DNA from: a virus
Taxonomy: Duplodnaviria > Caudoviricetes
DNA: 64,000 nucleotides
IMG/VR virus record: IMGVR_UViG_3300001580_000013
Location: 1-64,000 of that record
Direction: 5' to 3' (one strand)
This document shows, one piece after another, positions 1-64,000 of this stretch; the stretch's first letter is position 1, and the number at the start of each line of letters is the position of its first letter. Both the position numbers and the translations under genes were made by a program. The notes beneath the pieces are model-generated. The model saw only the letters and a list, made by a program, of their open reading frames with translations, was not told where the DNA came from and did not search any database.

Positions 1-14
1 TTATTTTATTTTTA

Positions 15-263
15 TCATTTTTTAAACCACCCAAACCACGATTTTTTCTTTTTCAACTGAGCAATTTTTTCTCTCAATCTTTCTATTTCAGCATTTTTAT
101 CACATATAACATCATCACGGTGATCCCATTGTTTGTTCTCATAAACAAATTTAAGACAGGCGGTATAAATTTTGGATTCAAATTTATCCATCTTGAGGCC
201 GACTCTGCCCTCACACCGGTGCTTCTCCCCAATTATACTATTTATTTCTGTCATCAAATCCAT
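15..263 (-). CDS. hypothetical phage protein
   Basis: ORF in minus-strand gene run; no recognisable motif. Confidence 0.6.
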   Translation of the reverse strand: MDLMTEINSIIGEKHRCEGRVGLKMDKFESKIYTACLKFVYENKQWDHRDDVICDKNAEIERLREKIAQLKKKKSWFGWFKK

Positions 264-264
264 A

Positions 265-374
265 TTACAAATTCCTAAAAAACATAATCACACCAAACCA
301 ATAACCGAAAGCTATTCCCATTAGGTAACAAGTAATCATTTTTATGTTTTCTTTTGTTTTTCTGATAGTTTCAT
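265..374 (-). pseudogene. small membrane protein split by a 1-nt frameshift (or sequencing error)
   Basis: AGGAG + ATG at 374 gives MKLSEKQKKT*; one extra A in the A4 run (347-350) joins it to the hydrophobic frame MITCYLMGIAFGYWFGVIMFFRNL (339-265), which lacks its own SD. Confidence 0.45.
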
Positions 375-395
375 TTTATTCTCCTACTAAAATTT

Positions 396-617
396 TTAAA
401 GAACTTGATCAATTAATTCGTTTATAGTTGAAACAATTTCATACGGTTCTTTATAGTGATAAAAATTTATTCCCTTTCTTCCCATAGTCCAACACGCCAT
501 CGTTCCATCTTTTCCTCTTATAAAATCTGCCACACCACTATGTGCCATCTGTGACCGAAATCGTTCTGTTCCGTTTGATAGTTCATCAATTTTTAATAAT
601 TTAATCGGTGTAGTCAT
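396..617 (-). CDS. hypothetical protein
   Basis: ORF with AGGAG SD. Confidence 0.7.
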   Translation of the reverse strand: MTTPIKLLKIDELSNGTERFRSQMAHSGVADFIRGKDGTMACWTMGRKGINFYHYKEPYEIVSTINELIDQVL

Positions 618-618
618 T

Positions 619-858
619 TTATTCTCCTATTGTAATTCCATAATGACCATTATCTCGTATAACTTTCATTCTGTGTTTAATATATTCAGTGGTGCAATAT
701 ACTATATATAATTTTTCCAATCCTTCCGCTACATCATCGGGTGCTATCCATGTTCCATTATAAAATCTCGTAGCTTTCCATTCTTCACCATTATCCCTTT
801 GTAAAGTAACCTCTGCGACTTTTTTATCTTCTGAGTATTCTACTTTTATTACCTTCAT
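619..858 (-). CDS. hypothetical protein
   Basis: ORF with GGAGAG SD. Confidence 0.7.
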   Translation of the reverse strand: MKVIKVEYSEDKKVAEVTLQRDNGEEWKATRFYNGTWIAPDDVAEGLEKLYIVYCTTEYIKHRMKVIRDNGHYGITIGE

Positions 859-879
859 TTTTATTCTCTCCTTTTCGAT

Positions 880-1278
880 TTAATACCAATCATCTCCATC
901 AACTTCTTCCAATCTCTTTTGAGTTGGCATATAACCACAGTGGTAAGATGAATTAAATTCTATTCCATAACCAACAAACATTTCGGTATCATAGTTTGGA
1001 TCACATTCTTCAAAATATTCTTCTCGACTTGATATACTCAAATATCTCGCATCTTTCAATTTCTCCATATCTATATTTTTAAATTCAATGTATATTATTT
1101 TATCGTTGGTATCCTTTCCTATAACAAAATCAAAACCAGCAGATAATCCTTCATAAACACTCGCAATCATTACCTGTGCAGAATAACTATCTCTATCACT
1201 CCATTTAGTGTGATGAACTACAGCATTCTCACAAATGTTCATCAATTCTTCTCTGGTATATGTATTTTTTGATTTCAT
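880..1278 (-). CDS. hypothetical early protein
   Basis: ORF with GGGAGAG SD directly below an early promoter. Confidence 0.75.
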   Translation of the reverse strand: MKSKNTYTREELMNICENAVVHHTKWSDRDSYSAQVMIASVYEGLSAGFDFVIGKDTNDKIIYIEFKNIDMEKLKDARYLSISSREEYFEECDPNYDTEMFVGYGIEFNSSYHCGYMPTQKRLEEVDGDDWY

Positions 1279-1310
1279 TTTCTTTCTCTCCCATTTAATT
1301 TATACCAACA

Positions 1311-1339
1311 AATTTACGAAATAAAAATTCAAATGTCAA
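1311..1339 (-). promoter_or_regulatory. early sigma70-type promoter
   Basis: TTGACA (1339-1334), 17 nt, TAAATT (1316-1311). Confidence 0.7.
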
Positions 1340-1357
1340 GTAAAATCTTCACAATTT

Positions 1358-1365
1358 TATAAATA
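1358..1365 (+). promoter_or_regulatory. T4-type late promoter
   Basis: TATAAATA 24 nt upstream of the first gene of the terminase operon. Confidence 0.8.
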
Positions 1366-1389
1366 AAATAAAACGATGGAGGTTTTGGG

Positions 1390-1830
1390 ATGGAAAATCA
1401 AGCAACGAGTTATCAAATAATATCAGAAATACGACACCCAAATGGGCAACTTCTTTATTCTGAAAATATTCCAGAAGTATATAATTTCACAATAAAAAGA
1501 GAATTACTAACGGATCAGGCTTACTATGAAGAATTTGTTATAGATAAAAGAGAAGAACATTTAAAAGAATTAAAAGAAAAACATCCTTCTAAAAGACATT
1601 GGTATAATCCCGATGGTTTTGTACATAAACAATTAAATGAAATAATTCACATTGATTGTAATGATGCAAATATGGAAGATATGTATAGCTTCGTCAATTG
1701 TCACATCATATTTTATTCGAACAAGGATGGATCAGTTCTTTATGAATTTGGCACACCCGTAGAGGAAATTAAACAGGAGATCAAAAAAAATGGCTGGCAA
1801 AAATTCTGGCACAAAATTAGAAATAAATGA
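1390..1830 (+). CDS. hypothetical late protein
   Basis: GGAGG SD; first gene after late promoter. Confidence 0.7.
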   Translation: MENQATSYQIISEIRHPNGQLLYSENIPEVYNFTIKRELLTDQAYYEEFVIDKREEHLKELKEKHPSKRHWYNPDGFVHKQLNEIIHIDCNDANMEDMYSFVNCHIIFYSNKDGSVLYEFGTPVEEIKQEIKKNGWQKFWHKIRNK

Positions 1831-2395
1831 AACTGAAGAAAATCTAAAAGAAATAGCCGCTATAACAAAATTAAATAATGATATAACTGATATCCTGAAA
1901 ACAGGAATTGATGTCAGTGCAGATGATATGGATTTAGATTTACATATTCAGAAAATGAAACAGAATCTTCCGGCGGTTGTATCAACTTTTAAAAATGAAT
2001 TAGATATAAGCGAAAAGTCTCCTTTCTCAGAGGATGATATCATCAATGATTATATTTCTATAAGGGAAAATATTCTCGCAGCCATCAACATATTAAAGGG
2101 TGTTCTGAAAAATCTTCCTTTTGATGGTGCTGGTGTGATCAAACCAATTATGATAGCAAATTGCACACAGCTTTTAAAAGAAATAAGAGAACACGAAAAA
2201 TTTTTATTAGAAATGCACGATAGAATAATTGAAAATAAAAAAAATAAAATAGAAACAGCAAAAAATAATCCAAAACCCGGAGTTCAGAACAACACATTTC
2301 TTTTTGCTACCGATACAAAAACTATGAGAGAAATGTCAAGAAGGGCAATACAGGAAAGTGGCGTAGAAATAGGAACAGCAGAGGAAATACAATAA
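1790..2395 (+). CDS. terS: probable terminase small subunit (T4 gp16-like)
   Basis: Immediately upstream of and coupled to terL; helical; C-terminal NNTFLFATDTKTM resembles gp16-type NN(T)xFxGST motif. Confidence 0.65.
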   Translation: MAGKNSGTKLEINETEENLKEIAAITKLNNDITDILKTGIDVSADDMDLDLHIQKMKQNLPAVVSTFKNELDISEKSPFSEDDIINDYISIRENILAAINILKGVLKNLPFDGAGVIKPIMIANCTQLLKEIREHEKFLLEMHDRIIENKKNKIETAKNNPKPGVQNNTFLFATDTKTMREMSRRAIQESGVEIGTAEEIQ

Positions 2396-4713
2396 TGGGA
2401 ATGGTCATAAGAAACCGAACTATATTGGATGTTGATTTTGATTCAAACGGTAAAAAAATAAAAAATTATATTGGTATGCCCGGCGTAAAAGCATCTAATG
2501 TCAGCATTAATTGGACTGATGAAATGATTGCAGAGGATAATAAATGTTCAAAGGATATACTGTATTATGCAAAAAATTATTTCTATCATGTTCATCCGAG
2601 AAAAGGAAAAAAACTGATTGAATTATATGACTATCAGGAAGATATTTTGCCGAGTTTGGTTGATGAAAGATTTAATATTATACTTCAAAGTAGGCAGTCA
2701 GGAAAATGTGTGGTCTATGATTCAAATGTTATTATAAGAGATAAAAAAACTTTAGAAGAAAAATTTATAAAAATAGGAAAACTATTTGATAGGTTAGTTC
2801 ATAGTAATAAAACAAGAAAAAAATTCAACAAAGATAATAAATTCGTTGAAGCCATAGAAAACAATAATTTTGAAGTTTTCACTGATACCGGGTGGAAAAG
2901 CTTTGATGGAATTGGAAAAACTATTCCATTTAAAAAAATTGAAATAAGAACAAAAAATCATACCCTATGTTGTGCAGACAATCATATTCTAATTAATAGT
3001 TCACAAAAAAATATTTTTGCGAAAGATTTAAAAGTTGGAGATTTTTTAAGAACGAAGAAAGGTTTGGATGAAGTTGTTGAAATAATTTATCACGAAACAA
3101 AGAAACCGATGTATGATCTTCTGAATGTTGAAAATCAAAAATATTATACAAATGGTTTATTAAGTCATAACAGTACTGTTGTTTCCTTGTTTTGTTCGTG
3201 GTATGTTCTATATAATGACGATAAAACTATTCTTATTGTAAGTAAAGATAAAGACAGTGCAAAGGATGTATTAGATAAAATAAAGGTAGCATTTCAAAAT
3301 CTGCCCTATGCAATTCAGCCGGGAGTAGTTGAATGGAATAAAACTACTATCGAATTTGATAATGGTTGCAAAATCATTGTAACAACTAATCCACGAGGCA
3401 AAACTGGAAATATACTTCTTCTGGATGAGGCCGCACACATAAAGGGTTGGAGAGATTTTTCTCAAAATGCTTTACCAACAATAACGGTTGACCCCGAATC
3501 AAAAGTTATTATGGTCGGTACACCAAACGGAAGAAACCATTTTCATAATTATTGGTATAGAGCCAATAAACCAAAAGATGATAAAGAATACAACAATTTT
3601 ATTCCTTGGTTGGTTACATGGGATATGGTTCCGGGGCGAGATGCCTCTTGGAAAGAACAAACTTTAAAACTGCTGTCTGATGAAGTTGGATCAGCTGGGG
3701 CAATGGAAAAGTTTGAACGAGAATATAATTGTAAGTTTGATAGTACAACCGGCGCACTATTGCGAGCCGACACTTTAAATTGGTTTAGTGATATAAGTAT
3801 GCTTCCATTGAATGTTGATGTTTTATATTCTTCGGAATTAAAAAAATTGGCGGATTATAAAAAATATTTAAGAATGTATAGATTGAAAGAATTAAAACAC
3901 CGTTATGTTATGGGGATCGATAGTTCCACAAACATTCAAGACGGAACGGGGGATTCAACTGCCCTAACAATATACGATGTCACGAGTATTCCTTTTAAAC
4001 AATGTTGTATAATAAACATATCAGAAGGAATATCTTACAGGGAAATACCCTATATCGCTTATGCTGTGGGAACTTACTATAATAATGCTTATATCTTCAC
4101 GGAGAACAATGAAGGGGCAGGAAGAGAAGCAAACAGGGTTCTTGAGGATATGGGATATGAAAATTTATATTGGGATAACACCACGCTTGCCGGATTTAGA
4201 ACAACGCAAAAAAGTAAAAAATTGGGTTGCGAAAATTTTAAATTAATTGCAGATAACAAAAATATAGAAATATATGATATATCTCTCATTTCTCAGTTGG
4301 GACATTTCGTCAAAAAGAAAACAAGTTATGCTGGGGATGGAGATGAACCAGATGATGAAGTTATGAGTACTATTGCTGCTTTGTATTTTTTGACTCTCCA
4401 AGATGATATAATGCTTCAAAATATTTTGGGTGATACAAATATTTTAAATAATCATCATGTTCTATTTCAGAAGATTTTAAATAAGAATTGCATTGAAACT
4501 GAAAAATCAATATTGACTACTCAGGATATTCTTGAAATAATGACAAGAGATGATTCTGAAGCAGTTCAAGAAAGAATAATGAAGAACATGAACATAAAGG
4601 ATGAAGATAAAATTCCTTATGAATTTGATATTTTTAAATTAATGGCTGATGAAATAAAAGAAAGGGAGAATGGTGGAGCAATAGACAGAGACGGAGATTT
4701 CATACCGTTTTAA
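2395..4713 (+). CDS. terL: terminase large subunit (T4 gp17-like), intein-containing
   Basis: LYDYQ Q-motif, RQSGK|ST Walker A, LLLDEAAH Walker B, VGTPNGRNHF, REYNCKF, nuclease GIDSS and DDEVM motifs. Confidence 0.95.
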   Translation: MGMVIRNRTILDVDFDSNGKKIKNYIGMPGVKASNVSINWTDEMIAEDNKCSKDILYYAKNYFYHVHPRKGKKLIELYDYQEDILPSLVDERFNIILQSRQSGKCVVYDSNVIIRDKKTLEEKFIKIGKLFDRLVHSNKTRKKFNKDNKFVEAIENNNFEVFTDTGWKSFDGIGKTIPFKKIEIRTKNHTLCCADNHILINSSQKNIFAKDLKVGDFLRTKKGLDEVVEIIYHETKKPMYDLLNVENQKYYTNGLLSHNSTVVSLFCSWYVLYNDDKTILIVSKDKDSAKDVLDKIKVAFQNLPYAIQPGVVEWNKTTIEFDNGCKIIVTTNPRGKTGNILLLDEAAHIKGWRDFSQNALPTITVDPESKVIMVGTPNGRNHFHNYWYRANKPKDDKEYNNFIPWLVTWDMVPGRDASWKEQTLKLLSDEVGSAGAMEKFEREYNCKFDSTTGALLRADTLNWFSDISMLPLNVDVLYSSELKKLADYKKYLRMYRLKELKHRYVMGIDSSTNIQDGTGDSTALTIYDVTSIPFKQCCIINISEGISYREIPYIAYAVGTYYNNAYIFTENNEGAGREANRVLEDMGYENLYWDNTTLAGFRTTQKSKKLGCENFKLIADNKNIEIYDISLISQLGHFVKKKTSYAGDGDEPDDEVMSTIAALYFLTLQDDIMLQNILGDTNILNNHHVLFQKILNKNCIETEKSILTTQDILEIMTRDDSEAVQERIMKNMNIKDEDKIPYEFDIFKLMADEIKERENGGAIDRDGDFIPF
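2707..3171 (+). mobile_element. mini-intein (155 aa, no homing endonuclease) in terL Walker A
   Basis: Starts CVVYDS right after GK, block B CADNHIL, ends YYTNGLLSHN followed by Ser(+1); removal restores RQSGKST. Confidence 0.92.
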
Positions 4714-4947
4714 CTATCTTATCCATTTAATTTTTGGAGATTTTGTTACTGTAATTTCAACAAAATCTCCGGTTTCTTTTGATTCATAAAAACTTTTTGT
4801 GATTAGAAAAATGTGATCACGGTAGCAATATAATCCATTTTCTTTATCCTCTACAGATTGATACCATCCTCCACCAAAATAACTATTCAATTTTAAATCA
4901 TTTTGTTTTGAAAGGATCAACTTATCAAATGCTAAATTATTTGTCAT
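4714..4947 (-). CDS. hypothetical protein
   Basis: ORF convergent with terL, zero gap. Confidence 0.6.
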   Translation of the reverse strand: MTNNLAFDKLILSKQNDLKLNSYFGGGWYQSVEDKENGLYCYRDHIFLITKSFYESKETGDFVEITVTKSPKIKWIR

Positions 4948-5206
4948 TTATTTTGTTGAGTATATACTTAAAACTTGGTAGTCTGCCTTTATTTTTCTTT
5001 GGTGGAATTTCTTCTTTTAAAACTTCTTTCTTCGCTTTCGGATTCTCCTTATTCCATTCTATTTTGGCTGTGTATATACTTTTTTCTGATATCACATGAT
5101 TACCACAGGAACAAAACATTTTATGGATACCGTTGGTGTAAGATGAGGGATAACTTGATATCATTTTTGGATCATTTCCACATATTTTACATTTGTTTAT
5201 CATCAT
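4937..5206 (-). CDS. hypothetical Zn-ribbon protein
   Basis: CKIC...CSC motifs; ATGA coupling. Confidence 0.65.
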   Translation of the reverse strand: MMINKCKICGNDPKMISSYPSSYTNGIHKMFCSCGNHVISEKSIYTAKIEWNKENPKAKKEVLKEEIPPKKNKGRLPSFKYILNKINDK

Positions 5207-5436
5207 TTATTTCCTCTTATTTTATTTTTCATATTTTTTGATCGGATGAGTAGTCCGAATAAAATATCTAATCCAATAGCTTGCCAAAAAGTAATTTCAT
5301 TTATTCCATTGACCACGGGAATGAGACAACTGTTCCATAGAAATTTTGTGAGTAAACCCGCTATTATAGTCATCAGCAAAAAAGATATAACTGCGAGTAT
5401 TAATTCTGTTATGGGTTTGGTTGGTCGATAATTCAT
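5203..5436 (-). CDS. small two-TM membrane protein
   Basis: Two hydrophobic segments; ITFWQAIGL motif common in phage membrane proteins. Confidence 0.7.
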   Translation of the reverse strand: MNYRPTKPITELILAVISFLLMTIIAGLLTKFLWNSCLIPVVNGINEITFWQAIGLDILFGLLIRSKNMKNKIRGNK

Positions 5437-5450
5437 TTTATTTCTCCAAT

Positions 5451-6359
5451 TTAAAATTTATTTTCTGCCAGAGGATCACTATTCACATTAAAGGTGAACA
5501 ATCCTTTATTTTTCCACATTTCAAGCACAGAATGTCTATCATCAATTACAAAATCACAATAATATTTCCCTCTGATATGTTCTTCAAACATTTCGGATTT
5601 AATAATTGTATCATTTCTGTTATCATCAGCTTTTCTCATAATTACTTTGTTATATCTGACAGTATTTGCTCTTAACCATTCTTCTGTTTGTTCTCTACAA
5701 GAATCTTTCCTTCCAGAGAAAATAAATACTTTCAATCTTTGTGTATCATAAAAGAGATTAACGACTTCTCTGACTTGTGGAATAACTTCATCTTGACCAA
5801 CTTTAGTTTCATCGTACATAGACCGTCTGCCTTTTGAATTGGCAAGTGTTCCGTCAATATCTACTATAAGGCAATGTGGCAAATTTATATCTTCTTCGTA
5901 TTTTGGTTTAGCCGTTTCCATCATTTCTCTTAGAACAAGTTCATGCTTTCTCCAAGTTTTCTTTAATATCTTTTCACCCAAAGAATCTGGTCTATTTTTA
6001 TCTCGTTCTATTGCTTGGTTGAGTGATATCGGAAATTCTTTTATTTCTATTTCATCAATATCAAAATTAAAATCATCTTTCAACTTCTGAATAAATTGTT
6101 TCCATGTTTCAATATATTTTTTATCGAGGTGCATAGCATCAATTATAACATTGTAACCATCAAAAAGAAATTGTCTTACTATTGTTCGTTCAATTACCGT
6201 AACTTGTTTCTCATTTTGATCTGAAAAAATATATCCGTTGACCATTTTTCTGATCTCATCCCTATTCACTCTCCTATATGTGGGGTTATCAAGAATGAAT
6301 TGTTTAGCCCAAAAACTTTTTCCCGAAGCCTGTATTCCGCGCGTTAATATCACTTTCAT
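5451..6359 (-). CDS. pseT: polynucleotide 5'-kinase / 3'-phosphatase (T4 PseT-like)
   Basis: N-terminal GIQASGKS P-loop and VNRDEIR; C-terminal HAD DIDGTLA, FSGR, IDDR. Confidence 0.93.
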   Translation of the reverse strand: MKVILTRGIQASGKSFWAKQFILDNPTYRRVNRDEIRKMVNGYIFSDQNEKQVTVIERTIVRQFLFDGYNVIIDAMHLDKKYIETWKQFIQKLKDDFNFDIDEIEIKEFPISLNQAIERDKNRPDSLGEKILKKTWRKHELVLREMMETAKPKYEEDINLPHCLIVDIDGTLANSKGRRSMYDETKVGQDEVIPQVREVVNLFYDTQRLKVFIFSGRKDSCREQTEEWLRANTVRYNKVIMRKADDNRNDTIIKSEMFEEHIRGKYYCDFVIDDRHSVLEMWKNKGLFTFNVNSDPLAENKF

Positions 6360-6371
6360 CTACTTCTCCTT

Positions 6372-6806
6372 TTATTCAAAATATCCGAATTTAACTTCAA
6401 GTTTCTGATTCAGAACTTTCTCAAGTTTTTCTATATGCTTCTTGTGATGAGATTTGAATTTGTTAATTGCTTCTTCTATAAGAGATGGTGTTATTTCTAT
6501 ATATTCCTTATCATACCCAACTTCACATACTTTCAAAACCGGGCAATAATTAGACCATATTGCGTGGATATTATTATCTATATCAAAATCCTCTTGAAAA
6601 ATATCATCCTCTCCAAGTAAGTCTGATATATCTTTATACTCTTGTCTGTTTCTTATTTTCAATACTAATTTTGATCCGCACAAACAACAATAGGTTTCAT
6701 CATCATTATATATTTTATCTTCATGAATTTCGCAGGTTTTGTATTCTTTTTGTATGATTTCTTTTTGAATAGGGAATGCTATATATACTTTTAATCCTGA
6801 ATCCAT
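6372..6806 (-). CDS. hypothetical protein
   Basis: Likely start is ATG 6806 (GGAG SD); the ORF-track start lies in the promoter. Confidence 0.65.
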   Translation of the reverse strand: MDSGLKVYIAFPIQKEIIQKEYKTCEIHEDKIYNDDETYCCLCGSKLVLKIRNRQEYKDISDLLGEDDIFQEDFDIDNNIHAIWSNYCPVLKVCEVGYDKEYIEITPSLIEEAINKFKSHHKKHIEKLEKVLNQKLEVKFGYFE

Positions 6807-6837
6807 TTTAATTCTCCATTTCAAATTCAACATGGGA

Positions 6838-6866
6838 AATATAACACAATTTTGATCCAATGTCAA
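6838..6866 (-). promoter_or_regulatory. early sigma70-type promoter
   Basis: TTGACA (6866-6861), 17 nt, TATATT (6843-6838). Confidence 0.8.
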
Positions 6867-6884
6867 GGAAAAAGATTAAATTTT

Positions 6885-6892
6885 TATAAATA
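6885..6892 (+). promoter_or_regulatory. T4-type late promoter
   Basis: TATAAATA 23 nt upstream of baseplate operon. Confidence 0.8.
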
Positions 6893-6915
6893 AAGGAAAA
6901 CAAGAAGGGGTAAAA

Positions 6916-8472
6916 GTGAGTAACACTACACTCAACTTATACAGAAAAATTTTAAATCTAAACAATCTTCAAGATATTTCATACATCTTTGAAAATAAAA
7001 GCTTCCTTGATATTGTCTATGATAAATATAGATTTAATCCTGATACAAATAAATATTACATTGATGAAACAAATGTAAATCTTACAGTTTCAAAAGATTT
7101 GGAACTTGAGTGGATAAAGATGTATGCTAACGATATCTATGATCTTTATAATTATTTTTTTGAAAATACTTCAAAATATGTAGAAACAACAAAAACTTTA
7201 TCCGATGGTGATATCATTAAAGTCTATGGATTACTTGATGATACAAAAGACGGATTATATACCGTAGCAAGTGTTGTTGGTAATGTTATAACGGTAGATG
7301 AGACAACTCTACCAACTTATACCGGAACATTTTATGTGACCAAAGATAATTTCATTTGGTCTGCAACTGAAACCGCGTCAACAAATGAAATAACTTTAGA
7401 GAATTATACACAAAATAATTATATGAATGTGATCGAAACAGATGAAGAATGTTTTAACCGATTAGTAGCAACGGAAACTTATAGAAAAATGTTTTTAAGT
7501 TTTTTACCAGAATTTCAAAAACTGAAAGGAACAAAAACTTATATGTATTTCATTATTAAATTCTTCTATCTGATCAAGTATTATGATTTAACTTTATCTG
7601 CATCGGAAAATTTATCTGCTTCTGAATTAATTTGTGAAATAAATGATTCGGATACTCAGTGTGATACGAATTTTGTTTTTTCGATAACTTGCGATATTCC
7701 TAAAACAGTTTACGATGTTTGCCTTAAACCCGTTATTTGCCCTCACGGATGGATAGATTACTATTATGAAACCTCTGGTATAATTCCTTATGGTTATGCG
7801 GAAAATAATACATTCAATTTAAAGAATGATAACTGCTACATTGACATCTTAGCTTCTAAAAGGGATAGAGTTTTAAACGAATTATGTAACATAAAAAGAT
7901 ATGGAAATGTTGAGATGGAAAATTTAGTTCCTTTTGGTTTACAGACAGGAACAATGAACATCGCAGGATTCTATTCCTATTTGACATTTGGAGGTTATGA
8001 TGCTGGCTTAGATAAAGTAGAAAATGTTATAAGCCGATTGATGACAGGAGAAGATGAAAGAACTCTTCCAACAATCAATCCTCCGGTTTATATTTTTAAT
8101 GGATATGAACCTGTAACAAATGCAACACAAATTATAAATTATGTTGACAGTTCGCAAATTTTTAATGATGGCGATGGTGGGGTGTACGCCGATTTATATA
8201 ATTATTATGCATTTGATATAGAATATTTATTGGTTGATTTTGATGTTCATCCATATGATAATGTAAATGTAAAACTAATGACTTCGCCCCTTCCAAACAC
8301 GACATATGATAAAATCTATATTCAAAGTATAGCAGAAGATGATTCTGATCCAGAAAATCCTATAGTGTATGCTAAATCAGATATTGTATCATTTGATATA
8401 AGTTATAGCCAAACAAATCCCACAAACATAAATAAAATTATACCAAATCCAGTACCACCAAGTCCAAAATAA
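6916..8472 (+). CDS. virion structural protein, possibly baseplate wedge (gp7-like)
   Basis: Late operon position; FQKLKGTKTYMYFIIKFFY segment resembles gp7/tail-P2-I-type KG(T)..(s)..f motif. Confidence 0.5.
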   Translation: MSNTTLNLYRKILNLNNLQDISYIFENKSFLDIVYDKYRFNPDTNKYYIDETNVNLTVSKDLELEWIKMYANDIYDLYNYFFENTSKYVETTKTLSDGDIIKVYGLLDDTKDGLYTVASVVGNVITVDETTLPTYTGTFYVTKDNFIWSATETASTNEITLENYTQNNYMNVIETDEECFNRLVATETYRKMFLSFLPEFQKLKGTKTYMYFIIKFFYLIKYYDLTLSASENLSASELICEINDSDTQCDTNFVFSITCDIPKTVYDVCLKPVICPHGWIDYYYETSGIIPYGYAENNTFNLKNDNCYIDILASKRDRVLNELCNIKRYGNVEMENLVPFGLQTGTMNIAGFYSYLTFGGYDAGLDKVENVISRLMTGEDERTLPTINPPVYIFNGYEPVTNATQIINYVDSSQIFNDGDGGVYADLYNYYAFDIEYLLVDFDVHPYDNVNVKLMTSPLPNTTYDKIYIQSIAEDDSDPENPIVYAKSDIVSFDISYSQTNPTNINKIIPNPVPPSPK

Positions 8473-8485
8473 AAGGAGTATAAAA

Positions 8486-9931
8486 TTGAATAACCAAACT
8501 TTCGTTAACGGAACTCGAATTGATAGTATAAACAATTTAAATTATTTAAAACTGATCCAAAGTAATCTTTATATCGGATTTTTAAACAGAGCCAACACTT
8601 CATGGGGATCATGTGTTCTGATTGGAATAGACACCGCTACTTTGGTTTCTGATGAATTACTTACATACGTTAATAAAGATGTAAGTGGAGAAGAATTATA
8701 TGCTAAATTATTTAATGAAAATGGTACGGATGATGTGGCGCAGACCCCAAATGATGATAGTCACCTTTGGAAAATTTTAAGAATAAATTCAAAGTGGATG
8801 CTCATTGAAAATCTATCAACCGATGTTACTGTAGATTTTCCTGATGGAGTTTCTTATACTGATTTTTCAAAAAATTTAATTGTTTCTGATGATTCTTATG
8901 TTGTTGATATATACAAATATGACGCTGGATTTACAAAAATAAACTTTGATGATCCAGATGATTTAATTCTTCCGATCAGATACAAAAATTCAGATAGTCA
9001 TTTCTACTATGCAAATAAAACTGTTCATCTTTCTTCTTCCGGAACAACCAATCCCGTTTATGGATTTGAAAATTTAACTCTTTTGGAAAATTCAAAAGAC
9101 AACACAAGCATAAAAATTGTAGATGTTCCTGACAGCATATTTTCACAAATAAATCAAGGATCAATCAATATTCAAAATAGAAGATTTGATGTGGTTGACA
9201 GTACAAGCAATGCGGTTTTAATTAGAAATATAACTTATGACACCGTGATAGATTTCAATGATGTCAAAATGTTAAAATTCTACTACTCAACCCAAAAAGG
9301 CGAAAAGGTTTTATTAGCTACAAATAATGTTTACGAAAATGTTTATGAAATTTATCCCGATTATGTTATAGATTTATTAACCGAAATGGTGAATGATAAC
9401 AGTCCTCCGGGAATTGATTATACCTATACCGTTGATAATTTCATGTTGGACAGTTTATTTATCCCTACATCGGCAGAAGATACATTTGATTATACGAATT
9501 TTCATCACTGGGATTTTATTGAATCGTGCAAAGCCACCGTTTATTTTTCGAGTTTAGCGAATGAAAGCAATAGAACAATAAGTGGAACAAACGGAATGTA
9601 TATTGACGATTCGGTTTATACTGCATTGGCTTACGGAAATGGATCAACTTGGGGCGCGATAAAAGAAAATAATTTGAATAAACTTTTACTTAATTTTAAT
9701 TTATTTATCCCAGAAAATGAGCCACTTGCTCCCGACGAATTTGATTTATGGATTGATTCCGGAACTTTGAAAATGTGGAATGGAACTGACGCGTGGATAA
9801 CTTTAACTGATACAGATATAAGACAAATTGGAGTATTTTACATCAATGGATCAGACAGGGATTTAATCTATCTAACCAATATCAATAAAATAGCTCCAGC
9901 GGGAAACATGAATATTCAGATTATATTATAA
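8486..9931 (+). CDS. virion structural protein, possibly baseplate wedge (gp8-like)
   Basis: N-terminal LYIGFLNRANTSWG, C-terminal IRQIGVF...DLIYLTN recall gp8-type ends; synteny. Confidence 0.5.
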   Translation: MNNQTFVNGTRIDSINNLNYLKLIQSNLYIGFLNRANTSWGSCVLIGIDTATLVSDELLTYVNKDVSGEELYAKLFNENGTDDVAQTPNDDSHLWKILRINSKWMLIENLSTDVTVDFPDGVSYTDFSKNLIVSDDSYVVDIYKYDAGFTKINFDDPDDLILPIRYKNSDSHFYYANKTVHLSSSGTTNPVYGFENLTLLENSKDNTSIKIVDVPDSIFSQINQGSINIQNRRFDVVDSTSNAVLIRNITYDTVIDFNDVKMLKFYYSTQKGEKVLLATNNVYENVYEIYPDYVIDLLTEMVNDNSPPGIDYTYTVDNFMLDSLFIPTSAEDTFDYTNFHHWDFIESCKATVYFSSLANESNRTISGTNGMYIDDSVYTALAYGNGSTWGAIKENNLNKLLLNFNLFIPENEPLAPDEFDLWIDSGTLKMWNGTDAWITLTDTDIRQIGVFYINGSDRDLIYLTNINKIAPAGNMNIQIIL

Positions 9932-9934
9932 ATA
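9927..9934 (+). promoter_or_regulatory. T4-type late promoter
   Basis: TATAAATA overlapping upstream stop, 25 nt before 9960. Confidence 0.7.
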
Positions 9935-9959
9935 AAAGAAAACAAAACAGGAAAGCTTT

Positions 9960-11381
9960 ATGAAAAGATACGAAATGGAGCAAACTACAACGATAAACAA
10001 TATAAGATCAAACCTCAATGAGGTTTTGAAAAATTTAGATAAATTCGGATATAGCAATTTTTTGAAAAATAATTATTTCAAAAATAAATTGGCTTATGGC
10101 GCAGATACCCTACTCGGAAATTGGTTTGATCCGGATTTAAATACAGATGACACCCAAAGTGGATGGGATTATGTTGGCGTTAAAACAGAAGCAGATAAAT
10201 ATAAATTTTATACAGACAATTCTTTTGCTTTAATGAGAACTGCTCCAGCAACAGAAAGAAGTGTTGCTCAATTTATTTCTTTCACAGATGCAGAAAGATT
10301 AGCAAATGATGGAAGATTTAATTTATCTGTATTCTTTATTAAAAGTCTTGATTCGGAAAATTTGGATATAACCCTTGAATATTACAGTGCTCTCAATACT
10401 TGGACTGAAGTTACGGAACTTGATACTGTATCAGAAGAAATTTCTACGGATTATGTTAATTCTTATGATTTAGATGGTGCGGCTGCTAATATGGTATATA
10501 TTCAAACAACGAAAGTTTATGATATATCTGATGTGGCGGTCATTGGTGGAGGAACAGAGCAACTCAGAGTAAAAATAACCACCACTGATACGGCAGAATG
10601 GAAAATTTTATGCAATACCGTAGCTTATTTTGGTAATATGGATGCTTCGAGTTTCATAAGAAATAATAATTCCAGTTCAGAAATTTTTACTTATGATACT
10701 GATGCAAATGATTATTATTACACAACAGACGGGAAAGACAAAGTTTATCTGTCAAGTGGAAAATACATAATCACAGTCGGAGAATATGGGCAATATAACA
10801 CATTAAATTTGGCGATAGCGAGCATAGCGAATGATAACAGTTCTTTTGGAAACAGCAGAATTATTTATTTAACGAATAATACAGCATTAACAACCAATGT
10901 AAGTATTCCGAGTAATGTTACAATTATGGGAAATGGTTATAGTATAGATACACTTACTTTCACATTAAACGTAAAAGGCGCATCTGGCGAAGCAAATTTA
11001 ATTAAAAATGTTAACATAGAAAATGTTTTATTCACATCTACAACAAATGCCAACAATGCCATTAACATGATTTTATTAGAATACGCCAAAAACTGTAGTT
11101 TAAAAAATTGTAAATTGGACGGGGATTTTAGATTTACCAATCCTGTTAAAATAAACAATTGTGATGAATGTGATATTCATTTCTTTCAGTTTTCCGATTA
11201 TGGAGAAGGCGGTACACCAACTGGAAAAGGAATTTATTTAACTACATGTACGTGTAATAAATTATATATTCAGAACTTATTGCTATCTGTCACTGGCTCT
11301 TCTACTGATTTATTTGGTGTTGAACTTGGTATTGGGTGTTCGGACAACGAAATTTCGATACAACATTTTGAGGAAGCATAA
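9960..11381 (+). CDS. tailspike/fibre-like protein with C-terminal beta-helix
   Basis: GEYGQYNTLNLAIASI followed by NVNIENV/KNCSLKNC/NCDEC parallel beta-helix-like repeats. Confidence 0.55.
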   Translation: MKRYEMEQTTTINNIRSNLNEVLKNLDKFGYSNFLKNNYFKNKLAYGADTLLGNWFDPDLNTDDTQSGWDYVGVKTEADKYKFYTDNSFALMRTAPATERSVAQFISFTDAERLANDGRFNLSVFFIKSLDSENLDITLEYYSALNTWTEVTELDTVSEEISTDYVNSYDLDGAAANMVYIQTTKVYDISDVAVIGGGTEQLRVKITTTDTAEWKILCNTVAYFGNMDASSFIRNNNSSSEIFTYDTDANDYYYTTDGKDKVYLSSGKYIITVGEYGQYNTLNLAIASIANDNSSFGNSRIIYLTNNTALTTNVSIPSNVTIMGNGYSIDTLTFTLNVKGASGEANLIKNVNIENVLFTSTTNANNAINMILLEYAKNCSLKNCKLDGDFRFTNPVKINNCDECDIHFFQFSDYGEGGTPTGKGIYLTTCTCNKLYIQNLLLSVTGSSTDLFGVELGIGCSDNEISIQHFEEA

Positions 11382-11384
11382 TAA

Positions 11385-13520
11385 ATGAGCAAAATTTATA
11401 AAAATAATAGTAATGATGGTGTAAATTTATTCGTTGGTGGTCGTGGTATAACAAACTCCGTAATAGATAATAATTTAAACGATATCCTTCACGATAATTA
11501 TTTCTTTTTTGATGCGACCAACGATTATTATATAGATTGTGGAACAGATGCTTATGACGCCACTTACCCCAGCTTTGCCACCAGACGACACACCATATCG
11601 TTTAAAATAATGGTAAGCGAAATTGATAAAGAATATGTTTTATTTGATAAAAATAATGGAACAGACGACCATTATATGAAAGTTTGGATATCTGGAGCAA
11701 CGAATAAGATAAATATATCAAACAAAAGTCCTAGCACAGCAGAAGAAATTCTCGAAACAACAAACGCTATAATAAGTGTTACGGATATAGATACTCCCAT
11801 TACCATATCTATTGGTTGTTTAGAAAAAGGCCTTTTCGGAACATATTATAATCAGTTTAAAATCTTCAAAAATGGTGTGCTTATACAAGAGATAACATCA
11901 ACAACCCCGATTTTTAATTTTGACAAAACTAATGTCAACAGATACATGAAAATTGGAACAGATAGTTATACAACAGATTGGTATTTAAAAGAAGTGTGGA
12001 TATATTCTCAACTCCTTTATGCTGAAAATTTGATAGAATATCACAATAACGGTGTATTAGCGATTCAAATTCCATATTCTTATATAATATATAATATGGC
12101 AAATCAAAATGATTATGATTCCGTGATATATAATTCTGGAACATTTTTATCCGCAGGAAACGGTACATTGATAAAAACTTTAGGAGATTACGATGGTTTT
12201 TATATCGTAGCATCATATACAATAAACGAAAAATCGTATTATAAAATATTTGACACAAATATAAACAACAACATATTATCAACAAAAAATATATATAAAA
12301 GCTCAGAAGATGTAGAAGGTATTTATTCTGTCCCTAGCTGTGAATATTTAAGTTCTCGATTTTATACTTATAGAGAAGAAGCAAGAACCCACGCCCAAAG
12401 CGAAACAAATGAATCGTTTGGGTATAACATAAACGATGATTATTATACCAATTATATGTGTTGCGGAACGAGATTATATGTTCCTTGGTTCTTTTTATAT
12501 GATGCTAGACCGTTTGTTGATACCGCAACCGGCGGTTGTATAAATATTGAAATACGTAAGTCAAATAATGTTAATAGCACCGTAGCAGCCCAATACGGAA
12601 AAACCGATGGAATGAGATTATGGATGGAAAATTTTCAAAGAAAATTAACTGGTGCATATAGAAATGGTTCACAGCTTCCGTCAGATTATGACCACAGTGT
12701 TCAATATTCAACAAATAAAAAAACATTAGCTAAAGAGTACCCATTATATCCTTATACTTGGCATCCAAATAGATATCCGATTTGGAACATTGTAGATTAT
12801 TTTTATGACGGCATGGATATTTATGCGCATTATGTAGATGTAATAGACTCGGAATACACAGGACATCGATATTTTGATTTGAAAATATATAATAATTCTA
12901 TAGAAAAATTTACTCAAATGGGAAGTAATTCGTACACACCTCAATCAGGTTTAACAAGCACACCAAAAGAATTTGATGTTAGACTGTGGACTAAAGTGGC
13001 AAATTATTATAATAAACCCCACAACGGCGCAATGAGAGTTCCTTTTGGAACTTATCAAATTTTGTTTAATGTCAATCATTCGTTAAAAAGAACATCAGAA
13101 TACAATTGGAATTTATTACCATTTAAAAAAGTAGTTACAACTGGATATATGGTTTATGTTTGTGATACAACAACTAATAAATACGATATAATAAAAACTT
13201 ATTGGAATTATGATGATTCTGAAATAGATATGACAACTTTACCATCTCAAGAAAATCCGGAAGATTGGTATAAAACCAATATTAGCTCTCAATATACCTT
13301 TTTAACACTACCGGAATTAGATAGTTCTAAGTTTTATGTTATTCAACCGTTGTATTCTAATATTATATTGGCTGGACAAACCAATTTATTCCCAACACAC
13401 GCCTCAAACGGAGATAAACCAGACACAATGGTTTTTAATGGTTATGTTCCCAACAAAGCTAATATAGACAAATTAATCCCAAAAACTAATGTGTCAATTC
13501 AATTCAAAAAAATTCTATAA
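11385..13520 (+). CDS. structural protein with N-terminal LamG/ConA-like domain
   Basis: YIDCG...TISFKI...KIFKNGVLI...LKEVWIYS...LIEYHN LamG-like pattern. Confidence 0.55.
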   Translation: MSKIYKNNSNDGVNLFVGGRGITNSVIDNNLNDILHDNYFFFDATNDYYIDCGTDAYDATYPSFATRRHTISFKIMVSEIDKEYVLFDKNNGTDDHYMKVWISGATNKINISNKSPSTAEEILETTNAIISVTDIDTPITISIGCLEKGLFGTYYNQFKIFKNGVLIQEITSTTPIFNFDKTNVNRYMKIGTDSYTTDWYLKEVWIYSQLLYAENLIEYHNNGVLAIQIPYSYIIYNMANQNDYDSVIYNSGTFLSAGNGTLIKTLGDYDGFYIVASYTINEKSYYKIFDTNINNNILSTKNIYKSSEDVEGIYSVPSCEYLSSRFYTYREEARTHAQSETNESFGYNINDDYYTNYMCCGTRLYVPWFFLYDARPFVDTATGGCINIEIRKSNNVNSTVAAQYGKTDGMRLWMENFQRKLTGAYRNGSQLPSDYDHSVQYSTNKKTLAKEYPLYPYTWHPNRYPIWNIVDYFYDGMDIYAHYVDVIDSEYTGHRYFDLKIYNNSIEKFTQMGSNSYTPQSGLTSTPKEFDVRLWTKVANYYNKPHNGAMRVPFGTYQILFNVNHSLKRTSEYNWNLLPFKKVVTTGYMVYVCDTTTNKYDIIKTYWNYDDSEIDMTTLPSQENPEDWYKTNISSQYTFLTLPELDSSKFYVIQPLYSNIILAGQTNLFPTHASNGDKPDTMVFNGYVPNKANIDKLIPKTNVSIQFKKIL

Positions 13521-13531
13521 GGTAAAATATA

Positions 13532-14461
13532 ATGAGTAAAGCAATAAAAACAACAACACAAACAGATTCTAATAACTCAATTAAAATTTCTCCTGATATA
13601 ACGGAAGAAAAAATTGATATTGGTGATAATGATGTTTTAGACTCACATAAAGTATTAGAAGAAAATCAAAATTATTCTCAATTTTTGACAACAGATTGTA
13701 TAACGGAAGATTCGTCTAATGATAGTTCTGTAAAGGTGTTGGCAATGTCTGGCTTTAGAGAATATGAAAATCAAATAATGGAAATCATCACAGGTTCATA
13801 CAATAACAATGTTGCCACAATTGTATATACCGATGCATCAGATTTAACAACATCAGAATTATATAATATAATTCACAACGGGACTGTAACATTATCTGGT
13901 GGTTCTACATATTTTAAAGAAGACGATAGTACATTTGTGGCAATTGACACAAACACCGGTGCTGCTCCAGAGAATTTATTCGGAATTGATGCAATTAACA
14001 CAGCACACAACACGGTTCTTAAAATAAACAAAACTGGATGGTACAGATTAACATATTCATTACATTTCAATTTATCAATTGACCCCGCTGCTGTTGAAGT
14101 GGCTTTCACACCCTATGTTAAAATGATTAGAGGAAAAAGTGATGGCGGAGGAACACCCAAATTAATACACCATTCAAGCATTACGGTTTTGCAGGCGGCA
14201 GAACCAATACCAACAGCAACAGCATATTATCCATCTTTTATAGTAAATGAATGGGACGAAATAACTGACACTTTTACAGACACAACCCCATATTTTTATA
14301 ACATAACTGGTCAAGCAACATTTAGATATGATAATTTTGTGGACGAATACTTGGGGATATTTATTGGTATAGACAATAGTGCAGATAGTCTAACATTTAA
14401 CACAGTGGATGGCACTAATAAAGTTTATTGTGTTGTAAACATTGAAAATATTGGTGTTTAA
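13532..14461 (+). CDS. virion structural protein (C-terminal TNF/C1q-like tip possible)
   Basis: Late operon; INKTGWYRLTYSLHF motif typical of fibre-tip domains. Confidence 0.45.
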   Translation: MSKAIKTTTQTDSNNSIKISPDITEEKIDIGDNDVLDSHKVLEENQNYSQFLTTDCITEDSSNDSSVKVLAMSGFREYENQIMEIITGSYNNNVATIVYTDASDLTTSELYNIIHNGTVTLSGGSTYFKEDDSTFVAIDTNTGAAPENLFGIDAINTAHNTVLKINKTGWYRLTYSLHFNLSIDPAAVEVAFTPYVKMIRGKSDGGGTPKLIHHSSITVLQAAEPIPTATAYYPSFIVNEWDEITDTFTDTTPYFYNITGQATFRYDNFVDEYLGIFIGIDNSADSLTFNTVDGTNKVYCVVNIENIGV

Positions 14462-14462
14462 A

Positions 14463-14738
14463 ATGAATCTAAAAAATCAATTTAATATTTTGTTGAAAGA
14501 AAATCTCATGACATCGGGTCACAGCAAAGAGAAAAAATTCACAAAAGAGAAAGCTGATCCAAGACAACTTGAAATTGGAATATTAGTAGAAAGGGAACAT
14601 TCAGAAATAATATCAGAAAGAACCAAAATTTCTTTAGATCATCTGTCAGGTAATCCGCAATATTACACAATTTTAATAGAAGCCGGTTTAGTAGATGAAC
14701 AGGATGCACTGGATTTATACGAAAAGTTTTATAAATAA
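14463..14738 (+). CDS. DUF5661-like protein
   Basis: LEIGILVEREH...ISLDHLSGNPQYYTIL matches G..VE.EH...DHL...P.YYT.L pattern; start likely ATG 14463. Confidence 0.6.
   Translation: MNLKNQFNILLKENLMTSGHSKEKKFTKEKADPRQLEIGILVEREHSEIISERTKISLDHLSGNPQYYTILIEAGLVDEQDALDLYEKFYK
14730..14737 (+). promoter_or_regulatory. T4-type late promoter
   Basis: TATAAATA 19 nt before gp25-like gene. Confidence 0.7.
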
Positions 14739-14756
14739 TAAGAAAAGGAAATTAAC

Positions 14757-15113
14757 GTGCTGATTGATATTCCAAAAAATTTCACGGGAACAGGAAAAGA
14801 CACCTATTTGTTGTCTTTTGATTATGCTGTTACTGAGGAAGTTAAAAATATTTTGGGAACTATGATGTTCAGCAAATTACATACTCCTTATTTCGGAACG
14901 GTATTGTATGATTATTTATTTGCTCCATTATCGCCGGGAATAATTTCGATCATCCAGAAAATAATTAAAGAGGTAATAACCACGAACTGTAAATATGTTA
15001 GTAATGTTTCTTCTACTGTAAACATTCAAGACGATGTATTAAACATTAAACTGATACTTACAACACCACAAAGTACCATAGAAACCAATACAAGATTTTA
15101 TTTAAAAAATTAA
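14757..15113 (+). CDS. baseplate wedge protein gp25-like
   Basis: PYFGTVLYDYLFAPL motif (P.FG..l..llFE.), size ~118 aa. Confidence 0.8.
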   Translation: MLIDIPKNFTGTGKDTYLLSFDYAVTEEVKNILGTMMFSKLHTPYFGTVLYDYLFAPLSPGIISIIQKIIKEVITTNCKYVSNVSSTVNIQDDVLNIKLILTTPQSTIETNTRFYLKN

Positions 15114-15122
15114 GGATAAAAA

Positions 15123-16100
15123 ATGAAAACAAACGAACAAATACTAATGGAAAACTATCAGAATATCATAGTTGAAAATGATGAAGTTGAAGTCGCTGAA
15201 TGGGAAAAGTGGATCATGGATGCAAATGAGAATGATGACAACACCTATGAATATGTTGATAAAAAAATGAAAGAAGCCAATGAATTGTTTGGTGGTTATG
15301 GAGTTGAACCTTTGCAAGATGAAGATGCTTATGTGAATAAATATTGGTATAACACAATAGCTCTTTATGTTAATATGGGAGATACTTATGACTTGACCAT
15401 ATTATATGATACGGAAAATGAAATTTTTGTGGTTACTTCAATGGGTGATTTCTATGAAAATTGGAGAAATGAAAATGAATCAGAAGAAAAGGAAGTGACT
15501 TTTAATGATTTAGACGAATCCACAGAATTTCAGAATTTCTATGTAACTTCAAATTCCGATAACACAGTTCTATGTAAATATGATAAATGGTGTGCTGGTC
15601 CGGAAGAAGAAAAAGTAAGATGGTTCAGAACTCATAAAGCAGCAAAGAAATATATTGAGAAAAAACACTTCGGAAATGTTTCTATAAAAGATAATGATGA
15701 TACTTATAGTCAACCTGATAAGGAAGAAACAGAAACGGAAAATTTGGAAGAAAACTTTGATAGAAAAAGTCCCGGAACTTACTTGAATGAATCTGATATA
15801 GAAGGTGATGCAAAAGACAAAAACTATCAATACAATAAAGCGGTTAGAAATAGAGACAGAGAAGAAAATCCGAACAGGAAATATATAAATGATCTTTCTG
15901 GATATTACATAGTAACATACACTCGAGGAGCACTTAGAAAGACAAATTATAAAGATGCCTTGCTCTTTGCTAAATCTCTCGTTAAATCTGGAGAAAACAG
16001 TGTTTCTATAATGTACAAAGATGACATTGAATCAGAATTAAAAACAATTGATCGGTGGTTAAAAGGCGAAAGAATAGTAAATTTGAAAAGAGAGAAATAA
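15123..16100 (+). CDS. acidic protein, probable internal head protein
   Basis: N-terminal LMENYQNIIVE propeptide-like; very acidic. Confidence 0.55.
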   Translation: MKTNEQILMENYQNIIVENDEVEVAEWEKWIMDANENDDNTYEYVDKKMKEANELFGGYGVEPLQDEDAYVNKYWYNTIALYVNMGDTYDLTILYDTENEIFVVTSMGDFYENWRNENESEEKEVTFNDLDESTEFQNFYVTSNSDNTVLCKYDKWCAGPEEEKVRWFRTHKAAKKYIEKKHFGNVSIKDNDDTYSQPDKEETETENLEENFDRKSPGTYLNESDIEGDAKDKNYQYNKAVRNRDREENPNRKYINDLSGYYIVTYTRGALRKTNYKDALLFAKSLVKSGENSVSIMYKDDIESELKTIDRWLKGERIVNLKREK

Positions 16101-16436
16101 ATGCCATTACTAAACGAAAGCTATGAAGAATTTGTATTAAACGAAAACACCAATCTTGAATATAAAGATTTCTTTGGAAAAAAAGTATCTCACACCGAAG
16201 CATTCAAAGAAAGAATTAATTCAGCCATAATAGATATCATAATGAATGAAAGAAAAGTATCAGAAAAATCATTCAAAGAATATGATAACATAATAAATGA
16301 AGTGAAACAAAAATGCAAAGAGTGTTATGATATCTATAAAGTTGCGAATGATCTATATAATTCAGGAAAAAGAATACCATATATAGCGGAACAATTATAC
16401 GATACTTATTTTGTTGAGGATAAAAATGCAAATTAA
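16101..16436 (+). CDS. probable internal head protein
   Basis: N-terminus MPLLNESYEEFVLNE resembles T4 capsid-targeting sequence. Confidence 0.55.
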   Translation: MPLLNESYEEFVLNENTNLEYKDFFGKKVSHTEAFKERINSAIIDIIMNERKVSEKSFKEYDNIINEVKQKCKECYDIYKVANDLYNSGKRIPYIAEQLYDTYFVEDKNAN

Positions 16437-16884
16437 CGAAAGCTATCACGAATATTTAATAGAAGAAGAAAAAGACCCAATAGAACAAGAATATAAAGTT
16501 TTTCTTGGTGGTACTTGCAATGATTCAACTTGGAGAGATGAACTGATGCCGATGTTGGATATAGATTATTTTAATCCTGTGGTTGATGACTGGGATAACG
16601 AAGCCATGAAAGAAGAAGAAAGACAAAAAACAATTTGTAAATTTCATCTTTATGTAATTACCCCCAATATTACCGGATTTTATTCTATTGCTGAATTAGT
16701 AGAAAGTGCTATGATAAATCCAGAAACTACTATATTCTGTTGGCTCGCGGAGTACGATGACAAAGAATTTAATAAAGCTCAAATTAAATCATTCGGAGCA
16801 ATAGAAGATTTGTTGGATAGAAATGGATGCAAAAACATATTTAATACTTTAGATGATGTAGCGGATTTCCTGAATAATATATAA
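16426..16884 (+). CDS. nucleoside 2-deoxyribosyltransferase-like protein (Nuc_deoxyri_tr2 type) with capsid-targeting-like N-terminus
   Basis: KVFLGGTC...WR...YFNPVVDDW...E...GFYSIAE; start ATG 16426 with GAGGA SD. Confidence 0.8.
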   Translation: MQINESYHEYLIEEEKDPIEQEYKVFLGGTCNDSTWRDELMPMLDIDYFNPVVDDWDNEAMKEEERQKTICKFHLYVITPNITGFYSIAELVESAMINPETTIFCWLAEYDDKEFNKAQIKSFGAIEDLLDRNGCKNIFNTLDDVADFLNNI

Positions 16885-16907
16885 CACAAATAAAAAGAGG
16901 AACATAA

Positions 16908-19691
16908 ATGTCTGATATATCTTTAAATTTGTCGCTGTTGAAACATAGTGATATCAGGGAACAAATAAAACAATATTTAAAAGATAAGTATGATATAACC
17001 TACACCGATGGTAGTAATTTTAATTATATTGTAGAAACTCTTTCTATTTTAAATATGTATATGAGTTATCAATTAACTACTGTAGCAAAGAATTTAACTC
17101 TATCCGCCGTCAATGATCGTTCTATCGCTGTTTCAAATGCACAGCGACTTGGTTATACAACTAAGAAAATTATCCCAGCAACAATCAGTGGAAATTTTAA
17201 AATAAGTATAACATCAGCAACACTTTCGATGACTGGAATAAAACTCGCTGGATCAGTTACCGGTTTAAATTTTGTTGTAGATGACATAGCAATAACAGAC
17301 CTTTCAGAATATGAAATTGGAACAAATTTATATTCAGTTCCTTTTCAAGCAAAACAGGTTGAACAACGAACAATTAAAACAAAACTTCCGTCATCTTTAA
17401 AAATTTATATTGATAGTGATAAAATTGCAGAAGAAGAAATAACAGTAACGGTTGGTGGAACACTTTATGAAAATTATAATTCATTTGATGCTATTCCATC
17501 CTCTACTGATGAAGTTTTCTTTATTTCAGAGGACACAGAAAAAGAAGGCAGACTTTACATTGAATTTGGAAATGGTGTTATTGGTGCAAGCGTAGCAACA
17601 GATACAGAAGTTGCAGTTGTTTATTATGTTTCAGAAGGATCAAATGGAAACGAAGAAACAGATTTAACATTAACTGGTTATACCCCTGTTCCCGCTCTTG
17701 ATGATATAACAATAACAGATACCCTATTTTCTTATGGCGGAAGAAGCAGAGAAACCATAGAAGAAATAAAATCAAATGCTCCCAGATATTATTCAACTAA
17801 AAATCGTCTTGTAACAGCAAAAGATTATGATGCTTTACTGAAAAAATTGGTAGATACCGATATAAGATACTTTTCTATTATAGATATGTACAGTACAGAA
17901 AATATCGAAAATTTTTATAAACTCGGAAATATTTATATCAGCATTGTTCCCGATGATATTTACACCACGAATAATGTTATAGCTGATGTGATCACAAATG
18001 GTCAAACTTTACCGTATGAATACATTAACAACATAACCTATAGTGATGCTGTTATAGAAAGTTTATTGGCTAACTACGAAGATAATTTCATAATTTCAAC
18101 AAACAGGGTTATAATTTCTCCAACTTATTTGTATATGGATATTTATCCTTACATTGAATTTGCTAATAAAAGTTATAACATCAATCAATACAACATTGAT
18201 AATCTTCCAACTTTTTTAGAATATGGGCAAGATATAGAAGGTCTTAATTCAACTTTTAGAGAAGAAGATTTTAAATCTCTTATTATGGAAGATTCTAAGG
18301 TCAAAAGTGTTGATGTGAATGTTGATTTTTCAATTTTAACGAACAAGACAAATATTTTGGATACTTACTTTTTGTCTCTACCGAAAAACTTTATAATTTC
18401 AACCAGAGATGCAAGAGATATTGATAATAAATATTTGGGATATTCATACAACTTGGTCGATATGCCAGATACGAGAAAATCTGTTTATGGTGTTTTGGAT
18501 GAATCAACTGAAGGATTTGTTAGAACACTGGTATCAGACAACACGACATCCGAAAATAGCACAATGCTGGCTCATGAATTAATTATAACAGTCCCGGAAA
18601 CATTATCAGATATTGATACTTTTGATTACTATAAATCTATGAGCTATGATATAATAAATCCTGATGGAAGTTTGAATAGCATTGTAGTAAAAACGAGAAC
18701 AGATTATAACACTGATGATCCTTATTATTTTCCTTTAATAACGGGAACAGGAACAGATTCGGATAAAATTCCTGTAACATATGATGAGGGGTCAAGTTCT
18801 TATAACACAACAACAAATATAACTGATGAAGAAAAATTCTTTGTTTATTATAAAAGTAATTCTACTCATTATTTATTGGCTACCATAAGTTACAGTGAAG
18901 TCAACGACATCGTTTCTTACAATATAAATTACCGATCAGTTACTTCTTCCTCAAATTCAACTTTATACAACATTCTATACAACAATAATTTAGTGATGAA
19001 AAACGGGCGTTCTTTCCTCGGAGTGATAGATTACACCTATAATCTAAGCGATAGCGAAATTGAAGAGCCAACAACAAAAATTTCGATGTATTTGCTGTCT
19101 AATGACAGTGTTGAACAACAGGATGAATATATAAAAATAAAAAGCAGAAAAATTATAGGAACATTATACACAACAGCAAATAAAAAAATGATGATCAGAG
19201 AGGTACAGTCTCCATTCGCTTCCCCAACAAAAACAGAAGATGCAAAATATGAATATCTAACATTCACAGTTGATACAGGTGATACAGTTCTGATTTTAAG
19301 GAAAAATAAAGCAACTGGATTAATTGAACTTGATAAGAGTACAACCGTTGCTTATCCGGGTGATGTTGCTTATGTAAATTTTAAGGATCACACCTTTGAA
19401 ATAATAAACAATGTTCTCTATTGTGTGGAAACTATTCATAATACAATCATCGGATATAACAATAAATCTGAAGGAAGACTTGTTTTTAATGATTTGGTGT
19501 ATTATAACAACACCTATAACACCCTGCACACTTTTTTTGATACTTATGGTATCATGGATGGATCATGTTACAGATTGAATATCAGAAATGATTTTGAAAT
19601 AAGTGACGAAAAATTAAAATATCTGAATAACATAGATGGTCAAGGTGGAATTTGCTGCTTGTATAATATTCATAATGCGGTGAAAATGTAA
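16908..19691 (+). CDS. baseplate wedge protein gp6-like
   Basis: IKQYLK...GSNFNYIVETL...AQRLGY, IEFGNGVIG, GGRSRETIEEIKSNAPRYYSTKNRLVTAKDY. Confidence 0.9.
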   Translation: MSDISLNLSLLKHSDIREQIKQYLKDKYDITYTDGSNFNYIVETLSILNMYMSYQLTTVAKNLTLSAVNDRSIAVSNAQRLGYTTKKIIPATISGNFKISITSATLSMTGIKLAGSVTGLNFVVDDIAITDLSEYEIGTNLYSVPFQAKQVEQRTIKTKLPSSLKIYIDSDKIAEEEITVTVGGTLYENYNSFDAIPSSTDEVFFISEDTEKEGRLYIEFGNGVIGASVATDTEVAVVYYVSEGSNGNEETDLTLTGYTPVPALDDITITDTLFSYGGRSRETIEEIKSNAPRYYSTKNRLVTAKDYDALLKKLVDTDIRYFSIIDMYSTENIENFYKLGNIYISIVPDDIYTTNNVIADVITNGQTLPYEYINNITYSDAVIESLLANYEDNFIISTNRVIISPTYLYMDIYPYIEFANKSYNINQYNIDNLPTFLEYGQDIEGLNSTFREEDFKSLIMEDSKVKSVDVNVDFSILTNKTNILDTYFLSLPKNFIISTRDARDIDNKYLGYSYNLVDMPDTRKSVYGVLDESTEGFVRTLVSDNTTSENSTMLAHELIITVPETLSDIDTFDYYKSMSYDIINPDGSLNSIVVKTRTDYNTDDPYYFPLITGTGTDSDKIPVTYDEGSSSYNTTTNITDEEKFFVYYKSNSTHYLLATISYSEVNDIVSYNINYRSVTSSSNSTLYNILYNNNLVMKNGRSFLGVIDYTYNLSDSEIEEPTTKISMYLLSNDSVEQQDEYIKIKSRKIIGTLYTTANKKMMIREVQSPFASPTKTEDAKYEYLTFTVDTGDTVLILRKNKATGLIELDKSTTVAYPGDVAYVNFKDHTFEIINNVLYCVETIHNTIIGYNNKSEGRLVFNDLVYYNNTYNTLHTFFDTYGIMDGSCYRLNIRNDFEISDEKLKYLNNIDGQGGICCLYNIHNAVKM

Positions 19692-20332
19692 TGAAAATAG
19701 ATATACTAAAAAATATTAAAAATTTTATTTACTGTGATGAGGTAGGAACTGTTATGCCTTTTTGGCAGCCAGTTGGTGTGGTTGCTGGTGCAGACGATTA
19801 TCCAGAAAGCTATATCGAATATCTAAAAGATGGCGGAACAAATATTTATTATTATGAAGTGAAACCTGTTATAGAATATTCCCATACACTTGATCCCGCT
19901 TCTGATATTTCTTTTTATATCGGATTTGAAAAGTCGGTTAAAATAGACAACATTGAATTAGATGTATCAGGAACTTTTGGAAACATAACTCTAAATTATA
20001 GTATGTGTAATTGGAGATATGGATACGAAGATGATCCTAAATTTGATAATTTTAGTTGGTTTGATACCACTACATATTTGAACAGAGAAAAAACTTTCTT
20101 TAATGAACAGGAATGTATGACCCTAAAATTAACTTTTACGGATGTTTCGTCTTTGGTATTAAATGATATAATAATAAATTCCGAAGAAAATATTATTATA
20201 CCTGTTGATGTTTTAAATGATTTTGTTTTTGAATCGTTCTCTTCAAACAATATTCTTTCGATTTACAAAGACACAGATATAAAAACCACTATTCAAAGAT
20301 ACAACACCATGATGAACGAAGAAAACGCTTAA
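19691..20332 (+). CDS. hypothetical structural protein
   Basis: Coupled to gp6-like gene; last gene of late operon. Confidence 0.6.
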   Translation: MKIDILKNIKNFIYCDEVGTVMPFWQPVGVVAGADDYPESYIEYLKDGGTNIYYYEVKPVIEYSHTLDPASDISFYIGFEKSVKIDNIELDVSGTFGNITLNYSMCNWRYGYEDDPKFDNFSWFDTTTYLNREKTFFNEQECMTLKLTFTDVSSLVLNDIIINSEENIIIPVDVLNDFVFESFSSNNILSIYKDTDIKTTIQRYNTMMNEENA

Positions 20333-20694
20333 TTATCTTTTACAATTTTTAAATTTTTAATTCCAAGTTTCTTTTCGATCTCGGCAATGGTCATGACAGT
20401 TTCTTTGTTGATTTCTTCTATAGACCAAATTAAATCATAAGATGAATCACCAGTAAACTTGCGCTCGTCAAAATTTGTTTTGAGATAATGTGCTGGGAGA
20501 AGTGGCTGATATATTTTATCTATTGCATATCCACTGCACCAATCTTTTATATATGTTTCTTTTCTCATCGAAAACCATGTTCCGCCGGCAATTATATCAC
20601 CAAATTCTGTATTTCTTAAAACATGCCCAATTGTTCCATCTTTAAAGCAAATAGCCATACCAGTTTTCAGTTCTTCCGTTTTCATGTTTTTCAT
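20329..20694 (-). CDS. hypothetical SH3/KOW-like protein
   Basis: ELKTGMAICFKDG; C-terminal MTIAEIEKKLGIKNLKIV motif. Confidence 0.65.
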   Translation of the reverse strand: MKNMKTEELKTGMAICFKDGTIGHVLRNTEFGDIIAGGTWFSMRKETYIKDWCSGYAIDKIYQPLLPAHYLKTNFDERKFTGDSSYDLIWSIEEINKETVMTIAEIEKKLGIKNLKIVKDN

Positions 20695-20754
20695 TTATAC
20701 CCCCTTTAATTTTACTTTTAAATTCAATGACAATATAAACAAATTAAAATTAAA

Positions 20755-22131
20755 TTATGAAATATCTTCTATATTTATTTCACCTTTATCATTTTCTTCT
20801 GTTTCTCCATGAACAAATCTGAAAGATTTTAATTTATAAACATCAACGAAATTAACATCATCAAATCTTACAACTACTCCCTCTTCTGGTAATTTGTTTC
20901 TGCATATATAACAATCCTTTTCGTTGAAATCTTTTTTCATTTGTTTTAATAATTCTATTTTCCACAACTCAATATCTGATCCATCAAAATACGGATAATA
21001 TTGTTCAATTGTTCCATAATATAATTCCGGAACAACAGTTATTTTACCATCAACCAATCCTCTCTCTTTACACCAATTTTGAACCTGTTTAGCAGAAAAT
21101 TCATACACATCACCATTCAAATTTGTGTAAGTTATTCTGTAGATATAAATTCTAAATTCATTATCTTTACAACCATAATCAAATGGAACTTTTTTAAACG
21201 ATTGTATGATTTCCCCCGTTTTTGTGAATCCTGCTATCTCACAATACAGAGTTAATCCATTGGTCAAATATTCTTTAATTATTTCATTTGCATCTTTCCA
21301 TACATCTGTTTTATAAAAATGATTTTGAACTTTTTCTGTAAGAGAAAATTCATTCTTTATAACTTTTCTGCTCGCATACAAATTATCATATTCATACGTA
21401 ACTATATCTGCTCCGAGTTTTTGAAGAAATCGCTGATACCATGATAATTTTTTCTTTACAAGTACTTTGGAAAAAACAGCGGATGTTCCGTGTATCTTGT
21501 AGGTATAACTGACTAATCTTTTTGGAGATAGAAGATGTATAAATTTTCCCAGATGTTTTGTTTCTTTTATGTGGAATCTAAATTGATCATCAAGCAATCG
21601 TGATACTCGTGCTACTTTTCTCATATTTTTATTTCTTTCGCCCTTTACATACTGAGGAATAACTATATATTTTTCACAAATCGGAACATCATTTATTTCA
21701 TCAAAGGTATCTCCAACTTTGAACGAATCCGTTGTAATATCAAAAGATAATTTACCGACATAAGCTAAAGTAATCATAACAGAAACCAATGGCATAAACA
21801 AACCGTTTGAAGGATTCCCCTGTAACTTAATAGCTCTTATTCTACCTTTTTCGGAAATATAACCTTTCTTAGTAGTATCATGGTTAAGTTCGGGTTTGTC
21901 GTAAAGGTTATTATATTTAAGAAAGTCCGGAGAAAGTTTTGTCTCTGCTGGAAAATATACACCAATATCTCCAACTTTCGCATCCCTACCAAGAATCACA
22001 GAATTGCCGAAAATAGATGATCCGACTATTGTTTTACATTCTTCTCCTTTGACGGTGAACAGAGGAACAATGTTTTTAATTTCTACTACAGTTGCACAAT
22101 AATTTTCATTTTTTGGTTTTTTAAATTCCAT
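20755..22131 (-). CDS. RNA ligase (Rnl2/DRB0094-like)
   Basis: N-terminal VGDIGVYFP module; nucleotidyltransferase motifs YKIHGTS, YCEIAG, EEGVVVR, YKLKSFRF. Confidence 0.88.
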   Translation of the reverse strand: MEFKKPKNENYCATVVEIKNIVPLFTVKGEECKTIVGSSIFGNSVILGRDAKVGDIGVYFPAETKLSPDFLKYNNLYDKPELNHDTTKKGYISEKGRIRAIKLQGNPSNGLFMPLVSVMITLAYVGKLSFDITTDSFKVGDTFDEINDVPICEKYIVIPQYVKGERNKNMRKVARVSRLLDDQFRFHIKETKHLGKFIHLLSPKRLVSYTYKIHGTSAVFSKVLVKKKLSWYQRFLQKLGADIVTYEYDNLYASRKVIKNEFSLTEKVQNHFYKTDVWKDANEIIKEYLTNGLTLYCEIAGFTKTGEIIQSFKKVPFDYGCKDNEFRIYIYRITYTNLNGDVYEFSAKQVQNWCKERGLVDGKITVVPELYYGTIEQYYPYFDGSDIELWKIELLKQMKKDFNEKDCYICRNKLPEEGVVVRFDDVNFVDVYKLKSFRFVHGETEENDKGEINIEDIS

Positions 22132-22351
22132 CTTTCTCTCCTGTTATCAAATTTTTAATCACTTCAACAAAATCATCACAATAAAGAACTACGTTATCTT
22201 CCATATTACAATCATCGCAATATCCCAAATGTATATTAACTGAACCAGCCAGAAATGTGTTATTTCCATCTCCGAAAAAATCAGTATTGGTTTTTACGAG
22301 CATTCCGGGTTTAAGATTTGTCACACCTGATTCGTATTTCTTCCAATTCAT
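22121..22351 (-). CDS. hypothetical SH3-like protein
   Basis: NLKPGMLVKT motif. Confidence 0.6.
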   Translation of the reverse strand: MNWKKYESGVTNLKPGMLVKTNTDFFGDGNNTFLAGSVNIHLGYCDDCNMEDNVVLYCDDFVEVIKNLITGEKDGI

Positions 22352-22533
22352 TTAGTTTCTCCCTTATCTTCTTTTGTCATTTTATCATATAAATCCAATA
22401 GCAGTCTTAACGCATGATCTTTATTGAAAGTTTCTTCATACTCAGAGTGAGAACCCTTCCAACACCAATCACCAATTACAGAATCTACCAAAATACATTC
22501 TACTTCTTTTTCAAATTCTTTTTTACTTATCAT
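22348..22533 (-). CDS. hypothetical early protein (N-terminus shared with 25205-25429)
   Basis: MISKKEFEKEVECIL start. Confidence 0.7.
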   Translation of the reverse strand: MISKKEFEKEVECILVDSVIGDWCWKGSHSEYEETFNKDHALRLLLDLYDKMTKEDKGETK

Positions 22534-22560
22534 TTTGCTCTCCCATGATTGATTTACTGC

Positions 22561-22589
22561 AATATAAGAAATAAAAATTAAAATGTCAA
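22561..22589 (-). promoter_or_regulatory. early promoter
   Basis: TTGACA-17-TATATT. Confidence 0.85.
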
Positions 22590-22600
22590 GTAAAATATCT

Positions 22601-22813
22601 TCATTTATTATCTTTGCAAAATTTAAATAATGTTATTAATTCTTCCACTGTTGCGTCCTCGAGAGAATAGTCCCAATCCCATCTGTCAGAAAATCCACCA
22701 GTATAGCTTCCATATTTCTTTAACAGAGGATGACCGATATCCATCGCTTTATAACTCGGATCATGGCCGCGCACCAAACAAATCAAATCATCTTTATCTA
22801 AAAATTTTTTCAT
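22601..22813 (-). CDS. hypothetical protein
   Basis: ORF with AGGAGAG SD. Confidence 0.7.
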   Translation of the reverse strand: MKKFLDKDDLICLVRGHDPSYKAMDIGHPLLKKYGSYTGGFSDRWDWDYSLEDATVEELITLFKFCKDNK

Positions 22814-22825
22814 TTATTCTCTCCT

Positions 22826-23146
22826 TTAAAAACTTCTCGAAATTATTCCACCAGACCACTCTTCTTCCTCTTTCTTATACTCTTTATAGTAGCTATCTAC
22901 TTTTTTCTTTTTAGTTTGAACCAATGCGCCGTTTATACATTTTTCTGGTAAGATTTGTTCTTCCATCAACAATGCTACAACACCATAAATATCATTGAGT
23001 TCGTTTATTAATCTTTTTCTATTGCTCAAAGTTTCATCAGGAGCAATGTTGTCAATTCCGAATCTGTTTACCTTAGAACAAAGTTCTGCTACTTCAGCAC
23101 ATTCCTCAGAAAGAACAGTCATCAAATATTCAATTTTATTCATCAT
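22826..23146 (-). CDS. mazG: MazG-like nucleotide pyrophosphohydrolase
   Basis: LSEECAEV...SKVNRFG...NELNDIYGV: EExxE...ExxD all-alpha NTP-PPase motif. Confidence 0.7.
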   Translation of the reverse strand: MMNKIEYLMTVLSEECAEVAELCSKVNRFGIDNIAPDETLSNRKRLINELNDIYGVVALLMEEQILPEKCINGALVQTKKKKVDSYYKEYKKEEEEWSGGIISRSF

Positions 23147-23147
23147 T

Positions 23148-23330
23148 TTATTTTTGTCCTTTTCTCTGTTTTATTTCTTCATTCAAATTAAATATTTGAG
23201 TGAGCAGAGTTCTTTTATAATTCCAATCCTCAGCCATACCAATCATCATTTCTAATCCTTGCACATTTTTCTCCATATCTTCAATTTCTTCTTGCATGTT
23301 ATTTTTGATGTGTTCTGCTATTTTACTCAT
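23148..23330 (-). CDS. hypothetical coiled-coil protein
   Basis: ORF in operon. Confidence 0.6.
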   Translation of the reverse strand: MSKIAEHIKNNMQEEIEDMEKNVQGLEMMIGMAEDWNYKRTLLTQIFNLNEEIKQRKGQK

Positions 23331-23766
23331 TATGTTTTTCCTCTTTGTTTAAATCTTTCAAAAAATCATGTATCTGAACCATAGATTCTTTGTGTGAATC
23401 AAAAACTTTATGTGATTGAAGTTCACCGTTTTCTTTATAAACATATCCAACCAAGGGAGTAGTATGATCGTGAATCATTTGAACTTCTATTGTGTTGTCC
23501 TTGTTATATTTTAAAAAACTCTTTAATTTTCCTTTATCAAAATTAAATATACCATAACCATCAGTTTCATCTTTGCCGGTTATTTTGATTTCAATGGTTA
23601 AATTATTTTCGCGAGCAACTCTGCAAGCTTCTACATGCTTTCCCTCACTTTTTAATTGTTCGATTTTATCCAAACAGTATTCGTATGATATACACTCACA
23701 TCTACTAGAAAAAACTCTTCCATCTTTTGCCACAAATTCTTCTGATATGTTTAATTTAATTTTCAT
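23323..23766 (-). CDS. hypothetical protein
   Basis: FVAKDGRVFSSRCECISYE motif common in phage early proteins. Confidence 0.65.
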   Translation of the reverse strand: MKIKLNISEEFVAKDGRVFSSRCECISYEYCLDKIEQLKSEGKHVEACRVARENNLTIEIKITGKDETDGYGIFNFDKGKLKSFLKYNKDNTIEVQMIHDHTTPLVGYVYKENGELQSHKVFDSHKESMVQIHDFLKDLNKEEKHNE

Positions 23767-23781
23767 TTTCAGCCACCACTT

Positions 23782-24045
23782 TTAGATTTTAATTCCAAGT
23801 TTCTTTTCAATTTCTTTTATCGTCATTACAGTTTCATTATCGTAACCAATAATTTCTTCTTTTTTAGTATCAGCAACAAAACTACACAATATTCTATTGT
23901 CATACTTGATCATACAATGTTTGCAATATGCACATGCGCCAGAATTTACCATTATAAGTGAATTATTGAGGTGTTCTCGGTGTGGACAGGGAGTTAAACA
24001 TTTATTACCATTCATTCGATACTTTATTTCTTCGACATCTTTCAT
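23782..24045 (-). CDS. hypothetical Cys-rich protein, C-terminus probably frameshifted
   Basis: C-terminal MTIKEIEKKLGIK matches 20329-20694 and then stops. Confidence 0.65.
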   Translation of the reverse strand: MKDVEEIKYRMNGNKCLTPCPHREHLNNSLIMVNSGACAYCKHCMIKYDNRILCSFVADTKKEEIIGYDNETVMTIKEIEKKLGIKI

Positions 24046-24066
24046 CTTTATTTCTCCTTTATTGTT

Positions 24067-24768
24067 TTATTTGTATAGAGCTTCAAATTGTTTTAATTTC
24101 TTCCAGCTATTGTTAACCATAAAAACATTTCCACTACTCATTGTCATACTACCATCATATTCAAAATATCTTTCAACATAATTTCTGAAAGGATAATATC
24201 TTATAACAATACCTTTATCAATCACTTTATCGAAGTATTCCAAACCATTAAACGAATTAGTCTCAAAATATTTCCAGCCATCAGCTATTAATTTTTGTTT
24301 TGTAATTAAATCATCTATTTTCAAAAATTCTGATAATTCTTCTGCTTCTTTGTAATCTATAAGAACACAATCCGTATATATTCTACCAGTTCTCAGATGC
24401 CAAAAAGCATATTTGATTCTTTCCCATAACATTGGCCATTTTGGAAGTCCGAGGAAATGTTTATCAGAGCAACCAGATTCATACAACGAGAAATTAAAAC
24501 CTAAGTGTTTTTCATCTTTCTCAATTCTAACAATTTCATTCCCACAACGACACTGTATGTATTTGACCTCATTTTTTACTTCTGGTGCTTTTGTTGATGG
24601 TGTTATTGTGTATGTTCCAGTGTATGTTTTAGTCCCCTCAGCACTAAAGGTATAATTTATATTAATGTTTTCTTCTCTTGGTTCTGGTTCACTTTTATTT
24701 TCTTTAATAATCACTGGTGGTCTAACTATAACCAACTTTGGATCACAAACAAACTTTTCATCTTTCAT
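24067..24768 (-). CDS. hypothetical protein
   Basis: Long ORF in operon. Confidence 0.7.
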   Translation of the reverse strand: MKDEKFVCDPKLVIVRPPVIIKENKSEPEPREENININYTFSAEGTKTYTGTYTITPSTKAPEVKNEVKYIQCRCGNEIVRIEKDEKHLGFNFSLYESGCSDKHFLGLPKWPMLWERIKYAFWHLRTGRIYTDCVLIDYKEAEELSEFLKIDDLITKQKLIADGWKYFETNSFNGLEYFDKVIDKGIVIRYYPFRNYVERYFEYDGSMTMSSGNVFMVNNSWKKLKQFEALYK

Positions 24769-25208
24769 TTCTTTCCTCTCATTTTATAGTAAATAGTTCC
24801 TTCAATTTCTTTTGTTTTCTCTAATTCTCTCATCCACTTTCTTTTCAATAAAATTTTCTTACCTTTTTTATATTCATACTTTCTTGTGTACCATAGAGAA
24901 CCATTTGTGTTATCAGGTATTAAATTGTAGTATATACTATCAGCTATTCCAATGCACTTCTTCAATGATCGTCTTTCTAATTTATTATCGCTTAATAATC
25001 TATTTTTGTGTAGTTCTATTTCTTCAGGATTATAACAAGAGAAATGTTTTGGATGAAATACTACACTCTCATAGCTATTTGTGAATAATCTACTATCTAC
25101 TCGGTTCTTAACAACCCAACCATGAGCAATTTTAGATTGGTAACCATCACCACCGGATTCAAAGAAAATAGTCAGTGCTAGCAGATATATATCAAAAAAT
25201 GCTCTCAC
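24765..25208 (-). CDS. cell wall hydrolase (SleB/Hydrolase_2 family)
   Basis: LALTIFFES...VVKNRV...VVFHPKHFSC...GSLWY. Confidence 0.85.
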   Translation of the reverse strand: MRAFFDIYLLALTIFFESGGDGYQSKIAHGWVVKNRVDSRLFTNSYESVVFHPKHFSCYNPEEIELHKNRLLSDNKLERRSLKKCIGIADSIYYNLIPDNTNGSLWYTRKYEYKKGKKILLKRKWMRELEKTKEIEGTIYYKMRGKK

Positions 25209-25429
25209 TTAATTAATTCTTGTATATAATTCACTGTGTAATAAGAACTGAGAACAAAGAAAATAAATGGTATCAGCCAATATAATAGTTTATATTCTCC
25301 TGTTTTGTTTACTATCATAGCAACAACTATTATTATGTTTTGTGCTGTAACCACGAAAAACAAACCCCACAGAACGGATTCCGCCAAAATGCACTCCACT
25401 TCTTTTTCAAATTCTTTTTTACTTATCAT
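25205..25429 (-). CDS. chimeric two-TM membrane protein
   Basis: First ~19 codons shared with 22348-22533, then hydrophobic. Confidence 0.6.
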   Translation of the reverse strand: MISKKEFEKEVECILAESVLWGLFFVVTAQNIIIVVAMIVNKTGEYKLLYWLIPFIFFVLSSYYTVNYIQELIK

Positions 25430-25457
25430 TTATTCTCTCCCATAATTGATTTATGGT

Positions 25458-25486
25458 AATATAAGATATACAAATTAAAATGTCAA
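25458..25486 (-). promoter_or_regulatory. early promoter
   Basis: TTGACA-17-TATATT. Confidence 0.85.
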
Positions 25487-25504
25487 GTAAAATCTTTAAA
25501 ATTT

Positions 25505-25512
25505 TATAAATA
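25505..25512 (+). promoter_or_regulatory. T4-type late promoter driving tnpB-1
   Basis: TATAAATA 7 nt before ATG, no SD. Confidence 0.75.
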
Positions 25513-25519
25513 TAAGTAT

Positions 25520-26728
25520 ATGATAAGAACGTCTAAACATATTCTCAAATTTGCCAACCAAAATAAATTAGATTTATTAGAACAAATTTATTTTGATTGT
25601 AAAAAGCAAATTGAAGTTTATATTGATCAAATTATATCGGCAAAGCTGGAATTAAGTAAGAGGATGAGCAGCAAATTGTTATCTAATGATTTCACAAAAA
25701 ACTCCGATTGGAAAAATTTATGTTATCAACAAGCTTCTTCCACCATCGGAAGTCAATACAAAAAAGCATCCAATAAAAGATTTAATTCTTACAAAAAGAT
25801 TTACACCAAACTAAAAGAACAAAATAGATATCAAAAATTTTTATCAAAGAAATTCTCTGAATTAAATTTAAAACCAATTCAACAAACAAAATATTTCACT
25901 AAACCAAAATTGAATAATGTAACTATAATTATTCCAAAAAATTTAATTAATTTCACTTCGGATTCTAAATCCTTTGATTCATTTATTAGATTAACTACAC
26001 CATATAAAAAATCCATTCATAGATATCAAACCATCAATATTCCAATAAAATATCATTTTCATTCCAATAAATTTAGAACTTCTGGGTGGAAGTTGAAAAA
26101 TTCTATTTCCTTGAACAAAGTTAATGATAACTTATACTTTGATTTATTTTGGGAGAAAGAGCAAGTTACAAAGAAAACAAAAGGAAAGCAAATAGGTTTA
26201 GATTGTGGTTATAAGAAGCTACTCATTTCATCAGAAAATAAAATATATGATTTGGGTATGAAGAAAATCTATAACAAACTATCCAGAAAGAAACAAGGAT
26301 CAAAGAATTTTAAGCAAGCATTAACTGAGAGAGATAATTTAATTAATCGAAGTATAAACAAGATAGAAATGGAAGAAATAAAAACAATTGTAGTTGAAGA
26401 TTTAAAGAATGTAAAGTTGGGAAGCAAATTTAGTAAAAAATTTAATAACAAGCTACAGAGATGGAGTTATCCAAAGGTTTTGGTGAAGCTATCTATGATT
26501 TGTGAGGAACAAGGAATAAACTTGGTTAGAGTTGATCCTGCTTATACAAGTCAAACATGTAGTAAATGTGGATTTAAAGATAAGAAAAACCGTTCTGGTG
26601 AACGGTTCTTGTGTTTGAGTTGCGGAATGACTATGGATGCTGATTATAATGCATCAATTAATATTTTGCATAGAGGCATATACAGTTCCTCTACCGAAAA
26701 TAATAAAGCTGATTTAAAGGTTAGCTGA
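25520..26728 (+). CDS. tnpB: RNA-guided endonuclease TnpB (copy 1)
   Basis: RuvC-I GLDCG, RuvC-II VVEDL, YTSQTCSKCG...CLSCG zinc finger, RuvC-III DADYNASINI; 402 aa. Confidence 0.93.
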   Translation: MIRTSKHILKFANQNKLDLLEQIYFDCKKQIEVYIDQIISAKLELSKRMSSKLLSNDFTKNSDWKNLCYQQASSTIGSQYKKASNKRFNSYKKIYTKLKEQNRYQKFLSKKFSELNLKPIQQTKYFTKPKLNNVTIIIPKNLINFTSDSKSFDSFIRLTTPYKKSIHRYQTINIPIKYHFHSNKFRTSGWKLKNSISLNKVNDNLYFDLFWEKEQVTKKTKGKQIGLDCGYKKLLISSENKIYDLGMKKIYNKLSRKKQGSKNFKQALTERDNLINRSINKIEMEEIKTIVVEDLKNVKLGSKFSKKFNNKLQRWSYPKVLVKLSMICEEQGINLVRVDPAYTSQTCSKCGFKDKKNRSGERFLCLSCGMTMDADYNASINILHRGIYSSSTENNKADLKVS

Positions 26729-26752
26729 CTGTAGAATACAAATTAATAGTAA
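26560..26752 (+). ncRNA. putative omegaRNA of tnpB-1 (5' end uncertain); guide ~26733-26752
   Basis: Hairpins TAGAGG/CCTCTA (26671-26693) and AGCTGATT/GGTTAGCT (26707-26726); identity with copy 2 ends at GACTGT (26732). Confidence 0.65.
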
Positions 26753-26764
26753 CATTTTATACTC

Positions 26765-27652
26765 CTATTTTAGTTTTTTCTGAATCATTTTTTTAGTTAT
26801 TCCGCTAATTTCTTCAAATGCTTTATAATCAAAGTTTGGAAGATTCAACAATAATTCAACATCTTCTTTACTCGCAAATTCAAATGATTTCTGAAAACAC
26901 TCTTTATATGTTTTACCAGCTTCTAAATTAAAATAAATAAAATTGGGTTTCTTAGACTCTTCCCATAACTTTCTATCACAATCTTTATTAAATATTCTAA
27001 CTGTTTCTGATTGTATAGTATTAAAGAAACCTGTTTCGTAATTACAATTATTCCAGTTACCCGTATTCCTGTTACCCGTATTCCAGTCACCTGTATTGCT
27101 GTCACCCGTATTCCTGTTACCCGTATTCCAGTCACCTGTATTGCTGTCACCTGTATTCCAGTCACCTGTATTGCTGTAACCTGTATTCCAGTTACCTGTA
27201 TTCCTGTCACCTGTATTGCTGTCACCCGTATTCCAGTCACCTGTATTCCAGTCACCTGTATTCCAGTCACCTGTATTGCTGTTACCTGTATTGCTGTTAC
27301 CTGTATTGCTGTTACCTGTATTGCTGTTACCTGTATTTCTGTTACCCGTATTGCTGTTATTATCATATTTGACAATAACTTCTTTTACAAATTTAAAAGA
27401 TTTACAAACATGTTTTTCTATTACACCAACAGAATCACCCTCTTCTAAATCTTCTGCTTCAATTTCAAAGATTCTATTTGTTTCCTTATCAATCCACATA
27501 TTCCAATATTCCGTTACATGATATCCTTTATTACACAAAGAAATATCATCAATTCTCGGAACTGATTTTCCGCTATTAACATATTCAGTGTAATCAAATG
27601 TTCCACCATCTTTCGCTTGCAAATCTTTGTTTAATACTTTGTAGAGTTTCAT
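26765..27652 (-). CDS. NTG-type pentapeptide-repeat protein
   Basis: 20 x NTG[NDY][RSW]; conserved phage N- and C-terminal flanks (GYHVTEYW; LPNFDYKAFEEISGI). Confidence 0.85.
   Translation of the reverse strand: MKLYKVLNKDLQAKDGGTFDYTEYVNSGKSVPRIDDISLCNKGYHVTEYWNMWIDKETNRIFEIEAEDLEEGDSVGVIEKHVCKSFKFVKEVIVKYDNNSNTGNRNTGNSNTGNSNTGNSNTGNSNTGDWNTGDWNTGDWNTGDSNTGDRNTGNWNTGYSNTGDWNTGDSNTGDWNTGNRNTGDSNTGDWNTGNRNTGNWNNCNYETGFFNTIQSETVRIFNKDCDRKLWEESKKPNFIYFNLEAGKTYKECFQKSFEFASKEDVELLLNLPNFDYKAFEEISGITKKMIQKKLK
27053..27352. repeat. 15-bp coding tandem repeat, 20 units
   Basis: Units like cctgtattccagtca / cctgtattgctgtta. Confidence 0.95.
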
Positions 27653-27682
27653 TTTATTCTCTCCTTTTTTAAATTCAATAGT

Positions 27683-27711
27683 AATATAAGATATTTTTAA
27701 CTAAATGTCAA
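27683..27711 (-). promoter_or_regulatory. early promoter
   Basis: TTGACA-17-TATATT. Confidence 0.85.
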
Positions 27712-28531
27712 GGATTATTTGTATTGCTTCAAATTTTTTATTTTCAAATGGATAGCCAACTGGATTTGATATAAATTTAGTATCACCAAATAAATATTCC
27801 TGCTTAACATGTGTATGACCATAAATCCAATATTTCGCATTAGAGTATTCTGCGAAACCCATTCCGTTGAAGAAATATGCTCCTGTAAGTAAATCATATT
27901 TGTAAGGTTCATAAGCAAAGAATGGCTCGTTTAAAGGGCTAATATGGGTAACTATAATATCAACTTGGTCATATACCTTAGATATTTTCTCCTTATCCGA
28001 AAATGACCACGCTTGCATATTTTCCCAAGTTAATTGCTCTGTGTCTTTTATCATTCCTTTAATGTAATTACCATCATTCATATTTCTATACCAATACTTC
28101 ATTATATTAACCGCTGTCATACAAGGATTTAATTTCTGTGTATAAGAAAAATCATACCAACCAGTACAACCCGATATTCTTACTCCATCAATTTCTTCAA
28201 TTTGACCATCGAGAACAATTACTCCAAGTTTTTTAATTTCTTCCACAAGATATTTAGCTCTGATTTCATAATTATCAAATTTATCGCTTTCAGAATTAGA
28301 GAAATAGTGATCGTGGTTGCCCAAAACTACCAAAATCTTCTGATAATAATATCTCTTTAAATGTTTTAGAAAACTTAGTGTATCAGCTATAGAATTAGAA
28401 ATATCACCAGCAATGATAATATTATCAGATTTTGGTTTAATAAAATTTTTAATATAAAGACCAATCTTCCGTGGATTATTCGCGGTATGATGAGTGTAGT
28501 GAAGGTCTGATATTATGTCAAATTTAGTCAT
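27701..28531 (-). CDS. calcineurin-like metallophosphoesterase
   Basis: SDLH, AGDI, GNHD, VTHISP, YGHTH motifs. Confidence 0.9.
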   Translation of the reverse strand: MTKFDIISDLHYTHHTANNPRKIGLYIKNFIKPKSDNIIIAGDISNSIADTLSFLKHLKRYYYQKILVVLGNHDHYFSNSESDKFDNYEIRAKYLVEEIKKLGVIVLDGQIEEIDGVRISGCTGWYDFSYTQKLNPCMTAVNIMKYWYRNMNDGNYIKGMIKDTEQLTWENMQAWSFSDKEKISKVYDQVDIIVTHISPLNEPFFAYEPYKYDLLTGAYFFNGMGFAEYSNAKYWIYGHTHVKQEYLFGDTKFISNPVGYPFENKKFEAIQIILDI

Positions 28532-28533
28532 TA

Positions 28534-28956
28534 TTAAATCTTATCAAAAAGTTGTTTGTTGGTTATAATATTATTTGTATATCCGAGTTCTCTTTCTTCT
28601 GTAAGATATTCATGTACCAATTGATTAACTGCTATTATGTTTGTATCTGTTGATATATTATCATGAAGATTTTCAAAAGCTCTCATAAGTTCTTGTCTAT
28701 CTTTTTCAGTAGGTACTATTATTTTATAGCTAACATAATCTTCTTGTTTTGGGTCTTCATCATCTGCATATCTTTTCGGTGCTATACACAAATCTTCATA
28801 TCTACAATAATGGTCATATCCATACGAAAGATTATCCCACTTTACCAAACAACCATCTTTGGAAGTTTTACCAACAACACCCTCCAAATCTTTAAGCCGT
28901 TTATGGCATACTCTTGTTTTGCCAGATTCCAAATATTTTATTTCGTTATTGTTCAC
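28534..28956 (-). CDS. hypothetical protein
   Basis: ORF with AGGAG SD. Confidence 0.65.
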   Translation of the reverse strand: MNNNEIKYLESGKTRVCHKRLKDLEGVVGKTSKDGCLVKWDNLSYGYDHYCRYEDLCIAPKRYADDEDPKQEDYVSYKIIVPTEKDRQELMRAFENLHDNISTDTNIIAVNQLVHEYLTEERELGYTNNIITNKQLFDKI

Positions 28957-28957
28957 C

Positions 28958-29515
28958 TTAATTCTCCTTATTCAAAATATTTACAGCAATTTCGATATGC
29001 TCTGTTGTTAAACCATGCCACCAAGAAGTATGAATAAATTTATCTTTTTGTCTATACAACATATCAGAATCATCGTCCAAAATTACATATCTAACTTGTT
29101 CTCTAACACTATACTCAGGATGAGTATGATATAAATATGCCTCTATTTCTAAACCTCTTGGAAGTGAAGGTGCTCTATCATTAAATGGCATATTTGCCTC
29201 TATATCATTCCACCATAATCTGGGTGTTATTCCTACTACATTTCCTTTTACTCCAGCATAAGCAAGAATTTCTTTTATACTGGGCATAGAACGCCAAGTT
29301 GAAGAAACTACAATATCTGCTTGTGTTTGTTCGATAATTTTATTCAGAACATCGACAGCTTTTGGGTCAAATTCCCATTTGTGATATTCTTTATCATCCA
29401 TATCCTGTGCTCTTGCTCTCCATTCAGGATATCTTTCTTTATACCAATCTTCCGAGTTCAAAACCCCGTCCACTCAAACATCCAAAAAAATTATTTTTGT
29501 AATTTTCTCAGACAT
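28958..29515 (-). pseudogene. HAD phosphatase (HAD_SAK_2, Swiss-army-knife RNA-repair type) with in-frame TGA in the DxD motif
   Basis: AGGAGG + ATG 29515: MSEKITKIIFLDV*VDGVLNS; IVVSSTWR, RGLEIEAYL, YVILDD. Confidence 0.8.
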
Positions 29516-29552
29516 ATTGCACCTCCTTTGCTTTAATTTTTAATTCGATTGT

Positions 29553-29581
29553 AATATAAGAATAATTTACTTAAATGTCAA
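29553..29581 (-). promoter_or_regulatory. early promoter
   Basis: TTGACA-17-TATATT. Confidence 0.85.
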
Positions 29582-29769
29582 GACTTATCTTCTATTTTTA
29601 ATCCTTCAATTAACCCAAACAATTCTTCCGTACATTCGTAACAAACTTCTGTATAATCTATGGAACTACAAACATTATTGATAACTCTACCAGAAAGCTG
29701 AAGATGCCCGTGACTACCCAAACTAATCAATTTCCCGCAAATATCACATTTGATAACAGTCTCTTTCAT
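29578..29769 (-). CDS. small Zn-binding protein
   Basis: CDICG...CYEC; start likely MKET at 29769. Confidence 0.6.
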   Translation of the reverse strand: MKETVIKCDICGKLISLGSHGHLQLSGRVINNVCSSIDYTEVCYECTEELFGLIEGLKIEDKS

Positions 29770-30140
29770 TTCTCCTCCACGGTATAACAATTAGCATATT
29801 TTTCAAAAAATATATAAACAACAGATTTATGATATTTTGAAGAATTATGAACATATTTAATCACAATCTTCTCGTCCTTAGAATTAATACATTTATACAG
29901 ATATACAGTTTCCAATTCATCATAATTTTGAATATCTATGAACGTGATCAAGAGTTCTGTTGTTTTCTCATCTTTAATATATATTTTTTCTCTTTCTTCA
30001 TCTATGGTTATAATTACATTTTTTGGAATATATCCACTCCAACTGTGCCGGTAATTCGTAGTAGAGTATTCAAATGTTTTTAGGTGGAAAATCTCGGCAA
30101 AACATAAACTTGATAGAAGTAATATTAATAGTAATTTCAT
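29766..30140 (-). CDS. putative secreted protein
   Basis: Signal-peptide-like MKLLLILLLSSLCFA. Confidence 0.6.
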   Translation of the reverse strand: MKLLLILLLSSLCFAEIFHLKTFEYSTTNYRHSWSGYIPKNVIITIDEEREKIYIKDEKTTELLITFIDIQNYDELETVYLYKCINSKDEKIVIKYVHNSSKYHKSVVYIFFEKYANCYTVEEK

Positions 30141-30829
30141 TTATTCTTCCGCGTTATAAATTTTCTGAATATAGCATTCTTCATCTATAAGCTGTTCTAT
30201 CATATCCTCGGCTTCTTCATAAGTATCAAATCTATCAGCAAACAATCTGCCACCAAACCTATCTTTGCTGAGAGAATAAAAAGCATCACCTTTAATATTT
30301 CGTATAATGTATTTAGTTTTCATTTTATTCCTCGATTTTTGTACTATCTGAATGTGTAACCACTTCATATTTTATTTTTACATTTTTTAAAGCTTCCTCA
30401 ACACCAACTTTTTTAGCTTCGACCACGAGGGCAGACATTAAAAGACTTCCTATCAAACACCCACACAAATATAACCAAAATGGTTTTTTCTCTCCAAGAA
30501 ATACACCAGAGGTTATCATAGTGATTGTAGAAAATATTATCAAAATTGTCAACATTTTATTCTACCTCCGTATAATTCATGAGAAAATGTTTAAACAAAA
30601 ATGTATGATATAGAGAAAAATCCATTATACTACAATCATCGCATCCTTCCAAATAAAAATCCTCAATTTGTTCTACTACTTCACCCATAACATAACTGTC
30701 ATCATCACCGCAATTCATAGTTCCAATACACAAACATTGCCAACCTAATTGTCCTGATAATTTCTTTAGTTTAATTAGGTATGCATATTGATCATATCCA
30801 AGAGCCGCATTTGTTTTATAAATTTTCAT
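30141..30829 (-). other. run of three small hypothetical ORFs (30141-30368, 30325-30555, 30557-30829)
   Basis: Tightly packed minus-strand ORFs; middle one has two TM segments. Confidence 0.55.
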
Positions 30830-30841
30830 CGTTTCTCTCCT

Positions 30842-31309
30842 TTATTTGGTATCACATTCTTCGCATAATGGTAAAGGATCATATTCATATTCTATTGTAT
30901 CACTTATAATATCAGAAGAATCATAATCTTTTACATCTTCAAATGAATATTCAAACTCATCATAAAAATCTTCCTGTTCATAACTTCTCCAGTACGAAGA
31001 AATTCTATCCTCAAAAAGATTTACTTTAATGTTATTATAGGTCTTAAAATGACCATTTAACCAATCAGTCAAAGCATATATATCTTTACCTCTTACACCG
31101 ATTATTATTCCCGGAGAAGTTGACCTTATATTGATAACAAGATTTATTTTATCACCAGAACTGTTGTCTAATGGTTCTACCTGAGTTTCAACCTCAACAT
31201 CTGTTATTGAATATCTAATCCTTAACCTATCATCTTTGATATGATTATAAAAACGATTCATACAAACTAAAACTTCTGTGGTGATTTCATTCAGTTCTTG
31301 AGTTTTCAT
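30842..31309 (-). CDS. type-II KH-domain RNA-binding protein (ribosomal S3-like)
   Basis: INIRSTSPGIIIGVRGKDIYAL, comparable to S3 IHTARPGIVIGKKG; start 31309 with GGAGAG SD. Confidence 0.65.
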   Translation of the reverse strand: MKTQELNEITTEVLVCMNRFYNHIKDDRLRIRYSITDVEVETQVEPLDNSSGDKINLVINIRSTSPGIIIGVRGKDIYALTDWLNGHFKTYNNIKVNLFEDRISSYWRSYEQEDFYDEFEYSFEDVKDYDSSDIISDTIEYEYDPLPLCEECDTK

Positions 31310-31340
31310 TCTGTTCTCTCCTTTTTTTAAATTCAATAGT

Positions 31341-31369
31341 AATATAAGACAATTCTGTTTAAATGTCAA
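31341..31369 (-). promoter_or_regulatory. early promoter
   Basis: TTGACA-17-TATATT. Confidence 0.85.
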
Positions 31370-31933
31370 GTTTTATTTTTTAATTTAAATGCTCCGGCTT
31401 TAAACATCTTTTGAATATTATAAGATTTTTTAATTTCTTTATCAGTGTATTGTTTTCTTTTTTCTGGATCAAGTAATTCGGATAATCTCAAAACTTCATA
31501 CATTTCGTCGTCTAATCCCAAATTATATACGGCAACATCATAGCCTCTATCAAGATACTCAAAAGATAAAAAATCTAAACAATATGTAGCTATATTAGAA
31601 TATAAATGAGATCGCTCAATTTCCATTATGACTTCATAATATGTCCGTATTTTTATTCTTGGTTCTAATTGTTCTGGCATAAGCAATATACTAATTTCTT
31701 TCATTATTTTCATTATTTTCCCCTATCTGTCAAGTTTTATTTTCAACCATTGCTTTCAATTGCTTAAGATTCTCAAAGGTGCATTCCATATACACCACAC
31801 CATACTTCAGCATTTTATACATATAGTCTTGAAATGTACTATCAGGCGTAAGTAACATACCTTCAGGAATATCGAGCATAACAACTTTATCTTGTGTTAT
31901 CTGACCAATTTTGCAATAAGTTTTAATTCCCAT
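31366..31933 (-). other. two hypothetical ORFs (31366-31713, 31730-31933)
   Basis: ORF track, operon context. Confidence 0.55.
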
Positions 31934-32533
31934 TTATAAACCCTCTTCATCGGCTTGTTTTAATTCTTCTCTATAATCCTTTTTCCACAAACCTATACAC
32001 TTAAGAATGAATATTATCTGTTCCCATTCATAAGGTTTCCAACCATCCATTTCCCTAACGCCCACATCAAATCTATTCGGTAAAGGTCTCAGGGGTTTAT
32101 GTCGGCAATAACCATGCACATGACCGTAGAGGTGAAAACTGCCGTAATGGTCAGAATCCCAAACTTCTATGGGATGATGAAACAAAACAATTTTTGTGCT
32201 TGGAATATTATCACCATTCTTTATTTTCAACACGAAGTAGTCTTTGATCCACTTAACATATTTTAGGAATATTGCTTCATTATGTTTTCCAATCCTATCA
32301 TGATTGCCGGTTATGAGATACTTTTCACCATTCAATTGTTTCAGAATAAATTCGGGATCAACGCCATTCCAAATAAAGTCTCCGATAATATAAACTCTAT
32401 CTCCATTATCGACTTTACTATTCCACGCATTGATAATAGTTTCGTCGTGCTCTGCTGTTGAGCCAAATCCTCTTTTCTTTGCTATGAAGTCGTGCCCGAA
32501 ATGAGTATCAGCTATAAAAAATATTTTATTCAT
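31934..32533 (-). CDS. metallophosphoesterase
   Basis: ADTHFGH, IGDF, TGNHD, FHHP, LYGHVH, FDVGV. Confidence 0.9.
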   Translation of the reverse strand: MNKIFFIADTHFGHDFIAKKRGFGSTAEHDETIINAWNSKVDNGDRVYIIGDFIWNGVDPEFILKQLNGEKYLITGNHDRIGKHNEAIFLKYVKWIKDYFVLKIKNGDNIPSTKIVLFHHPIEVWDSDHYGSFHLYGHVHGYCRHKPLRPLPNRFDVGVREMDGWKPYEWEQIIFILKCIGLWKKDYREELKQADEEGL

Positions 32534-33521
32534 CTGTTTTATCCGTTCCCCGTGTAGTCATATTCCAGTTTTTACCGTTTGTGTTTTCTGGCTGAATCGA
32601 ATACCACTGACCACCATCAGTTAATATTTCAAATCCCCAATCTCTCTGAAAAATATTTACTATTCTGTCCTCTGTTGTTTTCATTGATAATCCATCGAAA
32701 TTTTCTGAAATTTCAAATTTTCTCATTTCATTAATATTGAGCTTCATTTTTGTTACTCCTTTTTGTTTTGTTTTTAATACGATTCTATAACAACTGATAT
32801 ATCGCGTTTATCTCCATACCTGCTAAAAGAAATACTCTTAACAGTTTTCATGGATTGTATTTCATATATAGAAATAGCATCCTCAATTTTCCTTCCCGCT
32901 AAAAACATAGCAGTTTTTTGAATTTCTTCTAAAGTTAACTCCTCGACTAATTTTTTCATTTATTTCACTCCTTATATTCTATTTCGTCTATTTCCCAATC
33001 ATAATCTCTTGCAATTTCTTCGTCTATATTTGTTATACAATCTTGATATCCGGCAATATAATCTTCTTTTTCTTGCTCTGTCAATTCTGGATCATTTTGC
33101 TCACTCCTTATATCCTTCTTATATTCTTTTATAAGTAATGCTCTCTTTTTATTTTTCAACCTTTCAACTTCTTTCTCAGCAGATTCCTCTGTTGGATGTG
33201 CCGAACAAGGAGTATAAGGACTTTCATAATCCCATTTACAAGAACAATGAGAAATTAAAAATATTTTTTTCATATTACTTCCAGTACTATCCAGTTTTCA
33301 ATTTTATTTGACACGAAACTTTTGGTTTCCTTTATACTCAAATTTCTAAAATCTTCTTTGACAAACAAGAAAGAAAATAAACTATCAAAACTCATCAAGT
33401 ATCCGTCAATATATTTCATACTAAACAATATCCTGCCATCTTTTGATCTTAAAATATGAGTACAATCAAGTTTAGTGCTATAAGATTCTAACTCACTCCA
33501 TGAACATTTATCTTTAATCAT
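32526..33521 (-). other. run of small hypothetical ORFs (32526-32747, 32774-32959, 32965-33273, 33270-33521)
   Basis: SD-led ORFs, overlapping start/stop. Confidence 0.55.
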
Positions 33522-33530
33522 GTTCTCTCC

Positions 33531-33779
33531 TTATATTTCAACATTAGGATATCCAAGAAATGGATTTTCCTGATATTTTTGTTTACACCTCTGATGCTCT
33601 TCGTCACTATAAAGAAAAATTTCAGATTTATCAAAAGATACATCTTGCCCGATAGAACAACCAGTAATCAAATTAACGCTCCAAGTATTATGCATAACAC
33701 CTTCTCCGACAAAATAACCAAGTTCATAGCCAAATCCACTATCCCATATTATTTTGTCACCAGCTTTAAATTCTTTCAT
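33531..33779 (-). CDS. KOW/SH3-like protein
   Basis: MKEFKAGDKIIW; start below early promoter. Confidence 0.6.
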   Translation of the reverse strand: MKEFKAGDKIIWDSGFGYELGYFVGEGVMHNTWSVNLITGCSIGQDVSFDKSEIFLYSDEEHQRCKQKYQENPFLGYPNVEI

Positions 33780-33805
33780 CTTTCTCTCCTTTTTAATTCT
33801 ATAGT

Positions 33806-33834
33806 AATATAAGATATTTTCTATCAAATGTCAA
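33806..33834 (-). promoter_or_regulatory. early promoter
   Basis: TTGACA-17-TATATT. Confidence 0.85.
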
Positions 33835-36100
33835 GGATTATTTTCCTCTCTGGCTATAGCAATATATGGTGCATAAACTATTCCCTCTTTACCCTTTGTA
33901 TTTTCAGTACACCAAAACCATAATTCATTGGGTTCAAAATCTTTCATTATAACATCGTAAAGATTATGATAAGTTTCTAAATCGGTTATGACTTGTATTC
34001 CAATCATCGTAGTTTTATTATTATCAAAACTATCAAATAATAATTTTTCGTGATATTTAACATTTTCAGAACCAATGGCTTCAGAACAAATTCCGATAGC
34101 CTTATTTATTCGCATCATTATTGGTATCATTTTACTTATCTCCACAATCAGCTAAATCGGCTGGAATACCTTTTTCATTATCAGGCACTTCCACAACCAT
34201 TCCTCTTATATCTCTATCACTGTATAAAATATCTCCATTTTTGTCTCTAAATATTTTACCGTGAATAGCCATTTGTGCTCCGATATGAACAGCATCTTGT
34301 ATTATAGAACAAATTTCATCGTAGCTTCCACAGCAAGTCTGAAACCATCCTGTGCTTTCATTCCAAGCATCAAAGTTTTCTACTGCCTTTCTTGTGGCAT
34401 ATTCTATCTCAGATTTTTTCATTCCATTCTTCCTCTGCAATTCCGAAATATTTTCTTAGATAATCCCTCACACAACCACAAAGAGAATCTTTATTTTCCT
34501 CTTTCCATTCTCGCCCTTCATCTGACTCATACCAAAATAGAAACCCGTCGGAATCTTCAAGTTTTTTCATTTGTTTTAAAGTTTCCTCTTTTTCTCTCTC
34601 CGAAAGAAGCAAAGGTATTCTGTCTAAATTAACTACTGCTTCTCTTTTTTGAGCAAACAAACCATATCCCGCAGGTATTAGATTCTTCTCTTTTATTCTG
34701 TAAAATATTTCCTCTGTTTTATTGCTATTCATTTTACACTTATCCCAAATATATTAAAATTTTTGTCAAGATGTTCTCCTTTAACCATTCATTCGCTTAT
34801 TTCTCGTAATAATTGAAAATTTACCCACACTTCTTGTTCCGAAACTACACCATTATAATTATTTCTATATTTTACTAAACAAATATATAATTCTGTTAAA
34901 GTCGAATTTCTTAAATAATCTATAAATTCTAAACTATTCATTTTACCCCTTTTTCTTCAAAAAACTGTATAATATCATCTACCATTAACGGATATATAAA
35001 GGTATTTTCCAATTTTCTTATTTTCAAATTATGAGCATATCGAGTTAACCATCCTTGACAATGAGTTAATCCCTCTGCTTTCTTACGCTTCCAATACTTC
35101 AATGCCCATTCGAAGTGTGGAATTTTTTTACCATGAATATCGTCTGGATTTATGCGAACGTCGTTATTGGAAAACTTCCAATAAACCTCTAACTCTTGTC
35201 TTGCTCTTACATCCATAAGTTAATCTCCTATTTTAAAAGTAAATCGTTCACTTTGTCAAAGGTGAATAGTTCTTTTTTAATTTCTTCCATAGCAATTTCT
35301 ATGGCTTTTTCTTTACCTTTTTCGAAAATCAAATCTATAAATCGTTCTATCGGAATCTTCATTTTTACATTCATAACAGTTTCAAGTGGGAACTCATCTG
35401 CCAATTCAAAACCATCTACTTTTAATTCTTTACTAATTTCAATTCTAAAATTATTACTCATTTTATTCTCCAATTATAAAGTTATCTACAATTTTATCAG
35501 CAAGTATTTTGCCGAGAATTTCTTTCATCCTTTTTCTGCCAGCAACCGTTTGTAAAACTTGTAAATCGGTTATTGGTATATCTACCTCTAACTGTATGCG
35601 CTCATTCATATTATAAGGGTCAACAATCTTTCTTAAACCTTTAAATATTATATTTTTCTCAAGTTCATTCATTTTTTAATTTCTCCAATTATAGAGACTT
35701 TTCTCACAAGCAACACAAATTTTTAATAATTCTCTTTCTCCTTTGTTGTTCTCATAAGTGGTACCGTCGGTTTTGTACTCGGGGTGAGAACACTTATTCT
35801 GGATTTCTTCAATTTCTTTATTAATTTCTACGTTTCGTTTTCTGAGATTGTAAATTTTTCTACTATACTCCAACCATTTTCTGTGGATTTCCTTTTTCTC
35901 ATCTTTTAATTTTTTAACATCATTCATTTTTCTACTCCTATCTCATCTAATTCTAAAAATTTTTCATCGTTAAATAACCGTTTATAAAATTCCAAATCTT
36001 CCAAATTACAAAAGAAAAATTTTGGTTTTGGATTCACACTTTTCTTTGCAAATTTCTCAACCTGCTCTTTGAGCCATTCTTGTAATGTTGGTTTCTTCAT
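33831..36100 (-). other. run of small hypothetical ORFs (33831-34145, 34132-34440, 34409-34732, 34938-35216, 35228-35473, 35463-35672, 35676-35927 and two of <60 aa)
   Basis: Contiguous SD-led minus-strand ORFs; no recognisable family. Confidence 0.55.
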
Positions 36101-36510
36101 TTATTTTCCCACTGTGCCAACATTTTAGCAAAGTTTTTACCTTCTTTTTTCAATTCTTCTTCACAATTTTCTACAACTACAATTTTCTTATGAAGAGCGA
36201 AGGCAACACCCATATCAAAATGGGTTCCCGTTGATGCCGGTGAAAAGAAAATATGAACTTCATCCGCATCTGAAATGGCATTGTAATTTTGAATACATAT
36301 TTCTAAACCTGATGCTGTCTGGTCAGTATTTCTGTGAGGGAGATGAACACAACAACCACAAGTTTCTAATGATTCAACATATTTTTCTAATTTTTTTCTA
36401 TACTCGTCAGAAGCTCCTCTGACAGAGCAAATAATAAATATGTCTTTTTGCCGTTTGTATAATTTCAATCTAAAGGTTTTAGGAATTAACAATTTATATG
36501 AGTATTTCAT
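36097..36510 (-). CDS. nucleoside 2-deoxyribosyltransferase-like protein
   Basis: IFIICSVRG...VHLPHRNTDQ...AISDADEVHIF...STGTHFDMGVAFALHKKIVV. Confidence 0.75.
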   Translation of the reverse strand: MKYSYKLLIPKTFRLKLYKRQKDIFIICSVRGASDEYRKKLEKYVESLETCGCCVHLPHRNTDQTASGLEICIQNYNAISDADEVHIFFSPASTGTHFDMGVAFALHKKIVVVENCEEELKKEGKNFAKMLAQWENK

Positions 36511-36755
36511 TATTTAAGTCCTAATAATTTCAAAATCTTTTCATAATCCTCATCTCTTTGATATTCAAATATATAATACCAAACAAACTCTCGCGGTTCT
36601 ATACCATTATAAAAAACTATCTGGTGTCTATCCTCATCTTTATCATATTCCATATATACAGTTCCGATAAAATCTAAGTTTATAGGAGAATTTATGTGTG
36701 GATTTTCTTCATGGTTAGGATTTGAGCATTTTTCATATTGACATTTAACCCACAT
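36510..36755 (-). CDS. hypothetical protein
   Basis: Coupled ORF. Confidence 0.6.
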   Translation of the reverse strand: MWVKCQYEKCSNPNHEENPHINSPINLDFIGTVYMEYDKDEDRHQIVFYNGIEPREFVWYYIFEYQRDEDYEKILKLLGLK

Positions 36756-36757
36756 CT

Positions 36758-37582
36758 TTAAAATCCTATCGGTCTGTTATTGTGTTTGAATCTTACGATG
36801 TTATCATCTGTAACCCCACTAAACCAATAACAATCTGTAAAATCATATATTTTATTTGTGGTTGGGAAACAATCTCCATCAAGCGTAGTTGAACAAAGCT
36901 GTATATTTTTGTTAAATATACCAACAAAATATCTTTTACCTTTCCACTCCACTTTATCAGAGCAGACTTTCATACCATTTGCTCGCCATTTTTCGTAACC
37001 AGACACTCTTCGAGTATCATTTAATATATAGCAATTACCCAAAGATGATATATGCCCGATGTCAACTTTTAAACCATTTGCATAATAGCATAACACTAAA
37101 CAATTACTTCTCTCAATTACTTCAAGTTTCAAAACATAATCTTCGTTCTTCTGCTTCTCAATTTTTTCAATCTCTTTGCCGAGTTCTTCATACTTTCTTT
37201 TCAGGTCTGTTAAGTCTTCCATTTTGCTTTCTCCTATTAATTTTATTAAATTTTTCTCTTCAACATAAAAATTACCATTTTCAAATTCAACATACCATAT
37301 ATCAGGTTTCTTTGTTACATCTTTTATGGTGCCAATATCATATCTCGTAAGTTTTTTATTTGACAAAGTCACCAAATTAGCAGAAGTATATTGAACTCTA
37401 TCCCCAACTTTGAATTTTGGTTCTGGTATTAAGAATAAATTCTCCTCAGATGCCCAAAACACTAAACCATCATCTATACTATAATCTATATAATAACCAT
37501 TCTGCACACTCAAAGAATATATGATTCCTACTTTACCTAATAATTTATTTTTTACTCTATCCCCAACTTTGAATTTTGTCAT
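36758..37582 (-). CDS. tandem KOW/SH3-like domain protein
   Basis: Two KFKVGDRV modules with an exact 25-bp DNA repeat (37395-37419, 37554-37578). Confidence 0.7.
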   Translation of the reverse strand: MTKFKVGDRVKNKLLGKVGIIYSLSVQNGYYIDYSIDDGLVFWASEENLFLIPEPKFKVGDRVQYTSANLVTLSNKKLTRYDIGTIKDVTKKPDIWYVEFENGNFYVEEKNLIKLIGESKMEDLTDLKRKYEELGKEIEKIEKQKNEDYVLKLEVIERSNCLVLCYYANGLKVDIGHISSLGNCYILNDTRRVSGYEKWRANGMKVCSDKVEWKGKRYFVGIFNKNIQLCSTTLDGDCFPTTNKIYDFTDCYWFSGVTDDNIVRFKHNNRPIGF

Positions 37583-37977
37583 ACTTCTACCTCCGCCATT
37601 TTATCAATATTCTTAGTTGTCATGCCTTCCGATGTTCCATTTTTTACCGCTAATTCTGTTAATTCTTTCATAAATACCACCGAAGTTTTAGTAATTTCTT
37701 CACTAATTTTTAAATCAAACGGTTTTACTAATTGAATATAATCTACAGTAATTATATTTTTCATTTTATTTCCTCTCCTTTAAATTTCACAAATTTCATT
37801 AAGTTCTTTATAAGCATTATCCAATTCCTGATATAATTCAAAAAGAGTAAGTGAAGCAAAAGTTTCTGTTCCACTGGTAGATTCTTCTCTGAAATGAATA
37901 AAAAACTCCAGATTACTTATTTCTGTTTTTATTTCCTGTATAGTTCTCATTATCTCTCCTTTTTTAAATCTTAACAA
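37579..37977 (-). other. two small hypothetical ORFs (37579-37764, 37780-37950)
   Basis: SD-led ORFs. Confidence 0.5.
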
Positions 37978-37978
37978 T

Positions 37979-38007
37979 AATATAAGATATTTTCATCTAA
38001 ATGTCAA
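37979..38007 (-). promoter_or_regulatory. early promoter
   Basis: TTGACA-17-TATATT. Confidence 0.85.
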
Positions 38008-38010
38008 GTA

Positions 38011-39234
38011 TTATAAAATAAATTTTTTGACGAAATCCATATACTGAACTGAGGTTATTTCTTCATATTCTAATTGAAGTAATTCATTCCATGTTAGTTT
38101 AAATTCTCTCCAATCAAACTTTTCATCTCTAAAATTGATAATATATTTATTACTGCTATATCCTAATGAAAACTCGACTCCATAATTATACCAACTCGAT
38201 TCTTTGTTAGTTTTTCCATTTGTCATTGTATGCTGTGATACAGCAAAATAAGCATAAAATACTTCTTCATTAAATAATCGTTCATTGGTTTCATATTCAT
38301 AACCGAGTTCTTTGGTAATTTTTAATTTGAAGCACCTATTATTCAGAAAAGAAAAATACCGATCAACTAAAACGGATTTGTTACATCTGATGTTGTCTCT
38401 ATATTTACAACTGGCTCGCTCCTGCTTATCAACAGCATTTTGAACTTTTCTCATCCAGTCTCTATCTAATTTGATCATTCTTTGACCTCCGTTTCAACTA
38501 TTTTCCAATCAATATCAAATCCAAATTTGGTATTTCGCAAATATTCTTTCAACTCTTCATATTCTGTTGAATATACTATATTACCTTCTTTAATCTCGTC
38601 GTGAAGTTTTTTGATTTCGTGCCAACCAGACCATTCTTTCCAATAATTTAATTCTCTTATTTTATGTTCTCTGATTGCTTTCTTTGCGCCTTCCTCTGTA
38701 TAATGTAAAGATATTGTGCGGTAAGTGGATTCGTATATACAAGGACAAAATAGAGCTTCATATATTATCATTTTTAAGTTCCTCTACAAATTCATCCAAA
38801 AGTTCTATACCATCGTCCATATTAAAATCTTGGCATATTCCATAATCTTTTACAAATCTTTCAATAGTGCTTATATTTATCTGATCCAAAATAACTTTCC
38901 GAATATCCTTGATAGTTCCAAAAGATAAACTCATGCAGCAGTTTCTACCAAGAACTTCATTAACAGCCAAATATAACTGTTTATCTTTTTCTGTAAATTC
39001 ATTACTCATCTTTGTCTCCATTTAAAAATCCTATTCATTATTATTCATATTTGCCATATCCGAAACTCTCCACACTCTCAGTGAAATATCTGATCCTATT
39101 TGCTCAGACTCTTTTACCTTCTCTCTTAATTCTTCGGTTGTTAATTTAATAGCATCATAAATATCTTTAGCTTCTATGTAACCTTCATATTCATAACACG
39201 CCTGATAAAAGTATGTATTTGTTTTGTCACTCAT
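38011..39234 (-). other. run of hypothetical ORFs (38011-38478, 38475-38771, 38758-39021, 39031-39234)
   Basis: Contiguous ORFs. Confidence 0.55.
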
Positions 39235-39670
39235 TTTCTTCATCCTCCATTTCATCTTTAGTCCAACTTTCAGTGTGTTTTTGAATATCTTCTTGAGAGA
39301 AGCCACCCCATGTTATATCATAAATTACAAGAGCAATCACAAATTCCTTAGGATACTTTATGACAGTTTGCTCATCCATACTCATACCAAGAACTTTCTC
39401 CCAGCTTACATAAGAGAAGCAAGAATCAACTTGTTCTCCTTCTTCTTTTCCATGAACACCAAAATAATCATCACACGGTTCTTCGTCATTATGAACAAAA
39501 TAAACTTCAATTTGAGTATTTTTGTATTCATCATCTACTGGAAGATTTTTCAATTCATTCCAAACTTTTTCATAGCCATCTTTATTCTTTTTTACATCGT
39601 GATAGAGATGATACAATTCCCACCAAACATCTTCAAATTTAGCATTGTGAATATATTCTTTTAGGTTCAT
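39227..39670 (-). CDS. DUF6557-like protein
   Basis: SWEKVLGM...VIALVIYDITWGGFSQE pattern. Confidence 0.55.
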   Translation of the reverse strand: MNLKEYIHNAKFEDVWWELYHLYHDVKKNKDGYEKVWNELKNLPVDDEYKNTQIEVYFVHNDEEPCDDYFGVHGKEEGEQVDSCFSYVSWEKVLGMSMDEQTVIKYPKEFVIALVIYDITWGGFSQEDIQKHTESWTKDEMEDEENE

Positions 39671-39671
39671 T

Positions 39672-40309
39672 TTAATTTCCAGTTAATTCATTAAACTTTT
39701 TCAGACATTTAGCACAAATATATTTCACGACATGATTTGACTGCCTACACTCTCCAACATCGCTTATTATGCCACTTGAATAAACCTCAGAATAACTGGT
39801 TACATCTAACTGAATATAACCGTTTATTGGACTGAATGGATTCACATCTTTTTTGCACATACAACATTTCATATTATTCTATCTCTTCAAAATTTTTATC
39901 GAAGGCTTCCTTTGACATTACTCTAAGCTCATCAAATATTCTGAGTATAATATCACCTTTATTTACTTCAATCCAGCCATCTGATCCACAAAAAACATCG
40001 AGAATAGTTATATCGGAAAGATGTTCAAAATTATTAGAATCAAACTGCGTTAAAATATAATTAATATTTTTCTTTGTCCCATCATATTCTATAGCTTCGA
40101 TATCTTTTTTAAATTTTACTTTCATCTTTCTCTCCTCGTTTTAAATTGATCAAATCTTTTTCAAGTTGTATTATTGTTTGTTCTCCTCTACTACCTTCAC
40201 CCTCATAATAAGTAAAATTATGTTTTGTTTTTGGATTATATAATTTTCTAATTGCATTTAGCGCAGTGGATTTATATAGTTGTGAGATTTGTTCGGTAGT
40301 CCTTTTCAT
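39672..40309 (-). other. three small hypothetical ORFs (39672-39872, 39874-40125, 40109-40309)
   Basis: Zn-ribbon-like; EAIEYDG...KGDIILR SH3-like; unknown. Confidence 0.55.
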
Positions 40310-40338
40310 TTGTTCTCTCCTGTTTTAAATTCAATAGT

Positions 40339-40367
40339 AATATAAGACATTTTTCATCAAATGTCAA
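40339..40367 (-). promoter_or_regulatory. early promoter
   Basis: TTGACA-17-TATATT. Confidence 0.85.
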
Positions 40368-40370
40368 GCC

Positions 40371-41136
40371 CTAATCCATGTAATATTCAATTTTATTTCC
40401 AATCTCAAAAATTTCCTCTTCTTTATATTTTGGAACAGGATAGCATTCCGTATTTATTATGAATACACCCTTGATATATTCTGCCACACACCAATCAGAA
40501 TTTTCACAACATTTAATCCAATAATATCCGGGTTCTCTCATAGGTCTTTCCAAGCATCATTTTCTTCTTTATCTCTTAGATCAATTTGTGTAAAATCTTT
40601 AACGGTATCCATATAAACCTCATATGCTTCTTGCTTGAACAATTCTTCCAATTCTTCTGAAACCTTATCATAATCAGTTATTGGAGAATATTTAAGTAGT
40701 AGCATTTTCCTTATATTTTTCTTCTGCTTCTTGTTTATTTTCTAAATCTGAACATTCTACACCATAACAAGATTCATCTTCTTGGTAATATGAATCTTTT
40801 ACTGCGATGCCATATCTCCAAACAACCTCTTCTGTATTAGACCATCTAAATACACTATCAGTCTTTATATCTTTCATTTCAATAGGCAACCATCCACTAA
40901 AACCCTCACTCACTTCGAGAATTTCAATCAGTTTCTTTTTCATTCTTACTCCTGCTATATTCAGCTACACACAGTTTACACATTGTTCCCATTCTATACT
41001 TACTGCCATAAAAATTCTTTTCGCAATGAGGACAAGTATTTTCATAAAGTCCGGAACCATCCTCTTTAGCATCCTCTTCATAAGATCGTTTTTTATAATC
41101 TTCATCACGGTTGAAATAGTAAATATCATTATCCAT
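40371..41136 (-). other. small hypothetical ORFs (40371-40553, 40692-40943, 40924-41136)
   Basis: PGYYW motif; CxxC...CxxC zinc ribbon. Confidence 0.5.
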
Positions 41137-41138
41137 CT

Positions 41139-42995
41139 TTATACCTCTACTGCTTTGTAAATCTGAAATCCATCCGTGCTATTTGATTTCTCTACTGAAT
41201 TATATCCGCCACTCAACATATAGTAGAATCCAGTAAAGGTAATATGGTCATCAACGAAGATGTATCTTGTTGAAATATCCGCGAAACAAACCACATCTCC
41301 GTTCTTCAAATCTTTCCTATCAACTTTAACCCAAACAATATCTTTCGGAATTTTCTTCTCTGCTTCACTAATGAGTATTCTTTTATATTTGTGTGAATAA
41401 TACATAACTATATTTTCATCGAGCATAATACCTTTTGATTTTCCTCTGAAAGAAAGTTTATCAGTTGGGAAGTCGAAGGTTTCTAATTTTTCTATTTTAT
41501 CAATAGTATATAAATAAGAGACGTTTGCAAATTTTATCAGATACGCTTCACCAATATATGACTCGCTCACCTTGCTCCAAAAATTTTCAAAATATTTTGT
41601 AATTCTGCCGATTGTTTCTGTTGTTCCTCTATTCGTTTTAACTTTTACTATATCACCAACATTGAATTTTGGTTTTGGTGCGGAATTAATATCCATCCAT
41701 TTCTTAAGATGCTTAAATATATGATTGTCGTGTATTGGTGTTGATGTTATGGTAATCTTTGGTTTATTGATAGGTTTTGCAAAAGTCCATGGAGTTAAAC
41801 TAACATCTCCAGTGTTCGTATCAACGTCCTCGCACCAATATTTTCCATCCATGTAAACTTTGAAAGTTCTGTTATACCAAGTAATATCATCATTCTCAGT
41901 AACCTTGATTACTTCATCTTTCTTTGGTCTCCATTCAGTTATTGCTTTTTCAACTTTTTCAAGTTCACCATCTATAAAAACTCTTTTTAAACCTCCATCA
42001 AAATCCAATTTCACTATTGTTCTAATTCCTTCAAAGTCTGTTATTACACCTTCTTTACCTATTAAATTTTCATCTGGACAACCTTCGATTATTTTTACAC
42101 ACCTAACTCTATCACCAACTTTAAGTTTTGGCTCTGTTGGCAAAAACCTAACAGCATATTCTTTATTTGGGTCAAAGGTCATGGGTTTTGGTTCTACTTC
42201 TCTCGGTAAAATTCCTATTATATGTTTTTCATTTACAAACATTGTGTCTGAGTCCTTCAAAAGATAACCATACTCATCTAGATGGGTGGTTATTTTGCCA
42301 CTTAATATCATATTTGATTTGGCGCAATTATAGCCGCAATTGTGACCTCTAACCTCAGCAACATCTCCATCTTTAACCTTAAATTTTGGCTGAGCAATTT
42401 TCTCAAAGTGATCACAACGAATTGCAATACTTTTAATTCTATTAAAATCCACGACATAAACATCTTCCAATGTAAGTGGTCTATTTTTAATCTGTCCCAC
42501 TTGTCCTTTAAAATAATCGATTTTAATCTTAACCCATTCTCCGATAGAAAAATCTGAACTTTTGTAAACTCTTTCAAGCCACAATGGAGACATATAGTAC
42601 CCACTATTGAGGAGATAGTTTCCTGTGTCTGAATTATATCCGGTTATAGTATCTTCATTTCCAACTAAATCATTCATACCGCGTTGCCAATCGAGGTTTT
42701 TGCTAAAAATTTTAGAACCATCATTTATTCTTACCTTATCACCAACATTAAATTCTTGTTTCATGTCATTCTCCTTCTTTTTTAATAATGTTTCTTCTAC
42801 GTGCAAAAATATCTCACTAGTTTTAACATCTTTTATCCTACAATAAAACTCTCTGCCTTTGTAACTATATATCATCCATACCTCGAAGTCAATGTTTAAA
42901 AAACGTTTTGCCTGTAAACACCATATACTTCTCCATAATTCATCTTCATTGAGCTGAACTATGTCGCCTTCTTTAAATTTTCTTTTCATTTCCAT
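41139..42995 (-). CDS. multi-KOW/SH3-like repeat protein (618 aa)
   Basis: About 7-8 modules: FKEGDIV, FNVGDKV, FSIGEWV, LKVGDRV, FNVGDIV, LKNGDVV. Confidence 0.7.
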   Translation of the reverse strand: MEMKRKFKEGDIVQLNEDELWRSIWCLQAKRFLNIDFEVWMIYSYKGREFYCRIKDVKTSEIFLHVEETLLKKKENDMKQEFNVGDKVRINDGSKIFSKNLDWQRGMNDLVGNEDTITGYNSDTGNYLLNSGYYMSPLWLERVYKSSDFSIGEWVKIKIDYFKGQVGQIKNRPLTLEDVYVVDFNRIKSIAIRCDHFEKIAQPKFKVKDGDVAEVRGHNCGYNCAKSNMILSGKITTHLDEYGYLLKDSDTMFVNEKHIIGILPREVEPKPMTFDPNKEYAVRFLPTEPKLKVGDRVRCVKIIEGCPDENLIGKEGVITDFEGIRTIVKLDFDGGLKRVFIDGELEKVEKAITEWRPKKDEVIKVTENDDITWYNRTFKVYMDGKYWCEDVDTNTGDVSLTPWTFAKPINKPKITITSTPIHDNHIFKHLKKWMDINSAPKPKFNVGDIVKVKTNRGTTETIGRITKYFENFWSKVSESYIGEAYLIKFANVSYLYTIDKIEKLETFDFPTDKLSFRGKSKGIMLDENIVMYYSHKYKRILISEAEKKIPKDIVWVKVDRKDLKNGDVVCFADISTRYIFVDDHITFTGFYYMLSGGYNSVEKSNSTDGFQIYKAVEV

Positions 42996-43025
42996 TTTTC
43001 ACTCTCCTGTTTAAAACTTAATAGT

Positions 43026-43055
43026 AATATAAGATATTTTTATTCAAATGTCAAG
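43026..43055 (-). promoter_or_regulatory. early promoter
   Basis: TTGACA-18-TATATT. Confidence 0.8.
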
Positions 43056-43527
43056 ATTTATTTTCTTGTAAAAATTTAATAAAATCTTCCATATTCTTAC
43101 GAGAAAAATCCCATTCATAACAACTACAACCTATTTCTGGTTTTGATAAATCTCTAATCCATTCCGTCCAATTTTCTGTAATTTGTTTAATGAAGCTTTC
43201 ATCTGAACATCTCTGAATATATCTTTGCTTAAACATTTCCTTATCACACAATCTCGGATATACTGTTGAGAAATATATACAATTATCTAATAATGCTTCT
43301 CTGACTTCCTTATGTGTTGATACAAATATTACATCATATTTTCCAATATTCTCTTTTATATGATCAATATAATTTTGAGGAAAGTTTGGGTGTCTTTGTT
43401 TGGTAAATCCATAATCTAAAATCCAAGAAAATTCCGAACTATCAGAATCTAATGTTATATCTTTATTATTATTAAAATAGAAACTTTTGCCACATCCCGG
43501 AAATGCTGAAATTATTTTAGTTCTCAA
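43051..43527 (-). CDS. small P-loop NTPase/kinase
   Basis: IISAFPGCGKS, DSDSS. Confidence 0.8.
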   Translation of the reverse strand: MRTKIISAFPGCGKSFYFNNNKDITLDSDSSEFSWILDYGFTKQRHPNFPQNYIDHIKENIGKYDVIFVSTHKEVREALLDNCIYFSTVYPRLCDKEMFKQRYIQRCSDESFIKQITENWTEWIRDLSKPEIGCSCYEWDFSRKNMEDFIKFLQENKS

Positions 43528-43542
43528 TTTTTTATTCTCCTT

Positions 43543-44388
43543 TTATTCATATTTGGGTATATACAAAGATATTTTTCTATGGTAGTCAATCGACTCGCTT
43601 GGAGAAGTAAAATTATCAGCAGATTTTACTACCCAAACAGAAGAATATAATTTTTCTCCAGTATTACTGTCAGTTGTCCTTAGTTCATCTTTCTTAACAA
43701 CCATTCTGCCTCTTTTTAGTCCACAATCTAATTTATCCCAATTCGTTCCGTCTTTTTGAAAAATCATTTCCTGTAGTTGTGAAGTATTTTTCTTTTCAAG
43801 TTCTTTATGAGAAAATTTTGATTGAGCCAACGATTGAATTGAGTTTCTTACTGCATCCTGTTGTCTCCAAATGAAATAGTTCTCAACCTCTGTTCTATCT
43901 GGGATGGTGAATACACGAGAATCGAACACTGCCAATTTAAAATTTAAAATATCTTCAGAATTACAAACAGATGAAATGTTACCACAAGGAAATCGTGGAA
44001 CGCTATTTTTATCAGTGAATCTCATAAGCCTCAACTGATTAAATTCCGCGGTTGCTAAACTTGAGGATATGCTAACTATTTTCTGAATGTTACCATCAAA
44101 CCACGAATCAGTGGTTATAGTATCAAAATCAGTTAATAATAAAGAAATTTCATCAGACTGAACATATCCGAATTTACAACCCTGAACATTCTCACAAAGA
44201 TATTTAGCGGTTTCATTCATATCATCAATAAAACCTGCATCAAATGGTTTTTCTAAATTTTTGGTGTAGGTATGAAAAGCCTTTCCGTCTAGTCTTATAA
44301 TTGTATATGTTCTTCTTGGAAGATAATACCTTGTTCTGTGTTCATATTGTGATTTCATTCTTTCGCCAAGTTGATCATTCATTTTCAT
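43543..44388 (-). CDS. thg1: tRNA-His guanylyltransferase Thg1-like protein
   Basis: IIRLDGKAFH, YVQSDEISLL, FDGNIQKI, FDSR, NYFIWRQQDAVRNS. Confidence 0.93.
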   Translation of the reverse strand: MKMNDQLGERMKSQYEHRTRYYLPRRTYTIIRLDGKAFHTYTKNLEKPFDAGFIDDMNETAKYLCENVQGCKFGYVQSDEISLLLTDFDTITTDSWFDGNIQKIVSISSSLATAEFNQLRLMRFTDKNSVPRFPCGNISSVCNSEDILNFKLAVFDSRVFTIPDRTEVENYFIWRQQDAVRNSIQSLAQSKFSHKELEKKNTSQLQEMIFQKDGTNWDKLDCGLKRGRMVVKKDELRTTDSNTGEKLYSSVWVVKSADNFTSPSESIDYHRKISLYIPKYE

Positions 44389-45035
44389 TCTCCCAATTTG
44401 TTGTTATAATACAACAATGTTGGTGCATCCTTCTTCACCTCTTCAGAAGGAATTTGAGCATTATATCGTTCCTTGTACAATTTATGAAAACTCTGAATAT
44501 CAAAAGGACTTGTTATAATATGAAATCCGTTCAATGTAGGAATAACATCCATTATTTTATTTTTAACATCAATGGGTTGAATTTCCACTAATATTTTATT
44601 CAAAGAATCTATCAATGCTTCTATGGGAATAATTCTTTCAGGATCATCAATATCAAATATCCATTTCTTATTTTTATCATTTGAGTAGCTGCCACATACC
44701 GAATCCCATGCGCCTTTGTTGCCTTCATAATTTTCAGTTTCAATATTTGTAGCAACGGCGGAAATAAGCTTCATAGAACATTTTTTGAATGATCTTTTAT
44801 TCAACCAAAAATAAGCTCTCGCATTCGTAGCTTCACAAATTTCTTGTATCATTGGAATTTTTTTATCAAAATCCTCTAATGATTTGATGTAATAATTTTT
44901 AACCGGAATATTGTTGCAGTTCATATTCCAATTGGTAAAATCTTTTTTTCGTTTTAAAAGAGTAACGAAATAGAAATCATCTTTAGAATCAAAACTCATA
45001 AACTTTTTTATTTTTTCACTATTATCTAATTTCAT
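44385..45035 (-). CDS. hypothetical protein with AEP/primase-like motifs
   Basis: WIFDIDD (DxD) and PTLNGFHII (GxH) motifs. Confidence 0.5.
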   Translation of the reverse strand: MKLDNSEKIKKFMSFDSKDDFYFVTLLKRKKDFTNWNMNCNNIPVKNYYIKSLEDFDKKIPMIQEICEATNARAYFWLNKRSFKKCSMKLISAVATNIETENYEGNKGAWDSVCGSYSNDKNKKWIFDIDDPERIIPIEALIDSLNKILVEIQPIDVKNKIMDVIPTLNGFHIITSPFDIQSFHKLYKERYNAQIPSEEVKKDAPTLLYYNNKLGE

Positions 45036-45513
45036 TCTTTCACTCTCAAAATTATATTTTCTATTTTAATGAAAACTACATTGTTATAAGAGGTATCTTT
45101 ATCTATTAGAAATTCATTTGATAACGGACACAACAAATCATTAATGTTATTTACTTTACATTTGCCATATAATTTTTTACAATCTTCACAATTAGTAATT
45201 GCTACTAATACTGCTTTTCTCATTTTATAAAATCCTCCAATGAATAATCTCCAGACAAACACCATTCCAATGTATGAACTTCCTCTTCTATTTTCTTTAA
45301 TTTTTTAACCAATGATTTTGCCTTTTTCACAAATTTTTCTCTTTGCTCAGGAGTTAAATATGATAACTGATCAACTATCTGTTTATCTTTAGCCCAACCA
45401 TCATTTTTCCAAACTTCTTCTTCATATTTGAAATCGCTTTTGATATGTGATTCAATATCATCTATACCATATTGAAGTTTGTGTGTAAAATAATCCAATG
45501 CTCCCCCAGACAT
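45032..45513 (-). other. two small hypothetical ORFs (45032-45223, 45220-45513)
   Basis: SD-led ORFs. Confidence 0.5.
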
Positions 45514-45522
45514 TTAATCCTC

Positions 45523-46587
45523 CTAATATATTTTAAATTCAAAATTGCGGCATGATAATATGCAAGCTTTTTCTTTTAGTAAATTTTTTTCTAAATCTCG
45601 TTTCATAGTCCATGTAGATTTAACTTCTACTATTTTATTTTCTTTTGGAATATAGAAATCTGGAAAATATTTATGTTTCTTCCCATCTTTAGTATAATAC
45701 CATATCTTTCCAATTATATCTTGAGTTGGATGAACAATTATATCTTCCTCTGATCCCTTATTATAGAAATATTCATCGAGATATATTCCTTCGTATCCTT
45801 GAATTTTAACTACCTTTCCAGATGGCATGATATAATCTTTCCATTTAAACGCTGATCTGGAACACTTATCAAATATTCCTTGATCTTGCATAGGGTTTTC
45901 TACCCCGTACTTCTCGATACATGTATTTTTAATTTTTTCTTTCATTTCATCATTTTGAAGGTGACACCGTGTACCGAAATTATCCATACATGTTTTTTTT
46001 GATTTTTCCTTATTTACTTCCGCTTGTAGGGGATTATCTGTTCCATAATGTTCTCTACAGGTATTTGTTTTCTTTTCTTTTATTTCTGCACTTTGAGAAA
46101 CATTATCAACACCATATTTTTCGCGAATAGTCTGTTGTTGTTTTTTATATATATCTTTATTTTGTAAAGGATTTTCAAAACCGTATCTCTTTAAATTTGT
46201 TTGTTTAACTTTTTCTCGCATTTCGTTGGATTGAGAAGAAAATTCTACACCATATTTATCCATACAAGTTTTTTTACTTTTTTCTCGCATTTCTTTGCTT
46301 TGCATAATATTTTCTACACCATATTTTTGCAAATTTGTTTCTTGCCGTGCTTTTACCTGACAGTCAACACTACCGCACGATTGACTATACCCATGTGCGA
46401 TATCAATAAACATTTTATCGTTTGAACAATATTTGCATTTTTTATCTGATACATTTTGTAAAATATAAGTGTCATAATATTGCTGTTTCGTTATTTCCGG
46501 ATGAGAATGAACAATATGATATGAAAAAGAAAAATTATTTTTACATTCTTTTCCACATATTTTACATATTATTTTATCTTGAACCAT
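45523..46587 (-). CDS. putative homing endonuclease (KYGVEN repeats + C-terminal PD-(D/E)XK)
   Basis: N-terminal Zn fingers, 7 x ~24-aa KYGV(E/D)N repeats, YFPDFYIPKENKIVEVKS. Confidence 0.75.
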   Translation of the reverse strand: MVQDKIICKICGKECKNNFSFSYHIVHSHPEITKQQYYDTYILQNVSDKKCKYCSNDKMFIDIAHGYSQSCGSVDCQVKARQETNLQKYGVENIMQSKEMREKSKKTCMDKYGVEFSSQSNEMREKVKQTNLKRYGFENPLQNKDIYKKQQQTIREKYGVDNVSQSAEIKEKKTNTCREHYGTDNPLQAEVNKEKSKKTCMDNFGTRCHLQNDEMKEKIKNTCIEKYGVENPMQDQGIFDKCSRSAFKWKDYIMPSGKVVKIQGYEGIYLDEYFYNKGSEEDIIVHPTQDIIGKIWYYTKDGKKHKYFPDFYIPKENKIVEVKSTWTMKRDLEKNLLKEKACILSCRNFEFKIY

Positions 46588-47266
46588 GCATTCTCTCTAT
46601 TATTGTGTTATATAGATTTATGTGTTTTGATCTATCTTTTGGACTTAATTTTTTAAATATTTTTGTAAATTCATCAAGTTCTTGTTCAGTCAAAAGTTTC
46701 TCTTTTATGACTGTATTTGCAGATTCATTTGTCATGTGATATACGATTGCATCAGGCGCACTCTGATCAAAAACTATATCAATTTCTGCTAAACTTAGAT
46801 CGTTATCAACTTTTTTATCTTTTTTAACTGTTCCTGTTGCTCTTGAACTGACCCCCCAAGAAAATCCCGCCTCAAACATTTCTTTAACCAACAGACCAAG
46901 ACCATAATTAACTATAACGGATTCGCCCATTATGTTTGTTCCGTCTGGCCACAATTTCTTAATTCTTGCCGCCGTTCTTTCGGGATTCAATATTAACTCA
47001 TCTGGATGGTTTAATTCCATGCCTGCTTTATTTTTATCTACTACTTCTCTGATATATCTTTGAGTTTCTGGAAGAAGAACATCATAAAATGGATAAATTC
47101 TTCCATTTCTGTTCTCAACGTCACCCTGCATATAAATTCCCGAAAAATTATAATCATTCTTCCCTGTACTTTCGTTCAAAACTTTTTTAACTATACAATT
47201 TGAATTACTATTTTCAATCAGTATTCCCTTTCCGGCGGTATGTGGTTTTAATATTCCTAAATTCAT
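46574..47266 (-). CDS. prohead core protease (T4 gp21-like)
   Basis: GIYMQGDVENRNGRIYP, ELNHP, GVSSRATG, DIVFDQSAPDA. Confidence 0.93.
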   Translation of the reverse strand: MNLGILKPHTAGKGILIENSNSNCIVKKVLNESTGKNDYNFSGIYMQGDVENRNGRIYPFYDVLLPETQRYIREVVDKNKAGMELNHPDELILNPERTAARIKKLWPDGTNIMGESVIVNYGLGLLVKEMFEAGFSWGVSSRATGTVKKDKKVDNDLSLAEIDIVFDQSAPDAIVYHMTNESANTVIKEKLLTEQELDEFTKIFKKLSPKDRSKHINLYNTIIERMHGSR

Positions 47267-47284
47267 AATTTAACCTTTTCTTAT

Positions 47285-47292
47285 TATTTATA
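47285..47292 (-). promoter_or_regulatory. T4-type late promoter
   Basis: TATAAATA 18 nt before protease ATG. Confidence 0.8.
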
Positions 47293-47296
47293 AAAT

Positions 47297-48355
47297 TTAC
47301 GAAAGATTTGCACCAGTATGACCTTTATCAGTTAAGAAAAATGCGTATGGGTCATTTCCAGTTGTTTTAGAACCAAGTCCTGCTACATATTTTGTTATTG
47401 TAGTTGTTCCAACTGCTATTATATATATATTATAACCCCCTATAACATCATAAGTTGAGAAGAAAATATCTCCTTCCAAATTAGTGTGCAAATTATAACA
47501 GTAATATAATGGTGTGGTCAAATCTTCTTTTGTTAGTGGTATGACTGTTATTACTGGTGTAGTCTCAATTGAAGTCATTTTGTATAATATATTTTGAGTA
47601 GTTCCATTTTGTTGATTAGATAATGCCCACAAGGTGTCATCTTTATCACAAATTAAATCTATTACATATCCTATATTTTCGGATATTACCATATTAGTAT
47701 TAGCAACTATTATATTATTATAAACATATCGTGACATTCTGGTTGTTGGCGCACCTCCACATAAACCATATCCATTACCAATTTGATTTACAGCAGTATA
47801 AATAATCCTATTATTACCATCAAACCCATAATTAACAACATTTTGAGTATCAGCATTTATTACACTACCATTTGTGGTCGAACTTGCCGCATTTCTCCCT
47901 ACCCACAAATTATTAAATTTATCAATTCTAAAATAATATGATGCTATCTGATTAGAAGCTACATAAAAATTACTTGCAGATAAGGTGAATGAAGATACAT
48001 TTATTTTGTATATTTTTGCGTTTGTTGCTGTTGTGAGTGTATTTATCATAATATATAAATTTCTTCCACCAACATCTAAACCATTATCTAAAGCTAAACC
48101 CTGAACTTCATAATCGGCAGGAGATAATCCCAAAGCAGTATTTACATTTATCTCGGTTCTGTTTCCGTCCACATCAATCTTTCCAATCAACGCGCCATAA
48201 GAATAATAAGTATTTCCATCTGTGTCGCAAACATTTCTCATTTCATAATAATTAACACGAGGAATACCACCAGTTGGGTCATTTATTGGGATTTGTTGTA
48301 AAACCTCTACATTTCCTTCTGGGTCTGTTCCAAGCTGTGTCATATAATATTTCAT
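47297..48355 (-). CDS. beta-propeller-like virion accessory protein
   Basis: Repeated D..GNxW/Y blades (DTDGNTYY, DKFNNLWVG, DKDDTLWAL, NLEGDIFF). Confidence 0.55.
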   Translation of the reverse strand: MKYYMTQLGTDPEGNVEVLQQIPINDPTGGIPRVNYYEMRNVCDTDGNTYYSYGALIGKIDVDGNRTEINVNTALGLSPADYEVQGLALDNGLDVGGRNLYIMINTLTTATNAKIYKINVSSFTLSASNFYVASNQIASYYFRIDKFNNLWVGRNAASSTTNGSVINADTQNVVNYGFDGNNRIIYTAVNQIGNGYGLCGGAPTTRMSRYVYNNIIVANTNMVISENIGYVIDLICDKDDTLWALSNQQNGTTQNILYKMTSIETTPVITVIPLTKEDLTTPLYYCYNLHTNLEGDIFFSTYDVIGGYNIYIIAVGTTTITKYVAGLGSKTTGNDPYAFFLTDKGHTGANLS

Positions 48356-48369
48356 ATCTTAAATCTCCT

Positions 48370-48891
48370 TTATTCTGGTATTCCGGGGTCATCCGTTCCA
48401 TTAGTTAATAATATCCAACCTCTATCCAATCCTGTAAATGTATTCTCTTCATAATTTTTGTTTGTGAGAATCCAGCATTCATTATCGTATGGAACATTTG
48501 AACCATAATAGAAATTTGTTAAAATCCAAGGATTGATTTCACTTCCCACTAAGCTAAAATAATCACTAAATCCAAATACTTCCGAATAATTCACCACACT
48601 TATTTTTATTTGATAATTACCACCCATAAGAGTTTTAAAAATTGTAGAATAAATTCCATTATTTGGTGTACTTTCGGCTATTGTAGAATAATAAACCCCG
48701 TCTTTATATAATTCAATCTTCACATTTGGAAAATAAAAATTATTAAAATATCCGCTGTTCCAAAGGATTATAACTGTGTATGGTTGTTCAAAACTTCCAC
48801 TGTTTGGAGAAATAACATGAATATATGGAGATTTTGACTTATATAATCTCGCATTTAATCGGTTAGATATTTCGTGTGTTAAATCCGTCAT
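48370..48891 (-). CDS. Ig-like (Kre9/Ser-Thr-rich GPI-anchored family) domain protein
   Basis: IHVISPNSG...IILWNS...VKIELYK...NNGIY...YQIKI...SDYFSL. Confidence 0.65.
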   Translation of the reverse strand: MTDLTHEISNRLNARLYKSKSPYIHVISPNSGSFEQPYTVIILWNSGYFNNFYFPNVKIELYKDGVYYSTIAESTPNNGIYSTIFKTLMGGNYQIKISVVNYSEVFGFSDYFSLVGSEINPWILTNFYYGSNVPYDNECWILTNKNYEENTFTGLDRGWILLTNGTDDPGIPE

Positions 48892-48896
48892 ACTTT

Positions 48897-48904
48897 TATT
48901 TATA
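48897..48904 (-). promoter_or_regulatory. T4-type late promoter, 5 nt before ATG
   Basis: TATAAATA-AAAGT-ATG. Confidence 0.75.
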
Positions 48905-48920
48905 TTTTTACTTAAATAAA

Positions 48921-48943
48921 AAATCCCGAATTATACGGGATTT
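48921..48943 (-). terminator. intrinsic terminator
   Basis: 8-bp stem AAATCCCG/CGGGATTT, 7-nt loop, U-tract on minus strand. Confidence 0.8.
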
Positions 48944-48961
48944 AAAATAAAAATTTTATTC

Positions 48962-49867
48962 CTAATTAACATCAACTTCTATATTCTTTTTAATTTTCTT
49001 CTCGATTCTCCTGAGTTCATCTAATCCATCCATTGATTTGATTGGTATTGGTTCTTTATTATTTGTCGTGCTCCACGCAGTTAAAATATCACTGGCGGTA
49101 TCTTGCATAAACAAAATTGAAAGATTAAAAAACCTGTTCACTTTATCATTAATGCTTCCACCGATCATGCTACGAACTTTTTCTATATATTCATCTAATC
49201 TTTTTTGTTTGAGTTCCATATATTTGTTACACACATCAACTGAAAATTCTGTTTGACATTTTGCATTCATTTTGAAACAATGGTTTTTTAAATTTTCTAC
49301 CGCCAAATTTAAATCTTCGCTACTGTTAAAAATATAGGTCATACTATCCATAACCCAATCACCAAACTCTCCGCATTGCTCCACAATGAAACAACGAAGT
49401 TTTTCATTTGAGAAAAATGGCAAAACATCACCAATTTTTAATCTGATAACTCCTCGATATTGTTTATTTCTTGCTTCTGAATCCTCTCCTTTCTTGAACA
49501 AGGCATATAGATCATCCAAACCTGTTTTTATTTCTGCAAAATTTTTATTTGTTATATCAAAATGTTTAGTGTGTTCTTTTAAAATTTCTTTGATATCATT
49601 ATGTTCTCTTATATTTTTTGATTCATATGTTCTTAGTTCATCTATAACAATTCTATCAAGTGTCACAATTGAATTTTTTTCATCTTGTTTGTCAGCATCA
49701 TCTACAATTTTTTTCTCGCTGAATACTTTTTCGAGTGCTGCTGTTACAATTTTTGAAGATTGCTTTTCTGCATCTCTTTCTCTTTTTTTGTTACCAGAAA
49801 AGTAAAAATAAGCAATTATTCCTAGTATTCCGGCTTCCACAAAGTACTTCCACATCACCAAATCCAT
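48962..49867 (-). CDS. single-TM late protein (holin/lysis-associated candidate)
   Basis: N-terminal TM then helical domain; own late promoter. Confidence 0.45.
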   Translation of the reverse strand: MDLVMWKYFVEAGILGIIAYFYFSGNKKRERDAEKQSSKIVTAALEKVFSEKKIVDDADKQDEKNSIVTLDRIVIDELRTYESKNIREHNDIKEILKEHTKHFDITNKNFAEIKTGLDDLYALFKKGEDSEARNKQYRGVIRLKIGDVLPFFSNEKLRCFIVEQCGEFGDWVMDSMTYIFNSSEDLNLAVENLKNHCFKMNAKCQTEFSVDVCNKYMELKQKRLDEYIEKVRSMIGGSINDKVNRFFNLSILFMQDTASDILTAWSTTNNKEPIPIKSMDGLDELRRIEKKIKKNIEVDVN

Positions 49868-49887
49868 TTTATAACCTTTTTTTCTTT

Positions 49888-49895
49888 TATTTATA
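49888..49895 (-). promoter_or_regulatory. T4-type late promoter
   Basis: TATAAATA 20 nt before 49867. Confidence 0.7.
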
Positions 49896-49914
49896 ACTTT
49901 TCTTTTTTATTTTT

Positions 49915-50184
49915 CTATTTTATTTCATCTACTTTTGCATTCTCTTCTGCCATTGGAAGTTTTTTAAACGCATTGTACGTGAGTGTGAGCATCCACGCAG
50001 CCATGAGTCCATCCGGAACTGTAAAATATTCTTTTATTATATCAGCATATTCTACTCCACCGATCCACAAAAATATAAACTTCCCCACCCAAAAATAAAT
50101 TAAAATGACAAGAAGAATCCAAAATGAAATTCTTCCCATAGAAATGTCTTTATTATTTTCTGAAATCAAACTCTTATAATTCAT
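49915..50184 (-). CDS. two-TM membrane protein, holin candidate
   Basis: SMGRISFWILLVILIYFW + second TM, charged C-terminus; ATG 50184. Confidence 0.55.
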   Translation of the reverse strand: MNYKSLISENNKDISMGRISFWILLVILIYFWVGKFIFLWIGGVEYADIIKEYFTVPDGLMAAWMLTLTYNAFKKLPMAEENAKVDEIK

Positions 50185-50360
50185 AGTCACAGTCAGCTAA
50201 CCTTTGAATTAGCTTTATTTTCAGTAGAGGAACTATAAATGCCTCTATGTAAAATGTTTATAGATGCATTGAAATCAGCATCCACAGTCCTTCCACAACT
50301 CAAACATAAAAACTTTTCTAACTTCCTATTGTCTTTGTGTTTGTGCCCACATTTGCTACA
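50169..50360 (-). ncRNA. putative omegaRNA of tnpB-2 (5' end uncertain); guide ~50188-50169
   Basis: Hairpins at 50225-50247 and 50195-50214 homologous to copy 1; shared end GACTGT (50194-50189). Confidence 0.65.
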
Positions 50361-51401
50361 TGTTTGACTTGTATAGGCTGGATCAACTTTTATAAAGTTT
50401 ATTCCATTCTCTTCACAAATCATAGATAGTTTATTCAAAACCTTTGGATAACTCCATCTCTGTAGCTTGTTGTTAAATTTCTTTGAAAACTTTGATTTTG
50501 ATTTTACATTCTTTAAATCTTCTACCACTATAATTTGTATATTTTCTGTTTCTATTTTATTGATAGATTGATTTATTAAATTATCTCTCTCAGTTAATGC
50601 TTGCTTAAAATTTTTGCTTCCTTGTTTCTTTCTTGATAGTTTTTGATATATTTTCTCCATACCCAAATCATATATTTTATTATCTGAACTTATTAATAAT
50701 TTCTTATAACCGCAATCTAAACCAATTGATTTACCGCTCAATTTCCTCACAAGTTCTTCTTTCTCCCACAGCAAATCAAAGTAAAAATTATTGTTAACTT
50801 TGTTCAACGATATAGAATTTTTTAATTTCCAACCAGATGTTCTAAATTTATTTGAATGAGAATGATATTTGATGGGGATGTTAATTGTTTGATAGTGATA
50901 ATTGTCTTTAGTGTGATATGGTGTAGTTAATCTAATAAATGAATCAAAGGATTTAGAATCTGTGGTGAAGTTAAACAATCTTTCGGGTAATATTATGGTT
51001 ACATTATTTAATTTTGGTTTGGTGAAATATTTTGTTTGTTGAATTGGATTTAATTTTAATTCCGAGAATTTCTTAGATGTAAATTTATTATGTCTATTCT
51101 GTTCTTTCATTTTAGCATAAATTCTTCCATAAGCTTTAAATCTTCTATTAGAAGCTTTCTTATACTGACTCCTTATAATTTCAGAAGCTTGTCCGTAACA
51201 CAACTGTCTCCAACGAGAGTCTGTAATAAAATCTGAAGATAATAATTTAGATGTCATATTCTTTTTTAATTCAAGTTTATCGGATACAATTTGATCAATA
51301 TAAACTTCAATTTGTTTCTTGCAATCAGAATAAATTTGTTCAAGCATATCTAATTTATTTTTGTTCGCGAATTTTAGTATGTGTTTACTTCTTCTTATCA
51401 T
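50193..51401 (-). CDS. tnpB: RNA-guided endonuclease TnpB (copy 2)
   Basis: GLDCG, VVEDL, CSKCG/CLSCG, DADFNASINI; start MIRRSKH at 51401 gives 402 aa like copy 1. Confidence 0.93.
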   Translation of the reverse strand: MIRRSKHILKFANKNKLDMLEQIYSDCKKQIEVYIDQIVSDKLELKKNMTSKLLSSDFITDSRWRQLCYGQASEIIRSQYKKASNRRFKAYGRIYAKMKEQNRHNKFTSKKFSELKLNPIQQTKYFTKPKLNNVTIILPERLFNFTTDSKSFDSFIRLTTPYHTKDNYHYQTINIPIKYHSHSNKFRTSGWKLKNSISLNKVNNNFYFDLLWEKEELVRKLSGKSIGLDCGYKKLLISSDNKIYDLGMEKIYQKLSRKKQGSKNFKQALTERDNLINQSINKIETENIQIIVVEDLKNVKSKSKFSKKFNNKLQRWSYPKVLNKLSMICEENGINFIKVDPAYTSQTCSKCGHKHKDNRKLEKFLCLSCGRTVDADFNASINILHRGIYSSSTENKANSKVS

Positions 51402-51406
51402 ATTTT

Positions 51407-51414
51407 TATTTATA
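51407..51414 (-). promoter_or_regulatory. T4-type late promoter driving tnpB-2
   Basis: TATAAATA-AAAAT-ATG. Confidence 0.75.
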
Positions 51415-51420
51415 AAATTT

Positions 51421-51708
51421 TTATATATGTGTATAAAATGATGTAATCCCATCGAACCATATCACCAATTTATACTTACAACCATTTCTTTTGTATTTTA
51501 CATATTCAGCTATCTTGACACTATTATTTATAATATTTCCAATTTCAAAATCAGAAAATTCAGAATCAACCAAAAATCCTTCTTTTTTATCTGCATATTC
51601 TATATCAATTCTTGTTATGTTTTCTAAAGAAAGTTTTACTCCCTTATCATACTTGTCAGAAGAAAGATCGTGTTGGAATGTTCGTGTATTTGTTTTTATT
51701 TTAATCAT
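51421..51708 (-). CDS. hypothetical protein
   Basis: ORF in minus-strand run. Confidence 0.6.
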   Translation of the reverse strand: MIKIKTNTRTFQHDLSSDKYDKGVKLSLENITRIDIEYADKKEGFLVDSEFSDFEIGNIINNSVKIAEYVKYKRNGCKYKLVIWFDGITSFYTHI

Positions 51709-51862
51709 ATTATTATTTCATTTTTTCTATATTCTATTTTCTTTTCTGGTTCTTTCTTAAAAATTCTCATAGTACCAATAACAATGGAACCAATCCAAAT
51801 TAGTAAGATGAAGGTTATTAGTACTCCTCGATATTCTGTAATTAAGTTTTCCATAATCTTAT

Positions 51863-52414
51863 TTATAAATTAACTCCAACGAAATATAATAAAGGTAAAA
51901 TTAAACTGTAATCATAAAACCTATCGCTGTAGGGATATGGTTTTCCAAACATCCAATAAGTAGTCATTGTTAACCTATGTTTAAAGCTGTTGAACATTGT
52001 ATAATTCATAACTCTTTTGTAAATCCAATTTCCGATTAGCCACCAAGCCGATAATAAAAAGAAATCCATTCCACCAATTAAAAACATAATAAACGGAATA
52101 GAAAATTCTAATCCCCGAAATGTGTGATAATCTATAATTATATTTTTAATTATTAAATTTGATTTATCATAAATTTTTCTATTTATCCATATATATACAG
52201 CAAACATAATGGTATAGAGCGATTGTACGATGAGTGAATATTGTAAGGTGATAAACGCAATCGACAATACAAAAAAATTGACTATATTAAACCACGAATT
52301 TTTTGATAATTTCCAGAATATAATATTCTCTTTTTTCCACTGCAAACCTTCACGAACTCCTGATGAGAAAAAGATTAATAATACTAATAGTGAATATATA
52401 TAATTTTGATTCAT
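51863..52414 (-). CDS. multi-pass membrane protein
   Basis: 4-5 hydrophobic segments. Confidence 0.6.
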   Translation of the reverse strand: MNQNYIYSLLVLLIFFSSGVREGLQWKKENIIFWKLSKNSWFNIVNFFVLSIAFITLQYSLIVQSLYTIMFAVYIWINRKIYDKSNLIIKNIIIDYHTFRGLEFSIPFIMFLIGGMDFFLLSAWWLIGNWIYKRVMNYTMFNSFKHRLTMTTYWMFGKPYPYSDRFYDYSLILPLLYFVGVNL

Positions 52415-53514
52415 TGTATCTCCTTTATTTTAATTCCGGGTTCCCAACCATCATTTAAATATTTCTCAAGTTCTGATTCATGTATTTGTGTTCTTTTTTG
52501 TAATTTATCGTTATGAACCCATTTAAACCCTTTGGTGGTTCCCACTAATTCTCCAGTTTTTAATCTTGGGTCATTTTCATCAACTTGTATATATTTTCTT
52601 GATATAGTATCAAACATATTCTTTTTCTTTGCCATTACACCAACTAATTCACCACTTATCCATCTTGGGTCATTTTTATCTACTTGAAATATATTTCCAT
52701 CTTTGTCTTTTGATTGAATTTTTCCTTTACAGATGTGTACCAGTTCTCCATTAGATATTCTCGGGTCATCTTTATCTACTTGAATGGTGTTGCCTTCTTT
52801 ATCTTTAACAACCGCCTTGCCTTTAAAACAACTAACCAACTCACCACTCAACCATCTCTCGTCTGTTTTATCAATTTGAAAGGTGTTGCCATCTTTATCC
52901 TTGACAGTTACTTTTCCCGTGGTCATGTGAACCAATTCCCCACTCGTATATCTGTTATCAGTTGTAGAAATTGAAAGAAATTTACCATTCTCATCTTTTA
53001 CAATAACTTTTTCTTTCGTTATAGATTCTAATTCTCCATCGGCTATTCTTGGGTCGTCTTTATCAACTTGAAAAGTATTTCCGTCTTTATCTCTGACAGC
53101 ACCCATTCCTTTAAAACAACTAACCAACTCACCACTCAAATATCGTTCATCGTGTATTGAAACTTGTGAAGTGTTACCATCTTTGTCTTTTACACTAACC
53201 ATTCCAATATTCTTATATCCAATATCTCCATTCCCACCAAGAGTCATATTATAAGTGTCATCTCTCCTAAGTAAATCTCTATTAATGAGTTCTTTTTCTT
53301 TTAATATCATTTCTTCTTGTGTATCAAACACAAATAATATTTCTTTTTTAAAATTTTCTTTTCCATATTTTTTAATTGCTCGTTTAATACCGATACCACT
53401 ACCCAAATATTTATCATCGACATTCTTTGTTTTGTGCATACCGATATAAAATTTACCATTAATAATATTAGTTATTTTATATATCGTGTAAAATATTTTC
53501 TTTTCTTCGTTCAT
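52411..53514 (-). CDS. GIY-YIG homing endonuclease (Seg-like) with seven 32-aa repeats
   Basis: YTIYKITNIINGKFYIGMH...YLGSG...F.KEIL...E...YN..LGG; repeats VKDKDGNTFQVDKDDPR..SGELV. Confidence 0.9.
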   Translation of the reverse strand: MNEEKKIFYTIYKITNIINGKFYIGMHKTKNVDDKYLGSGIGIKRAIKKYGKENFKKEILFVFDTQEEMILKEKELINRDLLRRDDTYNMTLGGNGDIGYKNIGMVSVKDKDGNTSQVSIHDERYLSGELVSCFKGMGAVRDKDGNTFQVDKDDPRIADGELESITKEKVIVKDENGKFLSISTTDNRYTSGELVHMTTGKVTVKDKDGNTFQIDKTDERWLSGELVSCFKGKAVVKDKEGNTIQVDKDDPRISNGELVHICKGKIQSKDKDGNIFQVDKNDPRWISGELVGVMAKKKNMFDTISRKYIQVDENDPRLKTGELVGTTKGFKWVHNDKLQKRTQIHESELEKYLNDGWEPGIKIKEIQ

Positions 53515-53519
53515 ATAAT

Positions 53520-53527
53520 TATTTATA
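53520..53527 (-). promoter_or_regulatory. T4-type late promoter, 5 nt before ATG
   Basis: TATAAATA-ATTAT-ATG. Confidence 0.75.
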
Positions 53528-53568
53528 AGAATATTGCTAAGATTGTTATAACCATTTGTTACTCCTTT

Positions 53569-54429
53569 TTATCTATTTAATACTCTATTTATTTCCAAAT
53601 CCATATAATCAATATAAAGTAAATCTATACTACTCGTTCCACTATTCCAACATTTTACTCCATGTCCAGTATAAGTTGTTGGTAAATTAGTAGTTATTGT
53701 TGCAGACCACAAAGGAGCAGAATTGATTGTTGAAGTTATTTCAAATAATATACTATTATAAGCAGAATTAACAGTTATAACCGCATTATACCAAGTGTTT
53801 GCAGTAAGATTTGATATAGTTCCTGCTCCTGCACTATTACTTGTGTTTGCTCCATTATAGGTATAAGCAGTTAAATTTGCTGTTCCACCTGCTGTTGATT
53901 TAACCCGTATAAGTGCTGATTGTGCTCCTATTGTTGCTGTCGTTGTATTTACAAATCCAAATAATAAAGTAGAATCTAAAGTATTCCCGGCATCTATAAA
54001 ACTTGCAGGAATTTTGAATATTGCTCTCGTTTTTTCTCCACCAGATAAAACAAATTGAGAAGTATTAGTTAAAACATAATAACCCGAATCTGCACCGGTA
54101 CCAGATTTTAGAGGAACTACACCAATATGATTAGCATCTGCCTGTCCGCTTATTCCTGTTGCTAAAGTACCGCCAGTTCCAATAGCTCCACCATACCAAT
54201 GGTCAAAATTGGCAGCATTTCCAAAGAAAAAATCATTTGCCCATTTCTGACTATCCATAACAACCCTCGAAGAATATTTTTGAGTAATATTATCAGTAGT
54301 TGCTAAAGTTCCTGTTATTGAGGTATTTCCTGCTCCTAAAGTTCCTATCACACCCAAATTACCTGTTACTGAAACATTTCCCGTAGTTGCTAAAGTTCCA
54401 ATTATTTCCGTATCTTTCAATTTTGCCAT
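53569..54429 (-). CDS. fibre/lectin-like virion protein
   Basis: N-terminal GTLATT/GNLGV fibre-shaft repeats; beta-sandwich C-terminus. Confidence 0.55.
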   Translation of the reverse strand: MAKLKDTEIIGTLATTGNVSVTGNLGVIGTLGAGNTSITGTLATTDNITQKYSSRVVMDSQKWANDFFFGNAANFDHWYGGAIGTGGTLATGISGQADANHIGVVPLKSGTGADSGYYVLTNTSQFVLSGGEKTRAIFKIPASFIDAGNTLDSTLLFGFVNTTTATIGAQSALIRVKSTAGGTANLTAYTYNGANTSNSAGAGTISNLTANTWYNAVITVNSAYNSILFEITSTINSAPLWSATITTNLPTTYTGHGVKCWNSGTSSIDLLYIDYMDLEINRVLNR

Positions 54430-54431
54430 CG

Positions 54432-55199
54432 TTATATCTCCAAAAATTCATTTTTTACTGTTACATCGTTTGTATTAATTCTCATATTTACATCTAAAGT
54501 GTCATCTTCTATAAATTCCTCACATCTAACAGTTCCGTCATTTCCCATTAGAAAGTTTGAGGGATAATTCCAAATTTCTGATACTTGCCAAAAACTTGTA
54601 AGAGTTCCATTTACTGTTAATTCAGTTCCTTTATTGCCTGTAATAGTTGAACCTGTTCCATTATTTATGTACCAAGTTTCATTGTTTATTTGAAAGGAGT
54701 ATATTTCATCAATCAAATAAGCGTTAGCACCATTTCTATTATATATCCACATAATGTCATTTGTGGTTACACTTCTCGTTACGGTTTGTGTATATACTTG
54801 AGAAAAAGTTTTTGATAGGTAAGAATATTCATAAAATATTATAATATAGTTCGCACCATCTTTCGTAGCACTCAATTTGTATATATTACCCGTTGTTATG
54901 TAAGGTGTTAAATTTATTTCAGTGTACTGATTACCTATTGCCATATATAAACCGTTATTATATTTGAACAAATGGTATCTGCTTGTACCACCACCAAAAA
55001 CACCATAATATACTTGAGTTGTAGTAGCATAAATGTATTTAAAAACAATCTCGCTGAAATTTACTTCATTAGCAGGAATCCCAGTATTAATATAAACATT
55101 TGTTCCATTCCCCTTTCCAGCATAAGAAATTTCATTGATTTCCATTCCACCAATTGCTGATAAATCTCCAGTATTCGTCAGTTGATAAGTCTTGCTCAA
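54432..55199 (-). CDS. ConA/LamG-like virion protein
   Basis: GNGTNVYINTG...IYSFQI pattern typical of phage lectin modules. Confidence 0.55.
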   Translation of the reverse strand: MSKTYQLTNTGDLSAIGGMEINEISYAGKGNGTNVYINTGIPANEVNFSEIVFKYIYATTTQVYYGVFGGGTSRYHLFKYNNGLYMAIGNQYTEINLTPYITTGNIYKLSATKDGANYIIIFYEYSYLSKTFSQVYTQTVTRSVTTNDIMWIYNRNGANAYLIDEIYSFQINNETWYINNGTGSTITGNKGTELTVNGTLTSFWQVSEIWNYPSNFLMGNDGTVRCEEFIEDDTLDVNMRINTNDVTVKNEFLEI

Positions 55200-55220
55200 A
55201 AATTCCTCACTCTTTTTCTT

Positions 55221-55228
55221 TATTTATA
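55221..55228 (-). promoter_or_regulatory. T4-type late promoter
   Basis: TATAAATA 21 nt before 55199. Confidence 0.7.
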
Positions 55229-55229
55229 A

Positions 55230-58200
55230 CTAATTGATAATAAAATCAATACTATTACTAACCGAATTAAATTTCATAACAGCATTTGTACCCATTCTAA
55301 ATTCTGTTGCTTCTATATCACCAGTTGTTTCAATATCAGAAGTTCCTGCATCTATCGTTCCTGCTACTGCATTTATTATTTTATCTCCACTTTCTAATGT
55401 AATATCGCCAACTACAGTTAAATCAGAAGTAGTCCGTACTATACCAGCACCTTTAGGAACTAATTCAATATCATAATCTGTTCCAATTCCTTTGGCTTTC
55501 CACTGATTTTTCAGAGTATCTTGGTCTTCTTCAAAATGTTCAAATAACCTATCCAATGTAATATTCACAGCAGGATAATCTAACTGAGAATTGTAAGTTC
55601 CACCACCGTGTATTAGAACATTTTGAGTTGTTAATGGTGAACCACTTCTTTTTGCTTTTACTCTTATTGCTAATTTATCTCCAGCAACAAAAGTATGTTG
55701 AACATCCGCAGTCACAACGAAAGTATAAGCCTCAATATTAGTTGCAAGTGGAGCTACTATTTCTGCTGATGAATAAGTATGTAATATTGTTCCTACACTA
55801 TCCAAAACTAATAAATCAACTTGGAATGTTACTCCTCTATTTGCAGTTGTTTTTTGCAAGTAAAGATAAGATTCAAATCTATCACCAATTTCAATAGAAG
55901 TCCTGTAATTCATAGCATCTTCAAATTCAATCCAAGTTTCTAACTCTGTTTGAGTATCCTGTGAAACTGAATAAGTATTAGAAAATGATGCTTGTGCTGT
56001 CAAACTTAATAATTTATTTATTCCACTATCTGTATTTGTTAAATATGCAATTCTGTCTTGGTAAACACTTAGAGCGTTTTTTAATCTTTGCTCTGTTATA
56101 TATTCAGCATTTCTATATGAAGTGGCTGTTGAAACTCTTTCGGCTTCCCACATTTTAGTTACGCCATCACCTTCAACTTGGAAAGCGGGTCTTAAATCAT
56201 TATGGGCAGAATAAACAGCCAATCTCGTATTAGTATGACGACAAATTGAACTCAACTCAGCAGGAGTAGAATAAGCGGTAACAGGAATTAATCTTAGCCA
56301 ATAACCTTCTGTGCCATCAATAGTCTTTTTAGCCCAATCCACAAATTCTGTATTATCCCATATTATATCACCATTTGCTGTAAGGTTTGTTGTTGAATCT
56401 ATAGCATTTGGAACATCAACCCAAGCATCAGAACTATTCAAATATTGAACTTTAAAAGTACCACCAACGCCATATTGTGATAATATAACATTGACAGCAC
56501 TCCATTTTGAAGCATTTCCAAGATAAAGATAATGGTCGGTATCTCCTAATATTTCAAAACTATCAGCTATACTACATTGAGTTGTTGCTGATTTGTAAGT
56601 ATAATCTATAAAAGTTGAACCAGCATCCTCAGAAACCATGACTCTGTGTATCATAGGAGGTTTGATATCCATTGTACTTGGTGGGTCTTGTGAGAATCCT
56701 CTTACAGACCAAGTATCCGTTAAACTATGACCAGTTGTTGCTCCAAAAGTTATATAAACACCTTCTCTTAATTCATAAGGAGTAATTTGACAAGGAATAA
56801 GAGTTCCACCAGAAGTCCAAGTTGAACCTGTTCCGCCAGCATTGATTAAATATTCCCATCTGAAAGTATCGGGTGTTCCTACACTATCAATATAAATTCT
56901 GAAAGCTGTTGTTGTATTTCCTTCAAAATTTCCACTTGCAGTTACATCATTTAATCCTGTTCCATTATAAGCTACATAAGGACTTACTAAACTTATTGGT
57001 CTATTAAATCCAAATCTACCATTTCTACTTATTACTAAAGGATTTTCTTGGCTATCTAAATTGTAAAAATACATAAATCGAGCATCTTCGTTTCTCCAAG
57101 CACCTTGAATAGCCCATTTATCTACACCATTGTCCTTGAACACAATTTGTTTATCAGTATCAACTGCACCATCAAGGAATAAACCATTTTCTTGTAAATT
57201 ATCACCACCCAAATCAGTGTCATCTGTCGCGTTTATAGTTACATCACCTATGAAATTATGAGTTGTTTTTACTATAACACCAGCTTTATCCACATAATAA
57301 CCATAATCGAGTGAATTTATTGTTGGATTCTTTCCACTTAAAGTAGCAGATATAACATTAACACTATTCATTGATATTTTACTATTTGTTGTTTCTAAAT
57401 CCGCAAATAAAGAAATAGAACCATTTGAATTGAATTGAATATTAATATCTTTGTCAGTACTACTAATAAAAAGTTGGTTGTCTTGGAACGGGTCTAAGTA
57501 TATTTCGTTATACATAGTTCCGCTACCATAAAGATACGCATCCCACAGGCTTATACCACCAACAGATTCAATATATTTTGGTGTTGGTAATGCACCTTCT
57601 TCTCCAATAAATATATTTCCTTTTAAATGAGCAGAATAATAGTCATCAAATCCCAATATACTATCATTTACAATAAGACCGTTTGAAGTTATTTTTTTAT
57701 CTGTTTCAACGTTTCCATCTCTATCAATGCTAACTAAGCTATCATATCCTTTTATAGCAAAAGTATATTCAGTAGAAACCTCATAAGCACTATAACCCGC
57801 AGGAATCGCTTGGTCAACTAATGGAGTTTCTAAAATATCCCAACCCTCTGACAAATGTTTATGAATGTATAATCTATGTTCGTCATATATACCTGTAAAA
57901 TATTCGAGATAAGACTCACAATTATCATTCGGATTTTCTTGGTTTATTGCATCTTTGGTAACCACTCTTAATTTTTCTATCTGTGAATATTGATAACCTT
58001 CCATAGAAGTTGAGTGTAAAATATGGATAGATACTCCAGATTTATTTCCTATATCAGAAGTAACCGTAAATATTAAACTTCCATTCTGTCTGCAATAACC
58101 GTCTGGAGGAGCTGGAATAGTATTCAGCCAATCACCACCATACCGTATTTCAAACATTGCGTGAGAAGTGCTTGAACTATTAGGACAAGTTGCTATACGA

Positions 58201-61200
58201 ACCCATTTACCAATAGAACTAACGCCCATTAAATTACATTGAAATCCTTCATCAACTTTATTTCCTCTAATATTTTCCTTTGCTATTATAGAACTTTCAA
58301 CCTCTAAATCCCAAATTTGTGTAAGATAATCTGAATTACATCTCCACATATAGTATCCGTCTTCAAACTCATTGTATCGTTCTAATTTAAACCAATTTCT
58401 GCCTTCATCATCTTTATCTTCTCCGAGCAACCAAAGAGGAACAGAACCATCACCAACATCACCAAATTTTATTATGTTATCTGCTGTTGGGTGGTCTATA
58501 TTTGCTGATTGGGCTTTAACATTCCCCTCCCCATTAACATTAAATACAGTTTCACCCGCATAGTTATTAACTTGGAATACATCAAGCGCATCTCCACCAA
58601 CCTGCCCATTCTGAAATGTTACACCATCTCTTGTAGCATCAGTTACAATTTCACCAACAGGAGAATTGTTATATGCTTGTTGTAAAGTAGTTGTACCGCC
58701 AATTCCGCCAATACTCTGATTAACTTCACCAAATCTATTTAGTTCTATAAATTTTGCTTGTAATGGGTTGGATAAGTCTGTGGCATTTTTTGAAACTACT
58801 ATAACACCTCTGAATAATCCGTTCTCTGCTATATTTTGTTCTACCGCAAACACTTCTGTATTAACTGCGGCAAGAGCATCTGCCATATTTTTATATACTG
58901 CTTGACCATATTGAATACGAATTAAATTAGATGAAAATAATGCTACTCTCATTATACTAAATTCGTATGGAGCAGTAATAGCAGTTTTTACGCCGTTGCG
59001 GTCATAGTAACCAACATCTAAGGTATTTGTGTCTAATCCCTCTGGTGTTAATAGAGTTATACTTCTTGTTCTGTGTCTCAAAGTGGCTGGAGCACTCAAA
59101 CTATCCAAAAATTTTAAATTTGGATTATCTGAACCATTTAGTTCATGGAAATTTACACCTTTTTTGAAAATCTCACCAGAAGATTTGTTTAGATACTTGT
59201 TGACTCCATTCGCAGATATAATATTGCCATTAACATTAAAAACTCTTATAGCATCAAGTAAATCGTTATATTGACCTGCCACGTTCTTCGCCACATCTGG
59301 CATACTATTGAAAGCATTTATTGTTGTCATATTACTATGAATTACTGCACCAATTAATATGTAGTTTCTTCTATCTGTTGGCGTAAAAGGACTCGAACTT
59401 TGAACAATCTGAGTTAATCCGATTGGTTGTGAATAATCCAAAGCAATATATGTAACTAATTGAGTTGTTAAATTTGTAAGCGGTATCTCATCTAATTCTG
59501 CAAATTGAGTAACACCATCTTCTAAGGAATAATATGAACCTGCTGTAATTTTAAATTTTGTAGTTGGAGCAAGAGTAGCAATATCAAGTTTCATTCCATT
59601 CTTAACACCATTAGTAACAAGTGTACGGTCAGCATCATCTAATCTGTTTATAGTGTTTTCATCAATAAAATCAAAAGAAGTATTATTGAATGCTGAAGTA
59701 ACTATTGTAGTGTTATTACCTTTTCTGACTATTATTCTTCCAGCTAACATTCCTAAACTTTGAAATGGTGGGGGTAATTCGGAAACATCTGGAGCAGGAA
59801 TTTCCATAACATTAGTAAATTTATATGGAGTATTACCTAATAATATACAAGCGTGTTTTGTTCCATCTGTTAAAACTGCTCTATAAACCCAGTTAATAGC
59901 ATAATCGTTCCAAGTAGGTAATTCGGCTAAACCAGTAGCTACATCATTATATTGAGAGTTGTTATATTTAGTTGCGGCTTCTCTGTACCATTCAGTACCG
60001 ATCTTATACCATATATAACAAGTATCTACCGAACTATCAAAGGAGTCAACAAAATATCTATGAACCCTACCTCTCCAAATATAACCTTCTGAAAGTATTA
60101 TTTTTCTATCGGCGTCATTTGAAGCAGATAATTCCATTCCACTTTCTGCTGTCCATCTTTCAGTCCTAACCAAACCGTCAGCAATTTTATTTGCTAATCC
60201 TTGAGATGCTAAATCCCAATTAACTTCAAAAAATGAAATTTCTCCATCCATATCCATTCTGTAAATTGTATAGATTGGGATTATTTTTAATTGGTCTATA
60301 AGATGCGGAGCTTCTCTTGTCTGATATACTTCTACAGATTCTGTATTGCCATCAAATACTATGTAATTGATACTATTTGCGACTAAAGTTAAAGTTTGTT
60401 CTGCTATTTCGTATCTTAATAGAGGAAGCGCACCATTAATATCTGAATAAACATTATAAGTTCCGGCTGAAAGTATCATGTTTCCTGTTTTGACACCGCC
60501 AACTTCTTCTGCTGTTATGGAAGGTAAAGTTCCCGTTACTCCGGCCGTATGATTTATATTTCGTATATTATAATAATCGAGTTGTCCTGCTGGCGCATTT
60601 CCATGTTCATAAGTGTCATAAGCAGAGTCTAAATCTATATATTTAGTTTCTATATCATTCGCTGTTAATTTGTTAGTTCCCAAATCTACATCTTTATTAG
60701 CACCAGTGTAAGGAATAAAACCAGATAAATCTTGATTTTGAGATTTTTGCCAAACTGTTCCATTATACATTACCCAATCGCCAACTTTAAACTCTATCAA
60801 TTCTCCGTCAAATGTTTGAGAACCCTCTACGGAAGTTACATAAAAATCTCCAGTGTTTCCCGTTCCATCTATAAGAGTTGGTGTATTTGTTAAAGCATTC
60901 CAAGTTCCTTTATATTCTATAACACTATCTGGTAATTGTGATGGGTCTATTTTACCATTTATTAATCCCGGATATCCATTAGTTTGATTTTTTTCTGAAA
61001 GAAGTTGATAGTTCCCCACAACACTTCCAGTATAATCTATAATTTTGTTGGATGTCCATAGATCGGTATTTGTAGTACCGGTATCGTTTATTTTGTATAT
61101 GAATTTAAAGTTTGTTTGATCAAAACTTAATATATTTCCATTCACATCATAATTAGTTGAATCAACATCAAACAATTTCGTCAGATAATAATTACTCATG

Positions 61201-62609
61201 TTTGATCCGCCTCCACCTCCGCCTATTATAGATACATAGGGTTGCTGATTGTTGCTTTCTCTTTTAGTATCTTCTACCGATGATTTTACTTTTATTGGAG
61301 TTCCCCATTCGCCATCAGACTGTTTAAAGAACAACCAACCATTCTGTACCATATGATCAGGGGATTTTCCCATGAACTGCTCTTTGTTCTCTTCAAAATA
61401 CTGCTTAATGTATTCTGGTGTAACTATATTCTGTTCAACTTCTTTTAATTTTTTTGATATATCGGTTATTTTTCCATTTAATTCTTTGGATATATTTTTT
61501 ATTTCTGTTTTTAAATACTGCTCTACATCTTCGTTTATGATTTTTATTTCAGAATTTATAACCTTAATATCTTCTTTTAATTTTGCTATTTCTAAATTTT
61601 TTGGATCAACCTTCTCAACAATTATTTTATCTAATTTTTTGTTGAATTTTGTTTCCATGAGTTGCAATATCAATTCTTGTATCTGCGTAGAATTTAATGA
61701 AGCTTCCTCTGTTAATGACAGTTTATCTATAATATTGGATGAAATTTTGGAAAAGCTTTCTTTTATTTCTTTTATGTTCTTATCGGTTTTTTTTAGAGCT
61801 TTGGTGTAATTATCCATGAATTTATCAAAAACTTCTGAATCAATCTTTTCTTGTAATTTCGTTGTGATATCTGAATTTAATTTATCCGAACTTTCTTTTA
61901 TGCTGTCAATGTAGTTCTGTGTTAACTTGGCATAAACATTTTCCTGATCTTCTTTTAATTTTATAGAAGTCGCGGTTAATTCCGATTTTAATTTTTCTGT
62001 TGTTTCAAATATTTCTTTTGATATTTTTTGTGTTACTTGAGTTACTTTTTCGAGTTCTTTGTTAAATGTTTCAGAAATATCAACTACATCATTGTTGGTC
62101 TGTATTATTTGTTCTGACAGATTATCATTTATTTTTTTCAGAGATTCATTTAATGCTTTGTTGTATTCAATATTTAATTGCGAAACATAATCAAGCATTT
62201 CCTGATTTTTTTCTGTCAATTGTTCTGTTATGGATGAAAACTTTTTACCAGAATCTATTCCGAGCAGATCAATGATATTTAAAAGATGTTTCTCCTGTTC
62301 TTGTAAAGCATCTCTATATTCTTCGTTAACTTTGAATATTTTTTTATCAAATGATCTTTTAACTTTTTCATCATTAACAATTTTTGTATCATACTTTTCA
62401 TTTAATGAATTTATTTTTTCTATTAAAGATGAAATTTTTGAAAATACATCATAATTTATTTTATTGTATCTGATATTATCTACAGATTTTAATTTATTAA
62501 TTTCTTCGGTTATAGAAGTTTTTAATTCAAACAATTCTTTTCTTGCTGTGAATATTTCTTCTTTAATAAATTCGGTATTTTCGTCTTTTTTAATTATTTC
62601 AATGTTCAT
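55230..62609 (-). CDS. giant fibre-like structural protein (N-terminal coiled coil + fibre modules)
   Basis: ~430-aa heptad-rich N-terminus, GGGGGGS linker, LTKLFDVD and YKGTWNALTNTPTL fibre motifs. Confidence 0.65.
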   Translation of the reverse strand: MNIEIIKKDENTEFIKEEIFTARKELFELKTSITEEINKLKSVDNIRYNKINYDVFSKISSLIEKINSLNEKYDTKIVNDEKVKRSFDKKIFKVNEEYRDALQEQEKHLLNIIDLLGIDSGKKFSSITEQLTEKNQEMLDYVSQLNIEYNKALNESLKKINDNLSEQIIQTNNDVVDISETFNKELEKVTQVTQKISKEIFETTEKLKSELTATSIKLKEDQENVYAKLTQNYIDSIKESSDKLNSDITTKLQEKIDSEVFDKFMDNYTKALKKTDKNIKEIKESFSKISSNIIDKLSLTEEASLNSTQIQELILQLMETKFNKKLDKIIVEKVDPKNLEIAKLKEDIKVINSEIKIINEDVEQYLKTEIKNISKELNGKITDISKKLKEVEQNIVTPEYIKQYFEENKEQFMGKSPDHMVQNGWLFFKQSDGEWGTPIKVKSSVEDTKRESNNQQPYVSIIGGGGGGSNMSNYYLTKLFDVDSTNYDVNGNILSFDQTNFKFIYKINDTGTTNTDLWTSNKIIDYTGSVVGNYQLLSEKNQTNGYPGLINGKIDPSQLPDSVIEYKGTWNALTNTPTLIDGTGNTGDFYVTSVEGSQTFDGELIEFKVGDWVMYNGTVWQKSQNQDLSGFIPYTGANKDVDLGTNKLTANDIETKYIDLDSAYDTYEHGNAPAGQLDYYNIRNINHTAGVTGTLPSITAEEVGGVKTGNMILSAGTYNVYSDINGALPLLRYEIAEQTLTLVANSINYIVFDGNTESVEVYQTREAPHLIDQLKIIPIYTIYRMDMDGEISFFEVNWDLASQGLANKIADGLVRTERWTAESGMELSASNDADRKIILSEGYIWRGRVHRYFVDSFDSSVDTCYIWYKIGTEWYREAATKYNNSQYNDVATGLAELPTWNDYAINWVYRAVLTDGTKHACILLGNTPYKFTNVMEIPAPDVSELPPPFQSLGMLAGRIIVRKGNNTTIVTSAFNNTSFDFIDENTINRLDDADRTLVTNGVKNGMKLDIATLAPTTKFKITAGSYYSLEDGVTQFAELDEIPLTNLTTQLVTYIALDYSQPIGLTQIVQSSSPFTPTDRRNYILIGAVIHSNMTTINAFNSMPDVAKNVAGQYNDLLDAIRVFNVNGNIISANGVNKYLNKSSGEIFKKGVNFHELNGSDNPNLKFLDSLSAPATLRHRTRSITLLTPEGLDTNTLDVGYYDRNGVKTAITAPYEFSIMRVALFSSNLIRIQYGQAVYKNMADALAAVNTEVFAVEQNIAENGLFRGVIVVSKNATDLSNPLQAKFIELNRFGEVNQSIGGIGGTTTLQQAYNNSPVGEIVTDATRDGVTFQNGQVGGDALDVFQVNNYAGETVFNVNGEGNVKAQSANIDHPTADNIIKFGDVGDGSVPLWLLGEDKDDEGRNWFKLERYNEFEDGYYMWRCNSDYLTQIWDLEVESSIIAKENIRGNKVDEGFQCNLMGVSSIGKWVRIATCPNSSSTSHAMFEIRYGGDWLNTIPAPPDGYCRQNGSLIFTVTSDIGNKSGVSIHILHSTSMEGYQYSQIEKLRVVTKDAINQENPNDNCESYLEYFTGIYDEHRLYIHKHLSEGWDILETPLVDQAIPAGYSAYEVSTEYTFAIKGYDSLVSIDRDGNVETDKKITSNGLIVNDSILGFDDYYSAHLKGNIFIGEEGALPTPKYIESVGGISLWDAYLYGSGTMYNEIYLDPFQDNQLFISSTDKDINIQFNSNGSISLFADLETTNSKISMNSVNVISATLSGKNPTINSLDYGYYVDKAGVIVKTTHNFIGDVTINATDDTDLGGDNLQENGLFLDGAVDTDKQIVFKDNGVDKWAIQGAWRNEDARFMYFYNLDSQENPLVISRNGRFGFNRPISLVSPYVAYNGTGLNDVTASGNFEGNTTTAFRIYIDSVGTPDTFRWEYLINAGGTGSTWTSGGTLIPCQITPYELREGVYITFGATTGHSLTDTWSVRGFSQDPPSTMDIKPPMIHRVMVSEDAGSTFIDYTYKSATTQCSIADSFEILGDTDHYLYLGNASKWSAVNVILSQYGVGGTFKVQYLNSSDAWVDVPNAIDSTTNLTANGDIIWDNTEFVDWAKKTIDGTEGYWLRLIPVTAYSTPAELSSICRHTNTRLAVYSAHNDLRPAFQVEGDGVTKMWEAERVSTATSYRNAEYITEQRLKNALSVYQDRIAYLTNTDSGINKLLSLTAQASFSNTYSVSQDTQTELETWIEFEDAMNYRTSIEIGDRFESYLYLQKTTANRGVTFQVDLLVLDSVGTILHTYSSAEIVAPLATNIEAYTFVVTADVQHTFVAGDKLAIRVKAKRSGSPLTTQNVLIHGGGTYNSQLDYPAVNITLDRLFEHFEEDQDTLKNQWKAKGIGTDYDIELVPKGAGIVRTTSDLTVVGDITLESGDKIINAVAGTIDAGTSDIETTGDIEATEFRMGTNAVMKFNSVSNSIDFIIN

Positions 62610-62617
62610 CGCTTGTC

Positions 62618-64000
62618 CTATTTTTCTATGAGTAATCCGTCTTGATAAAGATAAACTTTTCCATCAATTTTAACTGTATCACCATTTCCTGCTTGTTCCT
62701 TCAGTAATTTGGAGATGTCCACTTTTTTATCAGAAAAACTGTCTTTTATATAGCTCGCTTCTTCATCTTCTTTTTTGGTGTCCTTGACTAATTCTTCATC
62801 AGAAAATTCTTCTTGTTCTGCTCCAATTTCTCCCTCAACGGATTGTGCTATTTGGTCGGGTGACATATCTTCTCCACCTTCCCCACTTTCCATTTCTCCG
62901 CCACCACCCTCCATTGATTGTGCCATTTCGTCTGGGGTCATATCTTCTCCCCCCTCTCCGCCACCACCTTCATAAGAACCACCTCCACCACCGGAACTTC
63001 TCATATTCGCATAGTCATCATCGTTCTTATCTTTTGCAAATTCAATATCTTTCATTCTGTATGTGGTTGTTTCTTTCTGCATGTCGTCCCACTCTTCTCT
63101 TGTAAATTTCAAAACATTACGAACAACCCAGTCTCTTGTGTAATACCCAGATTCAATGAATGGTTCAATTTTTTCAAGAATAGATAATTTCTGATCTATA
63201 ACAAAAAAATCTTTCATTGTGTTGTAGTAGTTATCGCTTTCCCAAATGAATTTTATTTTATTTCTTATTTTAAACCAATCTTGAAGAGTTATTTCCTGTT
63301 TTGCCATCATATCTCGTTTAATCAGTTCATAAAATAATTGTTCAAAGTTTTTTCTAAATCCACGATTTTTCTTAGAAAAAGTTAATTCTTCTCTCAATAT
63401 GTTTGGATCAGTTGCACTTGTCCACGAAACTTGAGCCGATTCATCGCTTAAACTCCTTCTACTCTTCGGAACATTGAATGAGGTATATATTTGCTTAACG
63501 AAGTGATCTAAGTCCTTTAAATCGCCCAAATCCATGTTCCCCGATGATAACATATCAACACTTGATCCTCTACCATCAGAATCCACAGGAAACCAATAAT
63601 TTTCTCCAATCACTCTAACCTGTTTCTGTTCATCAACTTCACCGGTGTCCGATCTATAATATTTTTTTTGTTCATATAATCTTTTTAATTTTGCTGTATA
63701 TGCTTCTGCTTTATCCTTTGGCATTTTTCCTGTATCAATTTTAAAAACCCTGCTATCCGAACCATGAGTTAATCGGTACATAATAAGTTGATCTTGAATT
63801 AAATTCAACTGATTTATAGATTTCATTGCATGATAAATTGGAGAAAGATACATCATCTTTGAACTATCCCATTGACCAACATGAACTACGACAATCTGTT
63901 CTTCTTGCAATTCTTCTAAATTTCCAAATCGTTCTTCTGCGGGAATAAGCAAATCCATATTTGATATACCAATTTTTTCATCTTGCCCCTCTACATTAGT
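62618..64000 (-). CDS. portal protein (T4 gp20-like), 5' end outside window
   Basis: HAMKSINQL...MYRL...SRVFKIDTGKMPKDKAEAY, ENYWFP, DLDHF...NVPKSR, REELTFSK; frame is open to 64000. Confidence 0.92.
   Translation of the reverse strand, partial: TNVEGQDEKIGISNMDLLIPAEERFGNLEELQEEQIVVVHVGQWDSSKMMYLSPIYHAMKSINQLNLIQDQLIMYRLTHGSDSRVFKIDTGKMPKDKAEAYTAKLKRLYEQKKYYRSDTGEVDEQKQVRVIGENYWFPVDSDGRGSSVDMLSSGNMDLGDLKDLDHFVKQIYTSFNVPKSRRSLSDESAQVSWTSATDPNILREELTFSKKNRGFRKNFEQLFYELIKRDMMAKQEITLQDWFKIRNKIKFIWESDNYYNTMKDFFVIDQKLSILEKIEPFIESGYYTRDWVVRNVLKFTREEWDDMQKETTTYRMKDIEFAKDKNDDDYANMRSSGGGGGSYEGGGGEGGEDMTPDEMAQSMEGGGGEMESGEGGEDMSPDQIAQSVEGEIGAEQEEFSDEELVKDTKKEDEEASYIKDSFSDKKVDISKLLKEQAGNGDTVKIDGKVYLYQDGLLIEK

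Follow-up and report, generated by a model that had tools for sequence, protein, structure and literature searches.

A transposase-free TnpB cassette of IS607 type in a T4-like phage, a candidate RNA-guided homing gene

The window analyzed here is a 64,000-nucleotide stretch of viral DNA, the first 64 kb of an 87,741-bp IMG/VR contig (G000; 30% G+C) on which a T4-type portal and large terminase are encoded. The phage is T4-like, with a genome of roughly 165 kb; CheckV estimates completeness at 47% for G000 and 40% for a 75-kb IMG/VR companion contig, and the remainder of the phage is covered by this companion and an identical 128-kb ENA contig. A set of break-repair proteins (gp32, UvsY, UvsW, and RecA/UvsX-like and SbcC-like proteins) is encoded by the phage, and clamp loader, DNA ligase, and ribonucleotide reductase are also encoded on the contigs that hold the rest of the genome. 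The locus under study carries a tnpB gene on the plus strand, here called c1, with genes on the minus strand to both sides, an orientation against its neighbors that the first-pass annotation had recognized. Its features and the positions of three further tnpB copies on the same contig are collected in Table 1.

Table 1. Features of the c1 cassette and other tnpB copies on the contig (window positions, unless marked G000 for contig positions)
Feature	Position	Strand	Description
Early promoter, flank outside cassette	25458..25486	-	sigma-70-like, TTGACA-N17-TATATT
Cassette 5' end	25494..25519	+	A/T-rich run, TATAAATA at 25505-25512, 7-nt spacer
tnpB c1	25520..26728	+	402 aa, single intact ORF
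RuvC residues of c1 TnpB	D228 (26201-26203), E293 (26396-26398), D375 (26642-26644)	+	
Zinc finger of c1 TnpB			CxxC..CxxC: C347, C350, C365, C368
Predicted omegaRNA scaffold	26456..26732	+	last 273 nt of ORF plus 4 nt; 5' limit approximate
Scaffold hairpin 1 (predicted)	26671..26693	+	UAGAGG.A / U.CCUCUA; loop ACAGU (26682-26686) pairs with terminal ACUGU
Scaffold hairpin 2 (predicted)	26707..26726	+	AGCUGAU..GUUAGCU; corresponds to family outer stem GCUAA/UUAGC
Right-end terminus GACTGT	26727..26732	+	overlaps TGA stop; last 5 nt pair with hairpin 1 loop
Predicted guide	26733..26752	+	flanking intergenic DNA adjoining right end
c4, second cassette in window	50189..51414 (ORF 50193-51401)	-	TATAAATA-N5-ATG, 402-aa TnpB, GACTGT end
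c3	G000 65458-66678	-	
c2	G000 72524-73732	+	

The c1 product scores 73.8 bits on Pfam PF07282 (Cas12f1-like_TNB; cut-off, 26.3) and 103.2 bits on NCBIfam NF040570 (guided_TnpB; cut-off, 100). The catalytic E and D of AsCas12f align with E293 and D375, and the three RuvC residues and four zinc-binding cysteines are invariant across 26 homologues. An AlphaFold (AF2) model of the protein (pLDDT, 85.9; pTM, 0.71) retrieves AsCas12f (E = 2.5e-16), ISFba1 TnpB (1.2e-13), and ISDra2 TnpB (3e-11) in Foldseek searches and also matches mimivirus Fanzor2. The Cas12f/TnpB fold is predicted by this model to span the whole length of the protein, and the C-terminal tail, residues 387 to 402, is predicted to be disordered. 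Profiles, AsCas12f alignment, homologues, and model all agree with the initial reading of the gene as an intact TnpB with a RuvC acidic triad and a zinc finger.

The right end of the cassette is sharply defined. Homology among all copies in the phage ends at 26732, 4 nt past the stop codon, which fits the guide start at 26733 proposed in the first-pass annotation. In the wider family, autonomous elements included, the terminus is RACTRT (AACTAT or GACTGT), found 4 to 63 nt after the stop codon in most relatives and preceded family-wide by the outer stem GCUAA/UUAGC, with or without a variable inner hairpin. The position of the stop codon within the right-end motif differs in three relatives (L011, L017, and L019), in all of which the motif is kept, as is hairpin 2 wherever the stop codon falls. 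Since the stop codon sits at varying places in a conserved motif, conservation here acts on RNA or DNA and not on protein.

Several further lines of evidence support a predicted omegaRNA scaffold written inside the 3' end of the tnpB ORF. Synonymous-codon identity among the aligned genes is 0.70 overall versus 0.86 to 0.97 in three blocks of the last 95 codons, with the rise beginning at alignment codon 313, and the last 260 nt fold with a z score of -4.6 against shuffles. From 44 family members, RNAalifold retains one hairpin, which in c1 is hairpin 1, with compensatory double changes in six of its seven pairs; for example, one pair reads A-U in 26 members, G-C in 16, and C-G in 2. The pseudoknot from the hairpin 1 loop to the terminal ACURU is conserved family-wide. 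For hairpin 1 and this pseudoknot together, 98.7% of cells are paired, compared with 84.6% in shuffles and 36 to 62% in slid controls, although full pairing of the pseudoknot helix is partly built into this figure because the terminus was selected by its motif. Double-change cells number 80, compared with 23 in shuffles, and either value is reached by 0 of 500 shuffles. The sole variable pseudoknot pair is U-A in 33 sequences, U-G in 7, and C-G in 4, every loop C thus facing a terminal G. The predicted RNA hairpins are carried by the codons for residues 387 to 402, the stretch of protein predicted to be disordered.

The predicted guide lies before the stop codon (26765) of a convergent pentapeptide-repeat gene. 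Its first 12 nt, proximal to the scaffold, have no second occurrence in the DNA of this phage that was searched. A 13-nt match to the guide of another copy, P4, at G000:82044 was set aside as chance.

At the left end, the 7-nt gap between TATAAATA and the ATG is confirmed, and no Shine-Dalgarno sequence precedes the c1 start codon. The spacing of T4 late promoters would put the transcription start at or beside the ATG, so the c1 mRNA is probably leaderless. The overall count of TATAAATA is at chance level (18 found, 16.9 expected); its meaning rests on its position and on its conservation before diverged copies. It lies no more than 30 nt before the ATG of an ORF of at least 50 aa in 11 of 25 cases versus 3.4% expected (p = 2e-10), and the arrangement TATAAATA-N5-7-ATGATAAGA is kept in c1, c3, c4, P4, L011, L017, and L019, even though these have diverged to a dS of at least about 0.9. 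In c1, c3, c4, and P4, the motif stands 5 to 7 nt before the ATG, a placement that by sequence corresponds to that of T4-type late genes. The layout TATAAATA-N5-ATG is common to c4 and a GIY-YIG segE-like gene resident in the window at 52411-53514.

Where the cassette begins is less clear than where it ends. The best promoter match in the region (11/12) is the early promoter outside the cassette, which drives leftward genes starting at 25429. A paralogous copy of the c1 left flank, lacking tnpB, lies at 22464-22596; it comprises the beginning of a small leftward gene with its RBS and the early promoter TTGACA-N17-TATATT, the promoter being part of a 110-nt unit repeated at 22488-22596. Homology of the c1 flank to this cassette-free paralogue stops at 25493, 11 nt before TATAAATA, suggesting an insert of about 25494-26732. 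However, c3 and P4 are also preceded by the same early -35 element and then a TATAAATA unit, as are two late genes unrelated to TnpB, at 1358 and 6885; the early -35 element of the phage is common to the left flanks of c1, c3, and P4. With this early/late promoter unit standing before ordinary late genes as well, the left boundary is ambiguous: the promoter may belong to the phage, and the cassette may lie immediately downstream of it. The right end of c4 lies 4 nt before the ATG of an 89-aa membrane-protein gene, as would be expected had the cassette inserted between that gene and its late promoter. Comparison of the flanks of the copies yielded no common left-end or TAM motif; those of c2 and P3 share a TGAC(C/T)CCC stretch.

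The phage has at least six tnpB copies, four on G000 (c1 to c4) and two elsewhere in the genome (P3 and P4), on the 128-kb ENA contig and the IMG/VR companion contig. Protein identity between copies is 79 to 85% (80% between c4 and c1), and every pair has a dS of 0.7 to 1.2 (about 0.9) with a dN/dS of 0.11 to 0.18 (0.13 to 0.16 for c1 versus the others). All six ORFs are open and keep all catalytic and zinc-binding residues. A dN/dS this low at such a dS implies that each copy was kept functional for long; by these sequence measures, the copies are old and each is held under purifying selection. Together with P6 (L011), a copy from a different phage contig in the same sample, the six group in one clade (support, 100/99) with a star-like internal topology. 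The nearest neighbor among the copies shifts along the gene, with local identity up to 95%, a mosaic pattern that indicates exchange of segments by gene conversion. Such exchange blurs the tree of copies, and gene conversion could itself help maintain their intactness. A single origin of the tnpA-less form was not recovered from this star-like tree of mosaic copies.

As the first-pass annotation had it, the window is free of transposase: searches of the 87.7-kb contig returned neither a Y1 transposase (PF01797) nor a resolvase domain, and the 75-kb companion contig gave no IS607 TnpA. Extended to the full genome, this claim holds in part, in that no intact tnpA was found across 163 kb, all but about 13% of the genome, but remnants are present outside the window beside two other copies. 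A 68-aa ORF overlaps the beginning of c2 (ATGA), and its 66-aa equivalent at P3 shares 57% identity with it, whereas tnpA is absent at c1. Pfam and NCBIfam profiles gave no direct match for the 68-aa stub, and its identity was reached only through longer homologues: it matches residues 1 to 51 of resolvase-domain proteins of 191 to 196 aa at 67 to 78% identity, and these score 167 to 171 bits on NCBIfam transpos_IS607 (cut-off, 110). One stub homologue lies in a complete tnpA-tnpB element, the TnpB of which is only 29% identical to the phage TnpB. On this sequence evidence, the 66- to 68-aa ORFs at c2 and P3 are helix-turn-helix (HTH) stubs of a serine-recombinase TnpA. The two stub copies also have about 80 nt upstream of the stub in common, including a TATAAATA of their own, and the tnpA-less copies lack the left part of this stretch.

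The stubs and the viral relatives support descent of the lineage from IS607, not IS200/605. Among 79 viral loci, 13 have a full-length IS607 tnpA immediately upstream of tnpB, overlapping it in some relatives, and the remainder are solo; some viral contigs hold an autonomous and a solo copy together (L115 and L112 lie on one contig). Membership in IS200/IS605 was rejected, there being no PF01797 match and only about 25 nt between flank and ATG. With IS607 ancestry, the argument made earlier from a missing IS200/605 left-end hairpin does not apply and is beside the point, as the ancestral transposase would be a serine recombinase. GG termini are reported for most IS607 elements, and RAGATH-18 is the RNA reported to accompany IS607 TnpB. 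The cassettes differ in these features, with a right end of GACTGT or AACTAT and no match to any omegaRNA family in Rfam, RAGATH-18 included, in the window and 10 relatives. AGGAG or GAGGG is reported as the TAM for most IS607 elements (PMC13565253).

Mapping the relatives, we found 506 members of the clade in IMG/VR, mostly solo. Those of at least 66% identity occur only on viral or metagenome contigs, and the best match among 185,579 prokaryote species genomes (GTDB) is 48% identical. Searches of IMG/VR, JGI metagenomes, GenBank phages, and GTDB genomes revealed no close relative of the phage and yielded neither a cassette-free allele nor a junction: a nucleotide search of GenBank phages with 24000-29000 returned nothing, the metallophosphoesterase, endolysin, and ligase that flank the locus recovered only the phage itself from IMG/VR, and exact searches with the right flank and guide gave no match in IMG/VR and JGI metagenomes. 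The pentapeptide-repeat neighbor has 190 viral and 451 metagenome relatives, the best 55 to 59% identical, none of them syntenic with the c1 locus. One candidate, L034, was discarded as a coincidence.

The first description of the unit, as a late-promoter motif plus tnpB and omegaRNA and nothing more, stands, with no transposase found and the RNA predicted within the 3' end of the ORF, but the unit is of IS607 ancestry and one of at least six in the genome. The cassette would be a degenerate IS607-family OMEGA element that has lost its serine-recombinase tnpA and most of its left end, retaining a T4-type late promoter abutting the ATG, TnpB, and an omegaRNA in the last ~270 nt of the ORF. We infer its transcription, RNA processing, TAM, cleavage, and copying as follows. 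The RNA would continue into the flanking 16 to 20 nt as guide; late in infection, TnpB-omegaRNA would cut the same locus in a co-infecting cassette-free relative, at a TAM adjoining the guide-matching flank; and the recombination machinery of the phage would repair the break from the cassette-bearing genome, copying the cassette in. Such a process would amount to "non-restorative" homing without TnpA, and marker exclusion would come as a by-product.

Intact selected nucleases, a scaffold and right end, a lost tnpA, a late-promoter context, and a recombination-proficient phage make homing the simplest selfish explanation, and we give a probability of roughly 0.5 to the cassettes being RNA-guided homing genes that spread independently of TnpA. 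Homing spreads a cassette only to the same locus in another genome and so does not explain six different loci, which may have been reached by past TnpA-driven transposition or by recombination at the repeated promoter units. The stubs would be the trace of such earlier transposition. More tentatively, and with somewhat less confidence than in homing itself, we propose that a phage-restricted clade of IS607-derived TnpB gave up transposition and persists as RNA-guided free-standing homing genes, in which one leaderless late transcript would serve as both mRNA and guide-RNA precursor and the cassette would drive itself and flanking markers into cassette-free relatives.

Alternatively, the copies could be non-autonomous IS607 derivatives moved in trans by a TnpA of the host, a co-infecting phage, or an unsequenced part of the genome, which we consider unlikely. 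The full tnpA directly upstream in 13 of the 79 viral relatives, the autonomous and solo copies on one contig (L115 and L112), and the left end and tnpA stub kept by two phage copies speak for this reading; all copies retain an intact right end, which recombination requires, and a host could supply TnpA. However, the tnpA-less copies lack the left-end stretch of the stub copies, a dS of about 0.9 between all copies shows no trace of recent transposition, the 163 kb searched yielded no tnpA, and none of the 185,579 prokaryote species genomes holds a close relative. If such mobilization did occur, TnpB would be confined to its canonical role of re-cutting the vacated donor site, known as restorative homing, which we regard as similarly improbable.

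That the copies were domesticated for the phage, to cut rival phages without being copied, to act as an addiction module, or to process or regulate neighboring late transcripts, is likewise doubtful. Competitor killing and toxin-antitoxin-like maintenance have been discussed (PMC13565253). Long-term purifying selection on every copy and placement behind the late-promoter motif of the phage would fit such roles, as would the position of c4, which has a late promoter on one side and on the other a membrane-protein gene, the start of which is the c4 guide. Yet each guide is the cassette's own flank, and its scaffold-proximal 12 nt match nothing else in the genome, while the nuclease residues are intact, unlike those of known domesticated TldR-type regulators. 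Moreover, exclusion and homing would be two outcomes of the same cut, which makes a role in exclusion hard to separate from homing. Finally, although the lack of a transposase, the age of the copies (dS about 0.9), and the absence of polymorphism in our searches would suit inert relics of old insertions that have no present activity, this is very improbable given six of six ORFs open with all catalytic and zinc-binding residues, a dN/dS of 0.11 to 0.18 that a dead relic would not show, and an RNA structure conserved with compensatory changes.

TnpB is established as a homing nuclease, and solo tnpB genes are common generally. The homing idea has been published under the name "transposon non-restorative homing," and a 2026 review lists TnpA-independent homing as theoretically possible for phages (PMC13565253). 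The concept is thus not new, and its application to these phage cassettes is plausible, at the even odds given above. What the sequences appear to add is an IS607 ancestry read through the stubs, a genome-wide copy count, selection acting on all copies, a scaffold backed by covariation, and a RACTRT terminus seen throughout the family. They also place the close clade solely on contigs of viral or metagenome origin and leave it ambiguous whether the promoter belongs to the phage or to the cassette. Should the cassettes home, lytic phages would harbor a natural RNA-guided gene drive and the first natural RNA-guided counterpart of seg/mob genes, linking the free-standing homing endonucleases of T-even phages with the OMEGA/TnpB ancestors of Cas12. 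Homing would also mean that TnpB can persist long without any transposase and would account for the frequency of TnpB-only elements in large phage genomes. In addition, the clade offers compact candidate nucleases of ~400 aa, and with the whole predicted scaffold inside the ORF and a defined 3' end, the guide should be easy to swap.

Among the closest known systems are the TnpB-only insertion sequences ISCaje1 to ISCaje3, described in 2010 at several sites of the T4-like Campylobacter phages CP220 and CPt10, in whose genomes an 80-aa remnant similar to Helicobacter pylori OrfA (IS607-type TnpA) is annotated (PMC2853527). As in our phage, several diverged tnpB-only elements occupy different sites of a T4-like myovirus, with an OrfA-type remnant too. 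In contrast, they were filed under IS200/IS605 before RNA guidance of TnpB was known, one of their genomes also has a tnpA-bearing element, their TnpB is ~28 to 30% identical to the phage TnpB over half its length, and their description contains no promoter, omegaRNA, or homing analysis (PMC2853527). IS607 elements proper resemble the cassettes in that the stubs at two copies match the N terminus of IS607 TnpA and that relatives have tnpA overlapping tnpB, but the phage cassettes are without a catalytic TnpA or a RAGATH-18 match and end in RACTRT instead of GG. TnpB of IStrons that have lost TnpA likewise remains intact, which is taken to imply homing (PMC13565253), although the phage cassettes contain no group I intron.

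The proposed mechanism itself, in which the flank is the guide, the empty allele is cut, and repair proceeds from the occupied copy, is the same as that of IS605 plasmid drive and restorative homing (Meers et al. 2023, as cited in PMC13565253). TnpA-independent, TnpB-driven spread of IS605 was demonstrated in plasmid populations in 2025 (PMC11870625). That system used engineered Escherichia coli plasmids with a complete IS605, whereas the phage cassettes are natural, transposase-less candidates resident in a lytic phage. The seg/mob genes of T-even phages resemble the cassettes: they are intergenic, often antiparallel to their neighbors, and preceded by a late-promoter motif in a recombination-proficient phage, and the segE-like GIY-YIG gene in the window has the same TATAAATA-N5-ATG layout as the TnpB cassettes. 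They differ in that target recognition by TnpB would be through RNA and its nuclease has the RuvC fold.

Comparing the tnpB copies along their length, we found that the closest relative changes from one segment of the gene to the next. The copies compared were c1 to c4, P3 and P4, which lie elsewhere in the same genome, and P6, on a different phage contig from the same sample. Copies c4 and P4 share 95% identity over tnpB nt 1-120, c1 and c2 share 92% over nt 181-300, and c1 and P3 share 90-93% over nt 841-1200. Such nearest-neighbour switching indicates, as judged from these alignments, that the dispersed tnpB paralogues undergo gene conversion. In alignments of the 3' ends, c1 and P3 also have in common a G+C-rich hairpin (AACCGTTC..GAACGGTT) that is absent from the other copies and that looks, by sequence, like a terminator on the minus strand.

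A weak TnpB-like match on another contig (L016, G001:C1:13218-13442; 36% over residues 272-345, E=4.5e-6) is enclosed in an open frame of 273 aa and may represent a seventh tnpB copy, either degraded or very distant. In another phage (IMGVR_UViG_3300034375_009655), a TnpB-family member lies within an array of >10 tRNA genes.

The genome stretch that carries the DUF7487 and segE-like genes is rich in mobile nucleases (see table). Next to c1, the pentapeptide-repeat gene, a member of a large phage family with 190 relatives in viral and 451 in metagenome sequences, contains internal tandem DNA repeats, especially at 27049-27359, with self-matches at a 45-nt offset and 88% identity. The 6 nt directly beyond the right end of c4, GACTAT, echo the element terminus GACTGT.

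Features in and around the tnpB cassettes (window positions unless a locus is named)
Feature	Position	Strand	Remarks
Divergent promoter unit	1298-1365; 6825-6892; 25445-25512
Same, locus L003	2704-2800	-
Same, locus L010	9915-10000
110-nt unit	22464-22596; 25360-25493		two copies, 3 kb apart, ~90% identity
Hairpin	26585-26610		within c1 zinc-finger codons
Pentapeptide-repeat gene	26765-27652	-	neighbour of c1
DUF7487 protein	45523-46587	-	TnsA-like endonuclease region
Membrane protein, 89 aa	49915-50184	-	ATG 4 nt past c4 right end
GIY-YIG segE-like homing endonuclease gene	52411-53514	-	has TATAAATA-N5-ATG
2459-aa ORF	55230-62609	-	TATAAATA motif upstream; giant product, presumably structural

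Two promoter-bearing units are repeated. The divergent early/late unit, which consists of an early -35 element (ATGTCAAGTAAAA on the plus strand, TTGACA on the minus strand), 10-12 nt and then TTTTATAAATA, recurs in the window and at loci L003 and L010, and downstream of it lie three tnpB copies and two ordinary late genes. The 110-nt unit near c1 comprises the initial codons (MISKKEFEKEVECIL...) and the RBS of a small gene that runs leftward, together with an early promoter, TTGACA-N17-TATATT. It is similar to early-promoter cassettes that have been described as mobile in phages of the T4 type.

Follow-up and report, generated by a model that had tools for sequence, protein, structure and literature searches.

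The second tnpB gene of the window, a 64,000-nt stretch that makes up positions 1 to 64,000 of the IMG/VR virus record IMGVR_UViG_3300001580_000013, is best read as a minimal, transposase-less TnpB-omegaRNA cassette that is expressed late and most likely serves RNA-guided homing (probability about 0.6). The function is assigned by analogy with two kinds of element, namely TnpB spread that is independent of TnpA and the Seg and Mob genes of T-even phages. The cassette consists of the tnpB ORF alone, carries its predicted guide scaffold in the 3′-end of that ORF, and is placed between a T4-type late box and a conserved membrane-protein gene (Table 1).

Table 1. Features of the second tnpB cassette, its neighbours and the first copy in the window.
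Feature	Position	Strand	Basis or remark
Whole cassette, 1,213 bp, tnpB ORF alone	50189-51401	-	
T4-type late box TATAAATA	51407-51414	-	5 nt upstream of tnpB ATG (51401)
Spacer AAAAT, 5 nt	51402-51406	-	between late box and ATG
tnpB CDS, 402 aa + TGA	50193-51401	-	ORF call, family HMMs; stop TGA 50195-50193
RuvC triad of TnpB	D229 50717-50715; E294 50522-50520; D376 50276-50274	-	
Zn-finger cysteines of TnpB			C348, C351, C366, C369 (two CxxC pairs)
Predicted omegaRNA scaffold, within last ~200 nt of tnpB ORF	50189-50400	-	consensus fold, six copies
Scaffold hairpin 1, 6-bp stem	50225-50247	-	consensus fold
Scaffold hairpin 2, 8-bp stem, includes TGA stop	50195-50214	-	consensus fold
Final 6 nt of cassette, GACTGT	50189-50194	-	right boundary between 50189 and 50188
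Predicted 20-nt guide/target	50169-50188	-	4 nt + first 16 nt of downstream gene
Downstream 89-aa membrane-protein gene	49915-50184	-	ATG 8 nt after tnpB stop
ORF95, orphan, directly upstream	51421-51708	-	stop codon 6 nt before late box
ORF49, small membrane peptide	51705-51867	-	own TATAAATA-N5-ATG
Copy 1 cassette: box, 7-nt spacer, tnpB, right end as in copy 2	25505-26732	+	tnpB 25520-26728

The TnpB protein and its copies

By sequence criteria, the 402-aa ORF is an intact TnpB. It matches the Pfam family Cas12f1-like_TNB (PF07282; E=1.6e-21), scores 113.4 bits against the NCBIfam model guided_TnpB (NF040570; curated cut-off 100) and is also matched by a PHROG annotated as “transposase.” Its ExL and DxDxNAS motifs align locally to Cas12f and TnpB chains in the PDB, and it has weak similarity to ISDra2 TnpB (E=4e-6). 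The three RuvC residues (D229, E294 and D376) and the four Zn-finger cysteines are invariant in the six copies that were aligned. The original prediction of a second intact 402-aa TnpB, diverged from copy 1 and located on the opposite strand, was borne out; the two proteins share 80% identity.

Four tnpB copies are found in the 87.7-kb record from which the window was taken, which belongs to a T4-like phage, and two further copies are found in a second record of 75 kb (G001). A 128-kb ENA contig carries copy 1 in its exact context together with both G001 copies (the latter by its listed proteins), while a 71-kb ENA contig, which agrees with the window at 100% identity along 7.3 kb, has a seventh copy located behind the tail sheath gene. 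As these two contigs link the records, a single T4-like phage of roughly 190 kb probably harbours seven tnpB copies. An initial reading of two copies, at loci L002 and L016, as orthologous insertions of two separate phages gave way to a likelier one, in which they are paralogous blocks of one genome.

The reading frames are open in all seven copies. Pairwise dN/dS values of 0.12-0.17 and dS values of 0.7-1.2 (about 1) indicate that the copies are old and under purifying selection, with the dS minimum in the last 77 codons of tnpB. At a dS of about 1 there is no sign of recent spread. The alignment of the copies is mosaic, which suggests exchange or recombination between them. A pattern-based search of a bacterial genome collection found no relative.

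Right end, guide and downstream gene

The right end of the cassette lies 4 nt past the tnpB stop codon. The last 9 nt (...GCTGACTGT) are common to seven copies, and immediately beyond them no similarity remains. Despite a dS of about 1, the six aligned copies agree at every one of the last 17 nt of the scaffold, and the seventh copy keeps the last 13. Among the contigs that cover positions 46000-56000, the loose ends of those derived from other tnpB copies begin at the right-boundary base, and no joint skipping the cassette was found. This sharp boundary common to the copies places the guide at 50188-50169; the same guide had been proposed earlier, and the comparison of copies located the boundary independently. 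A search with the right-end 16-mer returned 86 metagenome and 8 viral matches, but tnpB was found upstream only in the phage's own copies, and the rest were set aside as chance.

The consensus fold of the scaffold in six copies contains 54 pairs, four of which have compensatory changes, and the single-sequence folding z-score is -2.75. The stem of hairpin 1 co-varies in relatives of 44-45% identity (3′-ends compared by eye), while an A-to-G change in hairpin 2 of copy 1 preserves the pair as G-U. A search of Rfam gave no match. The conserved fold fits a TnpB omegaRNA, with the predicted scaffold entirely inside the coding region.

The guide of any TnpB is the DNA that flanks its right end. The claim that the downstream gene is “its own guide” therefore stands in so far as the predicted guide overlaps the start of that gene, which is the normal consequence of any TnpB insertion. 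With up to 3 mismatches allowed, the guide has one match in 163 kb of phage sequence, its own flank, where the cassette end stands in front of it in place of a TAM. The exact 20-mer target had no match in IMG/VR. The tetramer ATAA directly adjoins the ATG or lies 4 nt ahead of it in the first six copies aligned, where the box and stop codons confound its interpretation, and a search of the left flanks of the copies for a TAM found no consistent motif beyond an AT-rich promoter context.

The downstream gene was expected to lack a clear SD, and this is the case: it has no purine-rich SD, and its ATG at 50184 agrees with the starts of its homologues. Its product, described earlier as a two-TM protein, has one strong hydrophobic segment of 27 residues (about 17-43) and a second that is weak (Kyte-Doolittle only about 0.9). 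The label “holin-like” is unsupported, the protein having no Pfam or PHROG match and its neighbours in the protein atlas being unnamed viral proteins. The neighbouring ORF95 and ORF301 (Pfam and PHROG) and ORF173 (PHROG) had no family match, and a database search with ORF95 matched only itself, so that it yielded no closer empty allele. The first 25 residues of the downstream protein are almost invariant among homologues, and such conserved N-terminal codons would suit a homing target.

Cassette-free alleles of the gene in related phages, which the original prediction had named as a check, were found in four distinct contexts (loci L006-L012), where the homologous proteins are 57-79% identical to that of the window. 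Presence and absence of tnpB at a conserved locus among related phages is hence observed. The downstream gene starts 3 nt after the upstream ORF in L008 and in L010-12 and overlaps it in L007, while a 135-nt gap follows the called upstream gene in L006. In all four alleles the ATG is preceded at 7-13 nt by an SD-like stretch, and in L010-12 also by a late box at 20 nt. L007 is syntenic on both sides; there, the start of the membrane-protein gene is overlapped by a gene for an ORF49-like membrane peptide, which has an N5 box of its own. Between the same two conserved flanks, the window has the GIY-YIG gene, ORF183, ORF49, ORF95 and tnpB.

Other routes to an empty allele were followed as well. 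All five contigs with an identical downstream protein are filled, and no near-identical cassette-free allele was found in the sequences searched. Against the phage GenBank collection, blastn matched the GIY-YIG gene alone; a search of IMG/VR with ORF301 and the downstream gene returned nothing, and G001 lacks both genes. Sheath-gene relatives of the seventh copy's locus were considered as empty alleles and rejected as too diverged. Compared with the guide, the sampled empty alleles have 3-6 mismatches in 20 positions, TAM-proximal positions included.

These alleles speak against the suggestion that the cassette captured the late promoter of this particular gene, since TATAAATA-N4/5-ATG is present in none of the four. 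The box is thus lacking from the empty alleles at the position where it had been expected, an outcome named in advance as refuting the suggestion, although this weighs lightly, as the alleles are 57-79% identical and not near-identical. Insertion of the cassette has displaced the SD of the downstream gene, with the cassette end now occupying the SD position of its relatives. The tnpB stop lies 8 nt before the ATG, and termination-reinitiation coupling to this stop is therefore the likeliest route by which the downstream gene is translated, and probably the one in use.

Late box and left end

The arrangement TATAAATA-N5-ATG in front of copy 2 was found as described, with the box at 51414-51407 on the minus strand and the ATG at 51401. 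Within the whole window TATAAATA occurs 18 times against 16.9 expected and is not over-represented; its significance lies in position, not in abundance. The ten tnpB copies occupy nine distinct contexts (two copies have a common upstream block), and in eight of the ten it stands 5-7 nt before the ATG. Five copies have a spacer of the form AA[A/G/T]AT, and the distant copies, which are 83%, 69%, 69% and 69% identical, have spacers of N5, N5, N6 and N7. No late box is found at the ATG of L002 and L016, and a 57% identical relative has a sigma70-type promoter and an SD instead of the late box. The box-ATG layout is also retained in relatives at 66-69% identity.

In the 163 kb of phage sequence, a further 33 boxes not associated with tnpB lie within 45 nt of an ORF start. 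The spacing between box and ATG is bimodal, being either N14-42 with an SD or N5-6 without one. Boxes at N18-22 with an SD precede the prohead protease, portal, tail tube and baseplate wedge genes, and this placement at the head of virion genes identifies TATAAATA as a late promoter in the T4 sense. The N5 class comprises four tnpB copies, the Seg-like GIY-YIG gene, ORF49, ORF173 and two small ORFs of G001. It had been proposed that tnpB has the geometry of other leaderless late genes of this phage, which agrees with the N5 spacing at the GIY-YIG gene (53514), ORF49 (51854) and ORF173 (48891). The T4 late box is located about one helical turn upstream of the transcription start site (PMC2988020). 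At this distance N5 would place the ATG at or next to +1, and by analogy with T4, tnpB is probably made late from a leaderless message.

A left-hand sequence common to both copies had also been noted. The motif AAAATTT does precede the box in both, but it is a general late-promoter context and not specific to the cassette. Among the 33 non-tnpB boxes, 19 are preceded by TTT, 29 are followed by A and three have the full AAAATTT; the 15-mer of both window copies is accordingly attributed to this general context.

The left edge of the cassette lies at most about 5 nt from the ATG, in keeping with its proposed start just after the box. L002 and L016 match the other copies only from the ATG onward, and in both the ATG comes immediately after the stop of a 68-70-aa gene. 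This gene was considered as a remnant of the DNA-binding domain of an IS607 TnpA and was not confirmed as such. It has no Pfam or NCBIfam match, the sole sequence hint is a PHROG “transposase” (E=0.036), a PDB sequence search gave coiled-coil noise only, and the AF2 model (pLDDT 89.5) has generic winged-helix matches only (E 0.18 or worse).

At L003, L004 and L005, the ~65 nt upstream of the ATG were considered as a common left end and rejected, as the motif recurs at no fewer than eight tnpB-free sites; on the opposite strand it corresponds to the TTGACA-N17-TATATT promoter of a divergent gene. The late box at these three loci belongs to a repeated promoter module, in which 12 nt separate it from a conserved early-promoter motif. 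In three tnpB-free modules, which drive ordinary SD-bearing genes, the corresponding distances of TATAAATA are 12, 12 and 11 nt. This matching spacing argues that the box is native in L003, L004 and L005 and that the cassette starts within 5-7 nt of the ATG there. Of two paralogous early-promoter modules, the one at 25478, which bears tnpB, has the box, and the one at 22581 lacks it.

Neither a Y1 transposase (PF01797) nor a serine recombinase/resolvase (PF00239) was found in G000 and G001, which together represent 163 kb of incomplete genome. No left-end hairpin was found, the first 136 nt folding no better than shuffles (z = +0.76), and no terminal inverted repeats of the cassette were found. 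On these grounds, the 163 kb appear to lack the TnpA and left-end hairpin by which an autonomous IS200/IS605 or IS607 element is recognised, although a transposase may be encoded in the rest of the genome or provided by the host.

The box may mark the landing site or may be a short stretch of homology carried along with the cassette, and the two readings are kept side by side. It is possible, though only tentatively proposed, that the box travels with the cassette, a minimal late promoter of ~15-20 nt and the ORF forming a self-contained unit. The repeated late-promoter sequence may then double as left homology for ectopic recombination, in which case a “native” and a “carried” box would be equivalent. 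The spacer AA[A/G/T]AT is homogeneous down to 69% protein identity, whereas the spacers of other N5 genes vary, and the box is missing at N4/5 from the empty alleles. Repeated promoter modules flank several copies, including a block of a small HTH gene and tnpB, and the mosaic copies point to recombination between them. However, a sharp left boundary common to the copies is missing upstream of the box, where similarity fades as in any late promoter of this phage, and the identical 12-nt spacing in tnpB-free modules argues for native boxes there.

It is rather unlikely that the landing site had the box from the outset, with the TAM inside or next to it, that the cassette was inserted precisely between the gene's leaderless late promoter and its ATG, and that every landing site in this way supplies late expression. 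The spacing at L003, L004 and L005, the same as in the tnpB-free modules, would support a native box, as would its presence at N5-7 in eight of ten copies with otherwise unrelated upstream DNA and 20 nt upstream of the gene in the empty allele L010-12. Against it stand the four empty alleles, which have an SD in place of TATAAATA-N4/5-ATG and three of which abut the upstream ORF, the boxless copies L002 and L016, and the pair of modules at 22581 and 25478, of which only the tnpB-bearing one is boxed. Precise insertion beside a TAM, moreover, normally requires TnpA and a left-end hairpin, neither of which was found. Were the box a landing pad, each insertion would gain leaderless late expression and would receive a new guide from the right flank at that site.

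That the copies are decaying or inert relics of host insertion sequences, no longer active, is highly improbable, for although they are old and no transposase or left end was found, they have seven open frames with invariant catalytic residues and a dN/dS of 0.12-0.17, the scaffold end is conserved over 17 nt in six copies (13 in the seventh) at a dS of about 1, their promoter geometry is conserved, and the pattern-based search of the bacterial genome collection returned no relative.

Proposed homing and related systems

For the preferred reading, RNA-guided homing, we infer a course of late leaderless expression, cleavage, homing and translational coupling. The gene would be transcribed late from the box 5 nt before its ATG as a leaderless message, and the guide would be taken from the flanking DNA, that is, from the first codons of the conserved membrane-protein gene. 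Late in a mixed infection, TnpB and its omegaRNA could then cleave this gene at its start in a related phage that lacks the cassette, and recombinational repair would copy the cassette into the empty allele. The filled allele would be spared, because its target is preceded by the cassette right end instead of a TAM.

TnpB is familiar as a helper of IS200/IS605 transposons in cells. The TnpB described here is pared down to an ORF and a guide scaffold, is present as several old intact copies in a lytic phage, and is tied to the late programme by the leaderless geometry of a classical GIY-YIG homing endonuclease. The family comprises compact nucleases of about 400 aa with the predicted scaffold wholly within the ORF. 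Should homing between co-infecting phages take place, its members would form a natural counterpart of the Seg and Mob endonucleases that is RNA-guided and self-reprogramming, and would also drive phage mosaicism. A wider and rather speculative proposal is that this TnpB lineage has turned, within T4-like phages, into a family of RNA-guided homing endonucleases and nothing else, with the late box acting as TAM or landing pad, or as portable left homology. A literature search found no description of late-promoter, transposase-less TnpB families in T4-like phages.

Structures are available for ISDra2 TnpB (PDB 8EXA/8H1J), and a homing role has been demonstrated for IS200/IS605 TnpB (Meers et al., PMC10055086). 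Like these proteins, the phage TnpB has a RuvC nuclease and a Zn finger, its scaffold overlaps the 3′-end of tnpB, its predicted guide is the DNA just past the right end, and its target would be the empty site. Unlike them, it occurs in a cassette without TnpA, left end or hairpin, with a gap between box and ATG of at most 5 nt. It also occurs in a lytic T4-like phage, in 4-7 copies that are old and diverged, and its partner allele would reside in a co-infecting phage rather than in a sister chromosome.

Free-standing homing endonuclease genes of the Seg and Mob types are known from T-even phages (Edgell, Gibb and Belfort 2010, as cited in PMC13565253). As in those cases, a selfish nuclease gene is found here between conserved phage genes and is present or absent among relatives, and the Seg-like GIY-YIG gene 1 kb from tnpB also has TATAAATA-N5-ATG. 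The target of tnpB, however, would be set by an RNA read from the flank and not by the protein, with self and non-self distinguished by presence or absence of the cassette.

A closer parallel in mechanism is “transposon non-restorative homing,” the TnpB-dependent, TnpA-independent spread that has been documented for a plasmid population (PMC13565253, section 6.1). The two have in common the spread of TnpB without TnpA into an empty orthologous site on another replicon. They differ in that the elements described here are reduced to tnpB and omegaRNA, and in that the phage case has only been proposed, the 2026 review listing homing into co-infecting phages solely as a theoretical type (PMC13565253). 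The nuclease-dead, TnpB-like repressors known as TldR (PMC10705468) resemble the phage protein as TnpB relatives with a fixed guide beside a promoter. In contrast to TldR, the three RuvC residues are intact here, and the predicted guide is in the sense of the neighbouring mRNA and located at a gene start, not at an operator.

Variation in the predicted ωRNA scaffold

In one sample, a contig (L132) carries a G-to-T change about 35 nt upstream of the ATG of the downstream membrane-protein gene, at the equivalent of window position 50222. The change converts tnpB codon E394 to a stop codon, with the loss of the last nine residues; within the scaffold it falls directly past hairpin 1, in the unpaired segment that separates the two hairpins. 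The penultimate scaffold hairpin is kept in IMG/VR contigs with distant phage-borne TnpBs (L113-L116; 44-45% identical), where, as judged by eye, the stem sequences differ and the loop is similar. These sequences lend additional covariation support to the predicted RNA.

Nuclease and tnpB-associated genes

The region around the tnpB cassette is rich in selfish nucleases. Two protein-guided homing endonuclease genes occupy its flanks, one (354 aa) directly after the prohead protease gene and the other (367 aa) with the arrangement TATAAATA-N5-ATG, where TATAAATA is the late box and N5 the five intervening nucleotides (Table).

Upstream of two tnpB copies is a 68-70-aa gene, the end of which coincides exactly with the tnpB ATG, and this block of two genes has been duplicated as a whole. 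The AF2 model of its product (pLDDT 89.5) comprises a winged-helix-like head and a long helix. The sole sequence hint is a weak match to a PHROG annotated as ‘transposase’ (E = 0.036). The gene may encode a regulator, or may be the remnant of a transposase DNA-binding domain. A 217-aa ORF weakly matches TIGR01765, the TnpB N-terminal domain model (E = 0.004), and may represent a shortened TnpB-like gene of a different lineage.

Table. Locations of nuclease genes, tnpB-associated ORFs and promoter modules
Feature	Location	Strand
354-aa PHROG ‘homing endonuclease’ gene	window 45523-46587	-
367-aa Seg-like GIY-YIG gene	window 52411-53514	-
68-70-aa gene with own late box	L002:1298-1501 (G000 72321-72527); G001 53840-54052	
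217-aa ORF with TATAAATA-N6-ATG	L107:12349-12999 (G001)	
Promoter module, ~60-75 nt, repeated	window 1331, 6858, 22581, 25478, 37999	+
Further promoter-module copy	G000 66718	-

Repeated promoter module and genome context

The promoter module also occurs at five sites in G001, a 75-kb IMG/VR record. One strand reads TTGACA-N17-TATATT, a sigma70-type promoter that is presumably early; six of the modules carry a late TATAAATA on the opposite strand, separated from this motif by 11-12 nt. The module may act as a mobile regulatory unit or provide homology for recombination.

G001, the 87.7-kb record containing the window (G000) and ENA contigs k141_1430095 (128 kb) and k141_455534 (71 kb) appear to be parts of a single phage genome of ~190 kb; if so, it would carry seven tnpB copies, amounting to about 4-5% of its length. 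The same phage is also present in sequencing runs from a second study (2025).
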